A stretch of DNA of 64,000 nucleotides from an uncultured Chthonomonadaceae bacterium (GCA_963817895.1 CAWFQB010000001.1:1440001-1504000), one strand, 5' to 3'. Shown: positions 1 to 64,000, counted from the stretch's first letter. Notes: a model not told the origin generated them from the letters alone. A program made the numbers and translations.

Positions 1-126
1 CTTTTCCCCCGCGATAATATCCACAGGGTCAGAGGGCGTCAATCGAGCCGACCAGAAGACCACCGCGAGGATAACCAGCAGCGTGGGAACGGCAAGCGCG
101 AGGCGTTTTAGAATGAAGAGGAGCAT
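1..126 (-). CDS. Peptide ABC transporter permease (OppB/DppB family), N-terminal part, runs off the window edge
   Basis: Manual translation MLLFILKRLALAVPTLLVILAVVFWSARLTPSDPVDIIAGEK matches the typical OppB N-terminus; starts 4 nt after the substrate-binding gene. Confidence 0.85.
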   Translation of the reverse strand, partial: MLLFILKRLALAVPTLLVILAVVFWSARLTPSDPVDIIAGEK

Positions 127-130
127 AGCG

Positions 131-1873
131 CTACTGCACCGTCGTCGTGATATACGGCAGGTGTCCGAACAGGCTGTCGCGGACGTGCTGGACACGCGGC
201 TTGACGAGTTCGAGGTCGCGCTGGAAATACAGGGGAACCCAGGGCGAGTCGTCTATGGCGATCTGCTCGGCCTGCTGATACAGGCTCATGCGTTTGGCGT
301 GATCGTGTTCCCCGTCCGCTTTGTCGCACAGGGCATCGAATTGCGGGTTGCTGTAGCCGACGCCGTTCTCCTCGTGGTCTTCCTTGCCGTTCACTTTTTT
401 ACTGGTGTGCAGCAGCAGGGACAAGTAGTTTTGCGGATCGGCGTAGTCCGCGCCCCAACGCAAATGGGAAAGCGGCATGGTTTTGGCTGTGCGCTCTTTC
501 AGGAAGTCGGGCCAGGGCATCGGCTGCGGCTGCGTGTCAATATTCAGGTTGTCCTTCAACTGTTGCGCGATCACTTCCGACGTGCTTTGCACCTGCGGCA
601 TGTCGTTGCGGAACGTGAGCGGCATTTTGGGGAAGCCCTTGCCGTCCGGGTAGCCGGCCTGCGCGAGCAGTTTTTTCGCCAGCGCGACATCGAATGTCAG
701 CGGTTTGCAGGTGGAAACGTAATCCCCCATGTGCGGCGGCACAATGCCGGTCGCAATGTCCGCCTGTCCTTTCAGCGCGACACGAACCACTGCTTCCGGG
801 TCAATGGCGTGGGCGAACGCCTGCCGCACTTCCTTCTTCTTGAAGGGCGAGTCCGCGCTTTCCTGATTCAGAGCGACGTACCACGTCGCGGCGCGGGGAA
901 ACGTTTTCAGGTCGTTTTTCAGGCTCGCGTCGCCATTGATATGGTCGAGGTCGCGGGCGGACACGTCTACAATATCTAGTTCCCCGGCCTCGTAGCTGTT
1001 CAGCCGGGTTGCGCCCTCCGTCATAATCGGGCGAAAAATGCCGTCCAGTTTGGGCTTGCCCGCATAGTAATTGGGGTTGGCGTCGAGGGTGACGGACGTG
1101 CCTTTCGCGTAGCTTTTGAACTGGAAGGGGCCGGTTCCGATGCCCGAAGTTTCGTCCACCTTGCCGCCGGTTTTCTCAATCTCTTCTTTACACACGGCAA
1201 ACGCGCAGGGATACGTCATGTTCCCCATCCAGTAGGGTTTGAAACTGGTGAGCGTAATTTGCAGCGTGTATGGGTCTACCACCTTTACGCCGTCAATGGG
1301 CGGGGGCGTTCCGGTCCCGGTTTTGAAATTCAGCCGCTCTTTCGCGCCCTTGATGTCGCCCAGATAACTTGGGGCGGTGGGGGAGGCAAGAGTGGGGTCA
1401 CACGCGCGCTCGAAACTGTATTTGAAATCGTTCGCCGTCACTTCGCGCCCGTTCTTCTGGAACTTCACGCCATGCCGCAGATGAAACGTGTAGGTCACGC
1501 CGTCCGGTCCGAGTTCCCATTTTTCCGCCAGTGAGGGCGCGATGTTGTTCTGCTCGTCCCAGCGCACCAGACCCTCGAACACGTTTTGCAGCAGGTCAAT
1601 CGTGGTTCCGTCCTCCACTTTGGCCGGGTCCAGCGTGGTCGGTTCGGAAATCAGCGGGTAGCGCAGAACGTTGCCCGTCGGGCCGCTGCCTGCGCCCGAC
1701 TTCGCGCCGGACGCGCCATCGGCGCTGACATGTAAACTGTCCTGCTGCTTGCCCGTTGAACACCCGGCAGTCAGCATCAGCCCGATTCCCGCCGCTGCCA
1801 TACGCGCCCACGTTGCCCGAACCCGGCGCGGCTGTTTCATGCTATCCAAAAAGGGGAAAACCGTTCCCTTCAC
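131..1873 (-). CDS. Peptide ABC transporter substrate-binding lipoprotein (SBP family 5, OppA/DppA-like)
   Basis: Lipobox LTAGC; motifs EPTTLDP, FEGLV, SLAEKWE, YTFHLR, GTGPF, WGADYADP. Confidence 0.93.
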   Translation of the reverse strand: MKGTVFPFLDSMKQPRRVRATWARMAAAGIGLMLTAGCSTGKQQDSLHVSADGASGAKSGAGSGPTGNVLRYPLISEPTTLDPAKVEDGTTIDLLQNVFEGLVRWDEQNNIAPSLAEKWELGPDGVTYTFHLRHGVKFQKNGREVTANDFKYSFERACDPTLASPTAPSYLGDIKGAKERLNFKTGTGTPPPIDGVKVVDPYTLQITLTSFKPYWMGNMTYPCAFAVCKEEIEKTGGKVDETSGIGTGPFQFKSYAKGTSVTLDANPNYYAGKPKLDGIFRPIMTEGATRLNSYEAGELDIVDVSARDLDHINGDASLKNDLKTFPRAATWYVALNQESADSPFKKKEVRQAFAHAIDPEAVVRVALKGQADIATGIVPPHMGDYVSTCKPLTFDVALAKKLLAQAGYPDGKGFPKMPLTFRNDMPQVQSTSEVIAQQLKDNLNIDTQPQPMPWPDFLKERTAKTMPLSHLRWGADYADPQNYLSLLLHTSKKVNGKEDHEENGVGYSNPQFDALCDKADGEHDHAKRMSLYQQAEQIAIDDSPWVPLYFQRDLELVKPRVQHVRDSLFGHLPYITTTVQ

Positions 1874-2009
1874 GTTGTACTCTCCTTAACCGTTCTGACA
1901 AAAGTTGCATGGTTGTCTAATCGCGTTCTATTGTACCCAAGACGGCTGAATTCCTGCTTGGTCACAAGTTTGCAACTCCAATGCGAACGCGTCTAAAATC
2001 GCTGAAATT

Positions 2010-2042
2010 CTTAACACTGTCTTAATAATGCGCTGGTACACT
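2010..2042 (+). promoter_or_regulatory. Putative Pho-box-like direct repeat plus extended -10 promoter of the DUF47-pit-phoU operon
   Basis: CTTAACA (2010) and CTTAATA (2021) with 11-bp period, followed by TGgTACACT (2034-2042). Confidence 0.45.
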
Positions 2043-2108
2043 GTTTTTGAAAGCAGATGTGAGGTATTGCAGTTGACGGGAGTTGGGTTCTGGCGCGGGG
2101 CTTGTGTC

Positions 2109-2139
2109 TTACCCCTTACCCCTTACCCCTTATCCCTTA
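2109..2139 (+). repeat. Tandem heptamer (TTACCCC)n
   Basis: ttacccc ttacccc ttacccc ttatccc tta, seen directly. Confidence 0.9.
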
Positions 2140-2156
2140 ATATGGGAGGATATTGC

Positions 2157-2783
2157 ATGGCAGCCCTGTTCGGAAAAGATTTGACGTTTTATACTCTGCT
2201 GGAAGAGCAGGCGAACGCGGCGGTTTCCATTGCCCGAATGTTCCAGAGTCTGTGCGCCGACCTGGGGCAGGCCGCGCAGTATGCGGAAAAGGCCGAGAAA
2301 ATCGAAAACGACGCGGACGGTGTGGGGCGGCAACTGCTGGCGAAGGTGGATTCGACGTTCGTGACGCCGATGGACAAGGAAGACTTGCACGCGCTTTCCA
2401 CCGCGATTGAGGATATTACGGACAACATCGAAGCGGCCATTGCCCGCGTGTCTCTATTCCGCCTGACGCCCATCAACGAGGGGCTGCCAATTATGGTGAA
2501 TTTACTGGTGGACGCGACGGAAGCCATTCGCGATGCTATCGGCAACCTGCGCGCGCTCCACAGCCGCGATACCATACAGGCCAATCTGGACCGTATTCAC
2601 GGCATCATTAACGACAGTGACAAGCAATTTCGGCAGGCGCTTGCGAACCTGTTCAACATGCCCAACCCGGATCCCATTCTGACGCAAAAATGGAACCAGG
2701 TATACGACCGTGTAGAGGAGGCGGTGGATAAGTGTGAAATCACTGCCGACATCATAGGAAGCGTGGTGATCAAGTATGCATAA
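2157..2783 (+). CDS. DUF47 family phosphate transport regulator (Pit accessory protein)
   Basis: IENDAD and STFVTPMDKEDL motifs; RBS GGAGG before ATG 2157; overlaps the pit start. Confidence 0.9.
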   Translation: MAALFGKDLTFYTLLEEQANAAVSIARMFQSLCADLGQAAQYAEKAEKIENDADGVGRQLLAKVDSTFVTPMDKEDLHALSTAIEDITDNIEAAIARVSLFRLTPINEGLPIMVNLLVDATEAIRDAIGNLRALHSRDTIQANLDRIHGIINDSDKQFRQALANLFNMPNPDPILTQKWNQVYDRVEEAVDKCEITADIIGSVVIKYA

Positions 2784-3810
2784 CTTTACGCTCCTGTTGA
2801 TTCTGATCGTCATTTTCGCTCTCGCTTTTGACTTCATCAACGGCTTTCACGACACGGCCAACGCCATCGCAACCGTTGTCGCCACCCGCGTTCTGACGCC
2901 CCGCGTCGCCATCATAATGGCGGCCACCCTGAACTTTCTCGGCGCGATCAATTCCACAGGCGTCGCCAAAGCGATTTCCAGCGGCCTGGTTCGGGAAGCC
3001 AGTCTGACAATGGTGCTGGCGGCTCTGATCGGCGCAATTACCTGGAACCTGATCACCTGGTTTTTCGGTATTCCAAGCAGTTCCTCCCACGCTTTATTCG
3101 GTGGGCTGGTGGGCGCGGCATTGGCGCATAAGGGCTTCGGAATTATCATCTGGAGTGAGATAGATGCCAAAGGGCAGCATGTCGGCCTGCTGTGGAAAGT
3201 ATTTATACCGCTGTTCACATCGCCCCTGGTAGGTTTTATCATCGCGTTTACGGTGATGAAGGTGATTTACACGCTGTTCGCAACCATGCACCCGCGCAAA
3301 GTGGGGCGCGTGTTCCGCGTTCTGCAAATGTGTTCCGCAGCGGCCATGTCGTTCATGCACGGCAGCAACGACGCGCAGAAGAGCATGGGAATTATCACGC
3401 TGGCGCTGGTCACGCAGCATGTCCTTGTCGCCAAACCCGGCGGCGCGGAAATACCCCGCGAAGTGATTCTAATGTGCGCTATAGCGATGGCGCTCGGCAC
3501 GTCGGCGGGCGGCTGGCGCATCATGGGAACGCTGGGACACAAAATCATTCGACTCGAACCGGTACACGGCTTCGTGGCGGAAACCGCGTCGGCAATCACG
3601 ATTTACATTGCGGACATGTTTCATTCGCCGGTCAGCACCACGCACGTCATTTCGGGCAGCATCTTCGGCGTGGGAGCCGCAACGCGCCTGCGGGCGGTGA
3701 AGTGGGGCGTGGCGCAGCGCATGGGCATCGCCTGGCTGCTGACGATCCCCTCTGCGGGACTGGTGGCCGCGCTGGCCTATTTCATTCTGAATGGTCTGGG
3801 CGTAAAATAG
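2776..3810 (+). CDS. pit: Inorganic phosphate transporter, PiT family
   Basis: Signatures NGFHDTANAIAT, PSSSSHA, HGSNDAQKSMG, PVSTTH. Confidence 0.95.
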   Translation: MHNFTLLLILIVIFALAFDFINGFHDTANAIATVVATRVLTPRVAIIMAATLNFLGAINSTGVAKAISSGLVREASLTMVLAALIGAITWNLITWFFGIPSSSSHALFGGLVGAALAHKGFGIIIWSEIDAKGQHVGLLWKVFIPLFTSPLVGFIIAFTVMKVIYTLFATMHPRKVGRVFRVLQMCSAAAMSFMHGSNDAQKSMGIITLALVTQHVLVAKPGGAEIPREVILMCAIAMALGTSAGGWRIMGTLGHKIIRLEPVHGFVAETASAITIYIADMFHSPVSTTHVISGSIFGVGAATRLRAVKWGVAQRMGIAWLLTIPSAGLVAALAYFILNGLGVK

Positions 3811-3868
3811 CGTTCCTGTTCCCGTAAATATATTCATAGATTGATTCGGCACGGCAAGAAAGACGATT

Positions 3869-4564
3869 ATGACGACAACGGAAGCGCCATTCAAGGGAGA
3901 AATCGGTCGGCTCCAGGATCGCATATTGGAAATGGCGACATGCGCCGATCATATGGTCGCGCTCGCCATCGAATCCCTGATTACCGGCAATCTCGCGCTG
4001 GTGAAAGAGGTGTTGAAACGCGACGATACGGTTGACCGGCTTGATCTGGACATTGAGCGGCAATGCCTGACCATTATCGCCACGCGCTCACTCGCGGATC
4101 GCGACCTGCGCATCATCGGAACCGCGCTGAAAATCAGCACGGACATCGAGCGCATCGGGGATTATGCGGTAGACATCGCCAAAATCGGGCGGCGTATCGT
4201 AAAAGCGCAGGACATGTACCGTCCCCTCGTGGATTTGCCCCGACTGGCCCAACTCAGCCGCAACATGCTGCACGACGCCCTCCGCGCCTTCATTGATCAG
4301 GATTTGGTTCTGGTGGAACAGGTAATCGCTGCCGATGACGCCGTAGACAAGCTGTACCATCAGATACGCAACACCCTCACCCACACGCTGACGCAGGAAC
4401 CCGCGCGCGGATTGGTGGCGCTGAACGTGATGTTTGCCGCCAAGTACCTGGAGCGCATCAGCGATCACGTCGTCAACATCGCCGAGCGCGTCAACTTCAT
4501 CGAAACGGGCTGCCTGCCCCACATGGATATGAACGACCTGCTGCAAAAGGACGAGGATGTATAA
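3869..4564 (+). CDS. phoU: Phosphate signalling protein PhoU
   Basis: Two PhoU repeats: DIERIGDYAVDIA and LERISDHVVNIAE. Confidence 0.95.
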   Translation: MTTTEAPFKGEIGRLQDRILEMATCADHMVALAIESLITGNLALVKEVLKRDDTVDRLDLDIERQCLTIIATRSLADRDLRIIGTALKISTDIERIGDYAVDIAKIGRRIVKAQDMYRPLVDLPRLAQLSRNMLHDALRAFIDQDLVLVEQVIAADDAVDKLYHQIRNTLTHTLTQEPARGLVALNVMFAAKYLERISDHVVNIAERVNFIETGCLPHMDMNDLLQKDEDV

Positions 4565-4644
4565 TCCCAGGCACAGCAATTAATCGCGATACCACCATTG
4601 ACTTCATTCTTGACCTGGCGGGGCCGCTTTCGCCGTTTGTCTCC

Positions 4645-5205
4645 TTGCAGCAGCTTGACGACTATCGCGAAGGCTGGATTGCGCAGGCTTTGTTGCCGCA
4701 TCTGGATATTCTGCTGGATATTGTTCTGCATCCCCCGGACTTGAGTCGCTACTCAGAGAGTGACCAAAATGATTTTCATTACGAACTGCAAACTTTGCTG
4801 GCAGACCTGGCAAGGCGGGAACCGGCAGTGACAATCCCTAAACTAACCCCTCTCATCAAAGCAGCGCCGCTCAAAACGCCAATCATCTACGCGCTTGCCG
4901 ATGTCGCCAGTTTCGAAAGTTACCGGATGCGCGGCAAGAATAGAGAGTGGAAGAGTTCGGCAGACACGTCCCTGATAGACCTGGCAATCACAGCTTTGTG
5001 GTCGCTGCATAATGAGGCAGACCAACTCTCCAATGACGAAGTAGTGTGGTGGGCGGAGGGGCTTTGCGCTATCGGCGGACCAACAAAACCCCTTGTGCTG
5101 CAACTCTACCGGGAACTGCCCGCGAGTAGGGCAGACGCGCGGCAAGAGATAGAGATATACCTTGATCCCAACACGGAAGAATGGAAGCCGATCAATCAGG
5201 GCTAA
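4645..5205 (+). CDS. Hypothetical helical protein (start uncertain)
   Basis: 186-aa ORF with protein-like composition; no family recognised. Confidence 0.55.
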   Translation: MQQLDDYREGWIAQALLPHLDILLDIVLHPPDLSRYSESDQNDFHYELQTLLADLARREPAVTIPKLTPLIKAAPLKTPIIYALADVASFESYRMRGKNREWKSSADTSLIDLAITALWSLHNEADQLSNDEVVWWAEGLCAIGGPTKPLVLQLYRELPASRADARQEIEIYLDPNTEEWKPINQG

Positions 5206-5477
5206 ACCGAATGTGGCTTTTGACGGTATGTTTATTTCGCAAGCGGGCAGACGGTTACAAAGACGGTTTGCAGGTCGTCCGTAAGCAGGAAAGGATAACT
5301 GCTCTGCTGAGACTAAAAAGAGTTATGTGAAAGGAACGGAAGAACATGGCATGAACCGGTAGTGTTGTCAGGAAGATGACACGCCAAAAGGAATTCATGC
5401 CCATGCGTTACCCGAAGTCTGTGATGGTTGTCGAATTGCTGATTATCGCGGCCCTCTTCGCCCCGTATCTGCGCCAA

Positions 5478-5506
5478 TTGACTTGCGAACCGCAGAAAGG
5501 TACAAT
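5478..5506 (+). promoter_or_regulatory. Sigma70-type promoter of mrp
   Basis: TTGACT-N17-TACAAT, followed by RBS AGGAG before ATG 5527. Confidence 0.7.
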
Positions 5507-5526
5507 GGACACAAGGAGAGAAGACA

Positions 5527-6609
5527 ATGGCGGAAGTAATCGCAGACATAACAGAACAGCAGGTACTAGAGGCGTTGCGGGTCGTGGAAGACCCGGACTT
5601 GCATCGGGACATCGTAACGCTTGGCTTCGTGAAAGACATCAAAATCTGTGACGGCAATGTAGCCTTCAAGGTGGAACTGACCACGCCCGCGTGTCCCGTA
5701 AAAGATTTGCTGAAAATGCAGGCGCATGACGCGGTAGCGAAACTTCCGGGCGTTACGCTCGTCACTGTAGAAATGACGGCGCAGGTGCGCGGGCAGAAGA
5801 ACGTCGGTCAGGCGTTGATACCCGGCGTCCGGCATGTGATCGCGGTCGCGAGCGGCAAGGGCGGCGTGGGCAAAAGCACGGTCGCCGTGAATCTGGCGGT
5901 CGCGCTGGCGCAGATGGGCGCGAAAGTGGGCCTGATGGACGCGGACATTTACGGCCCGTCCCTGCCCCTGATGATGGGCGTGGACAAAAAACCCCTGCTG
6001 AAAGAGACGCCGGAAGGCCCCAAAATGGTTCCGGTTGCCTGTCACGGCGTGCTGATGATCTCGCTCGGCTTTCTGCTGGACCCGGACAAGGCCGTTATCT
6101 GGCGCGGGCCGATGGTGGCGGGAACCGTGCGGCAGTTGCTCGGTGACGTGTTGTGGGGCGAACAGGATTACCTGATTGTGGATTTGCCGCCGGGAACGGG
6201 TGACGCGCCCCTGACACTCGCGCAGCAGGTTCCGATTTCGGGCGTGGTCGTGGTAATGACGCCGCAGCACGTCGCGCAGGAGATCGCCAACAAGAGTATT
6301 CAGATGTTCCGAACCGTCGGGCAGGGACAAAATCGCGCGATTCCCATTCTGGGCGTTGTGGAGAATATGAGCGGCGGCGTGTTCGGCAGCGGCGGGGGCG
6401 AACGGGCGGCGCAGAAATTGAACGTGCCGTTTCTGGGCCGCGTTCCGCTGGACGGCGCGATTTCGGATGCGGGGGACGCCGGTGTTCCCGCTCTGCTCGC
6501 CCTGCCCGGTTCTGCGTATGCCGACGCTTTCCGCGACATCGCCAAAACCCTCGCCGCGCAGGTCAGCATCCTGCAATACGCGCGGGAACAGAGCGAACCC
6601 GGAACGTAG
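5527..6609 (+). CDS. mrp: Mrp/NBP35 Fe-S cluster carrier ATPase
   Basis: N-terminal FeS-assembly domain (DPDL...LTTPACP), SGKGGVGKST, DADIYGPS, WRGPM, DLPPGTGD. Confidence 0.95.
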   Translation: MAEVIADITEQQVLEALRVVEDPDLHRDIVTLGFVKDIKICDGNVAFKVELTTPACPVKDLLKMQAHDAVAKLPGVTLVTVEMTAQVRGQKNVGQALIPGVRHVIAVASGKGGVGKSTVAVNLAVALAQMGAKVGLMDADIYGPSLPLMMGVDKKPLLKETPEGPKMVPVACHGVLMISLGFLLDPDKAVIWRGPMVAGTVRQLLGDVLWGEQDYLIVDLPPGTGDAPLTLAQQVPISGVVVVMTPQHVAQEIANKSIQMFRTVGQGQNRAIPILGVVENMSGGVFGSGGGERAAQKLNVPFLGRVPLDGAISDAGDAGVPALLALPGSAYADAFRDIAKTLAAQVSILQYAREQSEPGT

Positions 6610-6632
6610 TTGGAAACCAAAAGGACATAGAA

Positions 6633-7010
6633 ATGCAGCTACCAGCCTCTTCGGGCAAAAAATGTTCGCAGTGCAACGCGCCTGCGGAACTCGACGCCCT
6701 CCTGTGCGATACGTGCGGCAGAGTGTTCCCCATGCAGTCGGCGTCCGCGCCGATGATGCCGCCCCCCTCCGTGACCGTCGCGCGGGCGCGGGTTTCTCCC
6801 GCCCGCCAGATGTTTGCAGGGAGTGTCTTTATCCTTGCCGGAATTGGGGCGGCGTTCGGCTTTCATACATGGTACGCCAGTCAGGACGAAGACCGCGCCC
6901 GCTCGACGCAAAGCAAACAGCCCCCACCCAAAACGATTGTCGCGGGACACGCCCTGCCGTCCACCACTCCCAACCCGCAATTCTATCACGCCGCAACCCA
7001 TCATAATTAG
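6633..7010 (+). CDS. Hypothetical zinc-ribbon membrane protein
   Basis: CSQC...CDTC at the N-terminus and one hydrophobic segment. Confidence 0.65.
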   Translation: MQLPASSGKKCSQCNAPAELDALLCDTCGRVFPMQSASAPMMPPPSVTVARARVSPARQMFAGSVFILAGIGAAFGFHTWYASQDEDRARSTQSKQPPPKTIVAGHALPSTTPNPQFYHAATHHN

Positions 7011-7083
7011 CGAAACCACAGAGTAACAGCAAGTCGAACAAGGCTTTTCCTGGTGGCTAACAACCTGATGACCTGACAACTAA

Positions 7084-7185
7084 TAGCCTGTCCCAATAGG
7101 CCGGGTACAGAGAACGTACCCGTCTGAGTGGCCTGCGGCCAAGCGTCCTTCGGACGCAAATGCAATCGCCTATTGGGATAGGCTC
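7084..7185. mobile_element. MITE-like palindromic element (~102 bp)
   Basis: 17-bp terminal inverted repeats AGCCTGTCCCAATAGGC / GCCTATTGGGATAGGCT (1 mismatch), three internal hairpins, flanked on both sides by TAA. Confidence 0.6.
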
Positions 7186-7344
7186 TAACAACCTTCCTCC
7201 CCTTCCTCCCTAACTCCCGCATTGCTGCGAGTGAGACTCTTGGCCGACTTCTGGCACAATAGAAGTATGCTTCCTGCCGCTGCGGGAGGAACCTGATACC
7301 GGTTCCTCCCGCAGCGCCCGGGAGCGCGGAAAGGAGGAAATCAC

Positions 7345-7608
7345 ATGTCTGTTCGCATAGATGCGTCGGGCGCGGCGCAGGCCATCACGCGCGCCGCTTA
7401 CGACAACAACCGCTCTCGATCCGACGCGCCACCCGCGTCCGAGTCGAAACCTGTGGCCCTCACGCCGGAACGCGCCGCCGACCTGACGCGGCAGTTGGAA
7501 AATCGTCTCAACACGGATATTGCGCGTATCCGGCAGCGCGTGGATACCCCGGACGCGGCCTCGTCCCCCTCCAAAAGCGCAGGCCGTGTTCTGGATATTC
7601 GCGCCTGA
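7345..7608 (+). CDS. Small hypothetical protein
   Basis: Strong RBS AAGGAGG and an upstream TGgCACAAT -10-like box. Confidence 0.7.
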   Translation: MSVRIDASGAAQAITRAAYDNNRSRSDAPPASESKPVALTPERAADLTRQLENRLNTDIARIRQRVDTPDAASSPSKSAGRVLDIRA

Positions 7609-7610
7609 AT

Positions 7611-9176
7611 TCATTTCAGGAGAAACGCCAGCAGTTGCGCCAACCGCTGTGTCGTATGCGCGTCGCCGGGGCGCAGTTTCAGCGCGCCCACGCCCGCCGC
7701 GCCGAACGGATGTTCCTGTGAGGCGACAGGATACGCATACACTTCTGAGGAAGCCGCCGCTTCACCGGGAACCGGGCCGGGAAACAGACACCATGCGGCT
7801 TCTACGGGCGACACAGCAAAGCGGGTCTGCGTACCGCGCCGCGCGATGGCGTCCCGGTACGCATGCATTTTGTTCACATCCTCCTGCGCGTCCGCCATCT
7901 GCGCATACGGCCTGAATTTGGGGTCCAGAATGTACAGCCGCCCATCCCGATGCAGAACCATATCCGGCTGCATGGCATGGGAGCGCGAACCAAACGCGAA
8001 CCCGTCCCCTTCTCCCTCCGAATGCGCCGCCTGCTGATTGGCGCTGGAAAACAGAGGCTGGTAGTAAAGGGAGACAAAGGATGAAGGATGAAGGATGAGG
8101 GATGAGTTTTTAGTTGAGAGTTGAGAGTTGAGAGTTGATAGGAACTCCTTTTCTCGTATCTCTCCTTTTCTCCTTTTCTCCTTTTCTCCTTTTCTGTTTT
8201 CTGTCTTCTCAAAGTCAAGCCGGGAGGCGCGGCCGGTGGCGGGGACGAGGCGCAGGCCGCGCGGGGTGGCTTGCAGCAGATTTCCGCGCTTCAGTTTCCA
8301 GCCGGCTTGATGCAGCGCAACAGCGGTTTGCAGCAGGCACCAGATTTCATAGAGATGCCAGGGTTCCAGGGCAGGCAGGGTGAGCAGGGAACTGTGTGTC
8401 CAGTCGAAATCCAGCGGGCAGGCCGACTGCCGCCACGCGCTGTAAAGCGTTTGATATGGTACCGCACAGCGCGGTATCCTGTCGGCGCAGAGTTCGGGCG
8501 CGGCTTCGCGGCTTGAAAGCGGAGGACACTCGCGCAGCGCGGGATGGGAGCGCAAACTTCGCGCGGTTTTTGCCAGTCGCAGGGCCATTTCCGCTTCGGG
8601 CGCAGCGTCGCAAAACGCCGCCAGCCGCGCCAGTTCGGCAGCTTCGCGGGCAAAATCGGTCAAAATACGCGCGGACAGGCGATTGGCCCACGTATTCGCG
8701 GACAGCGCGGGACGGGATTCCAGTACGGCGGTATCACTCAAAGGCGCGACACTATCGGCTTGAAAGCGTTGCCAGGCGGCGGCCAATCGCGGCGAGCGGG
8801 CCACCACATTCGCCGTCTTCGGACCGCCCCGCGCCTGCGCCAATCGTATCGGTTGCGCCTCGTCAATCAGCCGCGTATCCGTTCCGCGCAAAATCGCCGC
8901 AAGCGCGGGCTGCATCTCCTGCCACAGCGCGGACAGCAGATGCAGGCGTTCCAGTGGCGAGGTTATCGCGCGGGCGCGCGGACGGCGGACAGGGGATGCG
9001 GCAATCGTTTCCGCTTTCGGAAATGACTCCGCTTCCCTGATTTCCCCGGAAGACTGGCCGAGTACAAACGCGATGCGCCCGATGTCTTCCAGCAGCGCGC
9101 GCCGCTCCCAGGCTGTCAGCCGCGCCCCCTCTTCGCGTTCTCCGATTAATCCTGCCATTTGCGGCGTTTCAGGCAT
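7611..9176 (-). CDS. DUF2357 / PD-(D/E)XK nuclease-domain protein (McrC-like), with an in-frame tandem-repeat insertion
   Basis: Motifs LYEIWCL, PDMVL...ILDPKFR, KMHAYRDAI; start placed at MPETPQ (9176). Confidence 0.8.
   Translation of the reverse strand: MPETPQMAGLIGEREEGARLTAWERRALLEDIGRIAFVLGQSSGEIREAESFPKAETIAASPVRRPRARAITSPLERLHLLSALWQEMQPALAAILRGTDTRLIDEAQPIRLAQARGGPKTANVVARSPRLAAAWQRFQADSVAPLSDTAVLESRPALSANTWANRLSARILTDFAREAAELARLAAFCDAAPEAEMALRLAKTARSLRSHPALRECPPLSSREAAPELCADRIPRCAVPYQTLYSAWRQSACPLDFDWTHSSLLTLPALEPWHLYEIWCLLQTAVALHQAGWKLKRGNLLQATPRGLRLVPATGRASRLDFEKTENRKGEKEKRRKGEIREKEFLSTLNSQLSTKNSSLILHPSSFVSLYYQPLFSSANQQAAHSEGEGDGFAFGSRSHAMQPDMVLHRDGRLYILDPKFRPYAQMADAQEDVNKMHAYRDAIARRGTQTRFAVSPVEAAWCLFPGPVPGEAAASSEVYAYPVASQEHPFGAAGVGALKLRPGDAHTTQRLAQLLAFLLK
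8077..8208. repeat. Composite tandem-repeat block (AAGGATG)n, (GTTGAGA)n, (TTTTCTCC)n inside a CDS
   Basis: Seen directly; encodes the low-complexity segment ENRKGEKEKRRKGE...LSTLNSQLST...LILHPSSF. Confidence 0.9.
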
Positions 9177-9429
9177 CCCGACGACTCTCCTGTTTCGGTT
9201 CTTTTCCCATTCTATCAATATACCGGCAAATTTCGCGTATTTTCTTTGCAAAAAGAGGAACATGTGGGCGCGGCATACAATCATACCGAAATAATCTGAC
9301 AGACATTACTGACCGATGATATAGTCAGCGATTCTTGAGCGCGTACTATAATTTACCCTACCTCAAGCGCAGCAGGTTTGTAGTCAATTAGGCATATATG
9401 CCGTTAGATTGGAGAGTGGAGAGTACGTG

Positions 9430-10543
9430 ATGCGCCAACATAATGATCCCGATGTGCTTTCGCAGGCGATTGCCGAGCCGTCCCGCCGCGCCCTGCTGGA
9501 GAATTTGCGCTTTGGAGCAAAGACCGTGACGCAACTGGTGGACGCCACCGCGCTCAAGCAGCCCAACGTCTCGAACCATCTGGCGAAAATGAAGCAGCAG
9601 GGTATTGTACGGTCGGAACGCATCGGGCGTCAAGTGATACTACTCGCTTTCCACGCCTTTCGCGGACGTGCTGATGCGGATGCACGAGTTTGCGGCCAAT
9701 TCCACGCTGCCACCCTCTGCGGTTGTTCCCGCTTCTGCCGGGGATAATCATTCTTCCATGCAGAACGGGCGCGATCCCACTGGCTTGCCCTCCGACAATC
9801 CTGCGGAACATCAAAATCGTGATGCAAGCCATGGCGCGGCCACCCATAAGACACGGCAGGCTTCTCTTGACGCAACCTTGACGCAAAGCCGGGAAGCGTA
9901 TTTTACCGCTGTGATGGCGGGAGATGAGGAGCAGGTCGTCACGCTGATCAATTCGCTGGTGGCGCAGCGCCTGCCGATAGAGACTATTTACCTGGAAGTG
10001 TTCGCCAAAAGCATAAACCACATTGGCGATTTGTACCGGCAGGGCGTCACGGACGAGGCGCATGAACACATGGCTTCGGCTATTACGGAGCGCATCATGG
10101 CGCGCGTGACGCAGTTTTATATGCCGGTCGCGCGAGTCTCCTACCGGGCGGTGCTGGGCTGCGTGGCCGACAACTGGCATACGCTCGGCCTGCGCATGTT
10201 GGCGGACGGATTGAAGACACTGGGGTGGGAAACCCTTTTTCTGGGCGCGAACGTGCCGACCGCCAGTTTTATCGCGATGGCGCAGGGGATACGGCCCGAT
10301 CTCGTGATTGTCTCCTGCGCCATGAAGGAGCAGAGGGAAACGGCGCGCGAACTGCTGAACGGGCTGGATGCGGCGCGGCAACAAATGGACTCGCCGCCAT
10401 TTCAAATCGCTGCCGGCGGACACTACTTTCTGGAGTCTGACGCGGAAGTATCCGATTTGCCTGTAGATTTTACGGCTGCGGACCTGCGCCAGTTTTTACA
10501 GGCGGTGCAGGCGCGTTTCACCGATGTTGAAAAGCGTTTTTGA
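9430..10543 (+). CDS. ArsR-family HTH fused to a CarH/LitR-type cobalamin-binding module (one-base frameshift near 9637)
   Basis: AIAEPSRRALL...QPNVSNHL is an ArsR HTH; removing one A at ~9637 gives QVYYSLSTPFADVLM in frame with ORF 9668-10543, which carries Y-x9-EH and NWHTLG...FLGANVP. Confidence 0.85.
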
Positions 10544-10613
10544 ACTCTTCCACCCTCATGTTGTCTAGTTAGAGCAGACAGAAAAAATATTTTGTAAAAT
10601 TTCACAAAAACCC

Positions 10614-10642
10614 TTGTCAAATCTGGCTGACAGTGTTATAAT
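10614..10642 (+). promoter_or_regulatory. Strong sigma70 promoter with an AT-rich UP element
   Basis: TTGTCA-N17-TATAAT with an extended TG, preceded by A/T tracts at 10582-10610. Confidence 0.75.
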
Positions 10643-10648
10643 ATCCCT

Positions 10649-10850
10649 GTACAAAGCGACAGGGGAACAATCTACTTCGATCCTGTTGTTTTTGCAGACT
10701 TTTCAAGACGTGCTATTCCGACGCGGGGGGCGTCCGGTGTAGCCGAAGCCTTTGCAAAAGCAGGAACAGGTTAGGGAGACTGCCTGCGGATGTGAAGGAG
10801 AATACGGGCGAGACGACTTCTGGGGGGAATGTCGTCTCGCCCTTCATTCG
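10649..10850 (+). ncRNA. Candidate stand-alone structured ncRNA (possibly 6S RNA)
   Basis: About 200 nt without a credible ORF between a near-consensus promoter and a 12-bp hairpin; folds as a long imperfect rod (CCTGTT/AACAGG, GTTTTTGCAG/TTGCAAAAGC, GCTA/TAGC, GACGC/GCGTC). Confidence 0.5.
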
Positions 10851-10853
10851 TTT
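10806..10853 (+). terminator. Putative intrinsic terminator
   Basis: GGGCGAGACGAC / GTCGTCTCGCCC perfect 12-bp stem followed by TTCATTCGTTT. Confidence 0.6.
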
Positions 10854-10938
10854 GGCTATTATATATTCGCGTTCGCTTTGTTCCTCAACCCTTAACTCAC
10901 AATTCTCAACCCTCAACCTTTTTGGGTACAATGGAGTT

Positions 10939-13739
10939 ATGAACAGAAGGTACCAATCTTTGTCTTTGCTTGCGGGCTTTCCGCTGGCCTGTGCCGCTTC
11001 CTGCGCAATGGCGCAATCCTCCGCTTTGCCGCAGGCAGAAAAGCCGGTGGGCAAGCCGTTGCCGCATCGCGTGTTCGCTTCCAGCCGTATCAATATAGAT
11101 AAGGTTCTCGCCCGCCCGTATGATTCGGAAGTGCCGTTCGGCGCGTCCGGGGAAGTTGTGTGGGCCACCAGTCCGCAGGGATGGGCGTTTCGGGATGGCG
11201 TTCACCTGCTGTACATCAGCGACAAAGATACTGCCGGACTATTCGACCTGACCATACGCGGCGGCGACAACAATTATGTCGTGGACAAAGCCGAGTACAC
11301 GCCGAGCCATGTTCACCTTACCGGCGCGCCCGGCAGCCTTCTGACCGCCTCCGCCTCGTTCACCCACCATCACCGACAAAGTGGACAATCCACTTTCCAA
11401 ACCCTTCACGCCGGAAAAACGCTGGACATGCTGGAACAGCAAACACCGAACCGATACTTACACGGTTGACTTCGGCAAACCGCGCGCCCTTACCGGCATT
11501 GACCTGTACTTTTTCTCCGATGTAGAGCAGGGCGGCGGATGCGCGCGCCCTGCCGGCGTCGAAGTGGAATTATGGCGCGACAACGCCTGGCAAAAACTCG
11601 TTTACACGCTTCCGCGCAGTGGCATGCCCTGGGATCACCCTGGCGTCACACATTTCAATTTTTACGGTGGCCCGCATACGGGCGAACGCATCCGCTTCAC
11701 CTTTCAGAATCGCGGAACCAATCTGTATACGGGGTTATATGGCGTGGAACCGGCGTTTGCAAAGGGAAAAGGGAAAAGGGAGAGAAGATACGGATACGAG
11801 ATACGAGATACGAGAAGGAGAGGATTCATCCTTCATCCTTCATCCTTCATCCTTATCCATCGTTGCTGACAAATGGATTACGGACGACGATGTTCTGGTA
11901 ACGCGGCTGACGGCTCGTAATTCAGACGCGTGTCGCGCAGCCCTTTTCTGTCCGGATGGATTCGCCTCTGAGTGGAACGCTGCGGGGGTTTGCCGATCAG
12001 CGCGACATGATGGGGCTATCCGCTGTTTCTGGCGGCATGCGGGAACGGATGGCAAAACGCGGGACACGCGCTTTGTGACCGACATCGGGCCGGGAGAAAC
12101 CCACGCTTATACGTTTGCCTGCGGCGTGGGGCATACACAGGCAGAACCGACCAAAAGTTAAAAGCCGCGCTTGCCCTTTCCGACCCGCTTGAAAGCGCAG
12201 CAGGCGGCGTATCAGAATTGGTTCGACGCCAATACCGCCCATTTCGCCTGCTCCGACCCCCTCGTATCCAAAATGTACGCCCATCGCTGGTACAACGTCA
12301 AAAAGAACAGCATGAACCCGCGAATGGGACGGCTGACGCATCGCGCGTTTGCCGAAGGGCGGTGGACATCGGACTGGTACGCCAACATTATCTCATACGG
12401 CGCGGGGCATCAGATTGACGAGGCGCGCTGGCTGCGCGATCCCTCCTACGCCTGGGGGCCGGTTCAGACGTGGACCGAAAACCCGCGCCCGGACGGCGTT
12501 TTTCCGTCCCACATTTCGCCCAAAGGACAGGAGGGCGGGCAGTATACGGACTGGATAGGTTCGACCGCATGGGACGCGTATCTGGTTCACCCGGATAAAA
12601 CGCTGTTGAGCGCGGTTGCCGACCCGGTTGCCCGCAACGCCGAAGCCTGGCGCAAAGTCTATGGCTGCGAACGACAGCCCCCTGCTTGTGGTGGACAGCC
12701 ACTGGTGGACGGGCATGGAGTGGCAGCCGAGTTTCTTCGCGTTTGCGGATTATAAAACGGGCGGCGGAGGGGGCGAAGACCGCAAGTACATGACGCCACT
12801 GCGCCGCGTGGATTTGACCGCTTACAATTATGCCAACGCGCGGAACGCCGCCCATATTTACCGCGAACTGAACCGGACGCGGGACGCGCTGCGACTGCAA
12901 ACACTGGCCGACACGACGCGCGACGCATTGCTGACGCAGATGTGGGACCCGCAAACCCACTGGTTCCACTCCCTGCGGGCAAGCGACAATGCTCCTGCGC
13001 CCACAAAAGAGATCATCGGCCTGTACCCGTTCACGTTCGATATGCCGCACAAAGGGCAAAGGGTACGAAGCCGCGTGGAACGTCGCGCTCGATCCGAAAC
13101 AGTTCTGGACGGCCTGGCCCCTCGCCTCCGTTTCCAAAGACTGCCCCGCGTATGCGCAGAACGGCTGGCCGGTCGGGCCGGGCGGAAGCATCTGCATGTG
13201 GAACGGCCCCTCCTGGCCCCACGCGAACAGCCTGGTTATGACCGCGATGGCGAACACGCTGCGGCACTACGATACAAGCGCGCTGCCCCGGCAAAAACTG
13301 CTCGATCTGTTCCTCTCGTTTACCCGCGTTCAGTACAAAGGCCAGAATGTAATGTATCCCTGGACGGGCGAGTTTTACAATGGCGATACGGGCGAGTGGA
13401 AAACCACTCAGCGCGATTACAACCATTCGACGTGGATAGACCCGCTGATTCGGCATCTGCTCGGACTGGTTCCGCGCAATGACGACATTCTGGAAATTGA
13501 TCCCCTGTTGCCTCCGGGCGCGTGGCCGTACTATGTGCTGGACGGGCAGGCATACCGGGGACACGACATCACGCTGGCCTGGGATACACAGGGCGGACAT
13601 ATTGCGCCCGGCTTTACAGGCTACGGGGTGTATCTGGACGGCAAAGAAATCTATCACAATTCGCAGCCGACGCATGTACTTTACGATATGGCGCGGGACA
13701 GGCGGATTCGCGCGTTCCACAACGGGGCAGGGGCAATGA
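10939..13739 (+). CDS. Secreted glycoside hydrolase, (alpha/alpha)6 GH63/MGH1-like, with a discoidin-like domain; split by several indels
   Basis: Signal peptide; consecutive fragments 10939-11469, 11381-11869, 11619-12161, 12171-12755, 12616-13060 and 12989-13739 with WWTGMEWQ, VDLTAY, WNGPSWP, GEFY, DYNHST, YRGHDITL; the TGA at 13737-13739 overlaps the rimI ATG. Confidence 0.75.
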
Positions 13740-14332
13740 CGATTCCCGGCGAACCGGCACAAACGGTTTCCATTGAGCCGATGCGCCATACGGATATGGA
13801 AACTGTCGCGCGAATTGACCGGCGCTGCTTCCCCTCCCCCTGGCTGCCCACGTCCTACCTGACCGAGCTTTCCAACCGGGCGGCCTGCTATCTGGTGGCG
13901 CGGATGGGGAATGAAGTGGTCGCGTATGCGGGCGAGTGGGTATTGGTCAAGGAGGCGCACATCACCACGCTGGCGGTAGACCCCGCGCATCAGGGACGCA
14001 GAATCGGCGAACGCCTGCTGATCGCGATGCTGGAAGAGGCGATACTGCGGGGCGCGTCCCATGTCACGCTGGAAGTGCGCGAAGGCAACCGGGCGGCGCA
14101 GCGCCTGTACTGCAAATACGGTTTTCGCAACGTCGCGATCCGCAAAAACTACTATACCGACAACGGCGAAAACGCCCTCGTGATGTGGGCCGAAGAGATC
14201 AACACCAACGATTACGCCCTGCGCCTGCGCCAACAGCGCGAACAGGTGTATGAAGCCTGCCCGCGCTGTGCCGATAATTTCCCCGCGCTTCCCACAGTTT
14301 GTCAATACAGGGGTATAATTAGAGCGTCATAG
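13736..14332 (+). CDS. rimI: Ribosomal protein S18 alanine N-acetyltransferase RimI
   Basis: EAHITTLAV, QGRRIG, VTLEVREGNRAAQRLYCKYGF...RKNYYTDNGENALVMW. Confidence 0.9.
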   Translation: MTIPGEPAQTVSIEPMRHTDMETVARIDRRCFPSPWLPTSYLTELSNRAACYLVARMGNEVVAYAGEWVLVKEAHITTLAVDPAHQGRRIGERLLIAMLEEAILRGASHVTLEVREGNRAAQRLYCKYGFRNVAIRKNYYTDNGENALVMWAEEINTNDYALRLRQQREQVYEACPRCADNFPALPTVCQYRGIIRAS

Positions 14333-14408
14333 TGTACGGGCATTGAGCAGAAGCGTTGTGATAAACGTTTTAATACTTAATGCTGAACGCTTTCTAAAGT
14401 TATACCCG

Positions 14409-17154
<2,746 letters not shown>

Positions 17155-17158
<4 letters not shown>

Positions 17159-17180
17159 CATACTACCGATAATATGTCAA
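17155..17180. promoter_or_regulatory. Palindromic operator-like site overlapping a TTGACA box
   Basis: TTGACATA-N10-TATGTCAA. Confidence 0.5.
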
Positions 17181-17265
17181 GATAAATATACACGCTTGCT
17201 TCGCGATTTGATTTGTGCAGTCCTAAACGAGTTTGCGCTTGCTGATGTTCAAGGAGGACATAACT

Positions 17266-18021
17266 GTGAGCAATTCTGATATACCTGATGTAGAAGAAGA
17301 CACTGGAGAACCCTCAATAGAGGACCCGGGTATCTTCGATCCCATTTGTAAGCCCATAGGTTTTGCTTTTTCACCAATCATGGATACGGCGGAAGCAGCC
17401 GTCAGGAACGCTGTGGGCCAGCAAGTAATTACTGACCAGACTCTCATCGGCCTGGTATCTCTTGCCGGTAAAGCTGTTGTTGATTGTCCCATCAAGATCA
17501 CCAGCACCGACAAAACCGTTATTCTGCCGCAGCCAACGGTTACCATTCCATGGGGATATACAACGGCGCGCGTTTACGCTATTTACCGCTCAACGACTCC
17601 CACTCCCTTGACAGCCATAAATATCAATGCGGAAAACGAATATGGACGCCTGACCGCGAAAATTGTGCTGCCCGTAGACCACCTTCGCGCGCCCGGTATT
17701 TTGGCAATAGATAGCAGGCAAGTGAGGGAAATCTCTTTTCCTCCTCAAATTCGAGTTGGCGCAAGCGCGACAGGACATGTAAAAATAGATGCGCCTGCGC
17801 CCCTGAATGGAACAGTCGTCAAGTTGATTGTCAACGACGACGACGCCACCTCCATCCAATTGCCGCCGGGAGGAATTGTCACCGTTCCTCATAACTGCGA
17901 TACTGCCGATGTACCCATTACCATCCTGTCCGTTCCGCCTTCTGAGCCACTGATTGTGGACGCGCGCACTCTAGACCATGAAGACAGCGTGCCGTCCAAC
18001 CCCATCATGGTATATCCGTAA
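17266..18021 (+). CDS. Hypothetical protein with two beta-rich (Ig-like) repeats
   Basis: RBS AAGGAGG before GTG 17266; two similar segments (GLVSL...PTVTIPWGYTTA and GHVKIDAPAPLNG...VTVPHNCDTA); no signal peptide. Confidence 0.7.
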   Translation: MSNSDIPDVEEDTGEPSIEDPGIFDPICKPIGFAFSPIMDTAEAAVRNAVGQQVITDQTLIGLVSLAGKAVVDCPIKITSTDKTVILPQPTVTIPWGYTTARVYAIYRSTTPTPLTAININAENEYGRLTAKIVLPVDHLRAPGILAIDSRQVREISFPPQIRVGASATGHVKIDAPAPLNGTVVKLIVNDDDATSIQLPPGGIVTVPHNCDTADVPITILSVPPSEPLIVDARTLDHEDSVPSNPIMVYP

Positions 18022-18031
18022 GGCTGGCTTA

Positions 18032-18080
18032 CCTCACCCCACCCCCTCTCCTAGTCGCGCAACGCGCTAGGAGAGGGGCT
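18032..18080 (+). repeat. REP-like palindromic repeat (CCTCACCCC...CCCTCTCC...GGAGAGGGGCT), copy 1
   Basis: Same motif recurs at 43802, 50887, 59634 and 60942; here it is followed by a T-run and could act as a terminator. Confidence 0.8.
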
Positions 18081-18210
18081 TTTTGTTTATCCACTATCCT
18101 GACCGCCTATTCATCTGAACATGTTCAAGCACAGCAAACGTGTTTCCTTGCGTCAGGGAGGGCTTTTATGTGTGGTAATGGAACAAAATAGTTCCGTGCT
18201 ATAATAGGGT

Positions 18211-19224
18211 ATGAACGTACTTGGAGTGGAAACCAGTTGTGATGAGACTTCGGCGGCCATTGTAACCGATGGCCGCCGGGTTTGCGCCAATATCATCGCG
18301 AGTCAGGCCGATTTACACGCGCGATATGGCGGCGTCGTGCCGGAAGTGGCGTCGCGCAAGCATGTGGAGCGGATGCTGCCCGTCGCGCAGGAGGCTCTGG
18401 ACGCGGCGGGCATGACGTATGCCGACATTGATGCGCTTGCCGTGACCAATCGCCCCGGACTGCTCGGCGCGCTGCTTGTCGGCGTGTCGTTTGTGAAAGC
18501 GCTGAGTTACGCCCGCAACATTCCGCTTGTCGGCGTTCACCATCTGGAGGGACACGTTTATTCCAACTTCCTCGCCGCCCCCGATCTGATTGACTCGCCC
18601 GACGCCTTTCCCCTGCTTGTGCTGATCGTATCCGGCGGGCATACGCAGATTGTCCGCATGGATGGACACGGACAATACGCCCTGCTTGGCGCGACGCGCG
18701 ACGATGCCGCCGGGGAAGCCTTCGACAAGGGGGCCAGACTGCTCGGCCTGCCTTATCCGGGCGGCCCCAACATTGCCCGCCTTGCCGAAGAGGGCGACCC
18801 GAAGCGAATCGCGTTTCCCCGCTCGTGGATGGGCGACAGTCTGGATTTCAGTTTCAGCGGCGTGAAAACCGCCCTGCGCTCGTTTGTCGCCAAAGATGCG
18901 GGCCAAACGGCTTTGCCCGATGTCGCGGCCAGTTATCAGGCGGCGATTGTGGATGTTCTGGTGGAGAAAATGCGGCGGGCGGCACGGCGAACGGGCGTTC
19001 ATACCCTTTGCGTGGCGGGCGGCGTGGCGGCGAACCGGAGCTTGCAGGCAGGATTGCAGGCGATGGCGGAGGGGGAAGGCTTGCGTCTGGTCGCGCCCGA
19101 ACCCGTCCTTTGCACCGACAACGCGGCCATGATCGCGGCGGCGGGCTATTTCCGCATCACGCGACACGGCCCGGACACCCTCGCGCTGGACACGTATGCC
19201 TCCGAAGCGCTTACGGGAAGGTAG
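18211..19224 (+). CDS. tsaD: tRNA N6-threonylcarbamoyladenosine synthase TsaD
   Basis: LGVETSCDETS, GGVVPEVASRKH, HHLEGH, SGGHT, DDAAGEAFDK, CTDNAAMIA. Confidence 0.97.
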   Translation: MNVLGVETSCDETSAAIVTDGRRVCANIIASQADLHARYGGVVPEVASRKHVERMLPVAQEALDAAGMTYADIDALAVTNRPGLLGALLVGVSFVKALSYARNIPLVGVHHLEGHVYSNFLAAPDLIDSPDAFPLLVLIVSGGHTQIVRMDGHGQYALLGATRDDAAGEAFDKGARLLGLPYPGGPNIARLAEEGDPKRIAFPRSWMGDSLDFSFSGVKTALRSFVAKDAGQTALPDVAASYQAAIVDVLVEKMRRAARRTGVHTLCVAGGVAANRSLQAGLQAMAEGEGLRLVAPEPVLCTDNAAMIAAAGYFRITRHGPDTLALDTYASEALTGR

Positions 19225-19250
19225 ATGGGTAGATGGGTAGCCGTACTATG

Positions 19251-19607
19251 CTACTGTGACGCTAACATGGCTTTCATGTAAGCATCCAACATTCGGCTGA
19301 CGCTGTTGAGAGACTCGTGCAATGTTTGCGTGTCGCCGTAGCCCAGATCACGCGAAAGTATCAGATAGTAGCGACACTCTTCCAATGAACCCTGAGCGAT
19401 GTTGTAAAAACGCGCTTTATCGGCTTTGCCAGCGCGCTTGAAGTCTTCGGCAATGTTGGCCGGTATGGAAACGGCGGCGCGGCGCAGTTGAGAGGTGAGG
19501 CCGTACAACTCGTGTTTAGGAAAGTCTGCTGTGAGAGTATACACTTGAAGAACGCAGGAGTGTGCCAGTTGCCATACTTCCAGACGCTCAAAAGTCGCTG
19601 ATGCCAT
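19251..19607 (-). CDS. Four-helix-bundle protein (23S rRNA IVP / bAvd-like family)
   Basis: FERLEVWQ, FPKHELYGLTSQLRRAAVSIPANIAE, IAQGSLEE; flanked by inverted 8-mer tandem repeats. Confidence 0.93.
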   Translation of the reverse strand: MASATFERLEVWQLAHSCVLQVYTLTADFPKHELYGLTSQLRRAAVSIPANIAEDFKRAGKADKARFYNIAQGSLEECRYYLILSRDLGYGDTQTLHESLNSVSRMLDAYMKAMLASQ

Positions 19608-19642
19608 AGTTCCTCCTGCTACCTATCTACCCACCTACCTAT

Positions 19643-20032
19643 CTACCTTGCCAGGATTTCGCGGATACGCTCGGCAAGGACGCTCATGCGGAAGGGTTTG
19701 CGGATGATTTCCACGACGTTGGGCGTCAGTCCCAAATCTTCCGCGTCCAGGTCGTGTCCGGTGGCGATCAGGACGGGAACATCGGGCAGACGGGCGTGGA
19801 ATTCGCGGGCGACCGTCACGCCGTTCATTCCCGCCATAGACATGTCGGTGATAATCAGGTCAATGCGCAGGCCGAGTTCGGCGGCAAGCAAATCCAGCGC
19901 CTCCTGCCCGCTGTGCGCCACATGTACCTGAAATCGGCGATTGGTCATGGCCTGCTGAAACAGGTCTGTAATCATGGGTTCGTCATCAATAATCAGCAGG
20001 GTTGGGGTCTCGGTCGGCGGCTGAGTGTCCAT
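19643..20032 (-). CDS. Single-domain response regulator (CheY-like)
   Basis: IIDDE, DLIITDMSM...MNG, KPF. Confidence 0.9.
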   Translation of the reverse strand: MDTQPPTETPTLLIIDDEPMITDLFQQAMTNRRFQVHVAHSGQEALDLLAAELGLRIDLIITDMSMAGMNGVTVAREFHARLPDVPVLIATGHDLDAEDLGLTPNVVEIIRKPFRMSVLAERIREILAR

Positions 20033-20313
20033 GCGTTTCTCCCGAACTGCAAGCGTTGCGTCAAAGGTGACGCCGGATGGAGTGAGGCTGCGCCCGCAAC
20101 AATGTTATTTGCGCGTCAGGGGCGGGTGGCACAAGATCGCATCGTAGAATCTACATCGGGGTACATTCAGCCTGCATTTCGCGCTTGTGCCGGAAAATTC
20201 CTGCGCGTCAGCAAAATATTCTGAAGTTGCGATAATTAGCCCTGTACGACAAACGCGCCCTCGCCTGTAAAGGTAAGGACGCGGAGCATCAGGTACGGTG
20301 CAAAAGCCGTATT

Positions 20314-20634
20314 CTACAAAATTTCTATTGGATAGGTGGTCATCCAAATGTCAATTTGCTGGAACCGGGCTTTCACACGTTCCTTAAACATCAGGAAGAA
20401 TTGGCGGCTTTCAGGAACGTCCGAAGTGTCTACGAACACTCGAATCAGTTCATCGCGGAAGAGTTCATCCTCGTGACGCCACAGGCCGCGAATGATTTGG
20501 GTTTCGGATGAGACAGCGCCGAAGCGTTCTTCCAATTCGAGCAGGGTTTCAGCAATCAACTCGTTCGGCACGGGCTGCCCGTCGTTAAACCTTCGCGGCA
20601 GGAGGAGTTCGTACCGCCGAAATGAGGCGTTCAT
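20314..20634 (-). CDS. Small conserved hypothetical protein, second gene of an overlapping pair
   Basis: RRYELLLPRRFNDGQPVP...FGAVS...GLW...FQQIDIW; overlaps the upstream small ORF. Confidence 0.75.
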   Translation of the reverse strand: MNASFRRYELLLPRRFNDGQPVPNELIAETLLELEERFGAVSSETQIIRGLWRHEDELFRDELIRVFVDTSDVPESRQFFLMFKERVKARFQQIDIWMTTYPIEIL

Positions 20635-20806
20635 AGGTAGCCTGCCCCTCAACGGAGAAAGGAATGTTCTCCGTCGCTAAATACGCCAATGCTGTTTCCG
20701 GCACTGCCATTTCCCCGTTTGCCCAACTTTTGAATGAGAAACGGCCCGCCAAAAAGCCCAGAGCGCGACGCTTAGAGTCGGCGTCGGGAAAGCGAATAAG
20801 TATCAT
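20585..20806 (-). CDS. Small hypothetical protein, first gene of an overlapping pair
   Basis: RBS GAGGA before ATG 20806; 73 aa. Confidence 0.65.
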   Translation of the reverse strand: MILIRFPDADSKRRALGFLAGRFSFKSWANGEMAVPETALAYLATENIPFSVEGQATYERLISAVRTPPAAKV

Positions 20807-20953
20807 CAGTATATCCTCTACAGGCTCAAAAGAACAATGGGCGCGACACAAGACAATAAACAAATGCGCAGGGTGACAGCCTTTTCCGTTAGTTTTCTTC
20901 TCTTATATTATACCCGATGGCAAACGCCTGAAACGGCAGCCATATAAATTAGA

Positions 20954-21685
20954 TTACGCCTTTGTTTTTAAGGAGCGAACGACTTCTGAAATAATTCGAG
21001 CGTATTCGTTGTAGTCAGGGTAAGCAGGGTGTTTTATGGACTGGATCAGCAAACTATCGGAATGTCGGTAACGATTGCGAAAGCGCAGCGGAGGAGTTAG
21101 CCGCCACATGGCGTTAAATGCGGCTAATCCCGGTTCCCCGGACACGAATATCACATGCGGGTCCAATGCGACCATCTCCACGCGTATAAAGTCAGCAGTT
21201 GTACTCGTCCCGCTTGCAGTAATGCTCTTGGCATCCTGCTTCTTGTTAGGATTTGAGGTCGGCCGGATGTTGTAGTAAGCGACCTTCTTGACAACAGATT
21301 CCAGTCCCTTCCTATCTTTGTAGGCCATTTTCAAATTGGAGGGGCTTGGAATTGCTCCGTCTACATACGCATCAATGAGAGTTCGAACAAGCGCAAACGT
21401 GTAACGAACAGTTCTCGTTCCTGTATTCCCACTATCATACATCCATTCAAGGAGACAGTCAAAGTCAACGTCAACAAAGCCGGATTTATCATATCCGTAT
21501 GATTCCATGTTGACAGCGAGTACCCGTAATGGAGCATTCCAGTAGTCGTCTGCGGCAGGAGCGTGGAACATGTGATGTTCGCAACCGATATCTTGAAGAT
21601 GTTGGCGAGTTTGCTGTTTCGAGAACGTGTAATCTTGCTTTGACATAGGAAATATAAAAGACCTAACTGCTGACTTTACCAGCAT
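20954..21685 (-). CDS. Hypothetical protein, possibly uracil-DNA glycosylase superfamily
   Basis: LRVLAVNMESYG, VAYYNI, LDPHVIFVSG and C-terminal IKHPAY resemble UDG-superfamily motifs; alternative start at 21646. Confidence 0.6.
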   Translation of the reverse strand: MLVKSAVRSFIFPMSKQDYTFSKQQTRQHLQDIGCEHHMFHAPAADDYWNAPLRVLAVNMESYGYDKSGFVDVDFDCLLEWMYDSGNTGTRTVRYTFALVRTLIDAYVDGAIPSPSNLKMAYKDRKGLESVVKKVAYYNIRPTSNPNKKQDAKSITASGTSTTADFIRVEMVALDPHVIFVSGEPGLAAFNAMWRLTPPLRFRNRYRHSDSLLIQSIKHPAYPDYNEYARIISEVVRSLKTKA

Positions 21686-21766
21686 AGAATTTTAACTTGG
21701 CACAGCCCGTCGGTTCCTGCCGGAAATTGTTCGCCTGAGTAACATGAGTAACCAAGACGAATTAAT

Positions 21767-22240
21767 TTAATCTTCCATCAAGTCAAGGAACTCTTGAGGA
21801 TCGGAAATTGTCCAAAGCGCATGTCCCCTCCCGCCGCACTTCGAAGAGATTGTATAACGTGGAAGCTTGTGTTTCCATTTTACTTGTCGCAGATGAGGGG
21901 CTTTTGCAAATGTGCTGGGGTCATACCTGTAACAGCCATTTACAGTCCCAATGTAGACCATAGATGTGTCGTCATCTTCATAAACGACAATATCGACACA
22001 TTGCATAACATGGCGGAAGCGATATAAATGACCAGCGCCCTGTTCGATTCGATGTTGGGCAATTTTCGGATGCGTATCCGTCAAGTGTTCCTTGATTGCC
22101 TTCTGATTTGCAGGGAGTTGTGACAGATCGCCTACATCCGGCCAGCCTATACATATCTCTTGTTGCTCCTTGAAAAGACTACCAGCGTCGAAATGCTCAC
22201 CGCCCGCCCGTATTCCCCAAACTCTTCGATTTGCTTCCAT
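21767..22240 (-). CDS. Stand-alone domain resembling the N-terminus of Mrr/McrB-type restriction proteins
   Basis: VWGIRAG...ICIGW...GDLS...AGHLYRF...DIVV...VYIG...YRYD...RQVKW pattern. Confidence 0.65.
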   Translation of the reverse strand: MEANRRVWGIRAGGEHFDAGSLFKEQQEICIGWPDVGDLSQLPANQKAIKEHLTDTHPKIAQHRIEQGAGHLYRFRHVMQCVDIVVYEDDDTSMVYIGTVNGCYRYDPSTFAKAPHLRQVKWKHKLPRYTISSKCGGRGHALWTISDPQEFLDLMED

Positions 22241-22350
22241 AGCAGATGCTTCTCCTCGCCATTACTTCGTCCGACAAGCCTGCTTCGGCTTCTTTTACAA
22301 CCATACAGAGATTTGCTTGCTACACATCATTATAACGGTGTCACTGCCTC

Positions 22351-23514
22351 AATTGAGGCAGTGACATAAATGTATGTGCCATTAGTTGTCAGTATGCCTC
22401 CGGGTTGGCTTACGCCGCGCGCAGAAAAGCTTTCAAGCCAAGGCGCAGGCTCAAGTTGTGTTCAAAACGGTACAACAACGCCAGTTGATAGACGAAGATC
22501 GCGCCTAGCGCAAAGCGCTTCGTAGCGACCAAGCCTTTGGTCGGCACTTGGTCATGGGCGTCAAAGATGCCCTTGAACTGCTCGTTGAAGTTTTCGATAG
22601 CGAGCGAACGCAGTTTATGGAAGATACGCCGGACTTCCTTGCCGCCTTCGGGGTGCGGATACTTCCCCCGCTGCGTTGCCACGAGGGTACAACTACGTAA
22701 CTGACAACATTCGTCTACATTGGGCGCATTATAATGCTGATCGCCCAGAGCAAAGGCGGGCATCGTCGGCACTTCGGGCAACAACAAGGTAATGTGTTCG
22801 TTGTCGGCGACATTAGCGGGCGTCACATCGGCGGCTAAAGGGATCCAGATCGAAGCGACCGTACAAATCAGGTGCAGTTTCCAGCCATACACCCACCCGT
22901 GCCAGCCCGATTTGGTCCAATGAGCCTCGGTGTCAATGCGCGTATGCGGCACAACTCCCGCCTCTCGATCTTTCTTGTGCCACACGCCGCCCTTGGCGCG
23001 CAGCAGGGTGCTGTCCATCGCAAATGCTCGGCTGATGGCTGCCCAGGGTTGCAAGCGGTCTACCAAGTGACGGCCAGGCAGCCAATCTGGGCAGGCAAGG
23101 TGTCGGGCAAAGTTGCCAGGCGTCTGACGAAACGTCCGTTCACACGGATACTTGTCGTTTTCTGTCAGTAAGGCGCGTAATGTCTGCATTTCCTGTGTGG
23201 GTTCTTGCAGGACGGCCAGGAGTTCGCCCACTTTGAACAAGTGTCGCACAATCATAATGACGAGTGCCTGCAAAAACAGCCGATCCGGGTAGACCTTGGC
23301 GCGTCCGCGTCCCCGCTTTTTCGGCGCTTGGGGCGGGTGGGGCAAGCGGTCAACCAGTTTGACAAGGGTGACGAGTAAGGTTTCTTGCGGTATCATACAA
23401 TTGCCTCCGTGTTAAGAGTGTCGCAACTGTATAATACGGTAGGTGAACCGCGTCATGCGCAAACAGCGCAAACTGTCAAAACATGGCGCGGTTATTTATG
23501 TCTTCGCCTCAATT
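22351..23514 (-). mobile_element. Insertion sequence with a DDE transposase and 21-bp imperfect TIRs
   Basis: AATTGAGGCAGTGACATAAAT (22351-22371) versus the reverse complement of ATTTATGTCTTCGCCTCAATT (23494-23514), 18/21 identical. Confidence 0.85.
22410..23396 (-). CDS. DDE transposase (DDE_Tnp_1-like)
   Basis: AMDSTL, YGWKLHL, LGDQHY, RSLAIENFN; compensating indels near 23070-23125. Confidence 0.9.
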   Translation of the reverse strand: MIPQETLLVTLVKLVDRLPHPPQAPKKRGRGRAKVYPDRLFLQALVIMIVRHLFKVGELLAVLQEPTQEMQTLRALLTENDKYPCERTFRQTPGNFARHLACPDWLPGRHLVDRLQPWAAISRAFAMDSTLLRAKGGVWHKKDREAGVVPHTRIDTEAHWTKSGWHGWVYGWKLHLICTVASIWIPLAADVTPANVADNEHITLLLPEVPTMPAFALGDQHYNAPNVDECCQLRSCTLVATQRGKYPHPEGGKEVRRIFHKLRSLAIENFNEQFKGIFDAHDQVPTKGLVATKRFALGAIFVYQLALLYRFEHNLSLRLGLKAFLRAA

Positions 23515-23709
23515 AAGTCAATGTCAGTTCAGCAAAAGTGATCCTCCTTCCGAACAACAATGCGCCGCCCGACGCTATTTAACCTGCTATAATACATCAT
23601 TACACGCCTACCTGCCGTTGTCCTTTTATGCGACACCAGCTAATAACCGAGTGTGAGCGGCGTCTATTCTGTATATTCCTCTGCCTGTCGAATTTTTGTG
23701 AGATCAGCT

Positions 23710-24195
23710 ATGCCCAATAAACTTACCCTGCATGTCAATGGGACTGCCCGCGCTGTGGAAGCCGACCCGGAACAGAGCCTTCTCAGCGTTCTGCGCGACG
23801 GTTTGGACCTGACCGGAAGCCACTACGGATGCGGCGAAGGCCAGTGCGGAGCCTGCACCGTGCTGATTAACGGCGAACCGACGCGCTCGTGCATCACCCC
23901 TGTCGGAACGGTCGCTTCCAAACCCGTTGTCACTATAGAAGGACTGGAAATCGGGGACAAACTGCACCCGGTTCAGCAGGCGTTTCTCGACTGCGACGCC
24001 CTGCAATGCGGCTACTGCACCTCCGGCATGATTATGTCGGCTGTGGGCCTGCTGCGCAAAAACCCCGCGCCCACGGAGCAGGACATCATCAAGGGGATGA
24101 ACGGTAACGTCTGTCGTTGCGGCACGTACCGCCGCATTGTCCGCGCCGTCCACGCCGCTTCGCAGTCGCAGGCGCAGCATAAGGAGGCGAAATGA
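23710..24195 (+). CDS. (2Fe-2S)-binding small subunit of a xanthine-dehydrogenase-family enzyme (IorA/CoxS-like)
   Basis: GCGEGQCGACTV, QCGYCTSG, CRCGTY. Confidence 0.95.
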   Translation: MPNKLTLHVNGTARAVEADPEQSLLSVLRDGLDLTGSHYGCGEGQCGACTVLINGEPTRSCITPVGTVASKPVVTIEGLEIGDKLHPVQQAFLDCDALQCGYCTSGMIMSAVGLLRKNPAPTEQDIIKGMNGNVCRCGTYRRIVRAVHAASQSQAQHKEAK

Positions 24196-26393
24196 CTACT
24201 CTCAAAAACAGACAGGGAGACAGGGAGACAGGGAGACAGGGAGAAGAGGAGAATTCATTCCTCATCCTTCATCCCTCATCCTTGCCTACCCGCCGCGACC
24301 TGTTCCGGCTGCTGGGCGCGGGGGTGCTGATGCTCGTCGCGCTGCCGGAGATGGCGGACGCGCAGGAATCGGTGAGCGGGGGCGGCAGAAGGCGCGGCGG
24401 CAACGCCATGCCGCAGAACATCGGCGCGTGGCTGCATATTGACGCGAACGGCGCGGTCACGGTGTATACCGGCAAAACGGAGGTGGGGCAGAATATCCGC
24501 ACATCGCTGGCGCAGGCGGTTGCCGAGGAATTGCGCGTCCCCTTCGCGTCCATTCAGATCGTGATGGCAGATACCGCTTTGACGCCTTATGACGCCGGCA
24601 CGTTCGGCAGCCGCACCACGCCCAACATGTCGCCGCAGTTGCGCATCGCCGCCGCCAATGCCCGCGAAGTATTGCTTGATCTGGCCGCTGCGCAATGGCA
24701 GGTCGAGCGCAATACGATTACGATGAAAAACGGCAAAGCCCTTCACGCGGCCACGCAACGGACATTGACGTATGGCGAACTGTGCAAGGGGCAAAAGCTG
24801 ACGCAAACCCTCAACCCCAATGTCGCGCTGACTCCTGCCGCGCAATGGAAGATCATGGGAACATCCGCGCCCAAAGCGGACGGACGCGCGTTTGTTACGG
24901 GAAGGCATCAGTACACGTCCGACATGAAGCGCGAGGGGATGCTGATCGGCAAAATTCTGCGCCCCGCCGCCTTTCACGCCCCGCTGAAATCTGTGGACGC
25001 GGCAGGGGCGAAAGCCATGAGCGGCGTGACAGTTGTACAGGATGGCGATTTTGTTGGCGTTACGGCTCCGAACGCGCAGATTGCCAATCGCGCCCTTGCC
25101 GCCCTGAAAGCCGAATGGCAGACGGTTCCGCAGCCGTCGGGACAAACGCTGTTCGAGCAGTTGCGCCCCCATTCCACACAGGCAAAGGCGGAGGGGAACA
25201 AGCCCCGGCTCGCGCAGGACGCGCCCAGACTCGCGCAGGATGTACAGAAACCGGAAATTGGCGCGGACGGGCATACGATCAAGGCTTCCTATACCATCGC
25301 GTATATTGCTCATGCGCCCCTCGAACCCCGCGCCGCGCTTGCGGAATGGCAGGGCGACCATTTGACTGTGTGGACGGGAACGCAGAGTCCCTTCGGCGTT
25401 CGGAGCGAACTGGCCGCTTTCTTCCATCTGCCCGAAGAGCAGATTCGCGTGATTGTGCCGGATACGGGGTCGGGGTACGGCGGCAAGCACAAGGGAGACG
25501 CGGCATTGGAAGCGGCGCGATTGTCTCGCGCGGCAGGCAAGCCCGTGAAACTGGTATGGACGCGGGAAGAGGAGTTTACGTGGGCGTACTTTCGACCTGC
25601 GGGCGTGATTGACATTACAGCAACGGTTCAGCCGGATGGAACCCTGACGCATTGGGAACACGATAATTACAATTCCGGCCCGTCCGGTATTCGCGCGCCC
25701 TACGATGTGCCGGGACAACGGACGGAATTTCATCGCGCTCAGGCTCCGTTACGCGAAGGCTCATATCGCGGACTGGCCGCCACCGCCAACCATTTCGCCC
25801 GCGAATTGCACGTTGACGATTTGGCTCATGCCGTGAAACTGGACCCACTCGCGTTTCGCTTGAAGAATCTGAAGGACGAGCGGATGCGGGGCGTGTTACA
25901 GGCCGCCGCCACGCGCTTCGGGTGGGACAAACGCAAACCCGCGCCCGGAAGGGGGTTCGGGCTGGCCTGCGGCTCGGAAAAAGGCAGTTACGTGGCGACG
26001 TGCGTGGAACTGATGACAGACAAGGCAAGCGGCAGGGTACAACTGACGCGCATTGTCACGGCTTTCGAGTGTGGCGCGATTGTCAACCCTACCCATTTGC
26101 AAAATCAGGTGGAGGGGGCGGTTGTGCAGGGGATTGGCGGCGCGCTGTTCGAGGCGATTCACTTTGAGGACGGCAAAATCGTCAATCCGCATTTCGCGCA
26201 GTACCGCCTGCCCCGCTTCGCAGATGTGCCGCCCATAGACATTGCGCTGGTAAACCGCAAAGACCTGCCTTCCGAGGGCGCGGGCGAAACGCCTATCGTT
26301 GCCATCGCCCCGGCCATTCGCAACGCCCTCTTTGACGCGACAGGGCAGAAACTCGTTTCTATGCCCATGATCCCGAATGGCTTGAAGGCTTAA
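24192..26393 (+). CDS. Molybdopterin-binding large subunit (IorB-like) with a Tat signal
   Basis: TRRDLFRLLG, GKTEVGQ, GTFGSRT, AHAPLEP, GSGYGGK, QVEG, GAGE; repeat-derived N-terminal extension. Confidence 0.93.
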   Translation: MTTLKNRQGDRETGRQGEEENSFLILHPSSLPTRRDLFRLLGAGVLMLVALPEMADAQESVSGGGRRRGGNAMPQNIGAWLHIDANGAVTVYTGKTEVGQNIRTSLAQAVAEELRVPFASIQIVMADTALTPYDAGTFGSRTTPNMSPQLRIAAANAREVLLDLAAAQWQVERNTITMKNGKALHAATQRTLTYGELCKGQKLTQTLNPNVALTPAAQWKIMGTSAPKADGRAFVTGRHQYTSDMKREGMLIGKILRPAAFHAPLKSVDAAGAKAMSGVTVVQDGDFVGVTAPNAQIANRALAALKAEWQTVPQPSGQTLFEQLRPHSTQAKAEGNKPRLAQDAPRLAQDVQKPEIGADGHTIKASYTIAYIAHAPLEPRAALAEWQGDHLTVWTGTQSPFGVRSELAAFFHLPEEQIRVIVPDTGSGYGGKHKGDAALEAARLSRAAGKPVKLVWTREEEFTWAYFRPAGVIDITATVQPDGTLTHWEHDNYNSGPSGIRAPYDVPGQRTEFHRAQAPLREGSYRGLAATANHFARELHVDDLAHAVKLDPLAFRLKNLKDERMRGVLQAAATRFGWDKRKPAPGRGFGLACGSEKGSYVATCVELMTDKASGRVQLTRIVTAFECGAIVNPTHLQNQVEGAVVQGIGGALFEAIHFEDGKIVNPHFAQYRLPRFADVPPIDIALVNRKDLPSEGAGETPIVAIAPAIRNALFDATGQKLVSMPMIPNGLKA

Positions 26394-26419
26394 GGCGTCT
26401 GTTGAAGGCCTGGATCGCC

Positions 26420-26445
26420 TGCCTGACACCAATTGTGTCAGGCAG
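26420..26445. terminator. Hairpin downstream of the iorAB-like operon
   Basis: TGCCTGACAC-CAATT-GTGTCAGGCA, with no clear U-tract. Confidence 0.4.
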
Positions 26446-26647
26446 AACGAACAGGCATACCTTTCGACTATGTTCCTGTTATAACTTAAGTTCTAAGTGA
26501 AGATAAGCATACTTGCGCGTTGCTTTAATCACTGCCGCCTGATACACTGATTCATATTCTCTCCTGTTGCCGCCTTATCCCAGTGTTGCCGGAAGGCGGT
26601 TTCTTCTTTCATCCAATACTTCATCAAGCCCCGGAAGAAGGTGTGAC

Positions 26648-26890
26648 ATGCAGGTTCCACTCTGTGAAGTGGTCGGCTGCCGACGCGCGGCGTCATGGGT
26701 TCGCGTCACAAACATCAGCGCTCGCTTTGAGGATTTTCTCTGCTGCTGCTGCTGGCAGTCTCTGCGCGGACGCAAGCCTGTCGAAGCGGCCTGCTACGTC
26801 CACAGCAACATCGAAGACGATACCGAGAGCGAACATTTTGAAGAGTCCGTTTTTGATTTCAGCGATGAGGCCGTGATAGTCATCAATTAG
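26648..26890 (+). CDS. Small Cys-rich (putative zinc-finger) protein with an acidic tail
   Basis: CEVVGC...LCCCC; RBS-like AAGGTG before ATG 26648. Confidence 0.55.
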   Translation: MQVPLCEVVGCRRAASWVRVTNISARFEDFLCCCCWQSLRGRKPVEAACYVHSNIEDDTESEHFEESVFDFSDEAVIVIN

Positions 26891-26973
26891 GCGGAACGCC
26901 CGGATTTAGCCTGAGTCCATCCGATATTATCAGCTATTGAAGTTCATCAGGAGTGTGACAGCAGGAGTACGCA

Positions 26974-27606
26974 ATGAACAGTAACCTTTCGATACGAGTG
27001 TTGATTGCCGATGACCATCCCGTTGTGCGCGAGGGGCTTGGCATGATGCTGGCGCAGCGCGACAATATATGCGTGGTGGGCGAAGCGACCAATGGCGATG
27101 AAGCCATTGCTTTGTTTAAGAAGTGCCAGCCGGACGTGGTGTTGATGGATGTGAACATGCCCGGACAGAACGGCCTTCAGGCGTCGGCTCATATTCTAAA
27201 GGAATTTCCTCAAGCCCGCGTTGTGTTGCTGTCGTGGTCGGACGCGGAAGAGCATATTTATCAGGGCTTCACAATGGGAGCCAAAGCCTACCTGCTGAAA
27301 GATATGCCGCCGGAAGCGATCTGTTCGGCGATACAGGATGTCTGTGCGGGGCGTTACAGCGTCCCGCCGGAAATCGCGTCCAAGCTGGCGCAGCGATTGG
27401 GTCGTACCAACCTGACGGGCCGCGAAATGGAGATTTTGCGCTGTCTGGTGGCCGGGATGAGCAACGCGGAGATCGGCACCAATCTGTTTATCGCCGAAGG
27501 AACCGTCAAGGTGCATGTGGCGAACATTCTAAACAAGCTACAGGTGAGCGACCGGACGCAGGCCGTTACCGCCGCCATCAAGCGCGGCCTGCTTCCGCTT
27601 GCCTGA
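26974..27606 (+). CDS. NarL/LuxR-family response regulator
   Basis: IADDHPVVREG, DVVLMD, LTGREMEIL...SNAEIG...TVKVHV. Confidence 0.95.
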   Translation: MNSNLSIRVLIADDHPVVREGLGMMLAQRDNICVVGEATNGDEAIALFKKCQPDVVLMDVNMPGQNGLQASAHILKEFPQARVVLLSWSDAEEHIYQGFTMGAKAYLLKDMPPEAICSAIQDVCAGRYSVPPEIASKLAQRLGRTNLTGREMEILRCLVAGMSNAEIGTNLFIAEGTVKVHVANILNKLQVSDRTQAVTAAIKRGLLPLA

Positions 27607-27795
27607 AAAGGAAAACCTCCCTTCCTCTGTCCTGAGCGAGCAAGCAAGCGAGAAGGAACAGTATTGTAGTGGGTTAGTTGTTACGCTGAGTGCCAGATGC
27701 AACCGGGCTATCCCTTGCTCTGCCTGCGCCTGCGAACGGGACGGCGGGATGAGATTGCAGGCGAATATGTGGCAGTCATATCGAAAGGCGAACGC

Positions 27796-29025
27796 ATGAC
27801 GAGCGCAGGCGGCACAGACAAAGTGGTTCTCGGATTTATCGGCGTGGCGGGACGGGGCTACGAGGCGCATATACTGGGTTTTGGCGAAATGCCGGATGTT
27901 GAAATTGGGGCGGTGTGCGATGTGTACCAACCCTATGTGGATCGGGCGGTCGCGCATACGGGGGGCAGGGCGAAAGCGTACCACGATTATCGAGACCTGC
28001 TGGCAGACCCGGACATTGACGCGGTTGTGATTTCCACGCCCCCGCACTGGCACGCGCTGATGAGTCTGGACGCGCTGCAAGCGGGCAAGGATGTATACTG
28101 CGAAAAGCCGATGAGCCGCTATCCGATGGAAACGCGGCTGATGGCCGATTACGCCCACCGCTACAACCGCGTCACGCAGGTCGGCACACAGATACACGCC
28201 ACGGAAAATTATCACAAATGCGTGGATATTGTCCGGTCGGGCGCGTTAGGGCAGATCACGCGGGTCAGCAATTTTTGCGCGATGAACGATGATTCGGAAG
28301 GGCTGGGAACGCCGCCCTCGGAAACGCCGCCACCCGAATTGGATTGGGAAACCTGGCTTGGACCGGCTCCCGAAACACCTTACAATATGGGCCGGTTTCG
28401 CGACGGGATGCACCGCTATTTCAAGGATTACGTGGATAGCTGGCTGCACGAACTCGGCCCGCATATCGTGGAACTGCCGTTCTGGGCGCTGGAATTGGGG
28501 TGTCCGACCGGCATTGTGGCGTCGGGCGGGCGGTACGCGACGGACAGCCTTGCCGACGTGCCGGATACGCTGCAAGTAACGTGGGAATGGCCCCATCTGC
28601 TGATGACGTGGGAGATGCTGCAGCAAAGCAGTTTCCATTTCGGCGTGGGAGAACCGGGGCCGGGCCGGAAATTGGGGATCGTGTTTCACGGCAAGGAGGG
28701 AACCCTGCTCGCCAATTACAGTCTGTGTCAGGTACTGGATAAAAAAGGCAAACCGGTGGAGGGCGCGACTTATCCTCAATCGGTTCCCCGCTCCCCGGGA
28801 CATCAGCGCGAATTCATTGACAGCATCAAAACCCGGCAGGAGTGTTCGTGCAGTTTTGCAAACCATCTGCCGATGCATGCCGCCCTTAATCTTGCCCACC
28901 TCGCGCTGCGCCTGGACCGTAAACTGCATTGGAATGAAGCCCAATGGGAAGTGGCCGGCGACCCGGAAGCCAATGCCCTGCTCACGCCCCAGTATCGCGC
29001 GCCCTACAAACTGCCGGGTTGTTAG
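27796..29025 (+). CDS. Gfo/Idh/MocA-family oxidoreductase
   Basis: DAVVISTPPHWH, GKDVYCEKP, QVGTQ, LDWETWLGPAP. Confidence 0.93.
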   Translation: MTSAGGTDKVVLGFIGVAGRGYEAHILGFGEMPDVEIGAVCDVYQPYVDRAVAHTGGRAKAYHDYRDLLADPDIDAVVISTPPHWHALMSLDALQAGKDVYCEKPMSRYPMETRLMADYAHRYNRVTQVGTQIHATENYHKCVDIVRSGALGQITRVSNFCAMNDDSEGLGTPPSETPPPELDWETWLGPAPETPYNMGRFRDGMHRYFKDYVDSWLHELGPHIVELPFWALELGCPTGIVASGGRYATDSLADVPDTLQVTWEWPHLLMTWEMLQQSSFHFGVGEPGPGRKLGIVFHGKEGTLLANYSLCQVLDKKGKPVEGATYPQSVPRSPGHQREFIDSIKTRQECSCSFANHLPMHAALNLAHLALRLDRKLHWNEAQWEVAGDPEANALLTPQYRAPYKLPGC

Positions 29026-29107
29026 GTTGTTCGTTATGGGACAAACAACCCGACGCGCCGCTCTCTCTCGCGTTCTACGCCAATGCCTGCTGTAACTTTC
29101 TGATTCG

Positions 29108-29713
29108 TCACTGGATAACGCGGGACGCCTGCCATGTGCCGGGTGGCAGAGTGGGCGGGGAGGGGTAGAGCGTGAAACGGGCGATATTGGCCGGGTTGAC
29201 GATGACAATCCCGCCGCCCTGCCGCCGCGCGTGAAGGCCGTGCGCGTTGAACAACTGCGACACGAAAATGCCCTGCTCCAATGGCAGCCGCTCCGTCACC
29301 TTGACGCACACCTGAAAGAACAGCCGTTCGCCGTTGACCAGTTCCATTTCCGTAAACACCGTAATAGGCGTATCGGGAGTGGCCTGCGCTTTTTCGCGCA
29401 ATGCGGCGAACGTTTGCGGATGGTAACGCGCCCGGAATTCATCGGGCGTGATCTGCTGAATGTCCAGAACGCCGTGATAGAACGGATAGTCAGGCGTGTT
29501 TCCGGCAATGAACTCGACGCGCGCCACCTGTGACAACTGAAATGTCGTCAGCGAATCCGAACTGCCAAACATCATCAGCGGCTGCGCGAACAGTTTTGTC
29601 GGCTGCAAATGCGCCAGTTGCTGCCGCGCCAGTTCTTCATCCTGCTGTATAAACCGGACAATGCGCCCGTCTTCCAGATGAACGTGGATTTCCAGCGGGT
29701 TCGGTGTGTCCAT
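29108..29713 (-). CDS. Hypothetical protein with two similar halves
   Basis: RBS AAGGAG; the HLEDGRIVRF and ELVNGERLFF segments look duplicated. Confidence 0.75.
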   Translation of the reverse strand: MDTPNPLEIHVHLEDGRIVRFIQQDEELARQQLAHLQPTKLFAQPLMMFGSSDSLTTFQLSQVARVEFIAGNTPDYPFYHGVLDIQQITPDEFRARYHPQTFAALREKAQATPDTPITVFTEMELVNGERLFFQVCVKVTERLPLEQGIFVSQLFNAHGLHARRQGGGIVIVNPANIARFTLYPSPPTLPPGTWQASRVIQ

Positions 29714-29737
29714 TGTTTTCACTCCTTGTCTCAGAAA

Positions 29738-29858
29738 CTATCCGGTCGCGTCTTCTACAGGCGCGGCGTTGTTTTTGCCGGAGGGCGGGCCGTCCTTCAG
29801 CAGATCGGCGGGTATCCCTTCGGGAAACGTGACGCCCTGTTGCAGCAGCGGTTTCAGG
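29738..29858 (-). repeat. Displaced copy of the last 39 codons plus stop of the MFS gene
   Basis: 121 bp, 110/121 identical to 30808-30928. Confidence 0.95.
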
Positions 29859-30095
29859 TTATTTTGCATGGCTGTGAACAAGCGCCGATTGCCGTTCCTC
29901 GACAATTCGCGCCGCTTCCTCTAAAATATCGAATTCTTCCAACGCCGTTCCAACGCGCATATCATTGGGATGATCGTTCATCCAGTCCTGCATCTGTCGC
30001 ACAGCCTGCTGAATAGAAACAAGGTCACGGTTGCTAATCAGAGAGCGCATCTCTTTCACAAAAGCCTTGCTGTTGGCGTAGGAATCTTCTGTCAT
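29859..30095 (-). CDS. Small hypothetical protein (cassette gene 2)
   Basis: RBS AAGGAG, start 2 nt after the upstream stop; its stop codon abuts the duplicated segment. Confidence 0.7.
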   Translation of the reverse strand: MTEDSYANSKAFVKEMRSLISNRDLVSIQQAVRQMQDWMNDHPNDMRVGTALEEFDILEEAARIVEERQSALVHSHAK

Positions 30096-30097
30096 CT

Positions 30098-30709
30098 CTA
30101 AACTCCTTCTTCCAGTATCCGCTCCCAATCGCGCCATTTTCGCCGCGTGTCGGCTGACCGCCACTCCTGTGTTTGTTGAATCTGATCTCTCAACTCAGCC
30201 CAACGCTGCTCCAATGGCGTACCCAACAATTGCAGGTAGAATGGCAACGGCTCTGCGTCGAGGAGTTCGCGCATAGCCTCTAATGCTGCAATGTAATCTG
30301 TGTACGCGCTGTGTTTGTCCCTGTCAATAAAAGTTGCGGTATCTACTTTAACGCCAAGTCGCTCAAGTACGGAAGGACGAAATAGACGCTGTAATTGTTC
30401 TACTACGCCCTCTTCATACCCCGGATAGGTTAAAGAAGCGTCAGCATTACGTTCAACAGAAAAACAGTGTAAGACTTCATGTAATAAGACCGGCCAGCGC
30501 AACTCAGTAGCGGCGATGTCGGCGCGTATGCGTATCATACAATTGAATGTTTTACCGCCAAAAGCTCTGTTCCGCTCTTGAACAACTTCTACTTTTCCAC
30601 TCCATTGTGAAGACAATCCGGTAAGTTCAGTAAGTTCGGTTATGATGATTAGCAGTTCAGATTCTAACTGCTGCTGCAAAGCGGATAGTTGCGTTGGAAG
30701 TTGGCTCAT
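30098..30709 (-). CDS. HExxH zinc-metallopeptidase-like protein (cassette gene 1)
   Basis: VLLHEVLHCFS followed by YEEGVVE; RBS AGGAGAGG. Confidence 0.75.
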   Translation of the reverse strand: MSQLPTQLSALQQQLESELLIIITELTELTGLSSQWSGKVEVVQERNRAFGGKTFNCMIRIRADIAATELRWPVLLHEVLHCFSVERNADASLTYPGYEEGVVEQLQRLFRPSVLERLGVKVDTATFIDRDKHSAYTDYIAALEAMRELLDAEPLPFYLQLLGTPLEQRWAELRDQIQQTQEWRSADTRRKWRDWERILEEGV

Positions 30710-30807
30710 GACCTCTCCTGCTCTTCTGCTTCTCAAATATAAGACAGCTCTATTGAATTACACGGGAGGCTTCCCTGGTTCCCGGCGGCTGGACGAGCGG
30801 CGCGGGA

Positions 30808-32211
30808 CTATCCTGTCGCGTCTTCTACAGGCGCAATGTTGTCTTTACCGGAGGGCGGGCCGTCCTTCAATAAATCGGCGGGTATCCCTTCGGGGAACAT
30901 GACGCCCTGTTGCAGCAGCGGTTTCAGGCTCAGGCTCAGGCCGAACGCAACCGTCATCAGCAGGGCGGAACTGATGAAGGGGACGCTGCCGATGGGAAGC
31001 GGGCCGGGATGCCACGCCACGACCGTATTGTTGATGGGCGGCGCGATGATGCGGGCAAGGCTGCCCAATCCCTGCTGCGTCCCGCTCAATGCGCCGCGCT
31101 CTTTGGGGCCTGCCGCCTGCGTAATCAGGGCGTTGAGGGACGGGTTCATCACGCCGCTGCCGATCGCGATTCCCGCCGCTAATATGCGCAGGAATACAAT
31201 CGAAGGCGCGAACGCGATTCCGATCAGCGAAATCGCCAGTAGCCCCGCGCCGAACATCACCAGCCGGTTTTCCCCCACTTTTTGCGCCAGCCCGCGCATC
31301 ACGAGCAGCTGCGTCAATACCGCCGTACCGCCGACGACCGCGAAAATGCTGCTTGTCGCCGCTGTTTGCGCGTGTTCAATCAAGTCCAGCGGTATTTGCG
31401 CAGGTAAGGCCGTATGCGGATGCGCGACCTGCCAGGCATGAACGGCGTTTTGGGTCAATACGTCCCGAAAACGCAGCAGGGTGAGCCACGAAAACGACGC
31501 TTCCACAGCCGTAAACGCGAACGTGGTAAAGGTGAACACGGTCAACTGCGCGCTGATGTTGGGGTCGCGCATGGCGCGGCCAATGGCGGGAAACACATCA
31601 AGCGCGCCGCGCGCTTTGCCCTCCTGCCGCTGGTTTTTAGGCAGGCTTTCCGGCAGCATGAACAGCGCCCACAGAAAGTTGATAAAGCACAGACTGGCGG
31701 CAATCAGGGCGGGCATTTGCAGCGATGTGATATGCCAGCCGCCAAGATTGACCGGACGCCCCGCATAGCCGCCAATCACCGGCCCGAACGCGAACCCCAA
31801 TCCGAACGCCGCGCCCAGTACCGCCATGCCGCTGGCCCGTTTTTCGGGCGGCGTCACGTCCGCGATATACGCCTGCGCGGTGGGCAGACTTGCCGATGAC
31901 AATATTCCCGCAGCCACTCGCGCCACAAACAGAAACAGCAGATTGGGCGCGAACCCGAACGCGATAAATGAGATCGCCGAGCCGCACAAACTGAGCAGAA
32001 TCAGCGGACGCCGCCCCACTCTGTCCGACATGCGCCCCCATATCGGCGAAAAGATAAACTGCGCGGTGGAAAAGGTCGCCAGCAACGCGCCGCCCACCCA
32101 GGGCTGCCCGCCATAGTGGGTAATATAAACGGGCAGCAGCGGCAGAATCAGGCCGAAGCCGAGCAGGTCGAGAAACAGCGTTAAAGCTAAAATAGCGAGT
32201 GGACGTTTCAT
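30808..32211 (-). CDS. MFS transporter, TetA/DHA1-like
   Basis: DLLGFGLILPLLP, GRMSDRVGRRP, AQAYIADVT, GFAFGPVIGG, LPES. Confidence 0.95.
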   Translation of the reverse strand: MKRPLAILALTLFLDLLGFGLILPLLPVYITHYGGQPWVGGALLATFSTAQFIFSPIWGRMSDRVGRRPLILLSLCGSAISFIAFGFAPNLLFLFVARVAAGILSSASLPTAQAYIADVTPPEKRASGMAVLGAAFGLGFAFGPVIGGYAGRPVNLGGWHITSLQMPALIAASLCFINFLWALFMLPESLPKNQRQEGKARGALDVFPAIGRAMRDPNISAQLTVFTFTTFAFTAVEASFSWLTLLRFRDVLTQNAVHAWQVAHPHTALPAQIPLDLIEHAQTAATSSIFAVVGGTAVLTQLLVMRGLAQKVGENRLVMFGAGLLAISLIGIAFAPSIVFLRILAAGIAIGSGVMNPSLNALITQAAGPKERGALSGTQQGLGSLARIIAPPINNTVVAWHPGPLPIGSVPFISSALLMTVAFGLSLSLKPLLQQGVMFPEGIPADLLKDGPPSGKDNIAPVEDATG

Positions 32212-32464
32212 GGGTTAGGTTGTTAGTTGTTAGGTTGTTAGTTGTCAGGCTGGCTGCCTGATTTAGTTGACAAATAGGGCTATGCCTCTCTATTTACGCT
32301 TAAAAAGCGTCAAAGATACACAAAGCCGCTATGAGAATACCGCGTGAGCGCCCGAAATCTCATAACCGCTCTGAATCTGAGGTTTCGCTTCGCGGCTGCA
32401 AATCAGGTAAAATACATCAACAACCTTACAACTAACAACCTAACAACTAACAACCTAACCTACC

Positions 32465-33379
32465 ATGCACATTCAAGACATTTTCGCCAACTGGCGCACC
32501 ACGTTCAGTTTTGAGTTTATGCCGCCGAAAAACGACGTGGCGGCGGAGCAGTTGTTCGGCACGATTGCCGAACTGGAAACGCTGCGTCCCTCCTTTGTGT
32601 CCGTCACGTATGGCGCGGGCGGTTCCACGCGCAAGTACACGCATGACCTTGTGGTGCGCCTGAAAAACACGACGAGTTGCGATCCCATTCCGCATCTGAC
32701 GTGCGTATGCCATTCAGAAGAGGAAATCTGCAACATTCTGGAACGCTACGCCGAGCATGGCATCTCGAATGTGCTGGCGTTGAGCGGCGATGTGCCTCGA
32801 AATCGCGGGGGGCATGACCGGGGCGGGGACGCTTTCCGCCGCGCGGCCGATCTGGTTGCCTATATCAAGCAGTTCAATGCGGAGGGCAAGCACACCGACC
32901 CGCGCGGCTTTGGCATCGGCGTGGCCGGTTTTCCCGAAGGCCATCCCGCCACTCCGAATCGTCTGGAAGAGATAGATTATTTAAAAGCCAAAGTGGACGC
33001 GGGCGCGGATTACATCGTGACGCAGTTGTTTTTCGACAACCGCGACTTTTACGATTTCCGCGAACGCTGCGAACTGGCGGGCATCACGGTTCCCATTCTG
33101 GCGGGCGTCATGCCGATTACATCTGTGGGCGGCATGAAAAAAATGGCGGAACTGGCGCTGGGCGCGCGTATTCCCGCCCGCCTGCAAAAATCTGTGCTGC
33201 GCTGCGCCGGGGATGAGGATTACGTCCGCAAGGTGGGCGTCCACTGGGCAACGGAGCAGTGCCGCGACCTGCTGGACTGTTCCGTAAGGGGCATCCACTT
33301 CTACACGCTCAACAAGTCCACCGCTACACGGGAAATTTACGCCAACCTCGGCAGCAAAGATTCCTATGGTCTGGAATAG
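32465..33379 (+). CDS. metF: 5,10-methylenetetrahydrofolate reductase
   Basis: SFEFMPPK, VSVTYGAGGST, PHLTC, KVDAGADYIVTQLFF, HFYTLN. Confidence 0.97.
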   Translation: MHIQDIFANWRTTFSFEFMPPKNDVAAEQLFGTIAELETLRPSFVSVTYGAGGSTRKYTHDLVVRLKNTTSCDPIPHLTCVCHSEEEICNILERYAEHGISNVLALSGDVPRNRGGHDRGGDAFRRAADLVAYIKQFNAEGKHTDPRGFGIGVAGFPEGHPATPNRLEEIDYLKAKVDAGADYIVTQLFFDNRDFYDFRERCELAGITVPILAGVMPITSVGGMKKMAELALGARIPARLQKSVLRCAGDEDYVRKVGVHWATEQCRDLLDCSVRGIHFYTLNKSTATREIYANLGSKDSYGLE

Positions 33380-33413
33380 TTGAGAATTAGCCAGAACTTA
33401 AAAACCCGAAACG

Positions 33414-33938
33414 ATGCAAAACCCACTCGAAGCCTACCGCCGTTCACAACGCGAGTTGCGCCGTCAATTTGAAACGTTCACGCGCGCGAATTGTCCGACG
33501 TGTCCGACGCCGTGCTGCCGCCGTCCCGCCCGCATCGCGCCAACGGATATTCTGCTGGCCGAAGCGACCGGCTGGCGGTCCAATCTTCCTGACGCTGCCA
33601 CCCCGAATAAGAATACAAATGTCACACTAAACAGCACAGATGTAATCTTGACGACGGACATGGTTGCCGCCACTGCCGCCCGCTATATGGATGAATTAAG
33701 CGCAGGCGACAGTGACGCGGCAGAGGAACCCGCAGACGACTTGCCATGCGAGTATCTTGGCGGAAACGGCTGTACGTTCCCTACCGACCTCCGCCCCTTC
33801 GGCTGTACTGCGTACATATGCAAGCATATGTACGCCCGTTTGGATCGCCCCACCCTGACCCGCATCAAGCGACTCGTCCGAGATTTGGAAGACAAGCACA
33901 CAATTTTACTGCGCACTTTAGCAAAGGATGAAGGATGA
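33414..33938 (+). CDS. Cys-cluster protein (YkgJ-like)
   Basis: CPTCPTPCC...CEYL...GC...RPFGCTAYIC. Confidence 0.8.
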   Translation: MQNPLEAYRRSQRELRRQFETFTRANCPTCPTPCCRRPARIAPTDILLAEATGWRSNLPDAATPNKNTNVTLNSTDVILTTDMVAATAARYMDELSAGDSDAAEEPADDLPCEYLGGNGCTFPTDLRPFGCTAYICKHMYARLDRPTLTRIKRLVRDLEDKHTILLRTLAKDEG

Positions 33939-34040
33939 AGGATGAAGGATGAAAACCTGCTGTATAAGCCCTTGCGTCATCGAAAGAAGAAAATGGCTTG
34001 CGCGCTGCTTTTTCATCCTTCATCCTTCATCCTTCATCCT
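33925..34040. repeat. Inverted pair of (GGATGAA)n / (TTCATCC)n heptamer tracts
   Basis: 33925-33952 and 34013-34040; each tract contains the stop codon of one of the two convergent genes. Confidence 0.9.
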
Positions 34041-34780
34041 TTGTCTGTCCATGCCCGGAGTTCGTCTGCCGTATTGTCTGTCAGGGGCAGGCCATGCCCG
34101 GATAGCAGCAGGCGCGGGGACAGCGTGACCAGTTTTTGCGCGCTTGCCTGTACCTGTTGCCAGTTATCGCAAAACAGGCGCGGCGGCAGGCATAGGGCTG
34201 TTTTGCGCAGGGCGGGAATGAGGTTGGGAACGATGTTCAGAATGGCGTCGCCGCTGAACAAGACGCCGTCCGCTTTGCGATAAAACGAAATGTGACCGGG
34301 CGCGTGTCCCGGCGAATATGCCACTTGCAGCCTGCCGCCCGGCGCGTGGATAAACTCGCCGTCCGTCACGGTTTGCCCGACTTTGCACCGCTCTACCGGA
34401 TGCGTGTATTCGCCAATCGCGAACGTCAGACTGGTAAATGGGCGGCGCAGCGCGTTCATGCCTGAATACGCATAGGAGCGGCGCGGGAGTTGGAGAAAGC
34501 AGGCTTCTCGTTCATGCGTCACGATGGTCGCGCCCAATCCGGCAAAATACGCCGCGTTGCCCGCATGATCGCAGTGCGCGTGTGTCAGCAAAACGGTTTG
34601 TATGTCGGCAGGTTCAAGGCCGAGCGCGCGTAATCCTGCGAGCAATGCCGGGCGATCCGTTTGCAGCCCGCAGTCAATCAGCGCGGCGTTTTTGCTGCTG
34701 TCTGTGTCATACAAAACATAGGCATTGCCCCACGCCAGCGAAATCCGCGCAATGTTGGAATTTATTTTCTGGACGCTCAT
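34034..34780 (-). CDS. Metallo-beta-lactamase-fold hydrolase
   Basis: [31 protein letters not shown]. Confidence 0.92.
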
Positions 34781-34864
34781 AGCCGGAACTCCTCAATCCT
34801 CTCAATCCTCTATCAACTACGAACTATCCACCTTCAACTACTCAGATACAGGGAGAAAACAATT

Positions 34865-35326
34865 ATGCGGGCCGTAGTACAGCGCGTTTTGGAAGCGAAC
34901 GTTCTGGTTGTAGAGGGCGAACACCTGCGGGTAGTGGGTAGCATCGGGGCGGGGTTTCTCGTGCTTGTCGGCGTTCGTGAGGACGACACGGAAGAGGATG
35001 CCCGCGCCCTTGCCGACAAAATCGCCAACCTGCGCGTTCTGGAGGATGCGGACGGCAAACTGAACTTGTCCCTGCTCGACAAATCGCAGCCTGCCCTCGT
35101 CGTCAGCAATTTCACCGTGTATGGCGACTGCCGCAAGGGACGCCGCCCCAGTTTTGTGGAAGCCGCGCGAGGCGAACAGGCCGAGCGTTTGTACCAGTCG
35201 TTCGGCGCGTTTCTGGCCGGGTTCGGCGTCGAAGTGCAATGGGGCGAGTTCAGGGCCGAAATGCGGGTTTCTCTCGTAAACGACGGCCCGGTTACGCTGC
35301 TGCTGGACAGCCGGAAGAAATTTTAG
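34865..35326 (+). CDS. dtd: D-aminoacyl-tRNA deacylase
   Basis: [25 protein letters not shown]. Confidence 0.96.
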
Positions 35327-35336
35327 GGGTAGGTCA

Positions 35337-35747
35337 CTAGCTGTGCGTAAATAAGGCAGCAATATCTTCCCATAGTTCGGGGGCTTCCAGCGCATCGGCA
35401 AAATCACGTACCCACATTTCTACTCGCTTCACATCAAGTTTCGGGTGTGTCTCAACCAAAGACTGAATATCCAGCATATCTTTAGGGCGGTGCGCAATTG
35501 CTTTGAGGATAATCAGGTCTTCGACAGAAGGCAGGCGAATAGAAAACGCCTCTGTCTCATACAGATTCGCGCGCTCTACCGCTTCCTCCTCAAAAGGAAG
35601 CACACCAAGAGAAATATCAACGTTAATCCCACTGCGTTCATGCACCAATGGCACGACGCGAGTTTGCTGCGCGAAGGCAACAGGATCGCTTGTACGCGGT
35701 TTGATGCCCTCTACCGCAGCCTGTATATCAGCGGAGGGATTGCTCAT
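35337..35747 (-). CDS. Nucleotidyltransferase-family toxin-like protein, apparently missing its N-terminal catalytic segment
   Basis: C-terminal VDISLG, EDLIILKAIAHRPKDMLDI are typical; no GG...DxD motif precedes them. Confidence 0.65.
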   Translation of the reverse strand: MSNPSADIQAAVEGIKPRTSDPVAFAQQTRVVPLVHERSGINVDISLGVLPFEEEAVERANLYETEAFSIRLPSVEDLIILKAIAHRPKDMLDIQSLVETHPKLDVKRVEMWVRDFADALEAPELWEDIAALFTHS

Positions 35748-35961
35748 ATTTCTCTTTCAATTTACGCCACCGCGCAGCAATAATATCCGTTTCCTGAGTT
35801 TCTCGTAGAAGGTCGGGCGCAGCGACATACGAGCCGAAACGTACAAGAGACTGAAACTGCTGCCAGCGTTGCGCAACGGTTGCTTTTTGCTGTTCTTCGT
35901 GTTCCAATTCTGCGACGGCTTGCCACCGCTGCCGATATGCGACTGCGACATTCCTATCCAT
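35728..35961 (-). CDS. Small partner protein upstream of the nucleotidyltransferase (antitoxin-like)
   Basis: RWQAVAELE...RWQQ...RWRKLK; RBS GGGAGG; upstream TATAAT. Confidence 0.7.
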   Translation of the reverse strand: MDRNVAVAYRQRWQAVAELEHEEQQKATVAQRWQQFQSLVRFGSYVAAPDLLRETQETDIIAARWRKLKEKYEQSLR

Positions 35962-36010
35962 TGCTGCCTCCCCTTCCACACCAATACGCCTATTATAGCG
36001 CAAATTCCCT

Positions 36011-37767
36011 CTACCCTGATTGCCGTGCCAGCAGAAGCGCATACGTTTCTTGAAGTTCCGGCTTTGCGGCTAAAAAGGCTCCCGCATCCTCCATGCGTTC
36101 CTGATTGATGAGAAACCTCAGAAAATTGCCCAATACGGTAAGCGTACTCGGATGACGCGCTCCCAAACTGACGACAAAAATGTCCAATGCCTGCGTGTAG
36201 AGCGGTTCGGCTTCCGCGTACCGACCTTGCGACCTGTACAAAAACGCCAGATTGTTCAGACTGGTGGCAATGTAAGGATGGCTGGCTGGCAAGGTTTTCT
36301 GACGCGCTTGCAGAGACCGCGCGTACAGGAACGTTCCCTCCGCCCACAGCGCCTGCCGATGCACGAAATGGATCAGCCAGTCCGCGATGTTGCCACTAGA
36401 CTCGGCATCTCCAAGTTCCGCCGCAACATCGGCGGCGGATACGGCATGACGCCAGGACGCTTCCAACGTTGCCCGTTTCTCCCTGTCCTCTGTGTTTGCG
36501 TTGCCGCCGTTTTCCTGCGCCAACTGCCAGTAGTAAGCGATGAAATGACGTTGTTGGATTTGCTCTGCATCTATTTTATGCAGACGCTTGCGGGTGTATT
36601 CGCGGGTTGGGTGCAGCAGGGAATACAGGCTGTGTTCGTTTGATGTTGTGTACATTAGCAGGGAGGCTTCCTGTAGCGCATCAAGATATTCCCGCCTGAC
36701 ATCTGGGAAGCAAGCCGTGATTTGTTCCGGGGCGCAGTCATTGGCGAACAGAGTGCATAGCGCGAACGCGGTTTTCTCTGCTGCGTTCAGCAGGTTCCAC
36801 GATCAGTCGTAGCACTTTTCCAGCGTGTCGTGCCGCCATTCCGGGTCGTTGGCGTCCCGCTCTTCTTTTGCTTCGGTCATTTCGCCCAAGACCGCTTTGG
36901 AGATGCCCACAGCGATTTCCGGCAGGGTTCTGTTTTTGATACCCGCCGCCGCCAGTTCCAGCGCAAGCGGAATGGTTTCGGTCACGCGCAGGATGGTTGC
37001 TATCGCTACGTTTTCCGCTTCCAAAGGCGTCCATTCAAAATCGGCTTTGCGCTCACGGATGCGGGCTATCAGCAGGTCACGCCCCTCTTCGGCTTCCAAT
37101 CCCCGCACATCTTTCGACAACTCCGCGCGGTCTGCTTCCACAGACCCGCGCCCGGTGACAAGGATATGCAGCAGGGGATTTGCCGTCAGCAGTTTTTCCA
37201 CAAACCGCTTTGTTGGTCCGCACTTCACCGTCTCGTAGTTGTCCAATAGCAGCAGAATGGAAACATCTTCTTCCATTCCTGCCAGTTCCAACGCATGGCT
37301 TCGCACTGCTTATGCCCGTTTCCAGACAACACGATTTGCCCGCCATGCGCCACGCTCATAATCCGCGCCGCATAAATCACGTCCGGGTGGTTCAGGTACT
37401 CGCCCTGTTTGTTCGGCATGACCTGCATTTCCGAGGTATGGACGCCGATACGCGCTGCTAATGTCCATTCCTTGCCATTTGTATCTTTGTGCGTGATCGT
37501 GGGCAGGATGTTTTGGATAGCAATCGCGCAATCCAGCGCATCGTTGACATTGGCAAACGCCGCCATGATGCTGTCCCCGCAGGCGTACCGGAAATGCGTC
37601 CTTTGTGTTCCTCCACAAGCCTTTTGATTTCGGCAAACTGCGGCTGTAGCAGTTGCAGGCTGTAATGCTGATACGGCAGGGCGCGAGCGGCCTGAGTTCG
37701 AGCCGACAATATCCGTAAACAGGAACGTGACAATGCCTTGCGGATAAGAAACAGGATTATCAGGCAT
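36011..37767 (-). CDS. Class III cyclase - partial NTPase - TPR protein (indels; Walker A region absent)
   Basis: FLFTDIVGS, GDS, RIGVH, YAARIMSVAHGGQIVLS; then directly LLLLDNYE, IPLALELAAA, and a kinesin-light-chain-type TPR HPYIATSLNNLA. Confidence 0.75.
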
Positions 37768-37784
37768 GGGATGACTTCCTTTAA

Positions 37785-38597
37785 TCAGGGTTTTTTCTGC
37801 CCGCGAAGCAGTTCTGTGAGCGTTTTGACTTCCGCGCGAAGTTGCTTGATTTCTTCCGGCGACGATTGGACTTTCTCCAGAACAAGGTCGTTACGGTCGT
37901 TGGCATCTTCCTCGTCGCGCTGCTGTTTCGCCAAAACCAGCATCGTCATCATCAGCGCTTCAATGGTCGCGAACAATCCCAAAAAACTGAACTCGCGGCT
38001 GTCCCAGGGCGGATGATGCCATTCATTAGCGATGACCCACCATGTAAACACAATCAGATTCCCCAACAAAAACGGCAGCGCGCCAAACTGCCGCACAACC
38101 CACTCGATGCGCTTTTCTGTCTTGCTGCGTTTCACTTCCAGCGTCTTTTTCGTGCTTGGCGTAATCATGTCCGCCATCATGTCCGCGTTATCTTTCAGCC
38201 ATTGCGTTGTTTCTCGCAGCATTACAATCGCCATTTCGGGGTGCGCCCGCATAAACGCATCGAAGTTATCGCGATGAAGCGCCAGCGCAAACACCGGTCC
38301 CTTTGCCTTTGCTGTCGCCGAGCGCGGTGTTCCGTTCAAGAGGGCGATTTCACCGAAAAACTTGCCCGGCCCCAGAGTGCGCAACGGCTTTGCATTTCCG
38401 CCCGCTTCTTTCGCGAAGAACTCCACCTCGCCTCTTTCAATAAAATACATGGTGTCGCCGTCTTCACCCTGTTCGCAAATCACATTACCTGCATAGAAGT
38501 GTTTATCTTCCAACAGGGGCGCGAGTTTGATGCGCTGCTCCGGCTGTAGTCTGCTAAAAGTAGGGGCTTCTTCCAAAAGGCGCAGGTTGACCGGCAT
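37785..38597 (-). CDS. Cyclic-nucleotide-binding protein with a C-terminal two-TM DUF1003-like domain
   Basis: QGEDGDTMYFIERGEV, FFGEIALL...PRSATA; then FGALPFLLG...WD...FSFLGL...EA...Q. Confidence 0.88.
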   Translation of the reverse strand: MPVNLRLLEEAPTFSRLQPEQRIKLAPLLEDKHFYAGNVICEQGEDGDTMYFIERGEVEFFAKEAGGNAKPLRTLGPGKFFGEIALLNGTPRSATAKAKGPVFALALHRDNFDAFMRAHPEMAIVMLRETTQWLKDNADMMADMITPSTKKTLEVKRSKTEKRIEWVVRQFGALPFLLGNLIVFTWWVIANEWHHPPWDSREFSFLGLFATIEALMMTMLVLAKQQRDEEDANDRNDLVLEKVQSSPEEIKQLRAEVKTLTELLRGQKKP

Positions 38598-38822
38598 GAG
38601 GGCATCTCCTCGTCCTTGCGTCAGGCATGAAAAACAGATGTACATCTTGTGTTTACGTAACGACAAATTCAAGAAAGCGAACTAAGTTTCCTGCCCGTTC
38701 TGAAGAGGCAGCGCATAATGTAGCTATTCACCACCAGAACACAAAGGACACCAGGAAAAATGAGAGGGAAGACGTTGCAAAACAAACAGGAGTACGCAGC
38801 AACCGTGTCGAAATACAGGCGC

Positions 38823-40466
38823 ATGAAGCCAACCCCTTTTCAGAATTGGAAAACCCGTGGCGTATTGCTGTGCTGCCTGCTGTGTGGCACAACCGCCACC
38901 GGCCAGCCGCCCCGCGCCGCCCTCATTGCTGCTCGTCGAGACGACGCAAGCGCGAAACTGACGGCCGCCATTGACGCCGTGCTGGATGCGCCCGATTTGC
39001 AGACCGGCTTTGTGGGGGCGTGCGTTGTTCGCGTTCGGGACAATCAGGTTTTATATGCGCGTAATGCGGACCGCGTGTTCCTGCCCGCTTCCAACAACAA
39101 ACTGCTCACTTCGTTTGCCGCGCTGGAAACCCTGCCGCTCGATTTCGCCTATCACACGCAGGCGCGCGCCATGGGAACGGTTGGCGAGGATGGCGTTCTG
39201 CGCGGAAACCTCATGCTTGTCGGGGGCGGCGACCCGCTGCTTTCCCTTGCCGATTTAGATGATATGGCGCAGCAGATTGCCCGAATGGGCCTGCGCGAAG
39301 TGTCGGGCAAACTGATTTACGACGACACGCGCTACGATGCGCAGTGGCTTGGGGATGGCTGGACGTGGGACGATGAGGCCGCATCCTATTCCGCGCAGAT
39401 CAGCGCGCTGAATGTCAACGGCAATTGCATTGATGTACAGGTTTTACCCGGTAAGAAAATTGGGCAGCGCGTTCGCGCGCAAACAGTTCCCGCCACCGGT
39501 TACATTCGGGTGGAAAACACGGCGATTACGGGCGCAAGCGGCAGCCGTTCCACCCTTGTTGTAGACCGCAAGCGAGGCCAGAACGTGATACCCGTTACGG
39601 GCAGACTTCCACTGGCAGCCGCGTCCGCGCAGACTGCTTCCCCCTTTACGGTTGCCGTCACTGTAGAAAATCCCCCGCGTTTTACGGCTACGCTGTTCGG
39701 CGCGGCCCTGCGCAAAGCAGGCGTTCATGTTGATGACGGCGCGATTGTTTCCCTGCGCGACATTCCCCGGTCGCGCGGGAAGAGCAAGACGCAGGAAGCC
39801 GATGCAATCACAACCCCGGACATTCTCCCGGCTTCAGATACGTCGGATGGAACCGTGATTGCCGAACATACCAGCATCCGCCTGCCCGAACTGCTGACGC
39901 GCATGAACAAGCCCAGCGACAACCTCATGGCCGAATGTCTGCTCAAAGCGGTCGGGGCTTATGGCGCATTTCCCAATGACGCGACGGGTTCTGGCCGCGC
40001 GCTTAACTCAGACAGGCGGGTTGGCACGAGCGGCAATAGCGGCACGGGGGCGCAGCTTGCCCGTAAAGCGTTCGGGGCGGCAGGCATGAATCTGGAAGCC
40101 GCGCGGCAGGTGGATGGTTCCGGCCTGTCGCGCGGCAACTACGTTTCGCCGCATAATTTGGTTCGCCTGCTCCTCGCGGCCCATGCCCGCCCGTATTTCC
40201 CCATGTTTTATGCTTCCCTGCCGATTGCGGGCGTGGATGGAACCCTGCGCAACCGCATGAAAAACACGCCTGCCGCCAACAATTGCCACGCCAAGACGGG
40301 TTCGCTTTCCCACGTCAGCAGCCTGAGCGGATACGTCCGAACCAGAGACGGGGAGGAACTGGCGTTTTCCCTTCTGATGAACCATCAGTTGGGGCCATCG
40401 CGCGCCAGTACCCGCGCGCAGGACAGCATCGCGCAGTTGCTTGCCGCCTATCCGGGGATGTATTAA
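38823..40466 (+). CDS. dacB: D-alanyl-D-alanine carboxypeptidase/endopeptidase (PBP4, peptidase S13)
   Basis: PASNNKL, GGGDP, SDN, DGSGLSR, AKTGSL. Confidence 0.95.
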   Translation: MKPTPFQNWKTRGVLLCCLLCGTTATGQPPRAALIAARRDDASAKLTAAIDAVLDAPDLQTGFVGACVVRVRDNQVLYARNADRVFLPASNNKLLTSFAALETLPLDFAYHTQARAMGTVGEDGVLRGNLMLVGGGDPLLSLADLDDMAQQIARMGLREVSGKLIYDDTRYDAQWLGDGWTWDDEAASYSAQISALNVNGNCIDVQVLPGKKIGQRVRAQTVPATGYIRVENTAITGASGSRSTLVVDRKRGQNVIPVTGRLPLAAASAQTASPFTVAVTVENPPRFTATLFGAALRKAGVHVDDGAIVSLRDIPRSRGKSKTQEADAITTPDILPASDTSDGTVIAEHTSIRLPELLTRMNKPSDNLMAECLLKAVGAYGAFPNDATGSGRALNSDRRVGTSGNSGTGAQLARKAFGAAGMNLEAARQVDGSGLSRGNYVSPHNLVRLLLAAHARPYFPMFYASLPIAGVDGTLRNRMKNTPAANNCHAKTGSLSHVSSLSGYVRTRDGEELAFSLLMNHQLGPSRASTRAQDSIAQLLAAYPGMY

Positions 40467-40536
40467 ATTCCCGTTAAATTTCAATGCTATGAGCCGTTCC
40501 TCATCAATTTTCTGTCCGCTTCAGGGTTTTCCCCGC

Positions 40537-40565
40537 TTGACAGGCAGGCCGGAACATGGTTTAAT
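40537..40565 (+). promoter_or_regulatory. Sigma70-type promoter
   Basis: TTGACA-N17-TTTAAT with an extended TG. Confidence 0.65.
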
Positions 40566-40642
40566 ATGCCTGTCGGACTCGCGTTTCGCAATATTTTGAC
40601 GACGCTTCCCGACAGCGATTTCGCGCGTAATACTGCGGCAAT

Positions 40643-41548
40643 TTGCCCGCTTCCATTTTTGAAGAGGTAAGCGCATTGGATTCACAACAACCCTCCTCAC
40701 AACCGGAACCTGAGAAGGTCGCCCCTCCCGATATGGCTTCTGCCGACACCGTGTTCTCGCCCCGGAAGACGCCCGCGTCGCGCAGTCGCGCCCGCAAACA
40801 ACCCGCGTCCGCCGCGCCAACGTCTGCCAACGCGCAGCCTGAAATCGAAAATCGAAAATCGAAAATCGAAAATCCCGATGTGGAAGCGGCCCGCCACAAC
40901 GCAAGGGGAGATGCGCGGGACTGCGCGGGGGATTCGGCGCAGGCGCTTGCCAATTATCAGCGGGCGGTGAAATCCAGTCCCCGCAAAGCCGCGCCGCATT
41001 TCAATCTCGGCGAGTTGTACAAACGCTATGGCCGGCTCCATGCCGCCCTGCTGGAATACCGCAAGGCCGTCGAGTTCGCGCCCGACAACGCTTTTTACCG
41101 CTACAAACTTGGCGACTGCTACGCCGCCATCGGTTTTTATGCCCATGCCGCGACCGAACTGGAAACAGCCCGCGATCTGGTTCCGCAGGACGGCTTTTAT
41201 CATTTCTGGTTAGGGGACATCTACGCCCGAGCCGGACGGTTTCAGGACGCCATTACGGAGATGCAGCAGGCCGCGCTGTTTTCGCCCTACGACTCTTATT
41301 ACAACGCACGGCTCGGCATGTTGTACTTGCAGGCGGGGTATCTGCTGGAAGCCGCGGACGCGTTGCGCCAGGCCGTGAATCTCGACCCGGAAAACGCCTC
41401 CTACCACGCCCTTCTTGGCGACGCCTACGTCCGTTTGGGCTACGAGCGCGAAGCCCTGACCCACTACCGCAGCGCAGGCAAACTCGACCCTTACGATACC
41501 GCTTTCGTAGAACGCCTCCGCCGCCTGATTACCAGCGAAAACGCCTGA
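40643..41548 (+). CDS. Tetratricopeptide repeat protein
   Basis: Multiple TPRs; in-frame (GAAAATC)n tract at 40841-40873; start may be TTG 40676. Confidence 0.85.
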   Translation: MPASIFEEVSALDSQQPSSQPEPEKVAPPDMASADTVFSPRKTPASRSRARKQPASAAPTSANAQPEIENRKSKIENPDVEAARHNARGDARDCAGDSAQALANYQRAVKSSPRKAAPHFNLGELYKRYGRLHAALLEYRKAVEFAPDNAFYRYKLGDCYAAIGFYAHAATELETARDLVPQDGFYHFWLGDIYARAGRFQDAITEMQQAALFSPYDSYYNARLGMLYLQAGYLLEAADALRQAVNLDPENASYHALLGDAYVRLGYEREALTHYRSAGKLDPYDTAFVERLRRLITSENA

Positions 41549-41664
41549 GTTGAGAATACTTCACCACAGAGGCGCAGAGACACAGAGGTTTCACAGAGAT
41601 AACGAAACCGAGGAGAGAGGAAGCGTTTGCAGATTGATCGCTTCCAGAATATAACGCAGTGGTG

Positions 41665-43200
41665 TCAGTTTGCGAGGGGAAAAGAGACGGATACGCGCCC
41701 GCCGCCTGTCGGCAGCGTGTCGAAGGTGACTTCGCCTTGCAGGTCGGTGCGGGTTAGATTCAGAACCAATTCCAGGCCGGTGTTTGCGGATTGGGCCGCG
41801 TTGAAATTGGGGGGGAATCCCGGCCCCGAATCGCTTACGGCCAGTGTACAGCGCGCGCCCTCCACCTTCACCTGAATGTCTACCCACTCTCCGCCGTGCT
41901 TCAGGGCGTTGGCGTAGAGTTCTTGCGTAATCAGGGCGAGGGACGTGCTTTGCCCGGTGCGCAAACTGGCGTCATCCAGGCGATAGGTCAGCTCATGCTC
42001 TCCGAACATCTGGCGCAGTTTGGGTAGCAGCGAGGACAGCATACGGCGCGTGGAAACCCGCTGCGCGTTGTTTTGTTCGCGCGCCGTGCCCGTCAGCACG
42101 TCGTGGACAACCGCAAGGCTCTGTATCTGCGCGCTCAAACGCCGCAGTTCCTCGACCGAAACCGTCACGCCCGCTTCCATGACGCGCATGTCTATGAGGG
42201 CGGAGATCATTTGCAGGTTGTTTTTGACGCGGTGGTGCGTTTCGGTCATGGACGTGCGCAGGCGGTCATTGAGTTTTTCGATGGACGCCTGCTTGTCCAG
42301 CAGGATTTTCTCGGCCTGCTTGCGCTCGGTAATGTCCGTGCAGACGCCCACAACGCGCCATGTTTTGCCGGGTTCCAGCGTTTCCACCCGAATGTCTTCG
42401 TGCAGCCAGCGGATGCTGCCATCGCTGCAATAGCACCGGAACTCCTGATCGTAACTCTCGCCCGCCCGTACCGCAGCGGTTCCCAGCACGTCGCACACGT
42501 CCCGATCTTGCGGGTCGCGATTGCGATACCAGGCATTGGGATAATCTTCACCGCGCAGTCGGTCCAGCGGCAGAAAGCGCTGGGCGGCCTCCATATCGGG
42601 AATGGTCAGGTTCCAATCCAGAATACGGGGATTGCCGGTCTCTTTTACCTGCGCATGCCACAGCAGGCAGCGCGCGCCGGACATTACATACGCCCGCTCC
42701 AGTTCCGTTTCGCGCAGACTGGTCAGCAGGTCGCGCTTTTCCGTAATGTCCTGCACGTAGATCACGCGGTACGCCGCGCCGCCGTTCGCGTCCTGCGCCT
42801 GATGAATGTTCAGCGATACGGGGAACGTGGTTCCGTCCCGGCGGGCGTGAACGGTTTCGTACACCCGATGCGAATTGCCAGGTTCCGAGCCGCGCCGTTC
42901 CGTATTGGCGCGTTGAATATCCCGTTCCATCTGTTCGCGCGCTTCGGGCGCGAACACGTCCTGAACCGGCATTCCGATCATCTCCTCAACGGCGTAGCCA
43001 TAGAGTTGGGCGCAGGCGGGATTGACAAGCAGAATGGTTTGATTGTCCGCTCCGGTGATGGCGACGGGCTGGGGGCTGAAATGAAAGGCATCCTGAAATG
43101 CGCCGAATGGAGAGTCGAACAATTTGGTTACGTCCTGTGACGCCTGTTTTTGAGAGTGGGGAGGAATTAGAGCAGAGTGTATCAAAATGGAGTTTGACAT
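41665..43200 (-). CDS. PAS-domain sensor histidine kinase (HisKA_2/HWE type)
   Basis: Two PAS/PAC segments, ETHHRVKNNLQ, ELYANALKHG, DSGPG. Confidence 0.92.
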   Translation of the reverse strand: MSNSILIHSALIPPHSQKQASQDVTKLFDSPFGAFQDAFHFSPQPVAITGADNQTILLVNPACAQLYGYAVEEMIGMPVQDVFAPEAREQMERDIQRANTERRGSEPGNSHRVYETVHARRDGTTFPVSLNIHQAQDANGGAAYRVIYVQDITEKRDLLTSLRETELERAYVMSGARCLLWHAQVKETGNPRILDWNLTIPDMEAAQRFLPLDRLRGEDYPNAWYRNRDPQDRDVCDVLGTAAVRAGESYDQEFRCYCSDGSIRWLHEDIRVETLEPGKTWRVVGVCTDITERKQAEKILLDKQASIEKLNDRLRTSMTETHHRVKNNLQMISALIDMRVMEAGVTVSVEELRRLSAQIQSLAVVHDVLTGTAREQNNAQRVSTRRMLSSLLPKLRQMFGEHELTYRLDDASLRTGQSTSLALITQELYANALKHGGEWVDIQVKVEGARCTLAVSDSGPGFPPNFNAAQSANTGLELVLNLTRTDLQGEVTFDTLPTGGGRVSVSFPLAN

Positions 43201-43337
43201 TGTGGCCTCATTGCAAATACAACATTGATGACGATGAGGCGTCCCGGCTCCAATAGTAATATTGTACCACGACTTTTGGGAATTCAGCCGGTGAATTTTG
43301 TCTGCTGTCTGCTAAACTTCGGAAGGGGGGTGTTCTC

Positions 43338-43760
43338 GTGATTGAAAACGCTTTGCTCAATGACGCGCGATTCGACCCGGTTCAACGCGAACTTCTGGAT
43401 ATTACCTGGCGGATGCTCGAAGCTATCGGCACGGGCGACGCTTCCACGTATGCCGCGCTTTCTTCGCCGGAATTGTCGTGTTTTGAAGATGTGTGCGCGT
43501 ACCGGATTGATGGTTTGGAGTTTCACCTGGCGCTGATCCGGCAGATGGGGCAGAACCCGGACGCGCAGCCGACTCGTTTTGATATTCTTTCGCCCCGCGT
43601 CCAGGTGTACGGCGACCATACGGGCATTGTCACGTACACGCGCCTGATGACTTATGACGAGAACGGGCGACCGAAATGGCGAACTTTCAACGAATCCCGC
43701 GTCTTTATCAAAATTGAAGGAAGTTGGAAAATGGCGCATTTCCACCGTTCGCCAACTTGA
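43338..43760 (+). CDS. NTF2-like / CaMKII association-domain (DUF4440-like) protein
   Basis: AIGTGD...LSCFE...GLEFH...PRVQVYG...ESRVF...WKMAHFHRS. Confidence 0.85.
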   Translation: MIENALLNDARFDPVQRELLDITWRMLEAIGTGDASTYAALSSPELSCFEDVCAYRIDGLEFHLALIRQMGQNPDAQPTRFDILSPRVQVYGDHTGIVTYTRLMTYDENGRPKWRTFNESRVFIKIEGSWKMAHFHRSPT

Positions 43761-43801
43761 TGCCTGTCCTGCATGGCCCTCAATGTATGGCGTTCACTTG
43801 T

Positions 43802-43840
43802 GGACATATCCCTTCTCCCAAAAAAGCCTGGGAGAAGGGG
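43802..43840 (+). repeat. REP-like repeat, degenerate copy
   Basis: GGACA...CCCTTCTCCCA-AAAAAGCC-TGGGAGAAGGG; loop nearly identical to the copy at 59634-59699. Confidence 0.65.
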
Positions 43841-44310
43841 AACTTGTTGGAAGAGGCTCAAAGCAAAAAGGTATGTAGAGACAGCGTCGAAATAGTGGCA
43901 ATGCAGCGCTTCCAGCCCGATGTCTCGATAGTGTATGTGATTTTACAGTGGAGGCGTCGTGACCTCGGTAGCATCAGGGCGAACGGGAGGGGTGGAACAT
44001 TGTGCTGCGCCTCCTTTGCGTTGCAGTAGACATTTGTACTGCGTAGACAGGTTATGTTGGAGGAAAGTTTCCTGTATTTTGCATTGTCCGATTCTTTTTT
44101 GCTGACTTTTGTGGGATGGCTGCTGTGGGCGTCGCGCAAGGAAGAGGAAAAAACATGTATTGCGCTTAAGTTGGGCAGGAGTCTGATTTCTGGTTTGAGA
44201 ATAGTAGGACAGAGTATAGCAAAGGAGAGGTGGTGAGAAAGCGCAGGGGCCAACCGCATGTTTCGAGTGAATGCCCCACTGTGCCGCGATAAGTTGTTCG
44301 CTTGATTGCC

Positions 44311-44483
44311 GCCAACCCCAAGCGCCGGCGCATGACGGTAGAGGTTCGCGCTGACCGATGAGATTGAGAGTGTTCCGCGCAAAGTTGACTTGTCTGGAGG
44401 ACGCGCCTGATTGCGTCAAATTTGCGGCTTGTTTAGCCCTGTAATGAGATTGAACGTGGTTTCAGAGTGAGTGAGCATTAGTT
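44311..44483 (+). promoter_or_regulatory. Putative CRISPR leader
   Basis: Non-coding stretch directly before the repeat, carrying GCCAACCCCAAGCG...GAGGTTCGCG, which resembles the GCGAACC...GGTTCGC motif of leaders associated with ATTGAAAC-type repeats. Confidence 0.55.
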
Positions 44484-44593
44484 GTTGCACCCGGTCGAAA
44501 GGCCGGGTGAGGATTGAAACAGTGAGTGGTACAATAGGATGGGTTACAAACACTATCTTGCACCCAGTCCTATAAATGGGTGAAGATTGAAAC
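44484..44593 (+). CRISPR. Orphan mini CRISPR array: repeat - 36-bp spacer - diverged repeat
   Basis: R1 44484-44520 GTTGCACCCGGTCGAAAGGCCGGGTGAGGATTGAAAC; spacer 44521-44556; R2 44557-44593 CTTGCACCCAGTCCTATAAATGGGTGAAGATTGAAAC (27/37 identical, same length, ATTGAAAC end). Confidence 0.85.
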
Positions 44594-44597
44594 TATC

Positions 44598-45065
44598 ATG
44601 ACTAACGTTACCAATACCATACTGCCCACCGATCAAGAGGTTCGACAGGCGCGGGAGTTTCGCGCCCTGCTTGCTCCCCTGGTTGCGCAGGAGGGAACAG
44701 CGCAGATTCATTTCCACGGCAGCAACAACCAACCGGCGGAATTAACGCTTTCCGCTGCCGTAACGCACGTTTTGCTGAATGTTCTGCAAGAAATGGGCAA
44801 GGGCAACGGTGTCAGCATTACCCCGATTAAGAAAGAGTTTACCACGCAGCAGGCCGCCGATCTTCTCATGGTTTCCCGGCCCTATCTGATTGAGGAACTG
44901 CTCGAAAAAAATGTGCTTCCCTATCACAAAGTCGGCAACCGCCGCCACATTCGCGCCGAAGACCTGTTGCGCTACAAAGAGACGGAAGAGAAAGAAATCG
45001 CCCGACGCGCAAAGGTGATGCAGGAGTTGATGGCGGAAACAGAACGGTTGGGCTTGTACAAGTGA
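44598..45065 (+). CDS. Excisionase-family (HTH_17) DNA-binding protein, antitoxin-like partner of PIN proteins
   Basis: EFTTQQAADLLMVSRPYLI...YHKVGNRRHI...DLLRYK...LGLY. Confidence 0.9.
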   Translation: MTNVTNTILPTDQEVRQAREFRALLAPLVAQEGTAQIHFHGSNNQPAELTLSAAVTHVLLNVLQEMGKGNGVSITPIKKEFTTQQAADLLMVSRPYLIEELLEKNVLPYHKVGNRRHIRAEDLLRYKETEEKEIARRAKVMQELMAETERLGLYK

Positions 45066-45409
45066 TTGCCCTCCTTGATGCCAATGTATTGTATCCTCCG
45101 GGACTGCGCGACCTGCTTATGTGGCTGGCGGTTGTTCTTGCGTATGAGCCGCGCTGGACGGAAGAGATTCACTCCGAATGGATGCGCAACGTCCTCAAAG
45201 ACCGCCCGGAGGTAACTTCCGCGCAACTGCAACGTACGCGCCGCCTGATGGATCAGGTGAACCCTTGATGTCTGGTGAGTGGCTATGAAGCGCGTGTTCC
45301 TGCCCTGACGCTGTCGGACGAAAACGACCGACATGTTTTAGCCGCCGCTATAGAAGCCGGCGCGGAGATTATCGTCACCTTCAACCTGCGCCACTTCCCC
45401 AAAGAATGA
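45062..45409 (+). pseudogene. PIN-domain (VapC-like) toxin with an in-frame TGA at 45266-45268 and a C-terminal truncation
   Basis: LLDANVLYP...LRDLL...WTEEIHSEW; after the TGA the same frame continues DENDRHVLAAAI...IVTFNLRHFPKE*. Confidence 0.85.
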
Positions 45410-45424
45410 AGCACTATATGCTTC

Positions 45425-46199
45425 TCAGATATTCTTTGTTCTCCCCCACAAGGGATTATCTTTGTGCTTCACTACGTAATCGGGGCGGGCGTAGATCGGA
45501 TTCTCACGCAATTTGCGCGTTCCTGACGCATTGGTTGACGTGGTACGGGTTCGTCTCTTCAGCAAAGCCTCTTCGACAACTATCTCAGTCGCCACGGGGG
45601 GCAGGGAACTGTCTTCTGCTGCCTGACGAACCTCCTCAATCGCTTGCCGCGCCAATGCCTCCTCCCGCGACGTAACATAATCCCCTTCCGCGCCTTTGCT
45701 GACCGACCAATCGTGAATCGTCAACTCCGCTGCAAGTATCTCCACAACTTCAAATGGAGTCGCCTGCGCATCATCGAGCGTGGTTGTATCGGCAACGAAT
45801 CGAAAAATGAGAAACCAGCCCGCTTCCCGGTTGTGCGCCTGCCATTGGCCTCGGGACCGCGACGCTTTTACCTCAATCCCAATACCGCGTGGCCGCGCAT
45901 CCTCAGCATTGTCGGCGCGTGACAGCAGATCAGGATAACCGTTGTTATACAGGTTGCGTTTTACAGCAGGGCAGGATTTTGCCACAGCGCGTCAAACTCT
46001 CCCCCACAAAATCGCTGAAAGTGGCCTCTCGCATCAGCGTTTCCAGCCTTCCGTATCCACGCCCAATGCTATGCGCGTTAATGTCCGTAAACATCGCATA
46101 AAAATCGTTTACAGCCGCTTCCACCTGTGCAACAGTAATGGAGTAAGGCAGACGGGCCTCATAGGACAGAAAAGACTTATTTAAACAGGGAGTATTCAA
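45425..46199 (-). CDS. Putative type II PD-(D/E)XK restriction endonuclease (frameshift near 45990)
   Basis: Fragments 45945-46199 and 45425-45985; GYPDL...GIEVKAS motif; divergent from a DNA methyltransferase. Confidence 0.7.
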
Positions 46200-46304
46200 G
46201 TGGCATTTTTCCTACGGGTGACTGCAAGGGTGACTGCTACTTGCTGCAAACGCGAGATTCTGCTATACTGTGCCAACTTTCGTAGAGGCAACAGGGAGCG
46301 GAAC

Positions 46305-47246
46305 GTGGCTTACCAGATTATTCATGCGGATTGTGTAGAGTGGCTGCGGCAGTGTCCGCCCTGTACTTTTCATGCCGTCATCACCGACCCACCCTTTGCG
46401 CTGAAGGAATTTGAAGACCGCGAACTCGAAAAACGCGCTGAAGGTAAGGGCGGCGTCTGGCGTATTCCCCCATCATTCGATGGATGCAAACGCGCGCCCA
46501 TGCCCCGCTTTACCATTCTCACCAGACAAGAACAGCGCGCGCTCAAAACATTCTTTCACGAGTTCGCTTCGGCGCTACTGCCGACACTGGTTCCCGGCGC
46601 GCACATCTTCATTGCCGCTTCGACACAACTATCGCATCTGGTTTTTGACGCGCTCGACAGCGCCGGGTTTGAGCGCCGGGGAGAAATTGTCCGCATGGTG
46701 CGAACCCTGCGCGGCGGCGACCGCCCCAAAAACGCTGAAGAAGAATTCCCAGGCGTGTGCGTGACGCCGCGTTCCTGTTGGGAACCCTGGGGATTGTTCC
46801 GCAAGCCCCTCGAAGGCCGCGTTCAGGATAATTTACGAACATGGAAGACGGGGGGGTTGCGCCGCTGCTCCGAGGCCACGCCGTTTCTGGATGTAATCGC
46901 CAGCGAACGGACACCGGCCCGCGAACGCGCTATTGCCGCGCACCCCTCGCTGAAACCACAATCGTTTCTACGGCAACTGGCATTGGCAGCTCTGCCTTTG
47001 GAAGAGGGTACGATATTAGACCCCTTCTGCGGTTCCGGTTCCACTCTGGCCGCCTGCGAAGCGTTAGGCTATGCCAGCGTAGGCATAGAACGCCGCGAAG
47101 ATTACGCGCAACTGGCGCGAAAGGCTGTTCCCAAACTGGCAAAATTGCCAATGCCCAACACGCCAACCCCATCGGCAAGTACGCGCAGCATAATAAAAGA
47201 CGCGCAAACAACCCTGTTCATGGAAGCCAAAGAGCAATACAAATAG
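46305..47246 (+). CDS. Site-specific N4-cytosine/N6-adenine DNA methyltransferase (beta class)
   Basis: TDPPF precedes HPSLKP and LDPFCGSGST. Confidence 0.92.
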   Translation: MAYQIIHADCVEWLRQCPPCTFHAVITDPPFALKEFEDRELEKRAEGKGGVWRIPPSFDGCKRAPMPRFTILTRQEQRALKTFFHEFASALLPTLVPGAHIFIAASTQLSHLVFDALDSAGFERRGEIVRMVRTLRGGDRPKNAEEEFPGVCVTPRSCWEPWGLFRKPLEGRVQDNLRTWKTGGLRRCSEATPFLDVIASERTPARERAIAAHPSLKPQSFLRQLALAALPLEEGTILDPFCGSGSTLAACEALGYASVGIERREDYAQLARKAVPKLAKLPMPNTPTPSASTRSIIKDAQTTLFMEAKEQYK

Positions 47247-47370
47247 CTTCCTATAGTACACGTCAGCGCAAGCAGACTAAAAAATCAAACCAACAGAAAT
47301 TAACAAATTTATCGATTAAAAATTCGCTTGTGTTGCATCCAGCAGAAATGTCGCGTAAGGAGCGAAACTA

Positions 47371-48401
47371 TCATACGGTTCTTGATGCCGAAGCCCTGTA
47401 TCGTACTTTTTCCTGGCACGCGAACCAGCAACGATCTAATTCTAACGCTGAATGTTCCACCGGCGTAGAGGTAAGGCAATCTTTGACGGATTTGGCGATA
47501 TGCCAGGCAAGCACAGGAGGAACCGCGTTGCCTACCTGTCTTTCGGTTTCCCGCAGTTTCGCGTCAAAGATGAAATCGTCTGGAAACCATTGTATCCGCG
47601 CGGCTTCCCGCATAGATATTCTGCGCGGCAGCGAATAGTGAAATTGAATGTTGCCGTGACACTCCGCGCGAATCGTGTAGCCCGGTTTGTTCGCTTTTAA
47701 GCGGCGGTTTCCCTGCTCGTGGCTTTGCTTGGCGACGCTCCAGATATGGTTGATGCTCTCATCCGCTTCCCTGTGTTCCAAATCCCCGATGGCTTCAAAA
47801 GCGTTCATCCAGGCCATTCTTGACCGTTCGGGTTTTGGCGGCGCGAATTTCCTGACCGAGCGCGAGGTCCCGACGATGAAAATACGCTCCCGGCTTTGAG
47901 GCACTCCGTAATCCGCCGCATGGTACAAATTGTAGGACAAATCGTATCCAAGCGAATTGAAGTCTTTTATAATCTGAGAGAAAGACGATTGGTTATGCCG
48001 CATCAGCAAGCCTTTTACATTTTCCGCTACAAACACTTTCGGCGTGGTTATTCTAATGGCTTCCACCATAGCCGTATACAGACTGCTGCGCTTCCCGCTG
48101 ATGCCCGCCCCTTTCCCGTTGATAGATATATCCTGACAGGGAAACCCGCCAATCAGCACATCCACATTTTGCGGCAGTTCATCTATGGAATCCCAGATGT
48201 TTCCACAGCGAATGTTCGCGTCTATGTTGCGGCGGTAGGTTCGGCAAGCCGCTTCATTGATCTCGTTTGCCCAAATTATGTTGAAAGGATGCTTCTCATA
48301 CTCTCTGCCAAAATACGAAAGCCGCCCCGGAATCCTAAATCCATTCCTCCACACCCGGAAAACAGAGAAACCACAGAATACTCTTCTGCATGTGTCGCCA
48401 T
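47371..48401 (-). CDS. C5-cytosine DNA methyltransferase (frameshift near 48315)
   Basis: Motif I SLFSGCGGMDLGF read in another frame from ATG 48401; then GGFPCQ, AENVKG, PQSRERIFIVG, QVGNAVPP. Confidence 0.9.
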
Positions 48402-48516
48402 TTCTGATACCTGCCTTTAACTTTATGTGTGAACTGTGTCTGCTTGTTTGGGTGTGATTGTAGCACAGGATAGGGAGGGCGTCAACAGGCGCATTTTCCG
48501 TTTTCGTTACTTTTCC

Positions 48517-50133
48517 CTACTCCCTATTTTGCGGCAATCTTAGTCCGCGCGGGATGAGCAGGCGATCCAGAAGCTCGAAACCGGCCTGTACCAGAAGCGC
48601 GAGAACGGCGGCAGGGATGGCTCCCTGCAAAATCAGGTTGTTGTTGTTGATGCTCAGGCCGCTCTGGATGGGTTCGCCCAATCCACCCGACCCGATGAAG
48701 GCCGCGAGGGTTGCCGTGCCGACGTTGATAATCGCGCTGGTTTTGATGCCCGCCAGAATCGAGCGCGCCGCGAGGGGCAGAAACACTTTGCGTAGTTGCG
48801 CGAACGGTTCCAGACCGAGCGCGGCGGCGGACTCGCGGATTGCGGGCGCAATGTCCTGCAAACCCGTCGCGGTGTTGCGGACGATGGGCAGCAGGCTGTA
48901 CAAAAACAGCGCGACAATGGCCGTCGTCGCGCCCTTGCCGAGTATGGGGATAGGAATCAGAAACGCGAGGAGGGCAAGCGAGGGAATCGTCTGCACAACG
49001 CCCGTAATGCCCAAAATCAGCGTACTCAGCGAACCCGGACGGCTTGCCACAATGCCGAGCGGGACGCCGACCAGAATAGCAAGAAAGAGGGAAATGCCCA
49101 CCAGTTTGAGATGTACGCCCGTCAGCCGCAGAATGTAATGCGGCACCGTTTCCGCATCCCGCCTTGCCTGCTGAACCGCGTCTTTGCTGAAGAAACCTGC
49201 CGCCACAATCGCGTAGTCGGATGTTTTCTTAATGTTCTTCGCCTGCGCGTTCAGGCGGATCATGGTTTCCTGATTGATTTTGTCTTCCAGACCGTTCAGG
49301 GCCGCAATCGCGTTTGCAGGCAGGTCCAAGCGATACACGTACAAGGCTTTGTAGCGGGGAAAAAAGTGGAGGTCGTCTTCCAGCACGAGCAGATTGTACG
49401 CGGCGATTTCGGCATCCGTCGTGTAGCACTCCATCAAATCTATCTGGTTGTCCCGTAGTTTGTCGTAACCGATGGAGTGTTCCAGCGCGCTCACTTCGGG
49501 GAAATTCATGCCGTAGCGGGCGCATAAGGCTTTGAAACCGTCCTTGCGATTTAGAAACTCCGCGCTTGGGCCAACCCGCAAATCTTCATGCGCTTTCAAG
49601 TCGCTGATTTTCGTGATACCAAGCTGCTGCGCCCGTTCTTTGCGCATGACAAGGGCGTAGTTATCATCGAATCCCAGGTCGCCCGTCATGCCGATGCCTT
49701 CGGCTTTCAGCGCGGTTCGTAATTGCTCCTCCGTCACCTGCCCTTTGAGTTTGAGGATTTCTTCGCTGATGGTCGCGCTGTATTCCGGGTACGCGCCGAT
49801 CTCGCCGCTTTTCAGTTTGCTCCACACAATGCCCGTCGAGCCAAGCCCTAACTGGTGATGCACATCCTTGAAGCCCGCGTTCTGTAGTTGCCGTTTGGCG
49901 ATTTCGGCCAGCACATACGACTCAGGAAACTTCTTCGACCCCACCGTAATTGTCTGCGCCCCGCCACGTCCTACCGGCAATAGCAGAAACATCGCAATGT
50001 ACAGGATATACAGAGATTTACCACGGATGAAACGGATAGAACGGATGAACACGGATAAGGCTGATACAATTTTGTTGCTATCCGCGTATATCCGATTCAT
50101 CCGTTTCATCCGTGGTACGCATTGGGTTGTCAC
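48517..50133 (-). CDS. Osmoprotectant (glycine betaine) ABC transporter, fused substrate-binding and permease protein
   Basis: VGSKKFPESYVLAE, AYPEYS, YTTDAEI, QTIPSLALL, LLPIVRNT, GGLG. Confidence 0.92.
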   Translation of the reverse strand: MTTQCVPRMKRMNRIYADSNKIVSALSVFIRSIRFIRGKSLYILYIAMFLLLPVGRGGAQTITVGSKKFPESYVLAEIAKRQLQNAGFKDVHHQLGLGSTGIVWSKLKSGEIGAYPEYSATISEEILKLKGQVTEEQLRTALKAEGIGMTGDLGFDDNYALVMRKERAQQLGITKISDLKAHEDLRVGPSAEFLNRKDGFKALCARYGMNFPEVSALEHSIGYDKLRDNQIDLMECYTTDAEIAAYNLLVLEDDLHFFPRYKALYVYRLDLPANAIAALNGLEDKINQETMIRLNAQAKNIKKTSDYAIVAAGFFSKDAVQQARRDAETVPHYILRLTGVHLKLVGISLFLAILVGVPLGIVASRPGSLSTLILGITGVVQTIPSLALLAFLIPIPILGKGATTAIVALFLYSLLPIVRNTATGLQDIAPAIRESAAALGLEPFAQLRKVFLPLAARSILAGIKTSAIINVGTATLAAFIGSGGLGEPIQSGLSINNNNLILQGAIPAAVLALLVQAGFELLDRLLIPRGLRLPQNRE

Positions 50134-50152
50134 CAGATATTCTCCATAGCTT

Positions 50153-50887
50153 TTATAGCTGTACCAGGCTGCGCTGGGCGGACAGGAACTCGGCAACGAA
50201 GGGCGTGGCGGGACGGTCGCGCAGGTCTTCCAGTCGGCCCTGCTGCACAATCGCGCCTTCCGAAAGCAGCACCAGATGATCGGCCAGATAGCCCGCTTCA
50301 GCCATGTCGTGCGTAACCAGCACGATGGTCTGCTCACCCGTTTGGAAAATTGTTTTCAGGTCAGTCTGTAGTCCGGCGCGGACAAGCGGATCGAGCGCGC
50401 CCATTGGCTCGTCCAGCAGCAGAACATCGGGTTTGAGCATCAGCGCGCGCATCAGGCTGACGCGCTGCCGCTGTCCGCCCGACAGTTCGGCAGGATAGCG
50501 GTTCAGGCCGTCGAGCGGGAAACGGGTCAGGTCGCACAGTTCGCGGGTACGATTCTGAATTTCAGAGGGGGATTGCTGAAGATGCGTGGCAAGCAGGGCG
50601 ACGTTTTGCCCCGCAGTCAGGTGGGGAAACAAACCGCCATCCTGAATCACATACCCAACGCGACGGCGCAGGGCGATCAAATTTTGCGGCGTGACGGGCG
50701 TGTTCTCTATAATAACCGTGCCTGCCGAGGGTTCAATCAGGCCGATAATCAGGCGCAGCAGGGTGGATTTGCCGCAGCCGCTCGGCCCGATAAGCGCGGT
50801 CACGCGCCTGCTTTCCAAACGCAGGTCGGTTGGCTGCACGGCAAAAGCCTGCCCGTATTTTTTGCTCACGCCTTTAAGTTCAATCAC
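50153..50887 (-). CDS. Osmoprotectant ABC transporter ATP-binding protein
   Basis: GPSGCGKST, GYVIQDGGLFPH, LSGGQRQRV, LLDEP. Confidence 0.95.
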   Translation of the reverse strand: MIELKGVSKKYGQAFAVQPTDLRLESRRVTALIGPSGCGKSTLLRLIIGLIEPSAGTVIIENTPVTPQNLIALRRRVGYVIQDGGLFPHLTAGQNVALLATHLQQSPSEIQNRTRELCDLTRFPLDGLNRYPAELSGGQRQRVSLMRALMLKPDVLLLDEPMGALDPLVRAGLQTDLKTIFQTGEQTIVLVTHDMAEAGYLADHLVLLSEGAIVQQGRLEDLRDRPATPFVAEFLSAQRSLVQL

Positions 50888-50937
50888 CTCACCCCAACCC
50901 CTCTCCTGGCCGCTCGTTCCTCGCTAGGAGAGGGGCT
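50887..50937 (+). repeat. REP-like repeat
   Basis: CCTCACCCC...CCCTCTCCT...AGGAGAGGGGCT; on the minus strand it provides GGGGTGAG and the GTG start of the ABC ATPase. Confidence 0.8.
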
Positions 50938-50960
50938 TTTCATGCTTTAAGGCAAATTAT

Positions 50961-53282
50961 TTACGCGCAAGGGTTGCTGTGCCGGATTGAGACACGGGCG
51001 ATTGCGCCAGCAGGCGTTTGCGATTCTTCGAGCAGAAAACGGGCGTCCATGAACGGCTCGAAGCGTATGTCCTGCCAGCGCGTCATGCCTTTGCCGTCAA
51101 TCAGGAAGGCGCCGTGCAGGGGCATGGACTCGAAATCATCGTACACCCGGAACGCTTTGAACGTTTTCGCGCTTTTGTCTGACAGTAGCGGGAACGGGTA
51201 CTGTTCGTTGAGTTTCTGGCTGGTATACGCCTGTTTCAGAAAGTCGGGCGCGTCCGTGCTGATGGCGACGAGGGAGATGCCCGCCTGCGCGAACTCTTTT
51301 TGCAGGGGCGCGAAGGCGTTGAGCTGTTCGCGGCACTTCACGCAGGCCGTGCCAAGATAGAAAATCACGACAACGGGCTTGCCCTGCCGGGTATAATCGG
51401 CGAGGGATGCTTTGCCGCCCGTCGCGTCAGGCAGGTTAAAGGCGGGGGCGGGCATGGGACTCCAGCGGAACGGGCCAAGCGTGTCCAGCGAGGGGCGCGG
51501 GCCGATGTCGGAAGGGGAGGGCGTGACGATGCGCCAGTCGGAAGCAGTAACGTTCGCGCTCTGCGCAATTCCGCTCAAACCTGCCAGCAGGGGCGTGTCC
51601 AGATCGGCGTGAACGGCGAGGCTTTGCAGGGTTTTGAACTGTTTCAGGGCGTCGTCGCGTTTGCCGTTTGCCGCCAGAACGGTTGCGAATGTGGCAAGGG
51701 GGGCGACCTGATTGGGGTTCTGCTGCGCGGCCTGCTTTGCCAGTTCTTCCGCTTTTGCCGCTTGCCCGCATTGCAGACGCAAGCGGGCCGCCCGCGCGGA
51801 TGGTAGTTGGGTAGCAAGGTCAAGCTGACGACCGGCTTCCGTTCTGTCGCCACCGCCAAGAGCCGCGTACGCCCGAACTTCGGCAAGGCGCGAGGTCAGC
51901 AATTTGGGATCGAAATTGCTGGTGTTCGCTTCCTGTTTAACGGGCTTGCCGTCCCTGTCCTTTTCAGGTTCATGCGCGGCCTGCATTGCCAGAAGCGCGT
52001 CCAGATATTTATGCCCACCCGTTAAATCGTTGGTGGCGAAACCGGCGTCGGCCAGCAACGTCAGGCGTTCCATCTGTTTGTTGGGGTTGTCCGTCGCTTC
52101 GATATAGCCCTGTTTGTCCAATTGCAGCGCGTCGTTCCACAGGTCGTAACAGAACAGGGTTTCTATCAGGCGATTCCGGCCCTGCGCCGCGCTGCCGTTT
52201 TCCAGCGTGTTGAAGCGGGGATGGCGGGGCAGTTCGATCATGTTTTTCGCCAGATCGAGCGCGTCGTGGACCCGGCCCAGATACTCCAGATTCTCCACAA
52301 GCCACTGGTTGTTGTGCGCGTAGTTGTGGATTTCGTCCGGCAAAACATGGTCGCGCATCATATAGGCGTGATCCACGCGCGCGGACGCCTCCTGCGAGTA
52401 CGCGGCATCCGCGTAACGCTTTAGTCCCGTGTACGTATGCCCCTGCATGTGCCACAGGTGCGCGATTCCCGGCCCGGACACGCCGCACTGCGCGGCGGCA
52501 TTGAGCGCGTTCTGCTCCGTCCCCTCCTGATCCCACAGATGGATGCGATAATGGTGCAGGGGGTGCTGCGGATTGGCGGCGAGAACCTGTTTCATCAGCG
52601 CGTCAATCTGTTCCCGGCTCCGTTTCGGGTCGAGATACTGATTGGTCAGATACTCGTGGGCGAGGAACGCTTTGGCTTCGATGTCGTCCGGGTAGCGGCT
52701 GACGATGTTCTGCCACGCCGCTATCAGCGCGAGTTTGCGGGTTTTATTCCAATCGCTGCCCTTGTGGGCGGCGTTGATGTAGGCGGCAAGCGAGCGTATC
52801 CACAGCAGTTCGCGTTCTCCGGCGCGGGCTTCGCGTTCGACGGATTTGGCAATGAACTGTTTGGATTTATCCGCGTTGTCAATGTATGCGAGGGCGAGTC
52901 CCCAGTAGCCCATCGGGTTGGCGGGATCGAGTTCCACCACTTTGCGGAACGAGCGGGCGGCTTCCAGATACCAGTAGCCGTGCATCTGCCCGATGCCCTG
53001 ATTGAAAAACTTTTGCGTGTCGCGAACTTTCGTGGTGATGGGGAAATCTACCCTCGGCATCCCTTTCATCAGATACGCGCGCTGTCGCGGCACATCGTTG
53101 AAGGCGTCGCCAAGCATGGAGTGTCCGAAGGCGGCTTTCCGGTCGGTGGGAGTGGTATCCTGCGTTTGGGCGGCAGGCGCAGGTTCCTGCGCGCGGGCGA
53201 GTGATACCAGCCCGACCGTCAGGTTCAGCGCGAGACCGGCAAGCAGCAGCGTTTGTGGACAACGTTGAAAGCGGGTAGGCAT
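50961..53282 (-). CDS. Secreted TPR-like protein with a C-terminal AhpC/TSA (redoxin) domain
   Basis: Signal peptide, HHYRIHLWD, AHLWHMQGH, HNYAHN; APAFNLPD...FYLGTACVKCREQ. Confidence 0.85.
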   Translation of the reverse strand: MPTRFQRCPQTLLLAGLALNLTVGLVSLARAQEPAPAAQTQDTTPTDRKAAFGHSMLGDAFNDVPRQRAYLMKGMPRVDFPITTKVRDTQKFFNQGIGQMHGYWYLEAARSFRKVVELDPANPMGYWGLALAYIDNADKSKQFIAKSVEREARAGERELLWIRSLAAYINAAHKGSDWNKTRKLALIAAWQNIVSRYPDDIEAKAFLAHEYLTNQYLDPKRSREQIDALMKQVLAANPQHPLHHYRIHLWDQEGTEQNALNAAAQCGVSGPGIAHLWHMQGHTYTGLKRYADAAYSQEASARVDHAYMMRDHVLPDEIHNYAHNNQWLVENLEYLGRVHDALDLAKNMIELPRHPRFNTLENGSAAQGRNRLIETLFCYDLWNDALQLDKQGYIEATDNPNKQMERLTLLADAGFATNDLTGGHKYLDALLAMQAAHEPEKDRDGKPVKQEANTSNFDPKLLTSRLAEVRAYAALGGGDRTEAGRQLDLATQLPSARAARLRLQCGQAAKAEELAKQAAQQNPNQVAPLATFATVLAANGKRDDALKQFKTLQSLAVHADLDTPLLAGLSGIAQSANVTASDWRIVTPSPSDIGPRPSLDTLGPFRWSPMPAPAFNLPDATGGKASLADYTRQGKPVVVIFYLGTACVKCREQLNAFAPLQKEFAQAGISLVAISTDAPDFLKQAYTSQKLNEQYPFPLLSDKSAKTFKAFRVYDDFESMPLHGAFLIDGKGMTRWQDIRFEPFMDARFLLEESQTPAGAIARVSIRHSNPCA

Positions 53283-53424
53283 GAGAACATTCCTTCACGA
53301 AAGAAGCGCCAAATGGGTTACTGACGAGCCGTAAAGCAACAACGAACAGCGTTAGCGCGTACAGGCAGGATAACAGAATACTGCCGTTTTTGTCAAGCCG
53401 AATATCAGGAATCAGTCATCCTTT

Positions 53425-54712
53425 ATGGACATAGAGCAACTTCATTTTTTAACTTCGGAAGCGGGAGAACAGGCAGTGGCGAAAGCCATGCTGCTGCCTC
53501 CCGACCGCCTGACGCGCCTGACGCGCCTGCGCCGGGAACACGCGCCCCCTCTTGCCGCAGGAATCGTGGAACTGCTGGAACTGCGGCAACGGGCGCGCGT
53601 TAAATTTGCTCATGCGGATCGCATGTTTTTCACGCCCGAAGGTCTGGAACAATCTACGGGCGAAACCATTGCCCGGTATCGCGCAGGCCGATTTCCCGCC
53701 GGTGTCGCCGTTCTGGACGCCTGCTGCGGAATCGGCGGTGACGCGCTGGCCCTTGTCCGCCGCGCCCCCGTACTGGCTGTAGACAGCAATCCCGTTGCCG
53801 CCGCTTGCGCTCTTGCCAATGCCCGCGTTCTGTCCGAGTTAAAACCAGACGCGGAATTCAATGCAGAACGCGCGCCTGCTCCTGCTATCTATACGCTATG
53901 CGCCGATGTGACGACGCTTGATCTTGCCCGACTGCGTGACCGGGGAATTGGCGCGGCGTTTTTTGATCCGTCCCGACGCATGGATACGCGGGAGGGCCGT
54001 AAACGCGCCCGCAATTCCGAAGATTACCTGCCGCCCCTGTCATGGCTGAACGCGCTCCAGTCGCATTTCTCGTTTGTCGGCGTGAAAGTGTCCCCGGCTA
54101 TTGATGACGCTACCCTGCTGCAATTTACAAATCACGGCGCAATGGTGGAGTTCATCGCGGAGGGAAACGAGTGCAAGGAGGCGGTTTTATGGTGTGGCAG
54201 CGCGGCGGATGCTTTACGAATTTCGGATACGCCTGCATCCGCCGAACCGTACTGCGCAACGATTGTCGGCAAGGATGGAACAGCCAGCACGCTGCGCCAG
54301 CAAACTGTGGATGTCGCGCCGCTTTCTGATCCCCTCAACTGGCTGTTCGAGCCGAACCCCGCCGCAATCCGAGCGCATCTCACGCCGCAAATCGCTTTAG
54401 AGATAAGTGGCGCGCAAATGGACAGGGATATTGCTTATCTGACCGCCGAAGATTACCACGCCACGCCTTTCGTCACCGCTTACCGTATATCTGGATTGGA
54501 TGCCGTTCCACGCCAAAAACCTGCAAGCCTGGCTGCGAACCCACAATCGGCGCGTGGAAGTGGTCAAAAAGCGCGGCGTGGATTTGGAACCGGACGATGT
54601 ACGCAAAAAACTCGCTTCATCCGCTCTTGCCGACAATCCGCCCCTCGTTCTCGTCCTGATGCGCCGGAAAGAGCAGACTCTTACTATTCTGTGCGACATG
54701 CCTGCGTTGTGA
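53425..54712 (+). CDS. Class I SAM-dependent methyltransferase with a THUMP-like C-terminal domain (frameshift near 54490)
   Basis: LEQST, DACCGIGGD, DPSRR, KVSPAI, EPNPAAIRA; tail VEVVKKRGVD in frame 54500-54712. Confidence 0.85.
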
Positions 54713-55390
54713 CAACTCCCCATGCGTAAACGCAGGGGCTTCTATGCAGGTATACCTACAACGGTATGTTGCCCCATACCGATTTTGAGGATATTCAAGG
54801 CTGCGTTGGTATCTCTATCCAGCCTTAATCCACAATTCGGGCAGAAGTGAACCCGTTCTTTGAGGGCTTTGGGGACACGCGCACCACACCCGGAACAATC
54901 CTGACTTGTACAGGCCGGGTTGACTTCCGCAAACTTACGACCGGCGCTTTCAGCCTTGTACATAAGCGCGTTGCGGAACAGGAACCAGCCTGCTTCTAAG
55001 ATGCTTTTGTTCAAACCTGACTTCCGGCTTGCGCCATTGGGCAGATACTCTTGTGTTTGCGCGTCCTGTTTTGGTTTAGGACGCTTGACCATGTTTTCTA
55101 CTTGCAATTTCTCAACGGCAATCAGACCGTACTGATTTACGATCTTGCGGCTCTCCTGATGGATGAAGTTATGCCTGCGGTTCCTGATGCGCTCGTGGAT
55201 ACAGCGTACAACTTTCCGCGCCTTACGCTGTTGAGGGGAACCCTTCTGATGCTTCTCGACCTTGCGCTGCGCTTTTGCCAGAGCCTTATGATGCCTACAT
55301 GTTCAACGCGAGAGTTACCGAACCCGCTTCGCGTGTTGCGATTTTGTATCCCATATGCCTGAAGGCGAGGGTCTTAAAATCGCGTTTCTG
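54709..55390 (-). mobile_element. Non-autonomous, internally deleted IS200/IS605-family (tnpB) element
   Basis: Right end GAAGCCCCTGCGTTTACGCATGGGGAGTTGTCAC; left end CAGAAACGCG...AAGACCCTCGCCTTCAGGC after TTAT; removing the element restores GCG TTA TAA. Confidence 0.8.
54742..55290 (-). pseudogene. tnpB: TnpB C-terminal fragment
   Basis: IAVEKL, GLNKSILEAGW, TSQDCSGCG, CPNCG...DRDTNAALNI; N-terminal half including RuvC-I absent. Confidence 0.9.
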
Positions 55391-55397
55391 ATAATTA

Positions 55398-56426
55398 GGG
55401 CCTTGTGCTAGTTAGGGAAGGCCAGTGCCTTGATCTGCAAGAACTCTGCCTTGCCGAGCAAGCGGTTTAGATAGATGCACACGGTATGGGCGGTCAACTT
55501 GGCGTACAAGCGGGTACACAAGCCCCAAAAACTATGCGCATGATTGGTTTCGACGTTGAACTGTTGCGTGAGTTGCCCATTGACCGTCTCGATTATCTGC
55601 CGCAAACGGTTGAAGCGGTACTTGGTTTCGCGACTAACCTGTTGTTTCTGGTTGGAACGCGGCAGGGTTAGCAGACGGACATTGCGTTGGGCACACTGTT
55701 CCTTCGCTTCCTGACTGATGTAGCCTTTGTCGCCCATGACCAGCAAATTCGCGTGGGCCGACAGGATTTCCTGCCCCACGCTCAGGTCGGTTTCGTTGGC
55801 AGGGGCGAGTTCAAAGTCCAGAATAGTTCCGTTGACAGCTAACAACAAGTGCAGTTTGTAGCCGAAGATTGTCCACTTCTTGGAACTGACTTTGCCGAAG
55901 GTCGCGCCGTGTTCTTTCCAGCCGCTGCCCGCCTGCGGAGCCAGATGAAAGCCGACAACGGGAACCGGCAGGCTGTCAAGCAAGCATTGTCCATCTTGGG
56001 CTAAGTCCAACAAGCCAAGTACACCTTGACGGATCAGGTTCATCGCCTGACACAGGGTACGGCGGCGACGATTGAAGCGCGAACGCTCGGGCAAATGCGG
56101 GAATAAGTGGCGGTACATCCGCCATTCCTGCATCATCTCCGTTTCTTTGTCCCACCCCCGGCACTCGCCCACAAGGGCGAGCGTGAGCAATTCGGCATCA
56201 CTGCACTCGGATTGGGGGCCGGGATGGGTGAACTGACTGCCGATTTCTTGCCAGATACTGTCAATCACATAGTAGACCCACAAGCAGAAGTCGTCAAAAT
56301 GCGTTATCATGGAAGTGCCTTTCGTTACGCGCGGAGTTTGTGTGATGATAAACTCTTGTACGTAACGAAGGCACAAACTGAACAAAGGACAGGCCACACA
56401 ATGACGTGCTAACTAGCACAAGGCCC
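55398..56426 (-). mobile_element. IS982-family insertion sequence, apparently intact
   Basis: Perfect 18-bp TIRs GGGCCTTGTGCTAGTTAG; 5-bp target duplication AATTA (55393-55397 and 56427-56431). Confidence 0.93.
55408..56310 (-). CDS. IS982-family transposase
   Basis: SDAELLT, PERSRFNRR, LDSLPVPV, FGYKLHL, GDKGY, RQIIETVNGQL. Confidence 0.93.
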   Translation of the reverse strand: MITHFDDFCLWVYYVIDSIWQEIGSQFTHPGPQSECSDAELLTLALVGECRGWDKETEMMQEWRMYRHLFPHLPERSRFNRRRRTLCQAMNLIRQGVLGLLDLAQDGQCLLDSLPVPVVGFHLAPQAGSGWKEHGATFGKVSSKKWTIFGYKLHLLLAVNGTILDFELAPANETDLSVGQEILSAHANLLVMGDKGYISQEAKEQCAQRNVRLLTLPRSNQKQQVSRETKYRFNRLRQIIETVNGQLTQQFNVETNHAHSFWGLCTRLYAKLTAHTVCIYLNRLLGKAEFLQIKALAFPN

Positions 56427-56428
56427 AA

Positions 56429-56755
56429 TTAGGATTTTCGCTTGACGGTTGATCTGCGCCGCGTCTTTCCCGGCACTACCTTTGCTTTACAGGCGTGGCC
56501 GTCTCGACACTTTGCCCCGCACTCTGGCCGCTCCGACTTCGGCAACTGCCACACGCCCCGCAAACCGTCAGGCCGCGCCCGGTGACTGCCCCATTCTATC
56601 AGCAGGGCGTTGCGTATGTCCTCGATCCGGCGCTGGCGCTTACGTTCCCGAACCGCCTGCCGTTCGGCGTATCGGGAGATCGTCCGGCCTTCTCTCTCGT
56701 GTTGCTTATGGAAACGGAAGCGGATCGCTGCGTGTTGCTCAAAAATCGTTGCCAT
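56429..56755 (-). CDS. Basic protein with the N-part of an HGGxSTG-type zinc motif, apparently truncated
   Basis: CGAKCRDGHACKAKVVPGKTR, ending before the expected C-x2-HGG; stop codon lies in the IS target duplication. Confidence 0.5.
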   Translation of the reverse strand: MATIFEQHAAIRFRFHKQHEREGRTISRYAERQAVRERKRQRRIEDIRNALLIEWGSHRARPDGLRGVWQLPKSERPECGAKCRDGHACKAKVVPGKTRRRSTVKRKS

Positions 56756-57225
56756 TTTGCCCCATTTGTGCCGAAAATTGCAGAGTTTTGCCCGGTTTCA
56801 GGGCTGTTTTGGGCATTTATTTCCATACCCCATATTGCGGGCGCACCCGCGCGTTTTTGCGGCGAAGACTTCCCCTTACTTACATTCAGGAGTGTTTTCG
56901 CCTGTGTCCGCATGATATTCCCATGAAATTAAAATAATGCGGATCGGCCCAGAACAGGCTCAGGTTCGTTTCCGGTCTGACGGCGGCTCTATGCAGTTAG
57001 GCATGTAGTTATACATGGAACGTAATCTGTCAGGCGGGCGTTTCCACACCACGTTCTTCTTTCCACCCCGCCCCCTTGTCAGGTTTGCTCCGCAAGGTTG
57101 CCGGTTCTTTGTGCAACTCGTGTTTTCCACAGCGAGTTCTTTCCATTTTGCGGCCTATAACTTGGGCACGGCACATACAAGTGCTGAACATTTCTCGTTC
57201 TTACTTTCCTCACAAGGAGTTCCTT

Positions 57226-57903
57226 ATGCGCTCTGGCAAACTCGTTTTCGGCATCGCCCTCGCTCTGGTTGCAGTAAACGCCCGCTCGTCTCAGGCTCAG
57301 GTGACAATTACGGTTGCGCCCACCGGCAGCATCGGCAGCTTCGGAACCCCCGCCTCAGGTTCGACGCCCACCTACGGCGAAGTGCTGACCGACCCGGCAG
57401 GCAATCCCTATCTGCAATCCATCACCTACAATATTGATAACCCCAACGCTGCGGTCATTCCGTTTCAGGCGTACGTCTACAACTGGAACGGCTCTTCCAT
57501 CACCGGCTCCGCGCTGTATACGTCCGCCCCCCTGTCCATTGCGCCGAGCGGCAACCTCTTTCTTCCCGTTTCTGTGACCGGGATCAATACCGCCCTGACA
57601 CCGGGCAGTCAGTATTTGGTCTTCTTTTCCACCCTCGGCTTTGCAGGCAACATCGGCGGAGCGCGTTATCAAACCGCTCCTGACTCCGCGTATACAGGCG
57701 GAACGTTCGCGTTTAGCAACGCCGCAACGTTCGCCACCCTTCCGAATTCGTTTACGTCTGGTGTATTCGGTGATCTGGCATTCACAGCAACGTTCACACC
57801 CACATCTACTGCCGTTCCCGAACCCGGCTCCGTCGCCCTGCTCACCGGCCTGAGCCTCACCGGAGCCGCCCTCCTGCGGCGCCGTCGCAAAACACGCGCG
57901 TAA
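57226..57903 (+). CDS. PEP-CTERM sorting-domain surface protein
   Basis: Signal peptide; VPEPGSVALL + TM + RRRRK; RBS AAGGAG. Confidence 0.93.
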   Translation: MRSGKLVFGIALALVAVNARSSQAQVTITVAPTGSIGSFGTPASGSTPTYGEVLTDPAGNPYLQSITYNIDNPNAAVIPFQAYVYNWNGSSITGSALYTSAPLSIAPSGNLFLPVSVTGINTALTPGSQYLVFFSTLGFAGNIGGARYQTAPDSAYTGGTFAFSNAATFATLPNSFTSGVFGDLAFTATFTPTSTAVPEPGSVALLTGLSLTGAALLRRRRKTRA

Positions 57904-57999
57904 TCGCGTCAGGCGACACGCGCAGGGCGGTTACGCCTCAACATCAGCCACAATCCTAACGATGCGAATTGTGGCTGATGTTGCTTTATTCTTTGCGTT

Positions 58000-59445
58000 C
58001 TAAAAGCAACGCCCTTTTTGACGCAGTTCCGCTTTCGCCTGTTTTTGCGCCGCTTCGATTTCGGCCCAGGGACATTCCCAATGCACAATGCGGTAGCGCC
58101 CGGCATGTTTGCGCAGGAAGAACTCCGCTTCGCCCGCCCAACCCTCGGTTCCTTCCTCCCAGGCTACCTGTAGGTTAACATTCACGCGCAGCAATTTGCG
58201 TTTTTCCACGATCCAATCCCTTCTATCCGAACTGGAACGAACCGGCAGATAGTTTTGCGTATTGGCGGAGGTTACCTGAGAAGTCCATGCGCTCCATAGT
58301 CCGGCCTGCTGTTCCACGCCCTGTTTCCAATCCAGTTCCTGCGGCAGGTGCATTTGAAAATCGAACTTCCATGCCGAACTGAAGGCGCGAACATCGGCCT
58401 GACGCCAGCCTGAATCGGAACGCGCAATGACATCTTGAATGCCCTGACGCTCCTGACTGGAAAGCGCGTCCCACATTTCCGGCGGAGCAGGTATGTCCTC
58501 CCGCATCCGAAGCGGCTTATCGGGCGGCATCTCGAATGTGCCAGCCGGGGCGGGCTGATTGAACGTATAGCGGTCACGGACTTGGAGGCTTGCCAGGCTG
58601 CCTATCAGCAGATTGGTTTCTCGTCGTTCCTGACGCGAAATCCGGCCCGTTTCCGGCTCCGTCCAGATTGTGCGCGTCACCTGAAATTTGGTGGAAATCG
58701 TTTCACGCTGCCAGCGCAGAAGCCGCTGCCCGTCTTGCTCGATCTCTTGCATCCGCCACGTTTTTAATTCTGCTGCCCGCTCTTCCGCGTCCTCTTTGGC
58801 TGAGAAATGCGGAAACAAGGCCTTACTCAGCAAACCGTCAGTGGTGTAAGGATCGGACATGGGAGCAAGCACGCTGTGATTCCTGTCTGAACTTGTATAT
58901 AAATGTCCGCGCGCATCCATTACACTGTGTGTCCAGGAATTATCACACTCGTTGCGATGAGCAAGCGCGGGAGGGTTCAAACTCATCCAATACTGCGTAG
59001 ATTGGGGCTTTACTTCCATATCCCCGCCATATATTGTATCCGTTCGTACCCAGGCTGCGGACGAAATCGCCTGCGCGTCACTGAGGTACGGTTCTCTCGC
59101 GGGCGCGGTTTCGAGAAGTATCTCCGAATCTTCCGGCGCAGGGGCTTGCTGCGGGCTGTCGCGGTTCGGAGAAGCGGCCTGATGCGCGGCCTGTATTTGC
59201 GCGATGTGTTGTTTCAGGCGAGGCCAACTGGCGAAGCCGTATTCCCGCGCGACAATCAACTGCGCGTCGGACAGGCAAAATGCAGACGGGGCAGACGTAA
59301 TCCGGGCGGGAGGGAACGCTGAAGAATAAATATTGGCGCGGGCAACTGAAGCGGGATTGTTGGCGCGTAATTCGGCAAGCAGGTTTTTGGCCTGCTTCCT
59401 GATATGTTCCCAGTGGGGCAGGGCAGGCAGCGAACGCGAGGGCAT
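58000..59445 (-). CDS. Hypothetical protein with the conserved N-terminal domain (LP...RKQAK...LSDAQ...AREYGFASW) usually found on ankyrin-repeat proteins
   Basis: RBS AAGGAGG before ATG 59445; C-terminal part unrecognised. Confidence 0.8.
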   Translation of the reverse strand: MPSRSLPALPHWEHIRKQAKNLLAELRANNPASVARANIYSSAFPPARITSAPSAFCLSDAQLIVAREYGFASWPRLKQHIAQIQAAHQAASPNRDSPQQAPAPEDSEILLETAPAREPYLSDAQAISSAAWVRTDTIYGGDMEVKPQSTQYWMSLNPPALAHRNECDNSWTHSVMDARGHLYTSSDRNHSVLAPMSDPYTTDGLLSKALFPHFSAKEDAEERAAELKTWRMQEIEQDGQRLLRWQRETISTKFQVTRTIWTEPETGRISRQERRETNLLIGSLASLQVRDRYTFNQPAPAGTFEMPPDKPLRMREDIPAPPEMWDALSSQERQGIQDVIARSDSGWRQADVRAFSSAWKFDFQMHLPQELDWKQGVEQQAGLWSAWTSQVTSANTQNYLPVRSSSDRRDWIVEKRKLLRVNVNLQVAWEEGTEGWAGEAEFFLRKHAGRYRIVHWECPWAEIEAAQKQAKAELRQKGRCF

Positions 59446-59576
59446 GACAGACCTCCTTCTGTAAAAGCCTGATGTCCACGCGCGCAGGCAGAAAGAGGGT
59501 GACGATAATTCTAATCTAAAACCAGTTGGGTTCGACCCTTCCCGTGGACAGGGCGCGGCTGGAACGCGCTGGCAAC

Positions 59577-59605
59577 AGTATAGCAAATCCACGCGGGCGC
59601 GTCAA
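59577..59605 (-). promoter_or_regulatory. Sigma70-type promoter
   Basis: TTGACG-N17-TATACT with an extended TG on the minus strand. Confidence 0.7.
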
Positions 59606-59633
59606 GAAGAATTTTCCTGAATGATTTAAGAAT

Positions 59634-59699
59634 AGCCCCTCTCCCAAGCTTTTTTGGGAGAGGGGTGTCCTTCCCTACGGGTGGACGCCCGGGGTGAGG
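59634..59699 (-). repeat. REP-like repeat, long form
   Basis: Reverse complement CCTCACCCCGGGCGTCCA...GGACACCCCTCTCCC...GGGAGAGGGGCT. Confidence 0.8.
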
Positions 59700-59705
59700 G
59701 CATAG

Positions 59706-60362
59706 TTACCCGCTGCGGATAGTGCGCGAGAGTTGCAGAGCGGGAAACAGAAACAGAAACGTGTGCAGGACGGCATCTATATCCGTCGTCAGGGTCACGG
59801 TCTGAACCAGCGCTCCCGTATCCACGGAAAGCGTCAGAACTTCCCACACATGGTCGCGCTCCGCCGGGGTGGGACGCAGGTAGTGACGGTCGCAAGTTCC
59901 CACAATTTGCTCGGACGCATCGGTAAAGGTGTGAACCACTTCGGTCGGCTCGCTTTGCGGCTCGTTTTCCGGGCGAACCGGGCGACGCGCTTTGCCGATT
60001 ACCGCGCCACCCGGCAATTCAAAGTCCGCGCCCCAATTCGCGTCGTACAGCGTTCCGAACAGCGTTCCATCAGGATGATGTATCTGCGCTTTCGCTTCCC
60101 GCTTTGTGCCGCCCCAGTAGGAAGTGGTCGTCAGCAGAAGATTGCCGTCCGCGTCTTTCAACTCCCCGTGCAGGTGGCTGTCGGCATTGAACAGGTGGAA
60201 CAATCCTGTTTTCTTGTAAACCTTCGCGAACCGCGCAAAAACGACGCCCTGCTTGTCCCGGTACTCAATATGCAGGTTACGTATATCTATGTTTTCTTGC
60301 ATCCGCGTTGCCACGCAACTGCGGCATTGTAAAAAAGGCGAACTCATTACAAGTGTTTCCAT
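59706..60362 (-). CDS. Hypothetical protein (scramblase/LURP-like beta-rich; start uncertain)
   Basis: Repeated D-x-x-G-x-x-hydrophobic-G units and a C-terminal hydrophobic helix. Confidence 0.6.
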   Translation of the reverse strand: METLVMSSPFLQCRSCVATRMQENIDIRNLHIEYRDKQGVVFARFAKVYKKTGLFHLFNADSHLHGELKDADGNLLLTTTSYWGGTKREAKAQIHHPDGTLFGTLYDANWGADFELPGGAVIGKARRPVRPENEPQSEPTEVVHTFTDASEQIVGTCDRHYLRPTPAERDHVWEVLTLSVDTGALVQTVTLTTDIDAVLHTFLFLFPALQLSRTIRSG

Positions 60363-60917
60363 TATCGGTTCCTCTCCCTGCCTGCCGCCGCAACGTATTG
60401 CCCCAGATTCCTGACTTGCGCAAGGGAAATCGGCGCGTCGTTCAGTTCGACCGTCATAGCTTCGGAGATGCCGGAGGCAAGCGCGTCTTGCAGCACTTGC
60501 AGCAAAATACAGCCTGTCTCAGAGGCGACAATTGTCTGCTCCCCGCTCAACGCGCCCGGTTCCTGAAGATCGCTGACCCAAATATTGGCCTGCAACAGCG
60601 CCTGCTGAATACGAAAGCGATAAACACACTCGCTTACCTGAGCCTTCACCTCTCTGCACCACGTTTGACACTGCGCCAGCGTCAACAAACAGGGTTCGTT
60701 CGGGTTATCTAATGGAACGGTAATCGTTTCGCCGTTTTCCGGGTTCTGTTCGAGCGCGGAAGCGAGGTCAGCCTGTAGCAGGACGCACAGCAGCAGCAGC
60801 GCTTCCGCCTGATTCCTGCTGCGCGAACTTTGCGGGCAGGCCATCGGGATTTAGTTTGGCGATAGCGTTTGCAGAGCGGTGGATATTCTGCATGAGAATC
60901 GTTTCGGATGGCGGCAT
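60362..60917 (-). CDS. Hypothetical protein (probable frameshift near 60810)
   Basis: MPPSETILMQNIHRS... joins QAEALLLLCVLL... across a frame change. Confidence 0.5.
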
Positions 60918-60941
60918 CTTCTTGTCTCGCTTTCTGCTGTA

Positions 60942-61008
60942 CCTCACCCCGGGCGTCCATTTATGGACACCCTCTCCTGACGGCTCGTTTTTCGTTAGGA
61001 GAGGGGCT
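60942..61008 (+). repeat. REP-like repeat, long form
   Basis: CCTCACCCCGGGCGTCCA...GGACACCCTCTCCT...AGGAGAGGGGCT. Confidence 0.8.
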
Positions 61009-61018
61009 AATGGCTGCA

Positions 61019-62113
61019 TCAGGGAACGTTGAAGCCGGTCAGCGGGTTGCCGTAAAAGGCGTCGGTTTTGTAGGTTGTCGGGACAGCCTTCAAATCGGCC
61101 CCCGGCAGGATCTTTACGGGCAGAATCATGCTCCATCCCGCCATGCCGTTGTTGGCGGCAATGCTGTTGTCCACTATTTTGCCGTCCGCGCCGACTGTAA
61201 ACGCGGTTGTTCGCGCCAGTTGGCCTTTCACCAGCACTTTGATCTCGTAACTGCCCGGATTCTTGTCCAACAGGAACATGTTGGGGTGCTGACTCGCGCT
61301 GATCATACGGTTGGTGAGCGCGACGTTGTTGAAGCTGTAGGTATAGGCCATCCAGCGCGGATTGGGCGCGTCGCTCGGCGTAATCAGGGAGAAGTGGGCA
61401 TACGCGCCGCCCTGCTCGGAATTGGCGGTACTGGAAATCGTCTTGCCGTTGTAGAAGAGATAGGCGGCGGTCTGTTCCTGTTTGATGTCGCCGCGCAGCC
61501 ACATCATCGTTTTTAACTGCGGCACATCTTCGTTCGGGTCCGGGTTCCAGAACAGGTAGCCGATGGGCAGCAGCCAGTCATGCTCGACATAGAACTCGTT
61601 CTGCGCCTTGTTCGCGGGCAAATCCGGGCCGACATGGAACTTATTGACCGTGAACTTGCCGTTATACAGCGTTTTGGTCGTGCCGGCGAGGGGGTTCTTC
61701 AGGGTGATTTTGAAAGTGAAGGTTCCTGTCGCCGTCGTGGTGTGGCGTTCCGCGTCGGGCGTGGAATCGTTGGGGTTGGTAACGTTGACCGTTTGCCCGG
61801 CGGGAATTTCTTTGATGGGCAGGGGCATGGACAGCCACGCGCTGCCATCGGGTTTGGCGAACGAGATGCTGAGTTGGCTGCCGTCCGTCAGCGGCCCTGC
61901 CACCTGAAAGCTGAAGCGCGGTCGCCAACTCCAGCTATTGTAAACCGGTTCTTTGGCGGTCGGGGTGGCGAAGTAGCGCAGATAGCGCGTCACCATGATG
62001 TTCAGCGTAGGCTTCACGATGTGGGGTTCGGCGTCTTCGGCAGCATGGGCGCGGGGCGCAAGCGCGGCAAGGGACAGCAGAGCAAAAAGCAATCCAAATG
62101 GTCGAGTTTTCAC
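61019..62113 (-). CDS. Secreted beta-rich hypothetical protein
   Basis: RBS GGAGG, GTG start, signal peptide ending AHA; two similar beta-sandwich halves. Confidence 0.8.
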   Translation of the reverse strand: MKTRPFGLLFALLSLAALAPRAHAAEDAEPHIVKPTLNIMVTRYLRYFATPTAKEPVYNSWSWRPRFSFQVAGPLTDGSQLSISFAKPDGSAWLSMPLPIKEIPAGQTVNVTNPNDSTPDAERHTTTATGTFTFKITLKNPLAGTTKTLYNGKFTVNKFHVGPDLPANKAQNEFYVEHDWLLPIGYLFWNPDPNEDVPQLKTMMWLRGDIKQEQTAAYLFYNGKTISSTANSEQGGAYAHFSLITPSDAPNPRWMAYTYSFNNVALTNRMISASQHPNMFLLDKNPGSYEIKVLVKGQLARTTAFTVGADGKIVDNSIAANNGMAGWSMILPVKILPGADLKAVPTTYKTDAFYGNPLTGFNVP

Positions 62114-62237
62114 GATTTCCTCCAGAGATTTCGCGCCGGTGCAGCGCGTTGACAACAGGAGGATACACTTCTACCGTGACAGCATCGTAATTCTATCGTG
62201 ATATTTTACAGACCGTGGCGGATTTTTCAAAAACGGG

Positions 62238-64000
62238 TTAGTCTGTTAAATCCAGCGCGTGTTCCAAAGTTAGTACCTGCCCCTTCTCCCATGCCTGCCG
62301 GAAACGCTCTTCTCCCAATGTTTCGCGGACGGCGGCAAGTGTCTGCTCGTAATGCGGACGCTGCGAGGGGCGGACAGGATTGGAAATCTCGCGGCGCAGG
62401 GTGTCCGCCGCGCCGAGCATTTGGGCGGCAGCATAAAACTGTTCTTCCGAGCGGGCTAGACCGGCGCAGGCTTCCAGCGACGCGGCGAGGCCGGATTTGT
62501 CGCCCACTTCCCGCAGTATCGCTATGCTTTGCAACACGTAAGCGCGGGCCGCTTTTTCGTCCCCGCGCAGTCGGGCCAGTTCTCCCAAATGCGACAGCGC
62601 TTCCGCCATGCTGCCTTTGTCCCCGATTTCGCCCGCAACGGTCAGGCTCTCCTCGTGCAGGCAACGCGCTTCTTCCCGCTCGCCAAGAAACGCCTTTACG
62701 GTTCCAAGATGATTTAGCGACAGGGCAATGCTCTCTTTGTCGTTGAGTTCGCGCCGCATGGCAAGGCTTTCGGTGTGCAATTCGCAGGCGCGCGCATAGT
62801 CGCCCTGTTCGCGGACAGCCCGCCCCAGATAGTCCAGCGCGGCGGCGATACCGCGCCGGTCGCCCAGTGTCCGCCGCGCTTCCAGACACTCGCCATAATG
62901 AGCGCAGGCAAGGGCGTACTCGCCCTGCGCGTATACGACATTGCCCAGATTTGCCAGCACGACAGACACGCCGGAGGCGTTTTTCAGGGCGCGATACAGG
63001 CTTAAACACTCCTCATAACAGGTTTGCGCCTCGTGGTAGCTTCCCTGTTCCATCAGAATCGCGCCCAATGTGTTCAGCGCCCTTGCCATCCCCGGCCTAT
63101 CTTCCAACTGACGCAGCAATGCCAGAGCTTCGCGCGCCAGTTCCCTGCCCTCATCGTAACTGCCCAGAGATAGTTTCATCAGCGCATGGCAGTTGAGCGC
63201 GTCGGCCCGTATTTGCCTCCTGTCGCCACTGTCTGCCGTTGCGCCTGCGCCCCTATCCGCTTCCAATGCTGCGCCGATGATTGTATCCGATTGCTTCCCG
63301 TCCTTATCCTTCGACAAGGCGCTGTGCAGCCACTCATTGCCCTCTCGCGCCAGCCCCCGCGTCATCCAGAAACCGCACAATCGCGCAGACATTTGCAGGG
63401 CGGTTTCCACATCGTTTTGGAGCGCCCATTCCATTGCCGCCCGGAGATTGTCATATTCCGCTTCCAGCCGGTCGAACCACATTTTTTCGTTCGGAGTACG
63501 CTGTTGGGCCTGCGCTTCGCCGGCAAGCGAGAGAAAGTATTCGGCGTGGGATTGCGACAGCGCAAACTGCTCTTCCTCTTCCAACTGCTCCGCGCCGAAT
63601 TCTCGCAGGGATTCCAGCAGCCGGTAACGCATGGCCGCGCCCCGTTCCTCGGACACAACAAAAGAGCGTTCCTGCAAAACCGCAAGCCCGTCCAGCACAT
63701 CCGAAGGAGAAAGGGGAAAGGAGAAAGGAGAAAGTAACTGCAATCCTGCTTTTTCCTTTTTCCTTTCTCCTTTTTCCTCACAAAACGCTTCTGCCGCTTC
63801 CAGCGTCCAGCCGCCGCGAAATACGGACAGGCGGGCGTACAATCGCTGTAACCGGGGAGGAAGCAGTTGATAACTGCCCTCCAACGCCGCCTGCAGACTC
63901 TGGTGGCGCTGCGGAACATCCTTGCGGCGACTGACCAGCAGATCGAAACGGCGCGATAAACGCTGAAGTATCTGTTCCGGCGCGAGCGTGGCCGCCCATG
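62238..64000 (-). CDS. STAND-type ATPase - TPR protein, C-terminal part (runs off the window edge)
   Basis: Frame open to the edge (RFDLL...RHQSL), LSVFRGGWTLEAAE, RYRLLESLREF, EYDNLRAA, TPRs; paralog of 14409-17158. Confidence 0.88.
   Translation of the reverse strand, partial: WAATLAPEQILQRLSRRFDLLVSRRKDVPQRHQSLQAALEGSYQLLPPRLQRLYARLSVFRGGWTLEAAEAFCEEKGERKKEKAGLQLLSPFSFPLSPSDVLDGLAVLQERSFVVSEERGAAMRYRLLESLREFGAEQLEEEEQFALSQSHAEYFLSLAGEAQAQQRTPNEKMWFDRLEAEYDNLRAAMEWALQNDVETALQMSARLCGFWMTRGLAREGNEWLHSALSKDKDGKQSDTIIGAALEADRGAGATADSGDRRQIRADALNCHALMKLSLGSYDEGRELAREALALLRQLEDRPGMARALNTLGAILMEQGSYHEAQTCYEECLSLYRALKNASGVSVVLANLGNVVYAQGEYALACAHYGECLEARRTLGDRRGIAAALDYLGRAVREQGDYARACELHTESLAMRRELNDKESIALSLNHLGTVKAFLGEREEARCLHEESLTVAGEIGDKGSMAEALSHLGELARLRGDEKAARAYVLQSIAILREVGDKSGLAASLEACAGLARSEEQFYAAAQMLGAADTLRREISNPVRPSQRPHYEQTLAAVRETLGEERFRQAWEKGQVLTLEHALDLTD

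What the first reader, a model, noticed from the sequence alone, without database searches (positions are those of the whole stretch)
44311..45409. Orphan mini-CRISPR built into the 5' region of an HTH/PIN toxin-antitoxin-like operon
Seen: a leader-like region, a 37-bp repeat (9-bp stem, GAAA loop, ATTGAAAC end), one 36-bp spacer and a second 37-bp repeat with 10 changes. The second repeat keeps the ATTGAAAC handle and the base of the stem, including a compensatory G-C to A-T pair (positions 10/21) and U-G to U-A (12/19). It ends 4 nt before the ATG of the HTH gene. The spacer itself contains an extended -10 box, TGgTACAAT (44527-44535). No cas gene lies in the window. Known: mini-arrays with diverged repeats act as regulatory crRNA-like RNAs (CreA/CreR in CreTA-type systems), and solitary repeat units can act as RNA anti-CRISPRs. 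Inference: the spacer either guides a trans-encoded effector to a promoter, or serves as the promoter of the TA operon so that the repeat hairpin in the 5' UTR is a Cas6/Cas5d processing site coupling TA expression to CRISPR status. The PIN toxin here has an in-frame stop and is truncated, so this copy may be decayed.
Basis: partly seen in the sequence, partly recalled or inferred. Interest (0 to 1): 0.85.

Follow-up and report, generated by a model that had tools for sequence, protein, structure and literature searches.

The report
Leftover one-spacer CRISPR array beside broken toxin-antitoxin
This is a real but stranded stump of a CRISPR array (leader, two repeats, one spacer) in a bacterium whose assembled genome has no CRISPR genes; it sits by accident of a variable gene island in front of a decayed toxin-antitoxin pair, and is one of about ten lone copies of the same repeat scattered through the genome.

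Summary
Window 44381-44593 carries a conserved CRISPR leader, a 37-nt repeat (R1), a 36-nt spacer and a degenerate second repeat (R2) that ends 4 nt before an HTH_17 gene. The PIN_3 gene that follows is broken.

The repeat belongs to a family that forms long arrays beside type I-C cas operons in related Chthonomonadaceae. This assembly (81% complete) shows no Cas1, Cas2, Cas5d, Cas6, RAMP or I-C protein.

The unit lies in a ~7-kb island absent from both congeners. None of 29 order-level and 80 GTDB-wide HTH-homologue loci carries this repeat. The spacer has no PAM-flanked target in the genome, whereas the same test detects a cas-operon solitary repeat in a cas-positive relative. The best reading is therefore an eroded orphan array; the regulatory TA coupling is not supported.

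The spacer does carry a lineage-typical extended -10, so it may incidentally drive the HTH gene.

Unexpected side result: lone sense-strand copies of this repeat sit in leaders of tuf, 16S rRNA and ribosomal-protein operons, at different sites in each congener. This is unexplained.

Earlier notes of this scan described similar stubs and leader-embedded I-C repeats on other DNA.

The parts
43759..50998 (.). Variable island, absent between the same flanking genes in congener G002. The left ~4.6 kb holds dispersed short repeats, the mini-array, the TA fragment and R-M-type genes. The right part holds an opuA-like ABC transporter.
   Evidence: Synteny: window 43328-43758 and 50999-53180 are adjacent in G002 contig C12. 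Pfam and PADLOC. Dispersed repeats.
44381..44483 (+). CRISPR leader
   Evidence: 88% identical over 130 nt (leader plus 27 nt of repeat) to a second copy at G000 C5:13095-13224. The leader-proximal ~45 nt align with leaders of the I-C array of G023 and an array of G020.
44484..44520 (+). Repeat R1, intact (type I-C-associated family)
   Evidence: Rfam CRISPR-DR9 44.8 bits. Hairpin -18.6 kcal/mol. Same family forms arrays next to cas3-cas5d-csd1-cas7-cas4-cas1-cas2 in G023.
44521..44556 (+). Single 36-nt spacer containing the extended -10 TGGTACAAT (44527-44535)
   Evidence: No match in own genome, phages, plasmids or IMG/VR. The motif TGNTAYAMT occurs in 0.13% of random 36-mers of this genome. 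The same GTGGTACAAT lies upstream of the neighbouring histidine-kinase gene.
44557..44593 (+). Repeat R2, degenerate (27/37 identical to R1). Both ends are kept and the loop region is replaced.
   Evidence: CM score 41.4 bits. Fold.
44598..45065 (+). HTH_17 antitoxin-like gene, intact, 155 aa
   Evidence: Pfam PF12728, E 3.9e-9. 74% identical to the G002 orthologue.
45062..45409 (+). PIN_3 toxin pseudogene: in-frame TGA at 45266-45268 and loss of the C-terminal ~70 residues
   Evidence: Intact 177-aa ORF (as listed) in G002. DNA homology to the G002 TA ends at 45400.
45425..45985 (-). 186-aa ORF with no family match (possible restriction-enzyme partner of the methylases; inference only)
   Evidence: no Pfam or PADLOC hit.
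46200..47246 (+). N6/N4 type II DNA methyltransferase gene
   Evidence: Pfam PF01555. PADLOC MTase_II, E 7e-106.
47332..47368 (+). Third, decayed copy of the repeat (R3), 85 nt after the methylase stop and 2 nt from the stop of the convergent C5 methylase gene
   Evidence: 10 mismatches to R1. CM 44.1 bits. It no longer folds as the hairpin.
47371..48354 (-). C5 cytosine DNA methyltransferase gene
   Evidence: Pfam PF00145, E 6e-65. PADLOC.

Best explanation
The element is the eroded stump of a type I-C-family CRISPR array. It has a genuine leader, the leader-proximal repeat, one spacer and a degenerate last repeat. It is stranded in a genome whose assembly has no cas genes. It lies in a strain-specific ~7-kb island together with a 5'- and 3'-truncated HTH_17/PIN_3 toxin-antitoxin fragment and restriction-modification-type genes.

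Its position in front of the TA genes is a recombination junction within a defence island. It is not a designed regulatory architecture, and without Cas proteins it cannot act as a guide.

The one functional consequence that is plausible, though inferred and not shown, is that the extended -10 inside the spacer now transcribes the intact HTH gene. R2 would then form the 5' UTR.
For: 1. True CRISPR identity. R1 hits Rfam CRISPR-DR9. The same repeat family forms long arrays in 6 family- or order-level relatives (G019, G020, G023, G024, G026, G030). In G023 the array is directly preceded by a complete I-C operon. The leader is homologous to the leaders of such arrays.
2. No Cas. There were 0 matches in G000 for Cas6_C, Cas1, RAMPs, Cas2 and Cas5d. 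The six I-C proteins of G023 gave no tblastn hit better than E 0.028.
3. Erosion is general in this genome. There is a second leader with one truncated repeat on C5, a partial repeat plus spacer plus repeat at C1:1402620, a decayed R3 in the same island, and a remnant of another repeat type at C3:180100-180271 where congener G002 has RT, a Cas1 with a stop, and a 27-repeat array.
4. Linkage to the TA is not conserved. The repeat occurs in 0 of 29 HTH-homologue loci in the order and 0 of 80 across GTDB species. An array of any type occurs in 1 of these 109 loci.
5. The TA is a fragment. Homology to the G002 operon spans only 44610-45400. The orthologue has its own GGTATAGT promoter and AGGAG Shine-Dalgarno.
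6. The island is absent from G002 and G001 at this site.
7. No regulatory target. There is no seed of 11 nt or more and no TTC-flanked match of at least 13/15 for the spacer or for the sequences after R2 and R3.
Against: - The assembly is only 80.96% complete by marker genes, so a cas locus could be missing.
- An 8-repeat array of another type on C2 has perfectly identical repeats, which suggests recent activity somewhere.
- The spacer carries an extended -10 that only 0.13% of random 36-mers of this genome contain.
- R2 keeps both ends and the base of the stem, including one compensatory pair. The typical decayed terminal repeat, as I recall it, degenerates at its 3' end instead.
- R2 stops exactly 4 nt before an intact ORF.
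- Other lone copies of the repeat lie on the sense strand just upstream of gene starts (tuf, fabF, others). This hints that such positions may be selected and not accidental.
Confidence: 0.6

Rival explanations
1. R2 belongs to a wider set of lone, sense-strand type I-C repeats in this genus. These may have been recruited as 5'-UTR or intergenic RNA modules: a stable GNRA-capped hairpin followed by the purine-rich AGGA(U)UGAAAC tail just upstream of a Shine-Dalgarno or start codon. Such a module could stabilise or insulate the mRNA on its own. Where a Cas5c is present, it could serve as a processing site that couples expression to CRISPR status.
For: - Lone copies lie 0-23 nt before identified starts: HTH (4 nt), tuf (18 nt, abutting its SD), G002 fabF (0 nt, where GAGGA of the repeat sits 7 nt before the ATG), a G001 gene (13 nt) and a G021 prepilin-type gene (23 nt).
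- Others lie in the leaders of 16S rRNA (G000, G002), infA-rpmJ (G000), rpsK-rpsD (G001), rpsN-rpsH (G002) and ahcY (G001).
- In all 13 cases where I could name the downstream gene, the repeat is on the sense strand.
- Sites differ between congeners. The tuf copy is present in 1 of 7 genomes aligned, so copies were gained or lost recently.
- Stems stay paired across copies: 93% of cells paired, 5 of 9 pairs with double changes, 0 of 500 shuffles as high.
Against: - No Cas5d was found in G000, G001 or G002.
- The 16S-leader copy is no better conserved between G000 and G002 (4 changes in 37 nt) than its flanks.
- R3 and the C5 copy are visibly decaying.
- Stem covariation may only reflect origin from different intact arrays.
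- Intergenic survival bias explains proximity to promoters and starts.
- Gene identities and orientations were read by eye. An automatic ORF table was too noisy to use.
- There are no expression data.
Confidence: 0.2
2. The unit is a crRNA-like regulatory gene (CreA or crlRNA type). Its spacer would guide a type I-C Cascade, encoded on unassembled DNA or recently lost, to repress a promoter of the TA or another defence gene.
For: - The architecture of two repeat-like sequences around one spacer matches crlRNA genes. Type I-C solitary repeats regulating neighbouring defence genes are described (bioRxiv 10.1101/2024.12.27.630466, abstract and sections 4 and 23 read; 10.1101/2023.03.03.530964, passages read).
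- A relative has such a unit. The G023 solo between cas3 and cas5d is followed by a sequence matching a TTC-flanked site 21 nt upstream in 14 of 15 scored positions.
- The assembly is incomplete.
Against: - The same target test is negative here, both genome-wide and within the island.
- There are no cas genes.
- R1 has a full array-type leader. It does not sit inside a cas operon.
- Linkage to the TA is not conserved.
- The toxin is already dead.
Confidence: 0.07
3. The three repeat copies in the island (R1, R2, R3) are cargo of a mobile island. They would act as RNA decoys (Racr-like solitary repeat units) or as a mini-array used in conflicts between mobile elements against type I-C systems of recipient cells.
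For: - The island is strain-specific and carries R-M and TA genes typical of mobile defence islands.
- Solitary repeats as RNA anti-CRISPRs are known (PMC10651486, search listing and abstract seen).
- Type I-C systems with this repeat family exist in the family.
- Two further copies flank a 4-kb block with SLATT, RelA/SpoT-like and integrase-fragment genes.
Against: - No integrase, transposase or phage gene lies in 43759-48400.
- The leader is host-array-like and duplicated elsewhere in the chromosome.
- R3 no longer forms the hairpin.
- Copies also lie in core housekeeping leaders that are not mobile.
Confidence: 0.08

Closest known systems
Orphan or vestigial CRISPR arrays (arrays without cas genes, with a degenerate last repeat)
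   Same: A leader, a bona fide repeat family, CRISPR spacing (73 nt start to start; 71-83 nt in the G023 array), a unique spacer without a known target, a degenerate last repeat, and no cas genes in the assembly.
   Different: Only one spacer. The last repeat is degenerate in its middle and not at its 3' end. The spacer looks like a promoter. The array abuts an intact ORF start.
Type I-C solitary repeat units giving crRNA-like regulators of cas-linked defence genes (Shu et al., bioRxiv 10.1101/2024.12.27.630466), mini-arrays of Shmakov et al. (bioRxiv 10.1101/2023.03.03.530964) and CreTA
   Same: Two repeat-like sequences around a short spacer, an I-C-type hairpin with a conserved 3' tail, and a location next to defence-type genes (TA, R-M).
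   Different: No cas operon, no PAM-flanked partial target, an array-type leader, and no conserved linkage. A true example of that kind is seen in relative G023 between cas3 and cas5d, but not here.
Viral or plasmid solitary repeat units acting as RNA anti-CRISPRs (Racr; Camara-Wilpert et al. 2023, PMC10651486)
   Same: Lone copies of a CRISPR repeat outside arrays, transcribed in the sense direction. Earlier notes of this scan saw I-C repeat mimics 15-17 nt ahead of phage gene starts.
   Different: Here the copies are chromosomal, partly in core housekeeping leaders, in genomes without the targeted system.
Dispersed leader-plus-repeat stubs, as in Methanocaldococcus jannaschii (recalled, not checked in a paper) and earlier notes of this scan
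   Same: Truncated leader plus one or two repeats scattered around a chromosome (window copy, C5 copy).
   Different: In this genus many copies lack any leader and sit inside transcription units.

Membership tests
CRISPR array, type I-C-associated repeat family | The repeat belongs to a recognised CRISPR repeat family that forms arrays | tested here: met
   Rfam RF01322, 44.8 bits (gathering score 45). The CM of the copies finds long arrays in G019, G020, G023, G024, G026 and G030.
CRISPR array, type I-C-associated repeat family | A leader upstream of the first repeat, homologous to leaders of working arrays | tested here: met
CRISPR array, type I-C-associated repeat family | Regular repeat-spacer periodicity with unique spacers | tested here: met
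   73-nt period and one 36-nt spacer. With only two repeats, this is the minimum possible.
CRISPR array, type I-C-associated repeat family | Cognate cas genes (cas5d/cas8c/cas7/cas3, cas1-cas2) in the genome | tested here: not met
   0 matches. Caveat: the assembly is 80.96% complete.
crRNA-like regulatory mini-array (CreA / crlRNA / SRU) | Spacer partially complementary to a promoter next to a PAM | tested here: not met
   The positive control in G023 gave 14/15 with TTC.
crRNA-like regulatory mini-array (CreA / crlRNA / SRU) | Located within or beside a cas locus whose effector it uses | tested here: not met
   No cas gene in the window or the assembly.
crRNA-like regulatory mini-array (CreA / crlRNA / SRU) | Conserved linkage with the regulated gene in related genomes | tested here: not met
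   0 of 29 and 0 of 80. The island is absent in G001 and G002.
RNA anti-CRISPR (Racr) / solitary repeat unit of a mobile element | Carried by a virus, plasmid or other mobile element | tested here: inconclusive
   The island is strain-specific, but no mobility gene lies in 43759-48400.
RNA anti-CRISPR (Racr) / solitary repeat unit of a mobile element | The RNA binds Cas proteins and inhibits interference | not testable with these tools
   Needs experiments.
Type II toxin-antitoxin pair, HTH_17 antitoxin with PIN_3 toxin | Intact antitoxin and intact toxin in one operon | tested here: not met
   The HTH is intact. The PIN has an in-frame TGA and lacks its C-terminal third compared with the G002 orthologue.

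The most novel reading that the evidence does not exclude
In Chthonomonadaceae, single type I-C CRISPR repeats have spread as sense-strand RNA modules into the leaders of highly expressed host operons. The sites include tuf, 16S rRNA, the rpsN-rpsH, infA-rpmJ and rpsK-rpsD ribosomal-protein operons, fabF and ahcY, and here the HTH antitoxin gene. They lie at different sites in each species. The modules would either tie host gene expression to Cas5c processing or act without Cas as 5' hairpin plus Shine-Dalgarno cassettes. The window's R2 would be one such module and not a dead terminal repeat.
Probability: 0.15. Interest if true: 0.75.

Novelty: new member of a known kind. Interest (0 to 1): 0.4.

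Why it matters
As a relic, the locus is an ordinary example of how CRISPR loci decay into leader-repeat stumps inside defence islands. It is also a caution against reading adjacency to a TA pair as regulation.

The side observation matters more. Lone copies of the same repeat lie on the sense strand in leaders of core translation genes, and they are polymorphic between congeners. If this reflects function or an active spreading mechanism, it would show CRISPR repeats being reused as host RNA elements outside immunity. It would also pose the question of how a 37-nt repeat moves to new sites.

Tried and rejected
- **Spacer targets.** Phages gave only three 17-nt chance matches at E 5. Plasmids gave none. 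IMG/VR gave none for the exact 26-nt core. The own genome gave none.
- **Sequencing runs.** None was listed for window 44200-45600 and no RNA holder was listed, so there was no test of a TSS near 44542, of repeat cleavage, or of the TGA.
- **Sigma-70 consensus scan** of 44200-45500: 0 full promoters. The scan requires both hexamers, so it cannot see an extended -10 alone.
- **REP/RAYT idea** for spreading of the lone repeats. Y1 transposase genes exist in all 5 genomes tested, but none lies beside a repeat copy. No shared target motif or target duplication was seen at the copies' flanks.
- **Direct-repeat scan** upstream of 80 HTH loci. It was too insensitive: the window itself scored 19/28 against a background of 14-18. 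Its one outlier (L179) is a 9-nt tandem repeat.
- **Automatic ORF table** for orientation of the lone copies. It was too noisy in this GC-rich genome and was not used for counts.
- **The search for related loci** with the single HTH protein found nothing. The alignment query worked.
- **Earlier-findings look-ups** by place and by sequence gave nothing relevant.
- **R2/R3 flank coincidence.** R2 and R3 are both followed by TATCAT. I considered an integration scar, but six bases are too few to build on.

Full report
**What is there**

- A 37-nt repeat R1 lies at 44484-44520.
- A 36-nt spacer lies at 44521-44556.
- A second repeat R2 lies at 44557-44593 and differs from R1 at 10 positions.
- R2 ends 4 nt before the ATG (44598) of a 155-aa HTH_17 protein.

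The next gene overlaps the HTH stop. It is a PIN_3 toxin with an in-frame TGA at 45266-45268. Compared with an intact orthologue in a congener (177-aa ORF as listed), it also lacks about 70 C-terminal residues.

R1 folds into the 9-bp, GAAA-capped hairpin (-18.6 kcal/mol, z -4.6). R2 keeps only the six basal pairs, including the compensatory G-C to A-T pair. R1 scores 44.8 bits against Rfam CRISPR-DR9, 0.2 bits under the curated threshold.

**It is a real CRISPR unit of a type I-C repeat family**

I built a covariance model from the genome's copies. It finds the same repeat family in 14 of 41 genomes of the order, counting this one. Ordinary long arrays occur in G019, G020, G023, G024, G026 and G030.

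In G023 the array is directly preceded by cas3, cas5d, csd1, cas7, cas4, cas1 and cas2, which is a type I-C system.

The 103 nt upstream of R1 (44381-44483) are a true leader. They recur at 88% identity, together with one truncated repeat, on contig C5. The leader-proximal part aligns with the leaders of the G023 and G020 arrays.

Titles of related contigs place the organism in the Chthonomonadaceae (Armatimonadota).

**No Cas proteins in this assembly**

- Whole-genome six-frame searches found no Cas6_C, Cas1, RAMP, Cas2 or Cas5d.
- The six I-C proteins of G023 gave no tblastn hit better than E 0.028.
- The assembly is 7.48 Mb in 14 contigs but only 80.96% complete by marker genes, so absence is not proven.
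- Congener G001 (97% complete) also lacks Cas1 and Cas5d.
- Congener G002 has three Cas1 loci, one with a stop codon, and no Cas5d.

**The setting is a strain-specific island, and the TA is a fragment**

In G002 the SnoaL-like gene (window 43328-43758) is followed directly by the gene that starts at window 50999. Window ~43759-50998 is therefore an insertion, and G001 lacks it too.

The island contains:
- short dispersed repeats;
- the mini-array;
- the TA fragment;
- an unassigned 186-aa ORF;
- two type II DNA methylase genes with a third, decayed repeat copy R3 between them (47332-47368);
- an opuA-like transporter.

DNA homology to the closest TA operon (G002, 74% protein identity) covers only 44610-45400. 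That orthologue has its own GGTATAGT -10 and an AGGAG Shine-Dalgarno and no repeat. The array and the TA are thus joined at a junction just upstream of the ATG, and the TA is cut again at its 3' end.

**Linkage is not conserved**

HTH homologues occur in 36 of 68 genomes of the order.
- None of the 29 foreign loci fetched carries the repeat within 1.5 kb.
- None of 80 loci from GTDB-wide species carries it within 2.5 kb.
- A scan for arrays of any kind in these 109 loci found one, a 19-repeat array with a 61-nt period in L171.
- In G002 another HTH_17/PIN_3 pair lies convergent to the far end of an RT-Cas1-linked array of a different repeat type.

TA pairs and arrays do meet in defence islands, but not in this architecture.

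**The guide-RNA idea fails a test that works on a relative**

Type I-C solitary repeats that make crRNA-like regulators have these properties (bioRxiv 10.1101/2024.12.27.630466, abstract and sections 4 and 23 read):
- an 11-nt 5' handle;
- a TTC PAM;
- about 16 bp of partial complementarity to a nearby promoter, tolerating a mismatch at position 6.

Related mini-arrays are surveyed in 10.1101/2023.03.03.530964 (passages read).

In G023 a lone repeat sits between cas3 and cas5d. The sequence after it matches a TTC-flanked site 21 nt upstream in 14 of 15 scored positions.

Here the same scan was negative for the R1 spacer, for the sequences after R2 and R3, and for the seven other copies. It found no TTC-flanked match of at least 13/15 for eight of the ten sequences. 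The other two had 1-2 hits at exactly 13/15, against 0-1 in shuffles. There was no seed of 11 nt or more. Within the island nothing scored above 11/15, and that without a PAM.

No protospacer was found in phages, plasmids or IMG/VR.

**What may still be functional**

The spacer's GTGGTACAAT is the same extended -10 seen upstream of the neighbouring histidine-kinase gene. It resembles TGGTATACT/TGGTATAAT boxes upstream of rpsN, rpmJ, ahcY and 16S in this genus. Only 0.13% of random 36-mers of the genome contain TGNTAYAMT.

It is therefore reasonable, but only inferred, that transcription of the intact HTH gene now starts near 44542 with R2 as its 5' UTR. No sequencing run was listed to test this.

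**A wider and unexplained pattern**

The genome holds ten strong copies of this repeat. The window copy (R1, R2) is an array stump with its leader, and the C5 copy is a leader followed by one truncated repeat. Some of the others look like array debris:
- a partial repeat plus spacer plus repeat at C1:1402620;
- a copy 4 kb away, across a block with SLATT, RelA/SpoT-like and integrase-fragment genes.

Others are lone, on the sense strand, inside core transcription units:
- 18 nt before the EF-Tu start, abutting its Shine-Dalgarno;
- about 100 nt before one of the two 16S genes;
- between infA and rpmJ, just upstream of the rpmJ promoter.

Congeners have copies at other sites:
- G001: between rpsK and rpsD, and in the ahcY 5' UTR;
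- G002: in the rpsN-rpsH leader, in the orthologous 16S leader, and abutting the fabF ATG;
- G021: in front of three prepilin-type genes.

The tuf copy is present in only 1 of 7 genomes aligned, and G001 lacks the rpsN-leader copy. Hairpin variants are more alike within a genome than between genomes: GAAA loops in G000, GCAA in G001, GTAGC 5' ends in G021. This points to lineage-specific spread.

Stems remain paired across copies (93% of cells, 5 of 9 pairs with double changes). That may only reflect descent from different intact arrays.

I found no target motif, no duplication and no linked transposase. The one orthologous pair (16S leader, G000 and G002) is no better conserved than its flanks.

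Earlier notes of this scan describe scattered leader-plus-repeat stubs and type I-C repeat mimics just ahead of gene starts in phages. The resemblance is a lead, not evidence.

**Verdict**

The thing is an eroded, orphan, one-spacer type I-C-family array joined by island rearrangement to a dead TA fragment (confidence 0.6). A designed CRISPR-TA coupling is not supported.

The sense-strand lone repeats in housekeeping leaders keep a more interesting reading alive (about 0.15-0.2). They deserve a proper census and RNA-end mapping.

Noticed in passing
G000 C10:83572-83608 (-), C4:153128-153164 (+), C3:187668-187704 (+); G001 C2:2519062, 4277795, 4806077; G002 C49:678648, C5:635, C44:158476: Lone sense-strand copies of the type I-C-family repeat sit in leaders or intergenic spacers of tuf, 16S rRNA, infA-rpmJ, rpsK-rpsD, ahcY, rpsN-rpsH and fabF. 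The sites differ in each of three congeners. The mechanism of spread and any function are unknown.
   Followed up: partly
G023 C4:90972-91008 (locus L046): A lone repeat lies between cas3 and cas5d of a complete type I-C operon. The sequence after it matches a TTC-flanked site 21 nt upstream in 14 of 15 scored positions. It is a likely self-regulating crRNA-like unit of the kind described for I-C systems.
   Followed up: partly
G000 C2:324350-324900: An eight-repeat CRISPR array of a different 37-nt repeat type has seven identical repeats and a degenerate last one. No cas gene was identified among the 20 ORFs scanned in the ~10 kb on either side.
   Followed up: partly
G000 C3:180100-180271, and G002 C49 (locus L113 ~11430-17204): Between fusA and the rpsN-rpsH operon, G000 keeps fragments of a third repeat type beside a DUF4351/YhgA-like gene. 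At the same place G002 has a reverse transcriptase, a Cas1 with a stop codon, a 27-repeat array and a convergent PIN_3/HTH_17 pair. This site upstream of ribosomal-protein genes serves as a CRISPR locus in the genus.
   Followed up: partly
G000 C1:1402620-1406672 (locus L005): Two copies of the repeat, both on the + strand, bracket a 4-kb block with an unknown ORF, a RelA/SpoT-like gene, an NA37-like gene, a SLATT-domain gene and an integrase fragment. The block may have inserted into a former array.
   Followed up: no
window 43770-44090: Two kinds of short dispersed repeat lie at the left edge of the island: a ~32-nt hairpin-like element (43810-43841) and a ~125-nt element (43860-43988). Each has dozens of copies in G000 and in G002.
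   Followed up: no
G000 C10:83763-83831 (upstream of the tRNA before tuf): A ~65-nt palindromic dispersed repeat matches many sites in G000 in both orientations.
   Followed up: no
window 44594-44599 and 47369-47374: R2 and R3 are both followed by TATCAT. After R2 it contains the HTH start codon. After R3 it contains the stop codon of the convergent C5 methylase gene. This may be chance.
   Followed up: no
window 35329-40625: A second stretch is absent from the syntenic region of G002 and includes tandemly repeated ~100-nt units that match several G002 sites.
   Followed up: no
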